Shown here: positions 1-48,754 of the stretch, piece by piece | How the letters are laid out: each line of letters starts with the position of its first letter | Position numbering within the stretch: position 1 is the first letter of the stretch | From: Nemertoderma westbladi | Lineage: Eukaryota; Animalia; Xenacoelomorpha | Reading direction: 5' to 3' | Length of the DNA: 48,754 bases | Assembly (NCBI GenBank): GCA_032718475.1 | Contig: JAUCBJ010006231.1 | Span: 1 to 48,754 of the forward strand | Notes under the pieces: model-generated | Seen by the model: only the letters and a program-made list of their open reading frames with translations | Told to the model about the DNA's origin: nothing | Databases searched by the model: none | Made by a program: the position numbers and the translations under genes

Positions 1-225
1 AACTGAGTGATTTTCCAAGCTTTGTTGCCGTAACTGTCGCTGTCAATGGGTACAGAAGTGGGCAACAGTGTTGTCAGCGGGCTGCATAAGCAGGTGTGCT
101 GGTGTCAAGGCAAACTGAGATTGTTTGTTGTCTGGAATCAAAGCGATGGGTCTAGTGTTCAGTACCGCTTCGATTTCTATCTACAACGTAGTCAGTTGGT
201 TGTCTGTTAATATGCGTTGGTTGGT
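1..225 (-). pseudogene. Pao integrase C-terminal fragment
   Basis: Manual translation LTDNQLTTL*IEIEAVLNTRPIALIPDNKQSQFALTPAHLLM, then after a frameshift DSYGNKAWKITQ; matches the equivalent stretch of ORF 7904..8656. Confidence 0.85.
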
Positions 226-552
226 CTCCACGGTCTTACCTTTACCGTCAGCAATCAATGGGTTGACCTGTAGTAATGGTTTCAACTCTACGGGATCAGT
301 ATGTTCCTGTGGACTTGTAAGTCTCCTAACCTTAGTCGCACGTTTAGCCGTAGGCTGTAAGTCGGGTATTCTCCTTGATCGTAATACCTGTAACTAGATT
401 TTGATGGGCACAACCCATACTTGTAATACCTGTAACCACACCATTGTCATGGTGACTCAAGGAAGTCAAAGTAGGTAAGTTGGTAATACCTAATTCATTA
501 ATACTAGTCCGCTCCAATGGAGTAATTGTAACGTTATAGTACATATCATTAC

Positions 553-1000
553 ATTCTGGTAGAATGTCTGGTGAATGGTCTGGTAGACTGTCTGGTGAGA
601 TGTCTGGTGAAACATATCGCAGAACATCCGGCGAAATGTTCTGTTGTACATTCGGTAGAAAGTCTGGCGTAACGTCTGGGCAGAATGTCTGGTCTAATAT
701 CTGGTTGACAGTCTGGCGAGATGTGTGGTGGAAAGTCCGGTTGACAGTCTGGCGAGATTTCTGGTCGAAAATCTGGGGGTAAATCCAGCGAAATGTCTGG
801 TGGAAAATCCGGTGAAATGTCTGGTAGACAATCGGTCAAAAGATCCAGAAAACAGTCTGGCGAAGAATCCGGAGAATAATCTGGTGGACAGTCTGGCGAA
901 CAGTCTGGTGAAATCCCCCACGAACATCCGGCGAAAGATTCATTGGAACATCTGGTAGAATGTCTGGTGAGACTTCTGGCGTAATGTCTGGTGGAGTGTC
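553..1000 (-). repeat. Degenerate 12-bp tandem repeat encoding (P-D-x-x)n in the RNase H-integrase linker of element A
   Basis: Recurrent ATGTCTGGTGAA-like units; ORF 549..839 reads PDISPDFPPDIS...PDCQPDIRPDIL. Confidence 0.85.
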
Positions 1001-1236
1001 CAGGTTTTTAGACTTAACATGTCCTTGTTTCCTTTTGACCTTGGCATTAGCTTTTGCTTTCGACTTGACTACAGTATCGATTTTTATCTCAGCACCTTCT
1101 GGTATTCTGGTATGGTGTTCGATGTCGCGTCGAATAGCAGCGGCCATTCATCCAATGGTCGTTGTAGGAAGTCGGGTCCTTTAAACCAGAAGGATTTATT
1201 GTCCAGTTTACAAAAGTCTATGGGTAACATTCCCCG

Positions 1237-2213
1237 TCACGCGATGTCAGCCGGGTTCAATTGCCCTGGGCAGTGACGCCAGACCTGTTTGAGTGGCCTA
1301 TCTAGTATTTCAGCCCGTCTGTTAGCCACAAAAGTCTTGAACTGAAACGTCTCATTGTTGATGTACCAAAGCACCAACATTGCGTCGGTCCAGTACGTGA
1401 CTTTCAAATTGGCCTCCAGTTCGCGCTGGACTAGACTGATGATGTCGGTAGATGTCGTCCCGGCTTGAAGCTCTCCCCGAGGAACTGTCATATACTTTAG
1501 AGGCATTGTCTTAGCATTTGAGGTAATGAAAGATACCTCGTAACTTTCCGATGTCACTTGTCCACGTAGGTACAAAGTAACCCCCAGACCATCCTTTCTA
1601 GCGTTACTGATGCTGTGAAGCTTCAGATCTGTGTGAAAGGTGGCCTGTAAGGGAAAGTATAACCTCGGGATGGTATAGTCTTGTAGGAACGTCAGTTGGG
1701 CTTCCCAGTCCCTCCATTGCTCGGCTAGCTTTTCTGGGATGGGATCATCCCATTCCAGTCCAGCCTGCCAAATGCTGCGAAGTATGATCCTTGTGTGTAG
1801 GATCACTGGACTGATAAAGCACAGTGGGTCATACAAACGACTCATGGTCGATAAGCAGGTCCTCTTGGTGAAAGGTCTCGTCTGGTAGTTGGTCCTTACG
1901 CACCCCCTAAAGTTGTCGGTGTTTGGGTACCAACTGAGTCCTAGGACTTTGGTCGTAGGCAGAGGTTCTAGGTCTAAATCTACATCACCCCCGCTACGGT
2001 CAGTAGGGTCAAATGAATTCACTAGGTCGGAGTTATTTGAGGCGAATTTGTTGAGGTGAAAGCCGCCCTCAGCGAGAAAGTCCTGGAGTTGGTGTGCCAC
2101 GGTTGTAGCACGCTCCAGAGTGTCGCAGTTCTTGAGGCCGTCATCCACATAGAAATCCCGCTCCACTGTCCGAACCACACCTGGGTCTAATTTGTCGCGT
2201 CGGTCTAAAACTG
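1237..2213 (-). pseudogene. pol: Pao RT C-terminal part and RNase H (element A)
   Basis: ORF 1237..2256 with YVDD and the Pao RNase H motifs; its first ~14 residues come from the inserted LINE. Confidence 0.9.
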
Positions 2214-3055
2214 ATCTAGACTTTGCTGATGACTTAGAATCAGTTGTCAGAATCATTAGAGGGAGCCCAACGGCTCCTCAGCTCATTAGAACATGCTGCT
2301 TCTAGTGTTGGTCTTTTTATTAACTCCAGAAAGACCAAAATTCTGACAGTTAACTTTGAAAGTCCTCAGCAAGTCTCTGATCGGATGAGCATAAGCTCAA
2401 AGGATGGTATGCTTGAGCATGTGGACGACTTCTGTTCCCTGGGATCATGGATCCGGAAGTCAGGTGAGGACCTTCGAATACGTAAGGGAAAGGCATGGGC
2501 TGCCTTGAATAGGCTTTCCAGGTTTTGGAAGTCACCGAGAATTAATCGGAAACTTAAGGTCCGATTATTTAGAGCAGCAGTAGTTCCAGTACTCCTCTAC
2601 GGGAGTCCATGTTGGGCTCTAACTGCTGAGGACACCAAATCTCTGGATGGCACATTCACAAGAATGCTACGCCGGGTTCATTGTGTCAAGTACAATGCAC
2701 ACATCTCCAACCAGACACTATATAACATTGGAGGTGTCTCATTGGTTCCCCCAAGCTTGACACTAGAACAAAATCGCCTCCGCTTTGCAGGACATTGCTT
2801 TCGCCGTGAGGACCAGCCAGTGCATAATCTTGTACTTTGGCAGCCTCATGGAGTGAATAAGCATGGTGGACAGCCCATGACTTTCTTGAGACGCATCTTA
2901 AAGGACACTGGCCTTATAGATGCGGATGATCTAGCAAATGTCATGGGTGATAGGGAGTTGTGGCGGTGCAATTTTGTTGACAAGCCGGCACAGCATTCTT
3001 AAAAATGCAGCTGCAATACAGCATGCCGATCCTAGTAGTAGTAGTAGTAGTAGTA
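2214..3055 (+). mobile_element. 5'-truncated RTE-clade LINE, copy 1, inserted into the RT of element A
   Basis: Begins at DLDFADDL; ORF 2244..3002 (LGSWI, VLLYGS, RLRFAGHCFRR); (TAG)n tail; 11-bp TSD GTCTAAAACTG at 2203-2213 and 3056-3066; the Pao frame resumes after it. Confidence 0.93.
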
Positions 3056-3220
3056 GTCTAAAACTGTCTGCTTTAGGGCGTACATGGTGCAGTTGGGGCT
3101 GTCCTGGGCCCCGAAAACTCTTACCTGCATTTGGTAAGTTTCTTGCGGAAGGACGGTTTAATGTACATTTCAGTATTTTGTAGTGTGATATGCTGTAGAA
3201 AATTACAAAATTATATTCGT

Positions 3221-3317
3221 ATGACCTTAATCTACTTAGCAACGAAAGTTTTCCTTAGCAACCGGGGTCTTTTAGTCTAACGTCGCGTTTTTAAAGTGAG
3301 AACATGTTTTTTAATGA
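3221..3317. repeat. Outer part of the long TIR of the AcademX-like DNA transposon, split off by insertion of element G
   Basis: 3221-3322 joined to 19261-19393 is the reverse complement of about 20128-20363. Confidence 0.85.
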
Positions 3318-3322
3318 GCTGT

Positions 3323-4494
3323 TGTTCGCGCTTTCAGACCTTTAGCAGTTTAACCTGCCAAATTGGGATGTCTTCTAGATAATAGATCGTCTTTAGCCTA
3401 TGACAAGTATTTGATACACTACATTAGCCGAAGCCAGTCTATGCGCGATCATTCACCCGCTGGATATACCCGGGAGACTGGATTCGGAAGCCTAACCGTA
3501 TTGCGGGGTAGGCCTACTGTATTATTCGACTGATCGTAATATATATAATCTCTGACAAATATTATTCACTTTCGGGAAATATTAACAGTTCCTTTAGGAC
3601 GTGGCGCTTTAAATATATAAACAGAGTTATGACTTAAACTAGACACAACGGGATGGCTATAGATTCACGTATATGGCGCATTCTTTAGGAGATGCTTTGT
3701 TATCAATCACAATCATACACAATACTGCACAATGCTGCACACTAATCTGCCGACCTTCACTAATTTTAGTCACATATAAGGAGAACAACAGACAATACGT
3801 GTAGGGCCTATAAAATAGCATTAGATTCACTTCAAACCACTTAATGTAAGTCGCAATCGTTATATGTATCCGGTCTCTCTAACCTTTAGTATATCAAGAA
3901 GATTGGGGTGTCTGGTTATTTATCAGTATTCCAAATATAATATTCCATCAACAAATATAATGAATAACCGACAGTAAATAGCAGTACAAAGTTTAAGGTA
4001 TGAATGCAGAATTGGTATGAGATATGTTAAGTGAGTGAGTGAATGAGATAACAGATATACGTTCTATAATTAAGCCTACTAATGTTGAGCTAAAGACTGA
4101 AACACGGAGGTTCCAAAGCCGATGTTGTAGGCTGTGGACAAAATCACATACTGACTCAACTCCACGAGTTTCTATATACCATCTCCAACACAGAGGCAAA
4201 AAACGCTCTGATTGGTCGACCGAACAAAGAAGGAACAGAGAACAAAGAACAAGCTCCACGTGTACAGCATCAGCTGTTAACCGTCGTCATGGTAGCTACA
4301 CTGTTTCAAGAGGATCTGGCGTATTGCGTCATAGAATTGCTAATTATGTCCGTTAAAGTACACATACAGAAGAAATGGCTTTTATGTCCTCTAAAACACC
4401 AGTACAGTAAGGACACGGCCTTTTATGCCTGTTAAACCAACTACAGAGTACTTTACGGGGAAAATAACCGGCCAATTCCGCAAAAGCCTTTACA
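3323..4494 (-). repeat. 3' LTR of element G (1172 bp)
   Basis: Direct repeat of 18074-19255; about 7 substitutions and one 10-bp indel by eye. Confidence 0.97.
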
Positions 4495-4502
4495 CCGCTC
4501 CC
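4495..4502 (-). other. Polypurine-tract-like sequence before the 3' LTR of G
   Basis: Minus strand reads GGGAGCGG|TGTAAAGG. Confidence 0.6.
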
Positions 4503-4580
4503 AGAAAATGGGATTTAAGTCTATAAAATATAACAAATCACAGTTTCTAAAATATAAAAATACTCTAAACAGTTAGTCTT

Positions 4581-6113
4581 TCATACGCGGACGGCGTTTA
4601 CGCAGTTTTTTGAGGCTAGCAAGAGTCCTTTTCTCTTTGGGGGGAGCCACTTTACTAGGAGGGCTATAAATCCTGGGTGAAGGGTGCAATATGATTGCAT
4701 CAGAAGGTGTAGGATTATGGTCGGGGTATCCGCCGTTTCGATATGCTTCTCCTCGAGCTGATTTTCCTCCGCTCGTAGCTGGATACGTTCATCCAAAAAC
4801 TCTCGCAGAGAATAGGGACGTCCAAGTTCGATAACTTCTTAGAGATTCTGGATTTCCCGATCGAACTGAGATAAAGTTACTTTGTTTGCTGCTTGGACTT
4901 GCTAGTGCAATTTACGTTTATCTGAACAAGCGTAAGTTCCTTTTCTGATCTTTGTAGAATAGCGTCTAACTCATTTGGTACAACGCTCTCCGCCACTTTG
5001 GTGACAGGTTATATCGTGTTAGGCCGGGACGATGGTAAGGGTTAAACGGCGATATTAAATGTCCGCATCCCAATCCGGCTAGGTAGGATGGGCTAATATC
5101 TAGGAAGCCCACAACCGGGGTGCCACCGACTAATTGTTCAGGTAACACTAGATCTTTGAACAGTGAGTACAGCTCGGGAGGATCCGTCATACTAATTGGA
5201 TCAAGAGTCTGAGGTCTCACTAGGGAATGAGGAGGTCTGATCGAGTATTCCGAAACTCTGATCATTGGTTTATTTAAGGATCGTCTGAGTCGAACGAGCG
5301 TAGGTGATACGTCAAACAAATTTCGCTCGAAACTCCCGCCAGTATAGCGAGTAAAACCGTGTTTAGTGCAACGTCTCCGCGGATGTTTATGTCTTTCCGT
5401 TTGTTGGTTGGGTCTTGGGCATTCATCGCAATAATACCAAAAACGCACGTCTTGTAGGGGAAACGCGAGTGATCTTTCTCCAGCTTACAATATTCCTCCA
5501 TCCGTTCGAAGCTATCCGGTACAACAAATATCGGTCGATCGGTGGTAAGATACATCATAGTGGAATAGAGCCGTTTGAGTTCTACCATGCGGTCATGATG
5601 TATACCTTGAGGGTATCGAGTTTCTAGATTCTGCTGACTGGTAATATCGAGATAGGTTTCTCTCAAGAATTCCAGGTATTTGGTGAAGTCGCTGCGTTTA
5701 TCCGGCTCTTCAACATCTGCACTTTCGAGTCAGTTTCAAATAGAATTTTCGTGTTCGAGTCTCAGTTTATCGTTCCGCTTCCGCTGGGTATGATATTTAA
5801 ATAAAACCATTTCCCTTTTGGTGTCTATATCGTTCGTATCGTGTAAGTCGATAGGATGACCAGTAGTTAAGAAGTCCATATACGTACCATTACGATGCGT
5901 ATAGCGAGTGGTGAATTTTCTACAGTCCAACCCACGCGCAAGTTGCTCCCGGGACATTGGTGGTTCGATATAACGACCATCGTCCTCTGTAGTAGTTGGA
6001 CCAGCGTCGCCGCGTATCAAGCTATCAACAAATGTTTGTAAAGGTAGAGTATATCGCTCCCTGATACCAAAATCATCTTCTATCAACTCAATCTGCTATA
6101 TAAGGTTATCCAT
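4581..6113 (-). pseudogene. Decayed extra ORF (ORF3) of unknown function in element G
   Basis: ATG at 6113; one frame MDNLI*QIELIEDD...ENSI*N*LESAD...RETYLD...PYKT, a frameshift near 5448 into RFWYYCDEC..., then further shifts into DERIQLRAEENQLEE. Links ORFs 5736..6086, 5274..5666, 4966..5448 and 4581..4796. Confidence 0.7.
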
Positions 6114-6920
6114 ATTATAATGAGTTTATATTTAGGCGAGCGGGCGTCGCTGCCTACCCCTCTCTGCCCCCGGACAGTGCGAGATCCTCAGCGCTGGTGT
6201 ACTTTCGCCGATGTGCCTATTGCCAACGTCGTAGCTGCACAACGAATACAACAACCAGCACGAGTCACTCCACCGTCCGTCCCAAAGGCTTAGATATACT
6301 TCAGGTTCTTACTGGAGAGTTAGGGCTACTTTCACAATTGCGACTCGCTACTGTAAACACACCTTAGTAGTAACATTCACCTACAAACGCACAAATTCCA
6401 CGTAACTGTCACAAATGGTACACATTCTATCACACATTCGGGTCATTTGTCCGTTAGTCAAGTGCCTTCCAGAATGTCACTTTATTTATTATGTATCCTT
6501 GGATACTAGCAGTGCGCTATTTATTCCCTATGCTATTCAATGGGCAAGCTTTATTGTTCTTTTAACTCACTTCTAATTCTAGCGTGGTTGTTGCCATGGT
6601 GACATTATGGAAAGCTAGCGGTAGAATTAGGGTAATTCTCATGCATACAGATCTGGGATGCTATTTAATAGTAATTCTTTAATTGTCAATATCCTCTCTA
6701 TATATGATTTTATGAATTTTATCGGCTATTGACTATATTGGAGATTCTCGCACACCAATACACTTAATAGAGTGAATCTCCGCTCCCATGATCTATTAAT
6801 TAATGGAATTTTGGGAATGTTATAAATTGTATAAAATGACAATTTATTAAATTCATTGAAATATATGAATTTAAATTTATTCCCGTAAATTTTATTATTT
6901 AATGTTAAATAGACGTAATT

Positions 6921-7215
6921 TTATTCCAGAACGTGTCTGGGGACTGGGATCCTAGATTCTAGGAATTTTGACCTTTTAAGAGTATCGGTAAGTGCTACGA
7001 TATCTTAATCGACTAGAATTTTAAAGGATCTAAAATTTCGACAGATTTTATAAATATTAATAATTAATATTTAGGATGGGCACCAGTTTATTCCAGAACT
7101 TGTCTGGGGACGTTAACCACTGATTCTAGAATTTGTCTTTCAAGTATATCGGTGGGTGCCGCGATATCTTAATCGACTAGAATTACAGATGGTCAAAGGG
7201 TTTAACAGATTTATT
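6921..7215 (-). repeat. Two diverged ~167-bp tandem copies with conserved stem-loops
   Basis: TTATTCCAGAAC...GATATCTTAATCGACTAGAATT at 6921-7020 and 7088-7184. Confidence 0.85.
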
Positions 7216-7729
7216 TGCGTTGTACGCCACTGTTAAAGGGACATCACGCTACTATATGTATTATTCAATATACGGTATGAGAGCAATATCGCACGAAGCA
7301 ATGTCAGTGAGAAGAGGCAAGTCGTTTCCAAGGTCTACCCAGAGCTTGGTTTAGCCGAGACACGAGGATCTGAATTTTGCATTCCTAATACTCTGCTTAC
7401 CAATAATACTTAAATATAGTAGGAGCTTTATTGTACTTTAATAAGTACGGATATGTCATCTTACTGTAGTTACGTATTTGTAATGTAATACGGACAGTAA
7501 GGAAGGAGAAAAAGAATTATTTCTCGCCGTCGCACTAAATATAATATATAAGTAATTAAGTAATAAACGCGAATATATATTGCACTAATCTACTAAATAA
7601 TCGCTAAAATAACATTCTACTAAATAAAATTAAAGAAAACGATTATAATAAAATTACATAATAATATATACATAAATATAAAAGAATAAAAACAAATACA
7701 ATATAGTCATACACCCACTCCAGCCGTTG

Positions 7730-8791
7730 TTAAGTTGGGGAGTCCCTAGATGTTTGTTGGATTACGGAGGTGGTCGTGGGAAGAGTATCTTGCCTTCCAT
7801 AGTTTCCGGAGAGTTCTCTGTCTCTTTCCAATAAACATAAGCGACCAACTGGGCGATTGAGCTGCTGTGTCTCGAAGACAATTCCCGGTTTCTTGAAGTT
7901 ACGTCACATGACGACGAGTTCTACCGATCGCCCCAAACCGTCATCCGAGATGTGAGTCTCGATGATACGACCTGTCTGCCACCGCTTACGTGGAAGATCT
8001 ACATCCACAATAAGAACCATGTCTCCAGCGCTGACGTTTTCTTGCTGCGCAAACCACTTAGTTCGAAGTTGTAGCATGGGCAGATAATGTTTTTCGAAAT
8101 GGTCAGCGAAATGACGGGATAACAACTGCTTGAGTTGCCAAGTTTGCCTGCAGTATTCGTCTCCGTCTGTGATTTCCGATTGTGGGAGCATGGCTGCAGG
8201 TTTCTTCAGTAGGAAGTGCGCGGGTGTTAGCGCTTCCAGGGAATCGGGACTCGATGAGACTGGCATAAGCGGTCTCTCGTTGAGATAGGCGGCGATTTCC
8301 TCCATTAACGTCCGCAAAAGTTCGTCGGTGAGATACGCGCGGCAAGGCACTATAACGTGAAATGCGGTCTTCACACTTCTTATTAATCTCTCCCAACTTC
8401 CTCCCCACCAAGGGGCGTCGGCGGCGTTGAAGGTCCAGCTAGACGCTGTTACTCGTAGCTGATCGTCCACCTGTCTTTGGTTCCAATCTTTGACGTAAGC
8501 TTTGATTTCATTGTTGGCACCAATGAAGTTTGTTCCCTTATCAGATCTCATCGTGTTACTAGTGCCAAAGCGAGCGATCTGTCGTCGTAAGCTTAATAGA
8601 AAGCTGTTGGTAGATAAATCGTTCACCATGTCGAGATGGATAGCTCTACAAGTCATACAAACAAAGATTACACACCATCTCTTGACTATAGTCCTAGCAC
8701 GATATACTTCAATAGGGCCAAATAAATCTACACCGGTATTAGTAAAGGGTGGTTCATAGAAGCTTACTCGTTCCCTAGGTAATTCTGCCTC
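7730..8791 (-). pseudogene. pol: Integrase core and C-terminus of element G, same frame as pol, two premature TGA codons
   Basis: After TGA at 8792: EAELPRERV...TGVDLFGP...SDKGTNF...GGSWERL (DDE). After TGA at 7904: LNRPVGRLCLLE, ending with TAA at 7730. Confidence 0.93.
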
Positions 8792-11700
8792 TCACTGTGT
8801 TAAAGGCCTACTGAATGCTTTCCTACAGGGTATGCAGTTCCTAAGAACTTGGTTCAGAGCTCTACGGGGTTTATAAAAATAATAGCGAGTTCGAATTTCG
8901 CTAAGAACTCGTTCTCTACCAGCATGATAAAGTTTGCTGTGAACGTCTACAATCATCTTGACTTGTATTTCAAGATTTCTAATGAGTATGGGAAACTTAG
9001 TGTCAAAGGATAATGGAGCATTCGTTAATCTTCCTCCAACACGTATCAACCCATCTATCATTGTGCTAGAGAAACGATCCCTTAAGCGCATCTGTGGATT
9101 TCTCAACAACAGGAAATACTTATCGGAATCCTCATAGCATTGCAGGAGTCTCAGCATCTGCTTGTTGGTTTCTTCATGCTCCTGATAACTGATCTTCTCC
9201 TTCAGAAACCTGTCGGATATCTTATATTTGGGAAGATCTTTAATAACATGGACCTGCACCGATGTTATTGGAGCGATATCACTTTTGGTCTTCATCCCGG
9301 AGTAGTGATGGTGAAAACATCTCTTTAAATATGTAACGGCCTTACAGAGCCGATTCCAGGAACTGTAGTGATGTATCGCTCTCTGCAGAAGAGGTGAGAG
9401 TCCTTGCGAGACGTCTGGTATTCCAGATTTCCAATCCTTCTCACGGATTTCCACAACAAGTTTATTTGTGGCTGTGGGTTTCTGATCCAAAGCGTCGTCT
9501 CCGGAAGTATGTAGTACAGACAGATCTACCGTGGGTTTGAATAACTTCGATTTACTCGCCCGAGTTTTAGGTTTGACTTTCTCCGCTCCCTTGGCCTGTC
9601 TAATCTCTGTGGTAGTAAGATGAGGAGGCCATTCTTCTTCTTCTTTGTAGAGGAAGTCGGGTCCACCTAACCAGTCTGGAGTATCTACCAGTTCTTGTGG
9701 AGTTGCTCCCCTGGAAGCGATGTCTGCTGGATTAATCGTTCCGGGGCAATGTCTCCATTGATCCATCGTTGTGCGACTGAGTATAATGGCTACTCTGTTG
9801 GTAACGAAGACGCTGAACTGACAGACTTCATTGGTTATATACTCCAACACGAGTAAAGCATTGGTCCAATAGACAGTTTTCTCCAGTGGATAGTCGATCT
9901 GTTCTGTTACATTCCGGCCGATGGCTGTAGCGTATAGAGCCGCTTTTAACTCCGCTCGAGGAACTTTCAACTTATTGTTTATCAATGCCTTAGAAGTAAC
10001 CAAGGCGACTTTGATTCCGTCCGGAGTTTCCACCCTTAGGTAGGCTACTATACCTATTCCCACATCGCTGGCGTCTCCAAACACATGGAGTTGATAGGAA
10101 TACGTAGGGAGAACATGACCAAAATATGAACGGGAAATTATAAAGTTCTCGATGGCTGGTAGAGAATCTTCCCATTTCATCCACATCTTTAATAATTCTC
10201 CCTTAAGTGGATCATCCCATGAGTGGTTTTCAAGCCACATTTGTTGTACTAAACTCCGAGCAATCAATATAACTGGGCTAATAAATCCCAATGGATCGAA
10301 ATAAGTGCTCAGGATACTTAAACAAATCCATTTAGTCCGAACTGGATTATCTCGCTGTTTTAGTTGGAAAAACAGGATATCTCTTTCTGTGTCCCATTTC
10401 AAACCAAGGGTCTTAGTTTCTGGGAGATCATCTTTTATTAGATCCAGGTCTTTCGCTCCTCGATCTTCTACCGGGATCGACTCCAGAAACTCACGGGAGT
10501 TGCTGGTGAATTTAGTTAATCGAAATCCACCTCTTTTTAAGCACTCTACCGTTCCTTTAGCGACGTCAATGGCTTCTTCGACTGATGGAAGGGACTTTAG
10601 ATTGTCGTCCATGTATATATCAAGCTTGATGTTGTCAATCACTTCTTTAGAGAAGGCGTCTCGGTTGTCATCCGCAGTGGTGCGCACCACTGAACAGGCG
10701 TTTGAAGGGCTTGAGATTATCCCAAAAGCCTGGATGGTCATCCAGTACTCCACCGGTTTCTGGTTGAGGTGTCCTTCAGGCCACCACAGAAATCGTAGGC
10801 TATCTCGATCCCTATCCAGCGCCTTGACTTGTAAGAACATGCCTTCTATATCTGAGGCGAAAGCGATTGAATATTGTCTTAATCTTAAGAGTATTCCCAA
10901 CAAGGATTGGAGTAAGTTGGGTCCGGGTAACAATTCAGAATTAAGGGATTGGCCCATATAGAGGGCGGAACCGTCAAACAGCACTCGTACCTCATGGGGT
11001 TTACCGGGTTTGGGAACATAATGGTGAGTTAAATAATACGTTCTCTCAGTTATAGGTGTTTCTTTCGGTACTAGCTCCGCATATCCCTTGCTAATAAATT
11101 TCTTCAACTGCGTTTGATACATTTCTTTAGCTGAAGAATTTGCCGTAAGGCGTCGATGTAGTTGAGCAATCCTTTTCTCCGCCAAGGGTCTGTTGTTTAC
11201 GAAATTTGGTTCTCGCTTTCGGAAAGGTAGACCGATCTCATATCTACCTTGATCTTTAAGAAAACGTGTAGTTGTCTCTTGGATCTGCTTGGCTCTTTCT
11301 TCCTCTACCGATAGGGCCTTATCGTAGGAATTGGGCTCTACAGCCTCTTGAGTAAAGAATCGTACGGCGTGTTCATCCCGAGTCTTGGCATTATAACGTT
11401 CAATGACGTCATTAAGCTCTTCGTTATAATCGTCTCGTTCTGATGGAAGAAGGAGCTGACATAAGTTCACTTGGTTTTGCCAAGTCTCGTTTTCCTTAAG
11501 GAGATCGATGGTATTCTCCTTGTCGAAAAGTTGGTGGACATCGTCATTATCTGAGGAGTATGGTGTTCCCTCAGTTGGATCGTCTAACTCACTGCCCTCG
11601 ACTTCCCATTCTCTTACTTGATATACCTGGTCTTTTGGTAATCTTTCCATGAGAGTTCTACGGGAAGGGCCAGTAAAGTACCAACCCACTCTAGTTCTTC

Positions 11701-13141
11701 CCGCATAAGCTTGTAGTGGTTGCGGTTGAGCGGGCCGTTTCTCCAATGTCTCGAGCGCTTCATGCGCGTTTTGACCGATGAGTATTTGCACTCCAGGGTA
11801 ATCAGTGTTGAATCTAGGTATTTCCAGCTGCTGGGTGAAATCGTCCTCATCCCAGTTATAAGGTTCCACTTGTGTGGTAGCGAAGTTCTTTATCGCCACC
11901 ATTTTTACTGACCTTATACTATGTTCTCCTAGTTCATCCTGGGGGGTGGATAACGCACCTACATAATAATCCGCTATTACTGTAGATTTCCAAACTTGCA
12001 TAATTCCTGACATGTTTAGCTTAGTTCGGAACTTGGGTTGTCCAGCAAAGATGTCTTCGGCTAGTTCTTTGTCGATGAATGTTCCTGTACTACCAGAGTC
12101 AAGGAGGGCGTTCACTACATAACTCCTTTTATGTCCGTGGACCCTTACCTGTACTACAGGAAATTCTCGGATTCCTACATTGGAAGGTGGCGCTTTCCAA
12201 GATGGTTGTCGATCAGAAGTAGTTAGGGTGAGGTCGCTGTCTGTGTCTTTTTCATACGTAAGTGCTCGATACACTGCGGTATTTATCATGTAACAGGATT
12301 CACCTTCGTCTGAGAATTCATCTATATAGAATCCTTCCATCTCAGAACTTTGGTCAGTGTCGTTCACATCACTGAATTGGACATGTAGTTCGGAATCACT
12401 TACCTGACTCTGGCTGTTTCGCTCGAATTCAGTGTGCAACAAGATATGATGTTTCGCACCGCACTTTGCACACCTTGTGTCGGAGTAACAGGTTCGCCGT
12501 TGGTGTCCTTGTCTGAGGCAATTATAACACAACCACTTATCCCACATGACTTCCCGTCTCTCCGCTAATGATTTCTTCAGGAATTCATCACACATATTCA
12601 AACGGTGGGTCCCGTCACATAGCGCACATTTCGGTTTGATGTTACTTACCTTATTTTGAATAACATTGTGCACACTCGTTCTTTCTTCGGGCTTTCTCAC
12701 CTGAATTCTCTTAGGAGACGTAGGAGGAGTTTTTCTTACCTGTTCTCTCCTGTCATTGGTTCGAGACTTGAGTTTACTTACCTGTTCTTTAGGCATTTTA
12801 TTGACATAATAAGATCTTTCAGTGTCTTTCCCGCTATCCTCCCCTTGAGAAGTCTGGCTTTCGCCGTCGTCGGTATAACACACTGGTGTTACCTTTCTCC
12901 TAGAAACGGGTTTCTCACTTACCTTGTTTTCCGGTGTCTTCTCTCTGGACTGTTTTAGGAGCTGTAATTTCACTTCTCCATCTAAGAATGACATGAGATC
13001 AGCCATGGTAGGGTCTCGTCGTTGTTGTTCCATCATATATAACACTTTCTTATCCCAGCGTGTACCTACTCCACCCTTCGGTAAAGTAGAAGCCACGGCT
13101 CCAATGACCATAGAACTCTGATATTCATGACTACCTACCAT
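8792..13141 (-). CDS. pol: Gag C-terminus (3 zinc knuckles), aspartic protease, RT, RNase H and integrase zinc finger of element G
   Basis: CALCDGTHRLNMC, CYNCLRQGHQRRTC, CAKCGAKHHILLH, LLDSGS, YMDD, VFGDAS, PRAEL, NPADIASRG, HSKLYH...CIPC. Confidence 0.96.
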   Translation of the reverse strand: MVGSHEYQSSMVIGAVASTLPKGGVGTRWDKKVLYMMEQQRRDPTMADLMSFLDGEVKLQLLKQSREKTPENKVSEKPVSRRKVTPVCYTDDGESQTSQGEDSGKDTERSYYVNKMPKEQVSKLKSRTNDRREQVRKTPPTSPKRIQVRKPEERTSVHNVIQNKVSNIKPKCALCDGTHRLNMCDEFLKKSLAERREVMWDKWLCYNCLRQGHQRRTCYSDTRCAKCGAKHHILLHTEFERNSQSQVSDSELHVQFSDVNDTDQSSEMEGFYIDEFSDEGESCYMINTAVYRALTYEKDTDSDLTLTTSDRQPSWKAPPSNVGIREFPVVQVRVHGHKRSYVVNALLDSGSTGTFIDKELAEDIFAGQPKFRTKLNMSGIMQVWKSTVIADYYVGALSTPQDELGEHSIRSVKMVAIKNFATTQVEPYNWDEDDFTQQLEIPRFNTDYPGVQILIGQNAHEALETLEKRPAQPQPLQAYAGRTRVGWYFTGPSRRTLMERLPKDQVYQVREWEVEGSELDDPTEGTPYSSDNDDVHQLFDKENTIDLLKENETWQNQVNLCQLLLPSERDDYNEELNDVIERYNAKTRDEHAVRFFTQEAVEPNSYDKALSVEEERAKQIQETTTRFLKDQGRYEIGLPFRKREPNFVNNRPLAEKRIAQLHRRLTANSSAKEMYQTQLKKFISKGYAELVPKETPITERTYYLTHHYVPKPGKPHEVRVLFDGSALYMGQSLNSELLPGPNLLQSLLGILLRLRQYSIAFASDIEGMFLQVKALDRDRDSLRFLWWPEGHLNQKPVEYWMTIQAFGIISSPSNACSVVRTTADDNRDAFSKEVIDNIKLDIYMDDNLKSLPSVEEAIDVAKGTVECLKRGGFRLTKFTSNSREFLESIPVEDRGAKDLDLIKDDLPETKTLGLKWDTERDILFFQLKQRDNPVRTKWICLSILSTYFDPLGFISPVILIARSLVQQMWLENHSWDDPLKGELLKMWMKWEDSLPAIENFIISRSYFGHVLPTYSYQLHVFGDASDVGIGIVAYLRVETPDGIKVALVTSKALINNKLKVPRAELKAALYATAIGRNVTEQIDYPLEKTVYWTNALLVLEYITNEVCQFSVFVTNRVAIILSRTTMDQWRHCPGTINPADIASRGATPQELVDTPDWLGGPDFLYKEEEEWPPHLTTTEIRQAKGAEKVKPKTRASKSKLFKPTVDLSVLHTSGDDALDQKPTATNKLVVEIREKDWKSGIPDVSQGLSPLLQRAIHHYSSWNRLCKAVTYLKRCFHHHYSGMKTKSDIAPITSVQVHVIKDLPKYKISDRFLKEKISYQEHEETNKQMLRLLQCYEDSDKYFLLLRNPQMRLRDRFSSTMIDGLIRVGGRLTNAPLSFDTKFPILIRNLEIQVKMIVDVHSKLYHAGRERVLSEIRTRYYFYKPRRALNQVLRNCIPCRKAFSRPLTQ

Positions 13142-13173
13142 AACCTAACCTAACCTAACCTAACGATACTTAC
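13135..13173 (-). other. 39-nt in-frame insert with (TTAGG)4 and GT-AG ends separating the gag and pol ORFs
   Basis: Minus strand TGG TTA G|GTAAGTATCGTTAGGTTAGGTTAGGTTAGGTTATGGTAG|GT AGT CAT; removing it gives the open frame WLGSHEY. Confidence 0.8.
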
Positions 13174-15958
13174 CTAACCAATCTAATTGTCTACAGATCT
13201 CTTGAATCTCATCGGAAAACTCTATTATCCCGCTGCTAATGAACTTTCGGGGCGCTACTAATTTTGCATACAAATATTTAGCTATGTTATTCCTATTACC
13301 ATACCTGATGTTTAGTGTATCCCAAACTTGTCTTAATCCGTCTGGATGTCCAATAAACTTTAACGCCATTAACTTGGGAGATCCTTCCAAGCACTCGATG
13401 AGGAATCTAAGTTTCTCTCCATTAGATAGTACAGAGTTCTGTATGTTATCTTTATAATATTCATTAAAAGGTAACCATTTCATCTCATCTCCATTGAACT
13501 TGACTATCTCTCCCACCTTTACCGCTTGGCGGGCTTCGGTTCTAGCCATTTGATGCGTAAAACTTTCTTGGGCCATCGTGTTATTTAATATCGAGTTATC
13601 GGTATATAAATTTCTCGGATTATGATCAGGTCTATAGGGAATATCATTATCAACAGGTCTATAATTACCCTTAATAGGGTTCACTATAGGAGTTTCTACT
13701 TCGCTAGCCGTATATATGCGTGTAGGCTCCACACCTTGCGCATGAGATACTTCAGACCTAACAGGTTGACACATTGTTACAGGGGGTGGTGGTATACCTC
13801 TTTGTGTATTTACTAATTTATCGCGTTCTAACGCGATACTTTGCTGCACTTCTTGCAACTCTAACCTACTTTCCCTTACTGTGCCCTTGAATTGCTGAAC
13901 AGTCTCCTGCATCTGCCCGAGCAGGAGATCCATCCCCCGTCGTCTCTCATCCACCCACTCGACCGCCGAAGCGGGAGCCGCCAATGTTGTAGCGGGCGGA
14001 CGAGGGACAACGGGCGACAAATCATTAATTTTTCGCTCGGAGTCAGGGACATGAACATTTTCAGGGGTGGTTCTGTGGGGCACAGGTAGCTTAGTGCTGT
14101 GCAGAGGGAATTTAGAGGTAGGTTCTGGGAGCACAGGTGTCTCTATCACCGAAGGGGTGATTTCAAGAACAGGCCTAATTATTTCAGGCTCATCTACTAT
14201 AGTAGGGAGTCTTTCTATTTTAATTATTTGGTCTGTGGGTTCTGCACTACCTAAGTCTGTGTTAGTTAGTTGCCTTCTAACAGCTGGGGGCAAATCAGGC
14301 AATTTGTGACGGTGAGATGTTCTTCTACACCTACTTAGACGAGATCTATTTCCTCCGCCTTCAGGATCGGTGGTATCGCCTTCCTCAGATGATGTATAAC
14401 CTTGTCTTTTGGGAGTAGATCGATTCATCATCTGCATATTACTAGCTGTTAACTGTTTATTGAAGTTGTCTTGCCTCTCTTGAAGATTTTCCAACTCTAG
14501 TTGGGTTGTCTCTTCAGATGCCCTCCGTTCTGCTTCTGCCACTGCCTCTGCAGCTGCCAATGCCGCTTTTCTTTCCGCTTCGGCCGCTGCCACTGCCGCT
14601 TTTCTTTCCGCTTCTGCTTCTGCCGCTGCCGCTGCCACTTTTCTTTCCGCTTCTGCCTCTGCCGCTGCCGCTGCTGCTTTTCTTTCCGCTTCTGCTTCTG
14701 CCGCTGCCGTTGCCGCTGCCGCTTTTCTTTCCACTTCTGCCGCTGCCACTGCTGCTGCCACTGCCGCTGTCTTTCTGTCTTCTATACGTTTTTTCTTTAC
14801 TTGTTCTTCTTGAACCTTAGCGATGCGGATGCTTTCATTGAATTTGGCTTGGTTCGCAACTAACCTATCCACATCGATTGCATCCAACACAAGCTTGGCT
14901 CCTTCACTATTAGGGCTAAGTCCATCCAGCCGTCTCCTCAACTCTTCGTCACCTACAAAGCGTTGATAGTCTGACAGATAGATGTCAATAGCATCCCTCT
15001 TATGCGGTTTCTCTGCTGTCGCTTCACTTTCCACTTGGGAAAATGTGGCGTCTGTTGATTCTCCAAGGGTTGAGCGCTCATCTAACTGAGATTTCCACGG
15101 GGCAGTTCTTTGAACTTGGAGACTCACCCGTTGAAACCAAGTCTTTACGGCAACTTGCAACGACGTGTCTTGTCTTCTTTTAGAAGCCTCCTCAAAGGCC
15201 GATAAGAGTAGCCTGATTCGTAGGATTCTTTCTCTAACTTGATAAAGCAGCTGTCCCTGCTCTTGAGGTCCTTGGGGTTGTTGAAACAGTTGTTCTTTTA
15301 ATCGCTCCATAGAGCTGAAGAATCCCTGTACGTATCCTGCTGCTGACCTCTTCCACACAGCTGGATCGATGGTTTCCTTGGTTACTCCCATCCTGTGTAT
15401 GTCTTCCCAGGCAGCTTCTGATAAATCAAACGGGAGTCCGGGTCCGGGGAAGTTCCATTGCGACTCGACAATAGACTTCAGTTCTTCCCTTGTGTATCCC
15501 GCATAACTATCTTTAGTCGATCGCTTATTTCTCGCCCAATCGATCTGGTGTTCTTCCACCGCAATCAATAACCTAGTGAGTACGGCTGCAGGAAGGATGA
15601 GAAGGGGATCCGAATAAACCGCATCCGTCATCTTTGCTCCGCGCTCGGGTGTCAGCTCTACAGTATCCTCACTACTGGAGCTGTCGGGCCGTTGAGAAAT
15701 AAGTTCTTGGCTCGCGGGTTGTTGCTGTTCCGCTGCTTCTTGGTCCCGCTTGACCTGAGCTCGAGTGCCTATGATAGACCTACGATGTTGGACTAGCCTA
15801 GGGTCTGATATTACTACGGGAGGGATGATCTTTCTTACAGTAGGAGGTGAGTTGAACTTCGGTCCTACACGTTCCACACTCCTGTCTGGGTCACATATGG
15901 TTGTATCTAGGAGACTGTCTGACAGGTTTTGCTTTGTGTTTTGTGCTTTGTTTGTCAC
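13160..15958 (-). CDS. gag: Gag N-terminal region of element G (coiled coil, Pro-rich region, Pao gag core)
   Basis: 932-aa ORF; KFNGDEMKWLPF...EKLRFLIECLEG...WDTLNIRYGN is the DUF1759-type Pao gag core. The annotated start is GTG; the first ATG is about 110 codons in. Confidence 0.9.
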   Translation of the reverse strand: MTNKAQNTKQNLSDSLLDTTICDPDRSVERVGPKFNSPPTVRKIIPPVVISDPRLVQHRRSIIGTRAQVKRDQEAAEQQQPASQELISQRPDSSSSEDTVELTPERGAKMTDAVYSDPLLILPAAVLTRLLIAVEEHQIDWARNKRSTKDSYAGYTREELKSIVESQWNFPGPGLPFDLSEAAWEDIHRMGVTKETIDPAVWKRSAAGYVQGFFSSMERLKEQLFQQPQGPQEQGQLLYQVRERILRIRLLLSAFEEASKRRQDTSLQVAVKTWFQRVSLQVQRTAPWKSQLDERSTLGESTDATFSQVESEATAEKPHKRDAIDIYLSDYQRFVGDEELRRRLDGLSPNSEGAKLVLDAIDVDRLVANQAKFNESIRIAKVQEEQVKKKRIEDRKTAAVAAAVAAAEVERKAAAATAAAEAEAERKAAAAAAEAEAERKVAAAAAEAEAERKAAVAAAEAERKAALAAAEAVAEAERRASEETTQLELENLQERQDNFNKQLTASNMQMMNRSTPKRQGYTSSEEGDTTDPEGGGNRSRLSRCRRTSHRHKLPDLPPAVRRQLTNTDLGSAEPTDQIIKIERLPTIVDEPEIIRPVLEITPSVIETPVLPEPTSKFPLHSTKLPVPHRTTPENVHVPDSERKINDLSPVVPRPPATTLAAPASAVEWVDERRRGMDLLLGQMQETVQQFKGTVRESRLELQEVQQSIALERDKLVNTQRGIPPPPVTMCQPVRSEVSHAQGVEPTRIYTASEVETPIVNPIKGNYRPVDNDIPYRPDHNPRNLYTDNSILNNTMAQESFTHQMARTEARQAVKVGEIVKFNGDEMKWLPFNEYYKDNIQNSVLSNGEKLRFLIECLEGSPKLMALKFIGHPDGLRQVWDTLNIRYGNRNNIAKYLYAKLVAPRKFISSGIIEFSDEIQEICRQLDWLGKYR
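14520..14770 (-). repeat. 33-bp-based tandem repeat encoding EAERKAAAAAA units in gag
   Basis: Repeated TTTCTTTCCGCTTCTGCTTCTGCCGCTGCC on the + strand. Confidence 0.9.
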
Positions 15959-16275
15959 AGAATACCGGTAGGTAATTTCAGCACAAATATATATAAATAT
16001 ATAATAGGCCTATCGTGAATACCGGTATGCAGCTTACACTTATAGTATATATAAGTATAATTATGAACTAGAATTAATTACAGAATACCGGTATAATTTC
16101 AGCCTAAATTTATAAATATATAATAGGCCTATCTTGAATACCGGTATACAGCTTACACTTATAATGTATATATATAAGTATAATTACAGACTAGAATTAA
16201 TTACAGAATACCGGTATAATTTCAGCCTAAAATTTATAGACATAAATATAATAAGCCTATTGTAAATACCGGTAT
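15957..16275. repeat. ~123-bp tandem repeat (about 2.6 copies) in the 5' leader of G
   Basis: ACAGAATACCGGTA...AATTTCAGC starts at 15957, 16080 and 16203; AATACCGGTA occurs twice per unit. Confidence 0.88.
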
Positions 16276-17223
16276 GTCAATTATTTGTGAATAATTGAAT
16301 TTCTGAATTTTAAGGGTTACTTGGTTACTTTAACTTACTTTATTACCGTTATTTACGCAGTAGTCCAACTGATATTTAGACCTAATTGATGTATGGCAGG
16401 CCTACTATTTATAAATCGTTTGAGTTGATTTATAATATATATACCCGTTAAAATGGGTTTTTGTCAATATTTGAAATAAATGTTATTATTTCTGGGGGAA
16501 GTCACTACACAGAAGCTGTGCGCTCTCAGTGAAGTGCTACTTGTTGGACACTAAAACAAATAATTCTAATTTACCTAAGTTACTTAATACTACAAATTAC
16601 ATACAATTCGGGTGAGATTATAATCTCTAAATAAACACAAAAATTACAAGTACGAATTTTTAGGGTAATTTTACAAGAAGTCTACAAACCAGCCTAACAA
16701 AGGGTTAGATTATCTGGTTATTACAAAGGACAGGGTACTACGGTATTTGAAAATAATAAGTAGTAGTAAATATACTGCGTTGTCCAGATAGGAAAATACC
16801 ACCGTCTGACGACTTATAGCCGTATCGCTATAAGTACTACGTTATGTATCATAGAGTGTTCCTACCCAGGAGTTAATTACCGCGGTCTACCAGAACCAAT
16901 GTGCCTATTAACCACTTTACAACACAAATATACTGCCTACACACTAATTACCTTCGGAAAGCACTGTACACTAAACCCTAAATTAGGTACAAGTACTTAT
17001 ACAACAAATAATCAGTAGTTAAAAATACTTGAAGCTAAAAGAACCACGGTATCTGCTGGAGTAACCGGGGCACAAAATCACCAGTCTTTACCTACGCCAA
17101 GCAGCCCTGATGTAGTACCGGGGTTAGTTTAACTATAACAGTATATATAACAAGCACAATTACTGTAGGAGTTAACTTGGGGATATGAATGTTGCGAATA
17201 ATCGCATAAACTCTGAATAATAA

Positions 17224-17790
17224 ATATTACGCTACGCGTACAGACTACTCAAACAAAATGCAGACCAAACACTGACGGACTACTATCAGGCCCAAACAAA
17301 CTACGGTATATGCAGACTCCGAAATGGTTAGTTAGTATGCGTTCTAACCCAGTAGTACGACTTATTCTTTCGAGGGGGTTTACCTCACAGCTCTGGAGGC
17401 CCCTACGTTCCCAACTGGCACTTTATCGGACATACACTCTACACACACCGAAATCTCTCAAGACCTAACAACAGCCAGACAAAATCCAGCCTACAAATTA
17501 TCTAAGTAAGAAATATTACGCTACCCGTACAAACTACACAAACAAAGTACCGACCAAACGCTGGCAGACTACTATCAAGCCTAAATAAACTACAGTATAT
17601 GCAGACTCCGAAATGGTTAGTTAGTATGCGTTCTAACCGAGTAGTACGACTTATTCTTTCGAGGGGGTTCACCTCACAGCACTGGCAGCCCCTACTTTCC
17701 TAACTAGTACTTTTTCGGACATATGCTCTACACACACTACAGTCCCCTCAGACTTAGCAACAGTCAGACAACAGTCTAGCCTACAAATTG
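17224..17790. repeat. 289-bp tandem duplication in the 5' leader of G
   Basis: AATATTACGCTAC...GCCTACAAATT occurs twice; 86-nt cores at 17306-17391 and 17595-17680 differ at 2 positions. Confidence 0.9.
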
Positions 17791-18061
17791 TCTGTACAAT
17801 CTGAGCAGGCTTACACGCCTTCTGCTCAATATTGGCCTACAAATAAATAAAACTTGACAGAAATAAGTAAAATCTCAATAAAAAACCAGGGCGGGCCCTC
17901 CCTGATTCAATATTAAGGCCTACCGGTATATAATTATCAAATCGAATAATACTGCTGTACCTGTACTGCTGTAGGTACCGGTCCGGGTGGTTAGGTAGTC
18001 AGGCCTACTAGGTACCGGTTGTCCGGTACTTCAGCTTTATTGCCTACTGCAATACAGAAGC

Positions 18062-18073
18062 TATATCTGTTAT
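18062..18073 (-). promoter_or_regulatory. PBS position of element G: non-tRNA type, complementary to its own LTR
   Basis: Minus strand ATAACAGATATA directly follows the LTR end; it complements TATATCTGTTAT at 18820-18809 (minus). Confidence 0.75.
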
Positions 18074-19255
18074 TGTTCGCGCTTTCAGACCTTTAGCAGT
18101 TTAACCTGCCAAATTGGGATGTCTTCTAGATAATAGATCGTCTTTAGCCTATGACAAGTATTTGATACACTACATTAGCCGAAGCCAGTCTATGCGCGAT
18201 CATTCACCCGCTGGATATACCCGGGAGACTGGATTCGGAAGCCTAACCGTATTGCGGGGTAGGCCTACTGTATTATTCGACTGATCGTAATATATATAAT
18301 CTCTGACAAATACTATTCACTTTCGGGAAATATTAACAGTTCCTTTAGGACGTGGCGGTTTAAATATATAAACAGAGTTATGACTTAAACTAGACACAAC
18401 GGGATGGCTATAGATTCACGTATATGGCGCATTCTTTAGGAGATGCTTTGTCATCAATCACAATCATACACAATACTGCACAATGCTGCACACTAATCTG
18501 CCGACCTTCACTAATTTTAGTCACATATAAGGAGAACAACAGACAATACGTGTAGGGCCTATAAAATAGCATTAGATTCACTTCAAACCACTTAATGTAA
18601 GTCGCAATCGTTATATGTATCTGGTCTCTCTAACCTTTAGTATATCAAGAAGATTGGGGTGTCTGGTTATTTATCAGTATTCCAAATATAATATTCCATC
18701 AACAAATATAATGAATAACCGACAGTAAATAGCAGTACAAAGTTTAAGGTATGAATGGTTATGAATGCAGAATTGGTATGAGATATGTTAAGTGAGTGAG
18801 TGAGTGAGATAACAGATATACGTTCTATAATTAAGCCTACTAATGTTGAGCTAAAGACTGAAACACGGAGGTTCCAAAGCCGATGTTGTAGGCTGTGGAC
18901 AAAATCACATACTGACTCAACTCCACGAGTTTCTATATACCATCTCCAACACAGAGGCAAAAAACGCTCTGATTGGTCGACCGAACAAAGAAGGAACAGA
19001 GAACAAAGAACAAGCTCCACGTGTACAGCATCAGCTGTTAGCCGTCGTCATGGTAGCTACACTGTTTCAAGAGGATCCGGCGTATTGCGTCATAGAATTG
19101 CTAATTATGTCCGTTAAAGTACACATACAGAAGAAATGGCTTTTATGTCCTCTAAAACACCAGTACAGTAAGGACACGGCCTTTTATGCCTGTTAAACCA
19201 ACTACAGAGTACTTTACGGGGAAAATAACCGGCCAATTCCGCAAAAGCCTTTACA
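18074..19255 (-). repeat. 5' LTR of element G (1182 bp)
   Basis: Minus strand TGTAAAGG...CGCGAACA; direct repeat of 3323-4494. Confidence 0.97.
18911..18976 (-). promoter_or_regulatory. Putative LTR promoter of G (CCAAT, TATA-like, Inr)
   Basis: Minus strand CCAAT 18976-18972, TATATAG 18939-18933, TCAGT 18915-18911; a second TCAGT lies near 18859. Confidence 0.5.
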
Positions 19256-19260
19256 GCTGT

Positions 19261-20363
19261 GAAGTTTAAATAACAGCAGTAAGTTCTCCTTGGCAACGTT
19301 GAATTTTGTATAGCAACAACGAGTTACCTTAGCAATGGGTAATTTCACAAGGTAGCAGCGAGTTTTCAAATAATTACCAAGTTTTCTACATCATCTGTGA
19401 GAGCCATATTTCTAAAACCAACAGCGAGGAGCTTACCAAACAGCAAATTGATAAATTATAATTATTGAGAAGCTCTAAATCAACGATGAGTCATACTTAT
19501 TAATGGCGAGTTCTCTAGTAATATCTAATTTACAATGCTTATGACGTATTTCTCAAAGTTCATCCTCATCAAGACCATTGTCGATGTAGCACATATTGCT
19601 GCAGGTGCAGATGCCTCTACATTCTTGGCATGCAGTCGAAGATTCCAAGCAATTTTGCGGCAAGAACATCGCAGAGAAGTGCACCCAGTAATAAATTTGC
19701 ATCTTATCATATTTAAATGTATCACAACCTAATAGAGCATATGAAAAATATATTTTCACAAACGATAGACCCAAGTAAATACCGAGTTAGAACAATATCC
19801 CAGCAACGACTTTGCTTTTGAGATGTCTTTATGGGTTCAGGCTTGAAATAAACCTTCTATCCTACATTATTACAATGGTATATGATTAACACTAGGATGT
19901 CAGTATCATCACCAATAACAACAGTATCATTATTTTCTGCTGAAGAAATAGCCATCTGGGCGGTAGTTACATCAGCATCAGCTTCAGCATAAATTATAGT
20001 GCATTCTATTTGTGTGAGGTTTTCCCCAAGCATTATGTATAAATGCATCTTTATTATGCTTACAGTATTAGAAAAAAATTATCCTTTCTTCATTTGTAAA
20101 TTCATGTTTCCTGCAAAATATATAGTAGTGATGCAGAAAACTTGGTAATTATTTGAAAACTCGCTGCTACGTTGTGAAATTACCCATTGCTAAGGTAACT
20201 CGTTGTTGCTATACAAAATTAAACGTTGCCAAGGAGAACTTACTGCTGTTATTTAAACTTCACAGCTAATTAAAAAATATGTTATCACTTTAAAAACGCG
20301 ATGTTGGTACTAAAAGACCCCGGTTGCTAAGAAAAACTTTGTTGGTAAATACATTAAGGCCAT
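19261..20363 (-). mobile_element. Internally deleted DNA transposon with ~230-bp TIRs and XPG/FEN1-like plus Cys-rich remnants (AcademX-like)
   Basis: Minus-strand EADAD...VVIGDDTDILVLIIYH, YALLGCDT and CTSLRCSCRK...TACQECRGICTCSN; TIR pairing 19261-19393 with 20128-20265. Confidence 0.75.
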
Positions 20364-20761
20364 GTTCATGTTCTAAAACAATTATTTTTTGTTCTTGAAC
20401 ATTTTTTAGAAAAAAATCTGGATTCTATTTAAAACGCATGGAAACGTTCTAAAACGTGTTTAAAATCAATAAAAATGTTGTAGAACAAAAAATATTTTAG
20501 CTGCGCACTTAACATATATTTTATCTTATCATTTTATAGATTTTCTCTAAATTTAATTTTATTTAATCTGTAATTAACTTGATTCATATTTTAATCAATT
20601 TGTATTTCGGACCATCTATAAGTGCTTCTAAGCCTAGGAGCTCTTCTCCCTCATTTACTTAGTTACCTTGATAGTATATTATATGGAATTTATTACCATA
20701 TATTTTATTTAGTGCTTTGTGCTTCTTTTAATTTCTTGCGAGTGTAATAATTATAATAATA

Positions 20762-20975
20762 ATAGTGGAAAGCTGCCATACAAGGATTCCAAATATGTTA
20801 AAATATTTGAATTTGATTGGGAAATAGCTGAGATAATGGCATTCGAATGTTGCATGTATTTGCTTCCACTGCAGGGCGTTTATTCTATTTAATAAATGCG
20901 TAACATTCTGGAACATTTTGTTTATCTCATAAGTTGCTTGGCAACAATGCAATTCCAACATGATAATACACCATA
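20762..20975 (-). repeat. Dispersed non-coding repeat family (MITE/foldback-like arm)
   Basis: Reverse complement of 22160-22315; related copies at 32040-32160 and 32196-32540. Confidence 0.75.
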
Positions 20976-21142
20976 TCCCTTATAAGCTAACTTATTTAGA
21001 ACATAATTTATGTCATTTTTACATTTATTTATACAGCAACTAATATAATTTGTGCAGTTTCTATCACTTATAATGTATATGTACACATTTCGTAATGGTT
21101 AAATTTTGGAATAAACATACATACTTGATGCAAAGTGCTTTG

Positions 21143-21228
21143 CACAGTGTTCTGATCCTCGTGGCTTTATTTTCACTCACTCACCAACGTTCATTCGTGT
21201 AACAAAGCCACTCGGATCATTACACTGT
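21143..21228. repeat. Short imperfect inverted repeat
   Basis: CACAGTGTTCTGATCCTCGTGGCTTT pairs with AAAGCCACTCGGATCATTACACTGT. Confidence 0.65.
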
Positions 21229-21252
21229 AAAGTGCTATTTTACACACAAGTA

Positions 21253-22116
21253 CACCATAACCCTTAATACAACAACCATTTTTAGGGGGTCGGAGCCCAC
21301 CCCCCCCCCCCCCCCCTCCCTATTTTTTATTCAAATTTCAATAAAATGCTACGAAATTTGTATGATGACAGATCGACACATTTTCTTACTGGTGGTATGG
21401 CCAGATTTTTTAATTGATGAGCTATTTCGATACAAGAAGTTGCAACAAGTCAGTTTTATTTTTCGTCTTTGGAATGAAATCTAGATATCATTAGAACCGC
21501 CTTCATCTGCAGATTCTGAATATGAAACCCGTTGTAAATTTCACCAAGAATTTCCAGAAATATTATCAAAATACTAAGGTGTAAATTTTTGTGACGTAAA
21601 TCGCTATAATTCCAATGTTTTTTTTTACTCAATTCTAGAATATTAATTATGGGTAATGAAAAAACAAGATGGAGAGTTTTAAACTCTCAGCTAAATAATA
21701 ATTAATATTCTAGAATAAAGACAACAAAACATCAGAATTATAGCGATTTACGTCTCTGAATTTACACATTAGTATTTTGATAATATCTTTACCAATTTTT
21801 TGTTAAAATTTAAAACAGTTTTCAGATTCGGAATCTACAGACGAAGGCGCCTCGAATGATATCTAGATTACAATTCAAAAACGTAAAATAAAGTTTACGG
21901 AGGTGGTTAAACATTGCTAAATTTACATTATTTAAGGGATTGTTGTATGTAAATAACTGAGAAATTGAAAAATCCGGCCAGGCCACCACCAGTAAGAAAA
22001 GGTGTCGATCTATCATCATACCGAATTTCGTAGCATTTTATTGAAATTTGAAAAAAATTAGGGGGGGGGGGGGCTCCGACCCCCTAAAAATGGTTGTTGT
22101 ATTAAGGGTTATGGTG
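21253..22116. mobile_element. Foldback MITE with ~400-bp TIRs and TA flanks, copy 1 (Tc1/mariner-type TSD)
   Basis: TA|CACCATAACCCTTAATAC...GTATTAAGGGTTATGGTG|TA; arms pair up to a short central spacer near 21650-21700. Confidence 0.9.
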
Positions 22117-22159
22117 TACTAGTATATGGGTATTCCTAGTAGTAGTAGATACCTAAGCC

Positions 22160-22516
22160 AAATGTTCTAGAACATTGTGTATTTATTAATTGAATAAATG
22201 GCCTGCAGCGCAAGTAAATACATGCAACATTCGAATGCCCATATCTCAGCTATTTCCCAAATTCAAATATTTTTATATATTTGGAATCCTTGCATGGCCA
22301 GCTTTCCACTACTAGTAACAAATCACTATAAGGTGGAAAAATACCTGCGTTGTAACTGGTGCATTAACGACGGAGACGCTTTTTTAAATGATTGTAGCTA
22401 AAGAATGAAAGCAAAAATAAAAATTCTGGCTCACCCAAGCAGTGGTCGGGAGGTAAAAGTATCTCTGTTTCAAATTTCATGCAATCTCATTTAGATTTGT
22501 ATAAAAATTAGGGGGT
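22160..22516 (+). repeat. Dispersed repeat family copy
   Basis: Colinear with 32196-32540 (AAATGTTCTAGAACATTG...GAATAAATGGCCTGCAGC...CTGGCTCACCCA). Confidence 0.8.
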
Positions 22517-22618
22517 ATGTGTCGTGTCACTGAATTACGACACTATATCCTCGGACATGATCATCAAACTTCTAGAATATCAATTTATACCAGGACTGTA
22601 AATTGTTTATTCGGAAAT

Positions 22619-23641
22619 TCGGAAATGATGGTGACACAGAACCATTTGAAGTTTTATGGGGCGTCCTCCAGGGAGACACACTTGCACCATTCTTGTTCAT
22701 AATTGTTGTTGACTATGTTCTACGCATGTCCTTAGATCATCATAATGATGATGGGGTGATGTTAACTCCACGTACTGGCTCCAGAAGTCGAGGAAATCCT
22801 GCCAAGTACATAACTGATCTAGACTTTGCTGATGACTTAGGAGTACTCTCAGAATCACTAGAGGGAGCCCAACGGCTCCTCAGCTCATTAGAACATTCTG
22901 CTTCTAGCGTTGGTCTTTTTATTAACTCTAGAAAGACCAAAATTTTGACAGTTAACTTTGAAAGTTCTCAGCAAGTCTCTGATCGAATGAGCATAAGCTT
23001 AAAGGATGGTATGCTTGAGCATGTGGACGACTTCTGTTACCTAGGATCATGGATCCGGAAGTCAGGTGAATACGTAAGGGAAAGGCATGGGCAGCATTGA
23101 ATAGGCTTTCCAGGATTTGGAAGTCACCGAGAATTAATCGGAAACTTAAGGTCCGATTATTTAGAGCAGCAGTACTTCCAGTACTCCTCTATGTGGGGGT
23201 CCATGCTGGGCTCTAACTGCTGAGGACACCAAATCTCTGGATGGCACATTCACAAGAATGCTACGCCGGGTTCATTGTGTCAAGTACAATGCACACATCT
23301 CCAACCAGACACTATATAACATTGGAGGTGTCTTATTGGTTCCCCCAAGCTTGTCACTAGAACAAAATCGCCTCCGCTTTGCAGGACATTGCTTTCGCCG
23401 TGGGAACCAGCCAGTGCATAATCTTGTACTTTGGCAGCCTCATGGAGTGAATAAGCATGGTGGACAGCCCATGACTTTCTTGAGACGCATCTTAAAGGAC
23501 ACTGGCCTTGAAGATGCGGATGATCTAGGAAATATCATGGGTGATAGGGAGTTGTGGCGGCGCAAGTTTGTCGACAAGCCGGTACAGCATTCTTAAAAAT
23601 GCAGCTGCAATGCAGCATGCCGATACTAGTAGTAGTAGTAG
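22619..23641 (+). mobile_element. 5'-truncated RTE-clade LINE, copy 2 (frameshifted)
   Basis: GVLQGDTLAPFLF, DLDFADDL, RLRFAGHCFRR; (TAG)n tail; 12-bp TSD TTATTCGGAAAT at 22607-22618 and 23642-23653; highly similar to 2214-3055. Confidence 0.94.
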
Positions 23642-24582
23642 TTATTCGGAAATACCAGTTGAGACCCACTTTCTGATTTTTGCTAGCAGTTATTCATTTA
23701 AGGAGTCATCCATAGAATACTAAATATACATGTATTCCTGTATATTTAGTATTCCATGAGTCATCATATCTAAACTGCTACCATTTGAGTTTTTCTGAAC
23801 GTATTTTAATAATTTATGTAGCATTAGATGCGCAGATTTATCAGCTTTACTTATGTATGTATATAAAATAACCCTTATATCTGTTAATAATAATAATAAT
23901 AACAAATTATATAGCACCAAATTTTAATGGGAATACTCTAAGGCGCTGTAAACAACAGAATAGTACACATTACGTAGTCAAACAACTTAGAATAAAATAT
24001 AATTGGGTAAAACATGTTAAAAAAAATAATCGGTTCAGTTAATACAAGCTCTGATCTGTGCGTAGGAAATAAGATACGATAATATAATAAATCGTGAGTA
24101 CCAGTAAAATTACTGGGAGCAAAACTTGAGATAGGAGTAGGGGAGGCGCCCACCCCTACCATCGGGTAGCAGCTAACGAAAGAGGAGCCTTCCGGTCGCC
24201 TCCGACCTCGGCCGACTGTTTGCTTTGCTTTGATAATAAATCATGAACTGGTTTATAAGTAGGAGTAATTTATGATAAATACTGTAATTTAAAAATGAAT
24301 TATCCCAAAATCCAAAAATGTTAGGAAAATATTTACTGTATGCGTATCCAAAAAATGTGTACGCCCAGAGAGGATAGTGTCAACAATACGTTTTTGTCCC
24401 CCCCCCCCACACCCACACTCCCCACCCCTACTCCAGCCCAAATAATTTCTGCGCCAGATTAATTGATTGAATTTTTTCCCATATAAAAATACATACTGCA
24501 CAATACTGAAATAATATATATAAATCACAATTTACCGGTAATTTGTTTACATTGTTTTATGTAAATTATGTAAATTAATGGA

Positions 24583-25189
24583 TGTGAGCGGATTCAATTC
24601 CACCTCATTACCCCCATAAAGTTGGGAAGTGGCGCCCTTTTTCAGCAATATTGGAGATACGAGATTGATAACAACCAATCTCGTATCACACCCAATAACG
24701 GGGATAACACACACCCCAAAAGCCACACAAAGGGAGGTTAGAGGTCAAACCACCTCGAGAGGGCAAATAACCAACAGGGGGGGGGGGGGGGGGGGGTGGG
24801 GAAGCACTCCCACAGAGGTGAGAGGCGTGAAGTAGGTTATCAACCAATAGGAGCGGGGAAAGGCATCCACTGGACAAAGGCCATAGTAATGTAGGAATGA
24901 TTAGATATATTATCAATGTGTTGAGATAGCAATTCAGTTATTCCAGTCATTAGTTGAGTGCAGACTGGTGACATCTTGCACCATCACCGTCACTACATAT
25001 TACATATATAATCACTACCGGTACACTGTTATTCCGTCATTATCTATCAACTGTGCTGTTATTTACTATTCAGTTATTCGATTATTATCAATACGAACAT
25101 CAAAGCGATAACAACAAACTGCTATTTTATCTCAATATCACGGTGACGCGTAGTCTGACAACCGGTCGGGATCCCTTGATCCCGTCACA
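24583..25189 (+). repeat. 5' LTR of element B (607 bp)
   Basis: Direct repeat of 31115-31705; about 6 substitutions plus G-run and 3-bp indels by eye. Confidence 0.96.
24845..24939 (+). promoter_or_regulatory. Putative LTR promoter of B (CCAAT, TATA-like, Inr TCAGTT)
   Basis: CCAAT near 24845, TATATTA at 24906, TCAGTT at 24934-24939 (30 nt from TATA to the Inr A). Confidence 0.55.
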
Positions 25190-25198
25190 GTGCAAGAT
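25190..25198 (+). promoter_or_regulatory. PBS position of element B: non-tRNA type, complementary to its own LTR
   Basis: GTGCAAGAT directly follows the LTR end; it complements ATCTTGCAC at 24973-24981. Confidence 0.7.
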
Positions 25199-25232
25199 AC
25201 CCAACAACCACAAACTGTGACTGCCAGAAAAG

Positions 25233-28200
25233 ATGAGCACAGGACAACAACGATTGTCGGAGGGAGAGAGGACACCGCCGCGGACCCTGGACGATACCAA
25301 CGAAATGATCCGCGAGGCCGCGACGCGACGGTATCGACCCGCGACGCCGGATTCGCCGGTGAGAGACGATCCGGCAGCACCCGAGGTTAACCCCGAGGAT
25401 TTGGTCTCGTCGGTTAGCGAGAACCCCAGAACCCCAGGAGTCGGTCGCGACCGATAAGTCCGCTACATCCTCCGCGAAAGCAAGAAGGGTGTTAGAGATA
25501 GATCTGGCGTGTCAATTAGACATGGTGGCGCTATACCAGAAAGAATTAGAGAGGCAGTTGGATGAGGGAACTGCGCTGATGAAGAAAGAGAGGGAGTTGG
25601 CGAGGGAGTATAGAGAGAGGGCCGAGAGGGTAGCGAGAAATTGTAGAGAACAAGAAGAGAGAGAGGCAGAGGAACGTAAGGAACGAGAAACGAGAGTAGA
25701 GAAGGAGCGTAAGGAGCGAAAGACGAGAGAGATGAACGAGCATAGAGAGCAAGAAGCGAGAGTAGAGAGCGAGCGTAGAGAGTGGGTGGTGAGAGAAACA
25801 GAGTTGGCGAACCAGAGTTTGCAAGAGGATAGAGAATGAGAGAGGGCGGGAAAGCATATGCGGGATGATATGCATGCCCGGATAAGGGGGCTTATGCAAT
25901 ATCAGGCCAAACAGAAGCACCGACTGGAACTGGCGCAGTTGGGATTATCTGAGAGTGAGGCTGGCTCGGGTAGTATTTACGAGGAGCCAGAAGTTATGGA
26001 AACGTTTGTTAATACCCCACTTACAGGGACCGGATGACAGACCCAAGACTGGTGTGACTGTACGGGTGGGGGGGGGGGGGGGGGTAATAATAATACGCTA
26101 GAAGGCGTTAATATTAATAGTACCGTAGTAGACAACCCTAATCAAACTTTCATTGCAGGAAATAATATTTTGCCCGGTAACAATAATTTAAATCCGAATG
26201 ATCCTAATTTAAATATAGAAAATAATTCAAATAATAATCTTGATTCGAATATACAAATTTAAATACGCAAAATAATCTAAATAATAATTTTAATTTAAAC
26301 GAACAAAATAATCCCGATTCTAATCCAAATATACAAAATAATTTAAATAATAATCCGAGGGTACAGAATAATTCAAATAATCCAAATAATATCGATAATA
26401 ATGTTAATAATGGTGCTATTAATATAAACGCGGCAGATGTAGGTGGTCCGGCCAGCGAGAGCCTGCAAGGCCACATAATTAGTACACAGGGGGTAGCGGG
26501 GGTGAGAGACCCCGAAGGGAGCCTGGAAGGCAGCGTAATTAATACGCAGGGAGTAGCAGGGGTGAGTCAACCCGACGGGAGCCTGCCAGGCCACGCAGTG
26601 ATAAGGGGAGAGGCGGGGGTGAATAGACCCAGCCACAGTAGAGACAGTGCGTCGACGAGATAGGGGCATAGAGGCGAAGCGAGAGATAGTGAAGTGATAG
26701 GTGGTGAGTGGGGGTGGGCTACAGGAGCCCCACAACGAGAGATTAGCGGCGAGAGGGAGGGGGCAGAGAGAGTCCAACAGGCGTCGGCGGACGATGCGCG
26801 GGTCGGGTTAGGTGGACCACAGCACCCGGCGATGGAGAATAGTAGGGGGATTACGAATATCCCCAGCGGCGTGCGACTGGGTAGAGAGAGGGAGGTTGGC
26901 GTCGCGAGCGGGCGAGCGATGAGACATCGAGCCCAGTCAGAAGAGGGAAGAAGAACAGTGGAGTTTAACCGGGAGGTCGACGAGAGATCTCACGAGCGGG
27001 GACGCTACACTGAAGAGAGAAGAAGAGAAGAGAGTGGAAGAAGTGTTGCTAGGAGCGACCAGAGAGCGAGGACGATTAGCGAGCCGTCGGTAGTAGAGAT
27101 GGAGTTGGAGAGTCAGTGGGGTCGTACTCCGGGAGATTGCCGTCGCCCCGGAGAGATGCAACCTGGCGAGGTGTACTATACGCCGAGAGAGGGGTACAGG
27201 GCGTACCAGTAGGAGGACGAGAATAGGAGAGGAGATCGAAGAGAAACTTCCCGACGGGATATAGCTGCCGATCGCGGGTACGGTAGTCGCGGGGAGGACT
27301 TCTTGGATTATTCGAGAAGGTTAGACTTCGGTCTGGAGGGTCACATACAGACTGCAGGATATACTGTAGGCCTTACTGTACATACTATAGGCCATGCTGG
27401 GAGAGATAGTGTAGGCGATAGGGTAGCGCGGACAATGGGATTAAACCCGGAAGTCGCGGAGTATATACCAGTAGGTAGTGCAGAAGAGGATAGGCCTATA
27501 CCGGAACCAGCACAGCAGTATGACTATAACATGCAGGGACATAACATATATCCAGGGGAGGGGAGAGTTATTGCGGATAGGTGTATGGGCCCAAATATAT
27601 TAACATCAACCCCAGTACCAAACATACCACCAGTGGGGGGGGGGGGGGGGGCAGGGTGACATTCCCCCTTTACAATATCAACAATACACTCAAACAGAAA
27701 TAAGAACATCGAACCCCCTGGACGAGAACAGGTCTTGCGACACGGAAATATGGAGGGGGCCATTACCCCCAATGATATATCCGATGCAACGGAAGGCAAC
27801 AGGCTGGACGGGCGGACCGCACCCAATGGGAGAATCTGTACAGCATCCTTCGAATCCATTGGAAGCACAGGCGATGGGAATGGCTACACTAATCGATGCG
27901 CTCAAGACCAGAATCGAGCTACCACCCGTAGAGCCATTTAAATTTGACGGAAGTAGGCCGGAAGAATACCTGCAATTTCGGCGCATGTACAGCAACGAGA
28001 TATTAACTAAGAACCTGACGCAGGCAGAGTGCCTAAAATATCTACAGGTATATACAGGAGGCCCAGCGTACGACATCGTGAGGCAGTATCAGGGCATCGA
28101 GGGTGGCTTCACGACTGCATGGCGGGCCCTAGACAGGGAATACGGGCACCTGGCCAAGATCATCCGGGAAACCCTGAGGGGTATTACATAGGGTGGCCTA

Positions 28201-28960
28201 CAGGATAACCCCGTTAGCATAAAGACGTTTGCAAACAAAGTCAAGAAGGCGTTAATCGTGCTGAAAACACTAGATGCACCATACGAACTTAACGCATCTA
28301 ATAATATCACCACGATAGCGCAGGCACTGCCAATCTGGCTGCGCAATAAGTGGAGAAAAATCGCCTTCTCCACCCGGGAGAAGAAGGGTGCGGAACCGGG
28401 CCTAGAGGAAATGTCGAACTTCCTCAACTACGAAGCCAAGTTGATCACGGACCCAGTCTATAGCGAGGATAGTCTGGGAAAGGGACCAAAGACCGAATAT
28501 AGCAGGCCGAAATCAGAACACAACACGGCAAACGCATTGCCAAAGCTTAGACAATCGCTGCCATACGCGCGATGCAGAGGACTGCTAGTCCACATGTAGC
28601 CGGGGGTAGGGCCACACCATGGAGTGGACAGGGGAAAAATAACAACACAAACAAACATAACCCCAACACGCCCAGTAGGCTGAACCCAAACAATAAGAAC
28701 AGTAGGGATCTAGGCACGAACATAAGTGCGATACGCAGTGCACTGTATAGGGACGGCTATAATCCAAACAACAAATGCCAATTGCATACGAACGCACTTC
28801 ATCAGACCATGAACTGCAGATATTGGCAAGCGTTGCCCAAACAAGATCAGGTAGAATATGCAAGGAAGAGTGGAATCTGTCATCGATGTGTGGCGGGCGG
28901 ACACAGAGCTGATCAATGCAAAGAAACACCAATTAAATTCGGTCAAGGCAAAGGGCAAAC
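25233..28960 (+). pseudogene. gag: Fragmented gag of element B
   Basis: Coiled-coil ORF 25489, core LPPVEPFKFDGS...AWRALDREYG, LPIWLRNKW, knuckles CQLHTNALHQTMNC and CHRCVAGGHRADQC; many stops and frameshifts. Confidence 0.88.
26460..26630 (+). repeat. Three diverged 60-bp tandem units in gag of B, preceded by an Asn-codon-rich repeat (26160-26430)
   Basis: GCCTG(C/G)(A/C)AGGC... at 26461, 26521 and 26581. Confidence 0.8.
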
Positions 28961-30664
28961 AATGGCGACAAGCACCATAGGGGCGAAGAATAGAGGAACG
29001 GTACTACTCGGAGTAGTACCAGTGAGGGTGATCGATCAGTAACCACACTGATGCTGGTCGACAGTGGAGCAGCCTTCACATTGGTGGAGAATTGGGTGGC
29101 CGAAGAGATAGGACTAAAGACGAGGCCAAGTAGGATGGCGGTAACAACCATCTCTAGCAAAGATGAGGTCCTGGAGATGAGGACGGGATGGTGCGAGATA
29201 GCAGCGATAGCACCGGGATGCGATTATGGGGTGACCATCGACCCCATCCAGGTAATAGAATCGATCAACATCAACGCCAGGCGACCAACCAACATCGAGG
29301 TCGAACAATACAGATTCCTGGACAGCATCGATTTCTCGATACCAGAGGTGGACGTTAGGAAAGTATCCATCATAGTGGGAATGGACAGCCCGACGGCCCA
29401 CGAGAGAATGCAGACGGTCTTCGGCGAAGACAGACAGCGTGACCCGATGGCAATTTTAACACCATTCGGGTGGATGCTAAGCGGCCCAATTAAAACCAAG
29501 ATTCTGTTTAGGATGTCGGAGACATCAGGGTGCATTTTCGCAGGAACTATGAGGGAGATAGAAGATGAAGGAGCGGAGGAGCAACTCAGGAGACTGCTCA
29601 GACAAGACTTTGAGGGACTAAAGGAGACCGGGGTCGGAACCTCGGTAGAGGATAAACAAGCAATACAAAGTGTGAAGGAGTCGATGAGATGCGACGAGGG
29701 GCGGTACACCATAGGCATGGTGTGGAAACAACCAAAATTACCGCTACCGGAGAACAAGAGAATGGTACTCACGAGGCTTCGTAAACTGAAGCAAATGCTG
29801 AAGCGGAGCACCGAGAAGGATGAGTACATCCACAAGACGATAAGGAAGTATGTCGAGAAAGGATGGGCAGTAGAGTTTCCGGTCGACAAACCAAACACGG
29901 ACAGGACCTATTACCTGCCACTTCACGTGGCTCTAGATCCAAAGAAAGGTAAATTGCAGATGGTAGTTGACGCATCGGCTAAAACCAACAGCAAGTGCCT
30001 AAACGACTATCTGCTGGAGGGCCCAAATATCTATAACTCGGGAATCGAGGTCCTACTGAAATTTAGAAATGGGAGACACGCCTTCACCTGCGACATTGGA
30101 GGCATGTTTAACCAAGTCCATGTGACGGAGGAGGATAGTGACAGCCAGCGCTTCCTATGGTACAACGGCGACGAGGAACTGTCGACAATACCGATGTATA
30201 AGATGGTGGTGCAGAACATGGGGGCCAAGTCGTCCTCATTTACGACGACTGTGGCTGTAAGAGATACAGTAGAGGAGAAAGAGGGGAGGTAGAGCGCCAA
30301 AGCGGTCGATATGATCCGACACGGCTTCTATGTAGACAATGGAATGGAGTCTGGAAACACGGTTAAAGAACTAATGGATACAGGGCGCGAGGTTCGCAAC
30401 ATCCTGAAGGGATCCGGGTTTAACCTGACCAAGTTCCAATCCAGCTCAGAGGAGTTTATGAAAGTCATAGAGGACAGACGGCCAGAGTCGACCATGGATA
30501 ACCCCACAACAGCCAAGGGACAGGACATGGCGAACAAGAGAGTAGAGTCTCAGCAGAAGGCACTGGGGATCGTGTGGAACCGGGAGACTAGACGTGGCAC
30601 TACACACTTCACACTTCTTAAGTGCGACGGCACGGAAGGGGAGGGTGAGGCTCGTCAGGAGTGA
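28961..30664 (+). pseudogene. pol: Protease and RT of element B, truncated by deletion
   Basis: LLGVVPVRV, LVDSGA, YYLPLH, VVDASAK, DIGGMFNQV, RFLW, FYVDN, ALGIVW, then an abrupt switch to RRGTTHFTLL. Confidence 0.92.
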
Positions 30665-31105
30665 ATGGGGTAAAGCGAGTAAGGGTTGAGTATAGAACGC
30701 AGGGGAGATAGTGAGAGGTGGTGTTGAGGCGTGTGGAGAGAGTACGGGTGCGATTCAAATGTGGGGGGGAGGAGTAAGAGGCAGAGTGAGGGACAAAGAG
30801 GTCCGAAAGTGGAGTGGAGTTAGAGTGAAAGTAGAGAGAAGTTAGAGTCAGTTTAGAGTGGAGCGGAGATTTAAAATTGTGTGAGAGGAGTCCACAATTG
30901 TCTCGAACCGAGACGCCAGATGTCTTGGTGCAACATAGATTGGGGTTGCACGAAGAGGGGGTAGTAATATCATACCCAGAGGGAGCAGCCTGGAAAGCCG
31001 ACTCCAAGTAAAAGAACTCCACCCCACACCCGATAGTAGATCGGGTTCCAGCGGAATTGAAGCGCACTCATAGGTGATGCTATCTTCTCACCGGGAAGAT
31101 AGCAT

Positions 31106-31114
31106 GGGGGGGAG
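31106..31114 (+). other. Polypurine tract of element B
   Basis: GGGGGGGAG directly before TGTGAG of the 3' LTR. Confidence 0.85.
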
Positions 31115-31705
31115 TGTGAGCGGATTCAATTCCTCCTCATTACCCCCACAAAGTTGGGAAGTGGCGCCCTTTTTCAGCAATATTGGAGATACGAGATTGA
31201 TAACAACCAATCTCGTATCACACCCAATAACGGGGATAACACACACCCGAAAAGCCACACAAAGGGAGGTTAGAGGTCAAACCACCTCGAGAGGGCAAAT
31301 AACCAACAGGGGGGGGGGGGGAGCACTCCCACAGAGGTGAGAAGCGTGAAGTAGGTTATCAACCAATAGGAGCGGGGAAAGGCATCCACTGGACAAAGGC
31401 CATAGTAATGTAGGAATGATTAGATATATTATCAATGTGTTGAGATAGCAATTCAGTTATTCCAGTCATTAGTTGAGTGCAGACCGGTGACATCTTGCAC
31501 CATCACCGTCACTACATATTACATATATTATCACTACCGGTACACTGTTATTCCGTCATTATCTATCAACTGTGCTGTTATTTACTATTCAGTTATTCGA
31601 TTATCAATACGAACATCAAAGCGATAACAACAAACTGCTATTTTATCTCAATATCACGGTGACGCGTAGTCTGACAACCGGTCGGGATCCCTTGATCCCG
31701 TCACA
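31115..31705 (+). repeat. 3' LTR of element B (591 bp)
   Basis: Direct repeat of 24583-25189, followed by TSD ATGGA. Confidence 0.96.
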
Positions 31706-32039
31706 ATGGACGGTAATACATGTTTGAAATTATATAATAAATTGACTTGCCTAGGTAACATAAATGGTCTAACTCTGTACAGCAGTTTACAACAAATCAC
31801 GTGTATATACATACATTAAACTTGAAATAAATTAAAATTTACAGTTTAAAATATATCTGTTACGTAGCTACAGTTTAAAAAGTAGTATCACATACATACA
31901 ATGAAATTTATTTAACAAGGTACAACCAGCTGATGCTTTATCGTGCTAAGTCTGAATAAACCATGGCGTGTCGTTGAATATTGTTTGAGAATGGAGTTCC
32001 AAATTTGTTGCCCCCCCCCCCCCCCCCCCCCCCCCCAGT

Positions 32040-32540
32040 CATGTATTTGCTTCCGCTGCAGGCCATTTATTCCATTTAATAAATACACAATGTTCTAGAA
32101 CATTTTGTTTATCTCATAAGTAGCTTGGCAACAATGCAATGCCTAAATGATAATACTAGTATATTAGTATATTATGGATATTCATACATAACAAAATGTT
32201 CTAGAACATTGCGTAGTTATTAAATAGAATAAATGGCCTGCAGCAGAAGCAAATACATGCAAAATTCAAATGCCCATATCTCAGCTATTTTCCAACCAAA
32301 TTCAAATATTTTCACATATTTGGAATCCTTGCATGGCCAGCTTTACCTCACTATAAGGATGAAGAAGAACTATGGTGGTGCAATATCGACGGAGACACCT
32401 TTTTCTAAACGTTTGTAGCGAAAGAACGAAATCGAAAATAAAAATTCTGGCTCACCCAGCAAGGAGGAGGGAGGTGAAACTAACTCTGTTTCGAATTTCA
32501 TGCAATCTCATTATGATTTGTAAAAAAAATGGGGGGGGGG
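32040..32540. repeat. Head-to-head copies of the dispersed repeat family (local palindrome)
   Basis: 32040-32110 is the reverse complement of about 32192-32260; colinear with 20850-20975 and 22160-22516. Confidence 0.75.
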
Positions 32541-32628
32541 GGGGGTGGGGGGGAGGGGCCATATACCAGAATAACGTCACTATATTCCAGGACATGGTTT
32601 ATACTAGTGCCGAAACCAAGAACAACTA

Positions 32629-33449
32629 CACCATAACCCTTAATACACAACCATTTTAGGGGGTCGGAGCCCCCCCCCCCCCCCCCCCTAATTTTTTTCA
32701 AATTTCAAAAAAATGCTACAAAATTTGGTGTGATGATAGATCGACACCTTTTCTTACTGGTGGCCTGGCCGGATTTTTTAATTTATGAGCTATTTCGATA
32801 CAACAAGCCGTTAAAAATCGTCTATTTCGCAATATTTAGCCACCTCCGTCTGCTTTATTTTTCGTCTTTGGAATGCGATCTAGATATCATTAGAACCGCC
32901 TACATCTGCAGATTCCGAATATGAAACCCATTGTAAATTTCACCAAGAACTTCCGGAGATATTATTAAAATAATAAGGTGTAAATTTTTGTGAGGTAAAT
33001 CGCTATAATTCAAATGTTTTTTTACTCAATTCTAGAATATTAATTATGGGTAATGAAAAAACAAGATGGAGAGTTTTAAACGCTCAGCTAAATAATAATT
33101 AATATTCTAGAATAAAGACAACAAAACATCAGAATTATAGCGATTTACGTCTCTAAATTTACACATTAGTATTTTGATAATATCTTTACCAATTTTTGGT
33201 TAAATTTAAAACGGTTTTTAGATTCGGAATCTACACGCTTCGAATGATATCTAGATTTCATTTCAAAGACTTAAAATAAAATCTACGGGGGTGGTTAAAC
33301 ATTGCTAAATAGACATTTTTTAAGGGATTGTTGTATGGAAATAACTGAGAAATTGATATATAGCATTTTATTGATATTTTAAAAAAATTAGGAGGGGTGA
33401 GGGGGTCTCCGACCCCCTAAAAATGGTTGTTGTATTACGGGTTATGGTG
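32629..33449. mobile_element. Foldback MITE with TA flanks, copy 2
   Basis: TA|CACCATAACCCT...GGGTTATGGTG|TA; colinear with 21253-22116. Confidence 0.9.
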
Positions 33450-33499
33450 TAATTTAATATATAATTAATTTAATAATTAATTTAAAGTAATTTAATATA

Positions 33500-34126
33500 A
33501 CAGGCTTATTTAATGTTGTGCAATGATTTGAATAACTTGCTAGATAGTAGTACTAATTTAACGCCTAAAAGTTGGGTTGTGCAATTAAGAGGAATACTAA
33601 ATGATTTAGGATTTAGTTGGGCTTGGCAAAATCAGGATGTAGGTAATAGTGTTAATACTTTTCTATTCAATGTAAAGCAACGTTTCACTGATCAGTTTGT
33701 GCAATTTTGGAGATCAGAAGTAGCATCGTCCTCAAAAGGAAGATTTTATATAAAGGAAATATTCAAACCCTCTACTTACATTTACGTATTGAGTAATCAT
33801 TTAGCGTTGCGCCGGCGTTTTGCGCAATTTAGATGCTCATCACACGGGCTGAGTATTGAAACGGGACGATGGTGCGGTATAGCTAGGGACCAGCGAATTT
33901 GCAATAAAATATGTGCGATTGTAATTTAGTAGAAGACGAGTACCATTTTCTATTAGGTTGCACTTTTTATCACAGCCTGCGGTGCAGATACTTGGGTATG
34001 AGATATATGGTTTTCCCGAATTTTTTAAAATTTATTGAATTAATGCAAACTGACGATCCTACTAAAGTTTTGAATATTGCGCGATATATTTTTCATGTAT
34101 TTAAATTACGTGCAACTGTTAGCTAA
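33500..34126 (+). pseudogene. 3' fragment of a non-LTR retrotransposon ORF2 with C-terminal CCHC finger (RTEX-like)
   Basis: SWVVQLRGIL..LGF...W, FRCSSHGLSIETGRW, RICNKIC / VEDEYHFLLGCTFYHSLR with one frameshift. Clade assigned from motif memory. Confidence 0.8.
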
Positions 34127-34315
34127 CTACTGTATACTGTCTATTGGAAATGTTTAATTTACTGAAATTGTTGATAATATTATGTATGTATATGTACAAC
34201 AGGGGCTTTAAGTAGCCCGATCGTTGATTAATATTAATAATTAACTTAAATATTGCTTAATTAAAGTGTTTCCTGATGTTCATTTTGAATTTAATTTCTT
34301 GGTAGTACTACAGGT

Positions 34316-34706
34316 ACTTGTGTTTTGGGCACACCCCCCACCAAATTTTTTTTACTAGCTAGTTTTTGTTACTTTTTTGTATGTTCTAGAGCATATTATC
34401 TATTCATTTAATATAAAAATGTTGTCCTGAAACAAATTTGTCTTGTTCTAGAACATTACTTTAAACAAAAATTAATAGACGATATGTTCTAGAACATTTT
34501 TTAAAAAAGTAAGAAAAACTAGCTTTGATAACAACAAAAAAACCTAAATAATTAATTTTGTTCTAGACCAACAATAATTTTCTCTAGAACAAAATAAATA
34601 AAAAAAATGAATAGATATTATGTTCTAGAACATTTTTAAAAAAAGTAATACAAACTAGCTATTTTAAACGTTTTCGGGGGTGTGCGTGTTGCCCAAAACA
34701 AAGTAG
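34316..34706. mobile_element. Foldback/MITE-like element rich in TGTTCTAGAACA motifs
   Basis: TACTTGTGTTTTGGGCA pairs with TGCCCAAAACAAAGTA; inner arms TATCTATTCATTT and AATGAATAGATA also pair. Confidence 0.65.
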
Positions 34707-35079
34707 TTCCAGCTAGCTTTCTTGTTTCCAGCAGGTTCTGCTGTAAATCCGCGACCTCCATTATCGTATTCAGCAGTTGATCATGTGTCTCTAAAGTGTA
34801 CCTTGTATCCAGTGAGTACTCACTTTGAGTATCCATACTCACTGAGTATCAGGACAGTAGCCCCTCGGGATTTTATATCTCAGCAATTCTATGTTTTTGA
34901 ATGATAGCTAGTGTTTTTTTACAAGCTAGTATTTTTTAAAATCATAAAATTAATGTGAAAAAATGGATATTTCAGGTATAAACTGGTTGTAGAATACTGT
35001 ATATTAATGACTAAAATAATTTTCAAAAAACTAGCTACCATGAAAAATGTCTAATTTGGTTCTAGAACATTCACCAAAA

Positions 35080-37403
35080 GGGCATTATTGAAAAGTCATT
35101 TCTGGTAACGCACGGAATATGAACGCTCCTTTGTTCGTTTTTGTTCGCTTAAATTGATATTATAGTATTACCAAGTTGATGAAATTATTCTATATCACTA
35201 ACTAATTAATTTTTCATTTTTATTTTCAGTCCTAACATTATATTAATGGAAATAATTCCATATTTAGTTTCGGTAACGCCGGATTGAACTTTGACAAAAA
35301 AAAATAGACCAAAATGGTAATCTCAATATCATTCGAGTTCCCCTACTAAACTGGTTTAAAAATTGTGTACTGGTAGAGCAATAACCCATCTAACTGCTCC
35401 ATTAATTTTAACGATCAAAGTCAAAGAGAAAGTGGAAAACTTTCAATTTTACTAAATGTGGCTCCCGTAACGCACGGAAAGTAACGCACGGATATTTGGA
35501 GTTCAAAATTTCTCAATATCAAATGATGGACAGCACTAATTACGTGCCATATGATGGATAAATTAACAAAATTAATGTAGTATAAAATGATATATTTCTT
35601 CAGACACCCATTCAACTATTAGAAAGCCATTTAAACGAAACTGCTCCTCAAAATGTACCCTGAATAATTACTACTGTAGTAAAGTTATCACTGATATGGT
35701 TTTCACTGGGCTTCTACAGTCAGTATGTAGGCAAGCCTTTATGGTTTATTAACAATAAACCATAATAATCCTATAGGCTATGGAAGAGCGCTGGACTATA
35801 CTGTAGACTGTAGCGACAGTCTAAAAGAAAGAAACAAATTAAATACATTCATTAGTCTTAATGGTCTTCAGTTATTATTGCATTATTATTGCGTTGAAAG
35901 TTCCTTCACCCCCTATCTGGGATGGGTATGCAAAACATAAAACATTGCATAACTTCAGAACTGAGTACAGGAATAAAATATGGCTGTATGTAATACACCC
36001 AGATACCTAAACTAATGGAAATAAAGTTTATTTTAATTATTAAAATAGGCCTAATATCAACCCTCACATCAACTCTCACATCTACAGTAACAGTCTAATA
36101 AAAGGCATTGTCCGGAATTATATACATGTCCGGTATTTTACCAGGTAGTCAAATTCCAGACAGTCAATTTATAAAATGAAAACCACCCAGTTACAAAAAA
36201 CAGTTGAACTGAATGGTAACAATTTGGTTTTATAGTGAACTACAATAGCATCTTGTACAGATGCAAACATAATATCACGAATTAAAGCAATTTAAAGTGT
36301 CCCAAATTAAGAAAAAAGGAAATTTTGTCCGGAATTTGAATAGTCAACCCTACACAATACATTACAATAATTTAATACATTACTGCATTATGGGGCATTA
36401 GCCTAATCTAATAGTACCAGCTGCCAGCAGACCAGTAGTCAATAATAGTCATGCTCATAGTTCAGTAGTTACATTTTGTTTTTGTTGGCCTACACTATAC
36501 TATACTACTTTTGTAGGCCTGTACAACCTGTACCATTATGAGCCTAGGCCTAGATTACCCTAAAAACAGTCCTTTGGTCCCAGTAGGATAGGCTGGCCTA
36601 AGTAGCCTTTCTTAAGTAGCTTTTCTAACTAATTGTCAGTGCACCGGTATAGACTGGACCTAATACAGTGTACAGTGTATAATGAAAAGGCTAGGCTTGA
36701 ATGTTGTAAGAGTCGACTTACTCTACATACACAACACAATCATGTCATACTGTATGTCATACCGGTACAATACTACTGTTGTACATTGGTCATCATTCCT
36801 CATTTACATCCAAGAGGGTCGAAAGAAATTTAATAGTAACGCACGGAACTGATAATATGTAACGCATGGAATAACTTTGACGTCCAAATTCGGTACAAAG
36901 AAACCCGAAAATGATAACACAAACAAATAGGGAGGGATCAAAATGCTCAAAACCCGAACTTTTAAAAGTTTGAAGTCACTAATCCAATTGGAAGAATCAA
37001 AAAAATAAACTTTTGTACAAAAAAAGTAACGCACGGAAAGTAACGCACAGAATCGAACAGGGGGTGCTAGAACTCCTATTTCTAACGGGATACACAAGGA
37101 ATGGATAGTGCAGATCGATTCCTTACCACTCAAAACATGGGGTTTCAAAAAAACCGCACACAAAAAGGACGATTATTAAAGCATTTTAATGGAAGTTAAT
37201 TTGCACTTCTTAAGATTTTTTTTTGTGGCATGTTGCACGACACATTTTTAAAGTTTTCAAATTTATTGAAGGATCCAATAACGTTAGTTTAAACGCAACA
37301 AAATATGTGATTTAATATATGCTTTACACAATAGCACAAAAAAAATCGGAAAATTGAAACATGTTTTTGAAGTTAAAAATGTTACACCTTTTCAATAATG
37401 CCC
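35080..37403. mobile_element. Non-autonomous TIR DNA transposon, 16-bp TIR, probable 4-bp TSD (Sola2-like termini; superfamily uncertain)
   Basis: AAAA|GGGCATTATTGAAAAG...CTTTTCAATAATGCCC|AAAA; GTAACGCACGG-like motifs at 35105, 35273, 35467, 35481, 36836, 36859, 37026 and 37040. Confidence 0.8.
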
Positions 37404-37510
37404 AAAAGCAAAAAACTCAAAAACACAGAAAATAAAGGATAAAGGATAAAAAAACTCATACGGAGGGCTCTTTCCGGTGGGCTACTGTCCATGATATTCT
37501 ATGGACACAT

Positions 37511-37587
37511 TTTGATCAAACTTTGATCAATGTTTGATCAAAGTTTGATCAATGTTTGATCAAAGTTTGATCAATGTTTGATCAAAG
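37511..37587. repeat. Seven 11-bp units built on the palindrome TTGATCAA (22-bp dimer)
   Basis: TTTGATCAAAG and TTTGATCAATG alternate. Confidence 0.92.
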
Positions 37588-39340
37588 GAATGCTTTTTGA
37601 GAGCGGGACTGTAGAGCCATCCAGCGAAACGGATATCATGGTTCCTCATGGATCTCAGATTTAAATTAATTGATTAACATTTTTAAAACGATAATGTGTA
37701 ATTATTGGTGCACGCTTTTGGAGGTAAACGATAAGTAGTGATAGTTTGCCGTAATATAAATTATCTTGGCTGGACGATAGGAAAAAAACATTATTATCCA
37801 CACAGACCACCAATCTACCACCCCCCGTGCTAATTTCGGGTCAGGGAGGTATAAAAAAGCTAATAACTACGGTTTTTAGCCGGAAAAATGCCAGGTTGGG
37901 TGCCTACAGGTCTGGGTTTTGGGTGTGTAGTCGACTTACAGGAGTACTCCAGGTTCGTCAAGATCGCCTATAGGTTTCAAGGGAGCTGGACTCGGGGAAA
38001 CTTTAGCAAATAATTTAAAATCTAACTAAAAGACAAATAGATCCACTTGATTAAGCCAAAGCGTCATTAACCCCTTGTCAACGATAACATATTGTTATTT
38101 CCGGAGATTAGCATTACAATTCAAAACCATTATAATTGTAGAAGACAATAATCCCGCATGGCCCTCGGGGTAAAAACCTAATCTCGAAGAAAATATCAAT
38201 AATTATAATTATATACTCTGTCAACCACTTAATCTTATCAATTATTTATTTAAATTCGTGATAATGTTATTGTCATTCTTCGCAGTAAGATATAAAGTTG
38301 TAGCCAAAAAGATGTACTACCATAGCTGATGATGATGACAGCTCTGTGATATTATAATTATATATAAGGGAGGGGGGGGGGGGGGGTGATTCTATACCTC
38401 CTTAAATAAAGACTTATAATCCGCCATGTGTGAGATTCTGGCAGGGTTGAATATATTTTAATTGCCAAATAGTGCAGATAAGGCGATAAGTGTAATAATA
38501 TATATTCGGTATATCGATCATAAAAAATACTTAACGAAGTTAAATTATTACTCAATTGGTAAATTATGTGTTTATGATTGGGTTAAATGTATCGCATAGC
38601 ACCAAATAATTCGTTGTATTTTATTGGAGTGTGTTCATGACAACATGATTGCATTGCGTTGTATTCAAATTACAATAGACAGTGAAGGTTTAATTGGAGG
38701 TTTTTGAGAAATAGTTGAGCTTCTAATAAACCAATTTTACGCATACTAAATAAGTGAAACCTTTATTAAGCTTATACGCGTGTGTTATTGTTCGCTTTAC
38801 AATACTTTTATTAATTCATAACTTTATTATACTGGCAGTTACATTATAATTTGTTGCCAACAGGACATTATTCTGTGTAATGGGCGATAAAATCTCCCGC
38901 TAATCCACAAAAAACTTTATAATATATTGTCACCGACAGAAAGCGCCCCGCATTTCACTCTTGTCATAAAAGTTTTTTACCGAAAGGAATACTTGGATAA
39001 TTACTTATGTTATTTCTATGCAATTATCAAGAGCTTACTATATGATTACATACAGGTGAGTGAGTGAGTAGTACATATATGTTATTTTTACATATAAACT
39101 CCCATCCCCCACCATTCGGAGATAGTATTACTCGCTTCCGTAACGGTCGTATGATCATGGAACCCATTCTGGCGCGTAGAACGATAATTGAAAAGTTTTC
39201 AAAAATAAAGATAGAGACATCGGGCTGTTATCTTTGTTGACATTTCAAAGCAAAGAACTTTGAATTTTGACATTTTAAAGGCTTTTTTTTCGTCTTCTAT
39301 TCAGTATCCAATCACTAGTATCCTAAGTTTTAGCATTGAG

Positions 39341-39885
39341 GATGAATTCAGCTTATTGGGATCATGGATTTGGAGGTCATAAAACGGCCTTCGAACACAC
39401 AAGGGGTCCGGCCGTATTGCATGGGCTTTCCACAATTTGAAAGTCACACAGGATTAATCGGAAACTTAAGGTCCGATTATTTAGAGCAGCAGTAGTTCCA
39501 GTACTCCTCTACGGGAGTCCATGCTGGGCTCTACTGTGCTGAGGACACCAAATCTCAGGATGACACATTTACAAGAATGCTACGCCTGATTCACTGTGTC
39601 AAGTACAATGCACACATCTCCAAACAGACACTAGATAACATTGGAGGTGGCGGTGTATCGTTGGTTCCCCCAAGCTTGACATTTGAACAAAGCCGCTTCG
39701 CAAGACATTGCTTTCGCTGTGAGGACCAGCTATAACTCTCTTGAGTCGCCGCTTAAAGGACACTGGCCTTGAAGATACGTATAATCGCGCGAAAGTAACG
39801 GGGTATTGGGAGATGAGACGGCGAAATTTTTACCAAAATCCGGCATAGCATTCTCAATGCACTCTGCATCACCGCAAGCCGATAG
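39341..39885 (+). mobile_element. Older degenerate RTE LINE 3' fragment, copy 3
   Basis: ATTAATCGGAAACTTAAGGTCCGATTATTTAGAGCAGCAGTAGTTCCAGTACTCC matches copy 1 over long stretches, with deletions. Confidence 0.88.
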
Positions 39886-40024
39886 AGGATTGCTTGATTG
39901 TTGTACAAATTGTTTTCCTAACAACCATATCAAATCAATGTGCAGCCTAAATGCAGCAGGCTAATTATTATAGATATATAGATGCCACCATGACTGCTTT
40001 CATTGATAAAGAGGTGCCATTGAG

Positions 40025-40150
40025 TAGAGAGCTGGATCACTGTATGGTAGAAAGCTGGATCACTCTATGGTAGAGAGCTGGATCACATTAAATTCAATTC
40101 AATTCACATTTATGCCATTTAAATTCAATTCAATTCATACTACATATACC
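40025..40150. repeat. Short tandem repeats (3 x 23 bp, then 2-3 x ~30 bp)
   Basis: AGAGAGCTGGATCAC three times; TTAAATTCAATTCAATTCA twice. Confidence 0.75.
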
Positions 40151-40366
40151 ATTTAAATCGATATTATCAATCATTGTTTCTACAGTACTATATTCGTAGT
40201 ATATATATGTTCTTACCCATTCAATATAACTGAGCTTATTTGTACATCAATAGAATAATATAACGGATCGTCATGGAAAGTATCCCAGATGACGCCGCTG
40301 TCGGCAACAAAATGGTTCAGAGCGAGAAACGGATGATGAAAGATTCATTCGTGGCTCAAAGACGAT

Positions 40367-43300
40367 TGGACAAGGGCACTAAGGTTTGTGTATAAATGAA
40401 GGGTGGACATGGGCACTAAGGTTTGTGTATAAATGAAGGGTGGACATGGGCACTAAGGTTTGTGTATAAATGAAGTGTGGACAAGGGCACAAAGGTTTGT
40501 GTATAAATGAAGGGTGGACAAGTGCACTAAGGTTTGTGTATAAATGAAGTGTGGACAAGGGCACAAAGGTTTGTGTATAAATGAAGTGTGGACAAGGGCA
40601 CTAAGGTTTGTGTATAAATGAAGGGTGGAAAAGGGCACTAAGGTTTGTGTATAAATGAAGGATGGACTAGGGCACTACGATTTGTGTATAAATGAAGGGT
40701 GGACAAGGGCACTAAGGTTTGTGTATAAATGAAGTGTGGACAAGGGCACTAAGTTTTGTGTATAAATGAAATGTGGACAAGGGCACTAAGGTTTGTGTAT
40801 AAATGAAGGGTGGACAAGGGCACTAAGGTTTGTGTATAAATGAAGAATGGACTAGGGCACTACGATTTGTGTATAAATGAAGGGTGGACAAGGGCACTAA
40901 GGTTTGTGTATAAATGAAGGGTGGACAAGGGCACTAAGGTTTGTGTATAAATGAAGTGAGGACAAGGGCACTAAGGTTTGTGAATAAATGAAGTGTGGAC
41001 AAGGGCACTAAGGTTTGTGTATAAATGAAATGTGGACAAGGGCACTAAGGTTTGTGGATAAATGAAGGGTGGACAAGGGCACTAAGGTTTGTGTATAAAT
41101 GAAGGGTGGACAAGGGCACAAAGGTTTGTGTATAAATGAAGGGTGGACAAGGGCACTAAGGTTTGTGTATAAATGAAGGGTGGACAAGGGCACAAAGGTT
41201 TGTGTATAAATGAAGTGTGGACAAGGGCACTAAGGTTTGTGTATAAATGAAGGGTGGACAAGGGCACAAAGGTTTGTGTATAAATGAAGAGTGGACAAGG
41301 GCACTAAGGTTTGTGTATAAATGAAGGGTGGACAAGGGCACAAAGGTTTGTGTATAAATGAAGTGTGGACAAGGGCACTAAGGTTTGTGTATAAATGAAG
41401 TGTGGACAAGGGCACTAAGGTTTGTGTATAAATGAAGGATGGACTAGGGCACTACGATTTGTGTATAAATGAAGGGTGGACAAGGGCACTAAGGTTTGTG
41501 TATAAATGAAGGGTGGACAAGGGCACTAAGGTTTGTGTATAAATGAAGGGTGGACAAGGGCACTAAGGTTTGTGTATAAATGAAGGGTGGACAAGGGCAC
41601 TAAGGTTTGTGTATAAATGAAGTGAGGACATGGGCACTAAGGTTTGTGTATAATGGAAGGATGGACTAGGTCACTACGATTTGTGTATAAATGAAGGGTG
41701 GACAAGGGCACTAAGGTTTGTGTATAAATGAAGGGTGGACAAGGGCACTAAGGTTTGTGTATAAATGAAGTGAGGACAAGGGCACTAAGGTTTGTGTATA
41801 AATGAAGTGTGGACAAGGGCACTAAGGTTTGTGTATAAATGAAATGTGGACAAGGGCACTAAGGTTTGTGTATAAATGAAGGGTGGACAAGGGCACTAAG
41901 GTTTGTGTATAAATGAAGGGTGGACAAGGGCACTAAGGTTTGTGTATAAATGAAGTGTGGACAAGGGCACTAATGTTTGTGTATAAATGAAATGTGGACA
42001 AGGGCACTAAGGTTTGTGTATAAATGAAGGATGGACAAGGGCACTAAGGTTTGTGTATAAATGAAGGGTGGACAAGGGCACTAAGGTTTGTGTATAAATG
42101 TAATGTGGACAAGGGCACTAAGGTTTGTGTATAAATGAAATGTGGAAAAGGGCACTAAGGTTTGTGTATAAATGAAGGGTGGACAAGGGCACTAAGGTTT
42201 GTGTATAAATGAAGGGTAGACAAGGGCACTAAGGTTTGTGTATAAATGAAGTGTGGACAAGGGCACTAAGGTTGGTGTATAAATGAAGTGTGGACAAGGG
42301 CACTAAGGTTTGTGTATAAATGATGGGTGGACAAAGGCGCTAAGGTTTGTGTATAAATGAAGGGTGGACAAGGGCACTAAGGTTTTTGTATAAATGAAGG
42401 GTGGACAAGGGCACTAAGGTTTTTGTATAAATGAAGGGTGGACAAGGGCACAAAGGTTTGTGTATAAATGAAGGGTGGACAAGGGCACTACGATTTGTGT
42501 ATAAATGAAGGATGGACAAGGGCACTACGATTTGTGTATAAATGAAGGGTGGACAAGGGCACAAAGGTTTGTGTATAAATGAAGGGTGGACAAGGGCACT
42601 ACGATTTGTGTATAAATGAAGGATGGAACAGGGCACTAAGGTTTGTGTATAAATGAAGGGTGGACAAGGGCACTAAGGTTTGTGTATAAATGAAGGGTGG
42701 ACAAGGGCACTACGATTTGTGTATAAATGAAGGATGGACAAGGGCACTACGATTTGTGTATAAATTAAGGGTGGACATGGGCTCTAAGGTTTGTGTATAA
42801 ATGAAGGGTGGACAAAGGCACTAAGGTTTGTGTATAAATGAATGGTGGACAAGGGCTCTAAGGTTTGTTTATAAATGAAGGATGGACAAGGGCTCTAAGG
42901 TTTGTGTAAAAATGAAGGGTGGACAAGGGTACTAAGGTTTGTGTATAAATGAAGGGTGGACAAGGGCACTAAGGTTTGTGTATAAATGAAGGGTGGACAA
43001 GGGCACTAAGGTTTGTGTATAAATGAAGGATGGACAAGGGCTCTAAGGTTTGTGTAAAAATGAAGGGGGGTGGACTAGGGCACTACGATTTGTGTATAAA
43101 TGAAGGGTGGACAAGGGCACTAAGGTTTGTGTATAAATGATGGGTGGACAAAGGCGCTAAGGTTTGTGTATAAATGAAGGGTGGAAAAGGGCTCTAAGGT
43201 TTGTGTATAAATGAAGGATGGACAAGGGCTCTAAGGTTTGTGTAAAAATGAAGGGTGGACAAGGGTACTAAGGTTTGTGTATAAATGAAGGGTGGACAAG

Positions 43301-45885
43301 GGCACTAAGGTTTGTGTATAAATGAAGGATGGACAAGGGCTCTAAGGTTTGTGTAAAAATGAAGGGGGGTGGACTAGGGCACTACGATTTTTGTATAAAT
43401 GAAATGTGGACAAGGGCACTAAGGTTTGTGTATAAATGAAGCGTGGACAAGGGCACTAAGGTTTGTGTATAAATGAAGAATGGACTAGGGCACTACGATT
43501 TGTGTATAAATGAAGGGTGGACAAGGGCACTAAGGTTTGTGTATAAATGAAGGGTGGACAAGGGCACTAAGGTTTGTGTATAAATGAAGGGTGGACAAGG
43601 GCACTAAGGTTTGTGTATAAATTAAGTGTGGACAAGGGCACTAAGGTTTGTGTATAAATGAAGGGTGGACAAGGGCACAAAGGTTTGTGTATAAATGAAG
43701 TGTGGACAAGGGCACTAAGGTTTGTGTATAAATGAAGGGTGGACAAGGGCACTAAGGTTTGTGTATAAATGAAGGGTGGACAAGGGCACTAAGGTTTGTG
43801 TATAAATGAAGGGTGGACAAGGGCACAAAGGTTTGTGTATAAATGAAGTGTGGACAAGGGCACTAAGGTTTGTGTATAAATGAAGGGTGGACAAGGGCAC
43901 AAAGGTTTGTGTATAAATTAAGTGTGGACAAGGGCACTAAGGTTTGTGTATAAATGAAGGGTGGACAAGGGCACTAAGGTTTGTGTATAAATGAAGGATG
44001 GACTAGGGCACTACGATTTGTGTATAAATGAAGGGTGGACAAGGGCACTAAGGTTTGTGTATAAATGAAGGGTGGACAAGGGCACTAAGGTTTGTGTATA
44101 AATGAAGGGTGGGCAAGGGCACAAAGGTTTGTGTATAAATGAAGGGTGGACAAGGGCACTAAGGTTTGTGTATAAATGAAGGGTGGACAAGGGCACAAAG
44201 GTTTGTGTATAAATGAAGTGTGGACAAGGGCACTAAGGTTTGTGTATAAATGAAGGGTGGACAAGGGCACAAAGGTTTGTGTATAAATGAAGTGTGGACA
44301 AGGGCACTAAGGTTTGTGTATAAATGAAGGGTGGACAAGGGCACTAAGGTTTGTGTATAAATGAAGGATGGACTAGGGCACAACGATTTGTGTATAAATG
44401 AAGGGTGGACAAGGGCACTAAGGTTTGTGTATAAATGAAGGGTGGACAAGGACACTAAGGTTTGTGTATAAATGAAGTGAGGACAAGGGCACTAAGGTTT
44501 GTGTATAAATGAAGTGTGGACAAGGGTACTAAGGTTTGTGTATAAATGAAATGTGGACAAGGGCACTAAGGTTTGTGTATAAATGAAGGGTGGACAAGGG
44601 CACTAAGGTTTGTGTATAAATGAAGGGTGGACAAGGGCACTAAGGTTTGTGTATAAATGAAGTGTGGACAAGGGCACTAAGGTTTGTGTATAAATGAAAT
44701 GTGGACAAGGGCACTAAGGTTTGTGTATAAATGAAGGGTGGACAAGGGCACTAAGGTTTGTGTATAAATGAAGGGTGGACAAGGGCACTAAGGTTTGTGT
44801 ATAAATGAAATGTGGACAAGGGCACTAAGGTTTGTGTATAAATGAAATGTGGACAAGGGCACTAAGGTTTTTGTATAAATAAAGGGTGGACAAGGGCACT
44901 AAGGTTTTTGTATAAATGAAGGGTGGACAAGGGCACTAAGGTTTGTGTATAAATGAAGGGTGGACAAGGGCACTAAGGTTTGTGTATAAATGAAGGGTGG
45001 AAAAGGGCACTAAGGTTTGTGTATAAATGAAGGGTGGACAAGGGCACTACGATTTGTGTATAAATGAAGGGTGGACAAGGGCACTACGATTTGTGTATAA
45101 ATTAAGGGTGGACATGGGTACTAAGGTTTGTGTATAAATGAAGGGTGGACAAAGGCACTAAGGTTTGTGTATAAATGAATGGTGGACAAGGGCTCTAAGG
45201 TTTGTTTATAAATGAAGGATGGACAAGGGCTCTAAGGTTTGTGTATAAATGAAGGGTGGACAAGGGTACTAAGGTTTGTGTATAAATGAAGGGTGGACAA
45301 GGGCACTAAGGTTTGTGTATAAATGAAGGATGGACAAGGGCTCTAAGGTTTGTGTAAAAATGAAGGGGGGTGGACTAGGGCACTACGATTTGTGTATAAA
45401 TGAAGGGTGGACAAGGGCACTAAGGTTTGTGTATAAATGATGGGTGGACAAAGGCGCTAAGGTTTGTGTATAAATGAAGGGTGGAAAAGGGCACTAAGGT
45501 TTGTGTATAAATGAAGGGTGGGCAAGGGCACTAAGGTTTGTGTATAAATGAAGGGTGGACAAGGGCACAAAGGTTTGTGTATAAATGATGGGTGGACAAG
45601 GGCGCTAAGGTTTGTGTATAAATGAAGGATGGACAAGGGCTCTAAGGTTTGTGTAAAAATGAAGGGTGGGCAAGGGCACTAAGGTTTGTGTATAAATGAA
45701 GGGTGGACAAGGGCACAAAGGTTTGTGTATAAATGAAGGGTGGACAAGGGCACTAAGGTTTGTGTATAAATGAAGGGTGGACAAGGGCACTAAGGTTTTT
45801 GTATAAATGAAGGGTGGACAAGGGCACTAAGGTTTGTGTATAAATGAAGGGTGGACAAGGCCAATAAGGTTTGTGTATAAATAAA
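40367..45885. repeat. 37-bp satellite array, about 149 units
   Basis: Consensus TGGACAAGGGCACTAAGGTTTGTGTATAAATGAAGGG, head-to-tail with no unique spacers; degenerate units continue to about 46010. Confidence 0.99.
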
Positions 45886-46608
45886 TGTGTTTATATTGGA
45901 CAAATTCTCTAAGGTTTTTACATCAATATCTGTTGGACAAGACCACTAAGGTATATCTTATATAATATGTATATATGGAAATTTGTCTTGTCTATCAATA
46001 TCGGTTGGACAGTATTGCGGATCAGAATCGCGTCAACTCTCTCTGTCTGCGGAGACCCATAGCCATAGGTCCCGGAGGCCACTTTGGCAATGTTCGTTAC
46101 TCTAGGTGCTATTAATTATTTTAATTCTGCATTTAATTATTTTTGTTGTTTAATCATTGTTTATGCTGCACCGGTATAGTTTTAATTTTATATAAGTGCA
46201 TATTAGTGCATATTTCTAAAATAACTGGTGTATTTTTTTCTTCATTAATCTAATTATCTTAATTAATTCATTAATCGAATTTTCATTATTAATTATCTGA
46301 AGTTGTTCTAGAACAATACAAAAATTTTAGGGTGGAACGAAATGCTAACTTTGATTCTGAGGGATATATATGTATATGGGCCAGCATTTACCTCGACAAC
46401 CTGGAAGCTCCCAGTCTAAAAATACAGGCACGTGATTACCCGCTCTACCAGCCATGGATTCCACCACAAACTATGCACCAAACAAACGCCATTCCACACG
46501 CTTACATTGTCAGAATGTCTTTGTAGGTACTGTGGCAAAGTGCTGCGCCAATCGCCAACACATATTCAACTGCGTCTCTGCCCCCCCCCCCCCCCCCCCC
46601 CCCCTATC

Positions 46609-47423
46609 TGTAAGCGGATCCAATTCGCTGCACCACCCAGAGGAAAATGGGGAAAGTGGCTTTTTACCAATTACAGTTGGCTAGGTGACAATACCAATAT
46701 AATGTGACCTAACAACCAACGAAGGCAATATACAGACTGCCAGCCACAGGGATAGATGAAAGGCTATAAGCCATTTCAGGGAAAGAGCAAGTGGACCATG
46801 AAAAGATAATTATAGGATTGCCAATTTGGGGGCTAGGCCAAAGTAGAAAGGAGTTTATTGTGTGTAATTGTAATATAACCGATACTGTAGTGGCCATATT
46901 TATATTAGGGGTCATCGAACCCGAATTGACGGAAACTGAAACTATAAAGTTTAGCTATACTGATATAACCGCCACTAGCAGACTGACCACTTAACCAGTA
47001 CTCCACCTTCCACTTATCTGACATACTTTCCACATTCTGCATTGTGGTATTGTTTAGGCCTACCTATGTAAATATTATTATTGGAAGTTGAGAGACTGCG
47101 TTCTCTACATTGGTGACCCGGACGAGATCAATGTAGAGAGCGCAGTCTCTCAACTATACCATATTAATTGTGTCTTTCAGTTGGTTTGAACCAAGTGTAG
47201 AAGCAACACGGTTTTTGACCGTCATCGCTGACTGTGCTATTATTATCTTATTGCGCTATTTACTGACATTCTGACATTATCAACGACTGCAGCTATAACA
47301 TATAAACTCAGTTATTATCCGGCCTTCGGCCTTTCAGCTACCAAGCAAACGCGGCGACGCGTGCGACCCGAAATGCATACACACCAGTCGGGATTCCCTC
47401 GCCAACTCGGGTATCCCGTCACA
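46609..47423 (+). mobile_element. Solo LTR C (815 bp) related to the LTR of element B
   Basis: Starts TGTAAGCGGATCCAATTC (B: TGTGAGCGGATTCAATTC), ends ATCCCGTCACA as in B; flanks CTATC / CTGTC form a 5-bp TSD with one mismatch. Confidence 0.88.
47086..47155 (+). other. 29-bp stem / 12-nt loop hairpin containing a tRNA-Trp PBS-like 18-mer
   Basis: Arms 47086-47114 and 47127-47155 pair fully with two G-U pairs; TGGTGACCCGGACGAGAT at 47111-47128. Confidence 0.85.
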
Positions 47424-47959
47424 CTGTCTCACAATTTGCCTTGGTATCACAAATTGCCCACAAGTTGCCAATTAAACAACTGATCAAATAAGGATCTAAT
47501 TTGATTTAATATTATAAACTATGTAGCAATTTTATTATTTATTATTTATTATTATTTTATTTTGTACTATAACTATAATGTATAACAAAAACTTTACCCC
47601 GACATGGGGTGTTGATTCTTTTAAAATAATTTATCTATTATTGAATTACTAATTGCAGGACATGCGAAAGGAAACTCAGAGGGAATTGGACGCAGGAAAA
47701 AAAGAGCAGCTGAAGTTGATAAACAAAATGAAAGGGTTAAAAACTACGACTCCATCGGTTGAAGAATTCCTAAAGAGTTAGTAAATAGCTTTTTAACAAA
47801 ATGAATATTAATTAGTGACTAAAATTTCGCATAAGATTATTACTTATACTATTGAATATGTATGTACCGAACAAAATATAAAAACAAAATTAAAAAAAAT
47901 TATATACAGTAAAAACATAATCCCGGGTTATTAGTGCATGCGTTAAAGACCAATGAAGA

Positions 47960-48754
47960 GAATGGGGTCCAAGGTACACAGGATGGAGCCCATCCAAGAA
48001 GGCGGGGTCCATTGTTCCCAGGATGAGGCCGTCAGAGAGGTTGTGACAATGGTACCCTGGATGGAGGCCGTCGGAGAAGGGTGGGGTCAATGGTACCGCG
48101 GATGGAGGCCTTCGGAGAGGGCGGTGTTCATGGTACCCAGGATGGAGGTCGTTAGAGAGGGGCGGGGTCAATGGAACCCAGGATGGAGGCCGTCAGAGAG
48201 AGAGGGCGGGGTCTATGGTACCGAGGATGGTGGCCATCGGAGAGGGCGGGGTTCATGGTACCCAGGCTGGAGGCTGTTGGAGAGGGTGGGGTCAATGGAA
48301 CCCAGGATGGAGGCCGTCGGAGAGGGCAGTGTCCATGGTACCAATGATGGAGGCCTTTGGAGAGGGCGGGGTCCATGGTACACATGATGGAGGCCTTCGG
48401 AGAGGGTGGGGTCCATGGTATCCAGGATGGAGGCCGTCAGAGAGGGTGGGACAATGGTACCCAGGATGGAGGCCGTCGGAGAGGGTGGGGTCCATGGTAC
48501 CCAGGATGGAGGCCGTCGGAGAGAGAGAGGGGGGGTCCATGGTACCGAGGATGGAGGCCATTGGAGAGGCCGCGGTCCATGGTACCCAGGATGGAGGCTG
48601 TCGGAGAGGGCAGTGTCCATGGCACCCATGGTGGGGGCTGTTGGAGAGGGCGGGGTCCATGGAACACAGGATGGAGGCCGTAGGAGAGGGCAGTGTCCAT
48701 GGTACCCATGATGGAGGCCTTCTGAGAGGGCAGGGTCCATGGTACCCAGGATGG
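47960..48754. repeat. G-rich ~40-bp minisatellite, about 20 units, runs off the window end
   Basis: Consensus CCATGGTACCCAGGATGGAGGCCGTCGGAGAGGGCGGGGT. Confidence 0.96.

Follow-up and report, generated by a model that had tools for sequence, protein, structure and literature searches.

We found that the BEL/Pao element G carries, directly behind its 5' LTR, a 12-nt sequence that is the exact reverse complement of a segment within the same LTR, in the register required for priming. Element G lies in a 48,754-nt stretch of Nemertoderma westbladi DNA (contig JAUCBJ010006231.1, assembly GCA_032718475.1), hereafter called the window. The sequence makes it likely that G primes its own reverse transcription in some form. 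The version that we favor with moderate confidence is that the primer would be a segment internal to the element's own transcript, cut from its 5' copy. An internal position is preferred because the helix extends outward from the segment, the sequence upstream of the segment is conserved and most relatives would need an upstream exon.

Element G is a member of BEL/Pao

Element G measures 15.9 kb and lies on the minus strand. It was delimited and assigned to BEL/Pao by LTR self-comparison, its target site duplication (TSD) and its Pfam domains, and consists of the following parts.

18074..19255, minus strand: 5' LTR, 1182 bp, TG...CA, from the LTR-LTR alignment
3323..4494, minus strand: 3' LTR, 1172 bp, TG...CA
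19256..19260 and 3318-3322, minus strand: upstream and downstream copies of the 5-bp TSD ACAGC
4495..4502, minus strand: purine-rich tract adjoining the 3' LTR
13160..16009, minus strand: 949-aa frame with a long N-terminal extension and DUF1759 at its end; frame break near 13150
8792..13144, minus strand: 1450-aa frame with three Cys/His knuckles, protease motif, RT, Peptidase_A17 (RNase H region) and integrase zinc finger
7904..8791, minus strand: remaining integrase with DUF5641

The TG...CA LTRs, the TSD and the purine tract are the structural marks of BEL/Pao, and the proteins follow in the order gag (DUF1759, knuckles), protease, RT, RNase H (Peptidase_A17) and integrase (DUF5641). The Pfam domains of the interior (DUF1759, Peptidase_A17, Integrase_H2C2 and DUF5641) form the Pao-type set. 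The RT-RNase H region matches 1023 of 7989 scored candidates; the best 120 of these 1023 are 38-43% identical and have the same Pfam set, and the named homologues among these 120 come mostly from echinoderms, cnidarians, a mussel and fish. The tRNA-Arg or tRNA-Gly 3'-end site described for BEL/Pao is absent from G: as originally predicted, there is no TGG right after the 5' LTR, nor is there one in the first 150 nt. G is kept in BEL/Pao despite the absent tRNA site, because membership rests on the proteins. ICTV describes the Belpaoviridae as elements of 4.2-10 kb that are primed by a host tRNA, tRNA-Arg or tRNA-Gly, at an 18-nt site (PMC8742986). They resemble G in their LTRs of up to 1.2 kb, the gag-pol with protease, RT, RNase H and integrase, and the purine tract (PMC8742986), whereas G differs in the lack of a TGG site, its length of 15.9 kb, its leader of 2 kb and a further 3.4 kb on the 3' side.

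The G copy is young, but its coding frames are damaged. Its LTRs differ by seven substitutions and one 10-nt indel in the alignment, the 1450-aa frame terminates at an in-frame stop (8794-8792), and an RNase H column that is otherwise invariant (39 of 39 homologues alike) is altered. With broken frames, proteins from another copy would therefore be needed.

Several further features of the interior were observed. The 5' leader of about 2 kb (15957-18073, minus strand) contains internal duplications at 17212-17793 (85%) and 15957-16275. The gag frame has about 830 aa ahead of DUF1759, including an Ala/Glu/Arg/Lys repeat, and interrupted extra frames lie between the integrase and the 3' LTR (4573-6095, minus strand). 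An accessory nuclease was considered for the latter and rejected for lack of support (Pfam DUF5575, E 0.021, below the cut-off); their atlas matches were all below 0.9, with no homologue among the longer proteins. Rfam gave nothing at gathering level in positions 1-40000 of the window, and nothing near the primer-binding position of G.

The primer-binding position pairs with the LTR

The following sequences are involved in the self-match.

18062..18073, minus strand: primer-binding position, +1 to +12, 12 nt without TGG; element sense ATAACAGATATA
18809..18820, minus strand: LTR-internal perfect complement and predicted self-primer, TATATCTGTTAT; predicted 3' end at 18809
4048..4059, minus strand: repeat of the primer segment within the 3' LTR
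18053..18059, minus strand: leader arm of a 7-pair helix extension
18823..18829, minus strand: LTR arm of the 7-pair helix extension

The original prediction had proposed this perfect match in priming register, and both parts hold: ATAACAGATATA (18073-18062) and TATATCTGTTAT (18820-18809) are exact reverse complements at the right coordinates, and 18809 faces +1, with the 5' LTR ending in CA at 18074 according to the LTR alignment and the TSD ACAGC. A wrong LTR boundary is ruled out by the TSD. The 2x2 mismatch followed by seven more pairs, one of them G-U, is likewise real and brings the duplex to -20.9 kcal/mol, compared with -11.8 for the 12-mer alone; the extension thus contributes about 9 kcal/mol. 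Extensions of at least seven pairs are found at 0.4% of 1,131 other LTR positions of G (P about 0.004). If this extension is in use, RNA upstream of 18829 is therefore needed.

The chance level of about 1e-4 given earlier was too low. Markov simulations yield 0.0005-0.0013 at offset 0, about 5-20 times higher yet still small, and 0.0013-0.0022 for offsets 0-4. Only one of the 13,567 interior 12-mers of G has a perfect complement in the LTR, namely +1 to +12. The arrangement is the one that characterizes Tf1-type self-priming at the sequence level, with a leader perfectly complementary to an LTR segment in register. The criterion used in PMC6317226 is a complement of 10 bp or more whose start lies 0-5 bp past the LTR; G has 12 bp at +1.

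Related copies retain the segment and its upstream flank

The G stretch or part of it occurs in five of seven sequencing runs, none of the five recorded as RNA; four of them (X1, X3, X4 and X5), all consisting of contigs, were analyzed. The G family is abundant and diverse in these runs, with 326 of 1521 positions varying at a frequency of at least 5%. Related copies retain the primer segment along with about 28 nt upstream of it and diverge one base past the predicted cut.

18808..18847, minus strand: 40-nt conserved island common to related copies in four runs, with similarity collapsing just past the predicted cut

Within the region 18775-18885, the depth (a sum over contigs and not a copy number) jumps between bins 18803-18806 and 18807-18810 from 12,852 to 108,919 in X1 (8.5-fold), from 3,762 to 76,086 in X3 (20-fold), from 93 to 5,409 in X4 (58-fold) and from 0 to 8.9 in X5. 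Loose ends that carry unrelated sequence begin at 18807/18808 in all four runs. No substitutions at 3% or more are listed within the island (18808-18847), a listing that omits differences near alignment ends. The sole X5 contig in the region matches only at 18808-18847, with five different letters. A CTCA repeat directly after 18808 is mutable and may sharpen the island edge. We consider this edge a possible, indirect sign of an RNase H cut.

X5, a run labelled as another organism, also contains a related leader in which +1 to +4 are kept while +5, +8, +12 and +14 differ. A perfect 15-nt complement of this leader would differ from the window at five positions, which is consistent with the five differences observed in the island, the agreement being one of number. 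A direct compensatory change within the G family was not seen in the X5 leader and contig. The LTR-leader junction of G itself is spanned by contigs at high depth.

A second element of the window shows the same arrangement

The window holds a second BEL/Pao element, H (24583-31705), with a pol remnant that stops after RT and an RT core 36% identical to that of G.

24583..25189, plus strand: 5' LTR of H (3' LTR 31115-31705; TSD ATGGA)
25190..25201, plus strand: leader of H, no TGG; +1 to +9 pair with the LTR, and +10 to +12 past a 3-nt bulge
24967..24981, plus strand: LTR-internal complement, with a perfect 9 nt at 24973-24981

The match in H has the same register as that in G but a different sequence (P 0.012). 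The 30 nt past the predicted cut are nearly free of G in both elements (18779-18808 on the minus strand in G, 24982-25011 on the plus strand in H), with a G-content of 0.00 and 0.03 against 0.20 and 0.23 LTR-wide, respectively. Both stretches begin with C; such a stretch is not general among relatives.

Relatives pair with their own LTRs, mostly across predicted introns

Scans for relatives gave 98 loci (78 from the best 80 matches of one scan and 20 from another), including 39 with a direct repeat on both sides of RT. Twenty-six of these 39 were inspected and 15 were kept for a usable 5' LTR end; in the others, only the LTR start, a circular overlap, tandem repeats or an indistinct end was seen. 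For L004, L010 and L017, whose LTR start could not be located, 801 nt were used; L034, L064 and L095 have LTR ends other than CA, which are less certain. Three of the 15 relatives have TGG within 6 nt of the LTR. The TGG site of L067, serving as positive control, is perfectly complementary to a tRNA 3' end that the supplement of PMC13524379 lists.

In a strict test that allowed one intron with strict splice signals and took 250 interior positions per element as the null (P<0.02), eight of the 12 TGG-less relatives were positive, as were G and H, against none of the three relatives with TGG. The four negative TGG-less relatives were L034, L048, L085 and L095. Co-variation of the leader with an LTR-internal complement, the check put forward with the original prediction, was positive across families in a cross test: 11 of 14 TGG-less elements (G, H and the 12 relatives) pair with their own LTR over at least 10 nt, compared with 0 of 222 foreign pairings, under donor, acceptor and offset rules relaxed post hoc and with the sister pair L080/L081 excluded from the foreign count. 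H (9 nt), L085 (8, with a mismatch) and L095 (5) fell short, and the self-match of the three TGG relatives is only 3-5 nt long. Between the sisters L080 and L081, three letters of the match are exchanged in leader and LTR alike (CAC with GTG, TAA with TTA). The helix ends at the LTR edge or within 4 nt of it in every positive case.

G and L064 are contiguous among the 11 pairing elements, while the other nine pair across a predicted splice junction. These nine (L004, L010, L016, L034, L048, L071, L080, L081 and L088) have a leader complement of 10-15 nt that becomes complete only across a canonical GT..AG junction, and the predicted LTR introns measure 67-451 nt in eight measured loci. Among 25 additional loci whose LTR end is not known, a blind scan gave a match in eight, compared with 13 of 150 controls; L003, L018, L022, L023 and L025 are also of the spliced type, but L018/L016 and L022/L023 are near-identical. 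The counts among relatives are thus not fully independent, because some loci are kin or come from a shared sample. For G itself, no GT..AG junction lengthens the perfect match, and an AG four bases upstream of the segment brought no convincing gain as acceptor. Lower-energy spliced variants of G, obtained in many tries without a control, retain the same core.

The closest relative of G among the fetched loci is about 42% identical, and G sits on a long branch; what the relatives show therefore bears on G indirectly. Trees of the fetched loci (the first without H, L088 and L095) did not resolve the origin and order of the priming types, with H on a long branch as well. On balance, we lean slightly toward the view that a wide radiation of BEL/Pao in aquatic animals has abandoned tRNA priming in favor of an internal primer that would mostly be assembled by the spliceosome, with G and H as intron-free forms. 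An LTR-end pattern gave 0 matches in metagenome contigs, and no relatives turned up in viral contigs. The BEL/Pao elements L079-L098 sit in contigs of bacterial genome bins and are likely contamination by host DNA.

These comparisons bear on two alternatives. The match could be due to chance, or be left over from a single template switch, and the copy would then have lost its tRNA site: a P of 0.001-0.002 per element can be reached in a large scan, and the G copy is defective in its coding frames. This is very unlikely given the independent recurrence in H and in most relatives, the conservation island in four runs, and an LTR-leader junction that is crossed at high depth and whose first four leader bases are kept in a related family.

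Alternatively, the helix could be structural (packaging, dimerization, translation control or strand transfer) and be displaced by a host RNA, such as a tRNA fragment, that acts as primer. In half-tRNA priming (copia, Ty5 and Bianca type), the site matches the complement of a fragment from within a host tRNA. The C-T-G-T-T-A run in the G 12-mer resembles what we take to be the anticodon loop of tRNA-Asn, which we count in favor of a host primer. Half-tRNA primers without TGG are also known in Ty1/copia lineages (PMC6317226). On the other hand, the positive cases all have their helix end at or close to the LTR edge, and three of the 12 positions are altered in the related leader of X5. The 14 TGG-less leaders are nearly all different and each fits its own LTR, and many unrelated host primers would therefore be needed. 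We regard a host primer as unlikely on these grounds. Only three tRNA calls, all from loci of other organisms, were compared with the leader, with a best match of 3-4 nt.

The primer segment is predicted to lie inside the transcript

The LTR of G contains the following motifs upstream of the segment.

18972..18976, minus strand: CCAAT, upstream of the TATA-like box
18933..18939, minus strand: TATA-like TATATAG, 26 nt ahead of the A of TCAGT
18911..18915, minus strand: TCAGT, candidate initiator, start about 18913
18861-18857, minus strand: second TCAGT

The LTR of H has CCAAT, TATA-like and TCAGT motifs upstream of its segment as in G; in both elements we presume their promoter roles, with TCAGT as initiator. 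By these motifs, the primer end of G would lie 40-105 nt into the transcript: the distance is about 105 nt from 18913, 51 nt from the second TCAGT and 39 nt from the island edge. In H, a TATATT/TCAGTT pair about 46 nt upstream would place the primer end about 46 nt into the transcript.

The transcript of G could instead start at or near 18820, with the 12 nt as its first bases as in Tf1 and the 28 nt upstream as core promoter. The length of 12 is close to the 11 of Tf1 (PMC7175516), and folds begun at 18830 or 18820 readily include the helix, three of the four giving it a pair probability of 0.54-1.0. However, the 7-pair extension upstream of 18820 is improbable by chance, a TATA-like motif is absent at 24-31 nt upstream of 18820, G has its CCAAT, TATA-like and TCAGT motifs 90-155 nt upstream and H a like arrangement 45 nt upstream of its primer end, and the relatives require an upstream exon. 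Such a start appears doubtful.

With the upstream start sites of the preferred reading, the helix of G is less readily predicted, since it closes a loop of about 735 nt, compared with 44-216 nt in relatives, a distance across which fold prediction is weak in either direction. It is absent (pair probability 0) from the whole-leader fold starting at 18913, the likeliest start. In leader folds of 0.9-1.0 kb it is present only with an RNA start at 18847 or later and absent from 18913 or 18870. Forcing the helix costs 5.4-6.0 kcal/mol for a start at 18913, 0.8 for 18859 and 0-4.0 for 18847.

The large loop and the competing folds, which disfavor a 5' helix in cis, speak for yet another possibility, namely a primer from the 3'-repeat copy (4059-4048) or from another RNA packaged alongside. 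Both LTRs contain the segment, and G has no canonical AATAAA or ATTAAA by which its RNA 3' end could be fixed. In L071, L080, L081 and L088, however, the primer end is followed downstream by AATAAA. A cut in the 3' copy would also delete the acceptor for strand transfer, and discarding the spliced 5' piece while using the 3' copy as template would most simply explain why relatives retain their LTR introns. We therefore consider a primer from the 3' copy or a second RNA quite improbable.

Proposed priming mechanism

Minus-strand DNA must start at the base after the LTR, and some RNA must therefore pair there. No CCA end can pair at the site of G, and the sole complementary RNA found is G's own. 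We propose that the transcript of G begins 40-105 nt upstream of 18809 and that the RNA folds back, the segment pairing with the leader. A cut after 18809, probably by the RNase H of the element's RT in analogy with Tf1, would create the primer. Minus-strand DNA would then be made from the first base of U5 up to the cut before jumping to the 3' repeat, and the 3' LTR would supply again what was lost with the discarded 5' RNA piece. Plus-strand synthesis would copy the primer while it is still attached, recreating the site and so holding leader and segment complementary. With such copying, the match could persist without compensatory selection, which would still imply that the segment is the primer. 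G would represent the contiguous form of this mechanism, while most sampled relatives would assemble their primer by splicing out the LTR intron.

Comparison with known self-priming elements

The Tf1 transcript's first 11 bases anneal to the site, and RNase H cleaves between bases 11 and 12 (PMC7175516). Self-priming is listed for Tf1/sushi, Tcn1 and TAR in PMC6317226. G likely works like Tf1 without belonging to Tf1/sushi, as judged from its domains and pairing: Tf1/Tf2 (Schizosaccharomyces pombe) and sushi are Ty3/gypsy chromoviruses, whereas G is Pao-type by Pfam and has no chromodomain match. The Tf1 primer comprises transcript bases 1-11, while the G segment is predicted to lie inside the transcript; the helix of G extends outward and closes a loop of about 735 nt, and relatives of G would build the primer across an intron. 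Self-priming of Tf1 was shown by experiment, whereas G is known from its sequence. The same kind of prediction underlies the self-priming of the Tcn1 chromoviruses and of the Ty1/copia element TAR (Houba/Osr-1) of plants (PMC6317226, in part). These belong to other superfamilies and hosts than G, and the seen part of PMC6317226 has no splice-assembled primer.

For BEL/Pao, the words primer, PBS, tRNA and self are absent from the main text of the survey PMC3118150, and PBS and tRNA from that of PMC554778 (Sinbad). BEL/Pao self-priming is also unmentioned in the available portions of PMC3601003, PMC8220671, PMC5006619, PMC5445492, PMC5443660, PMC2864245, PMC6562904 and PMC13524379. No report was found by title or abstract in a search of partly accessible sources with subscription journals and repeat databases mostly outside it, and an earlier mention is possible.

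If the proposed mechanism is true, self-priming would occur in all three LTR superfamilies and would be common in one that ICTV calls tRNA-primed. This would bear on whether self-priming has arisen repeatedly or is ancestral, as proposed for hairpin or self-priming in PMC3601003. An internal primer would call for a nuclease able to cleave duplex RNA at a long distance from the cap, and if the primer is built by splicing, reverse transcription would be linked to the RNA processing of the host, with splicing licensing it. The missing primer sites in annotation pipelines that seek tRNA matches only would be explained, and such elements may lie beyond the reach of tRNA-fragment silencing. For G, the mechanism predicts an RNA end between 18809 and 18808.

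Other repeats of the window

An element bounded by 139-nt terminal inverted repeats (98%) is located at 19255-20267, directly adjoining the 5' LTR of G. A third BEL/Pao pol remnant, J (1093-2277, minus strand), is interrupted by an 840-bp repeat at 2209-3048; an LTR of J was looked for and none was found. J is the sister of G in the RT-RNase H tree (SH-aLRT 99), both branches being long. Finally, a tandem array of 37-bp units with strong GC skew occupies about 40216-45900 of the window.
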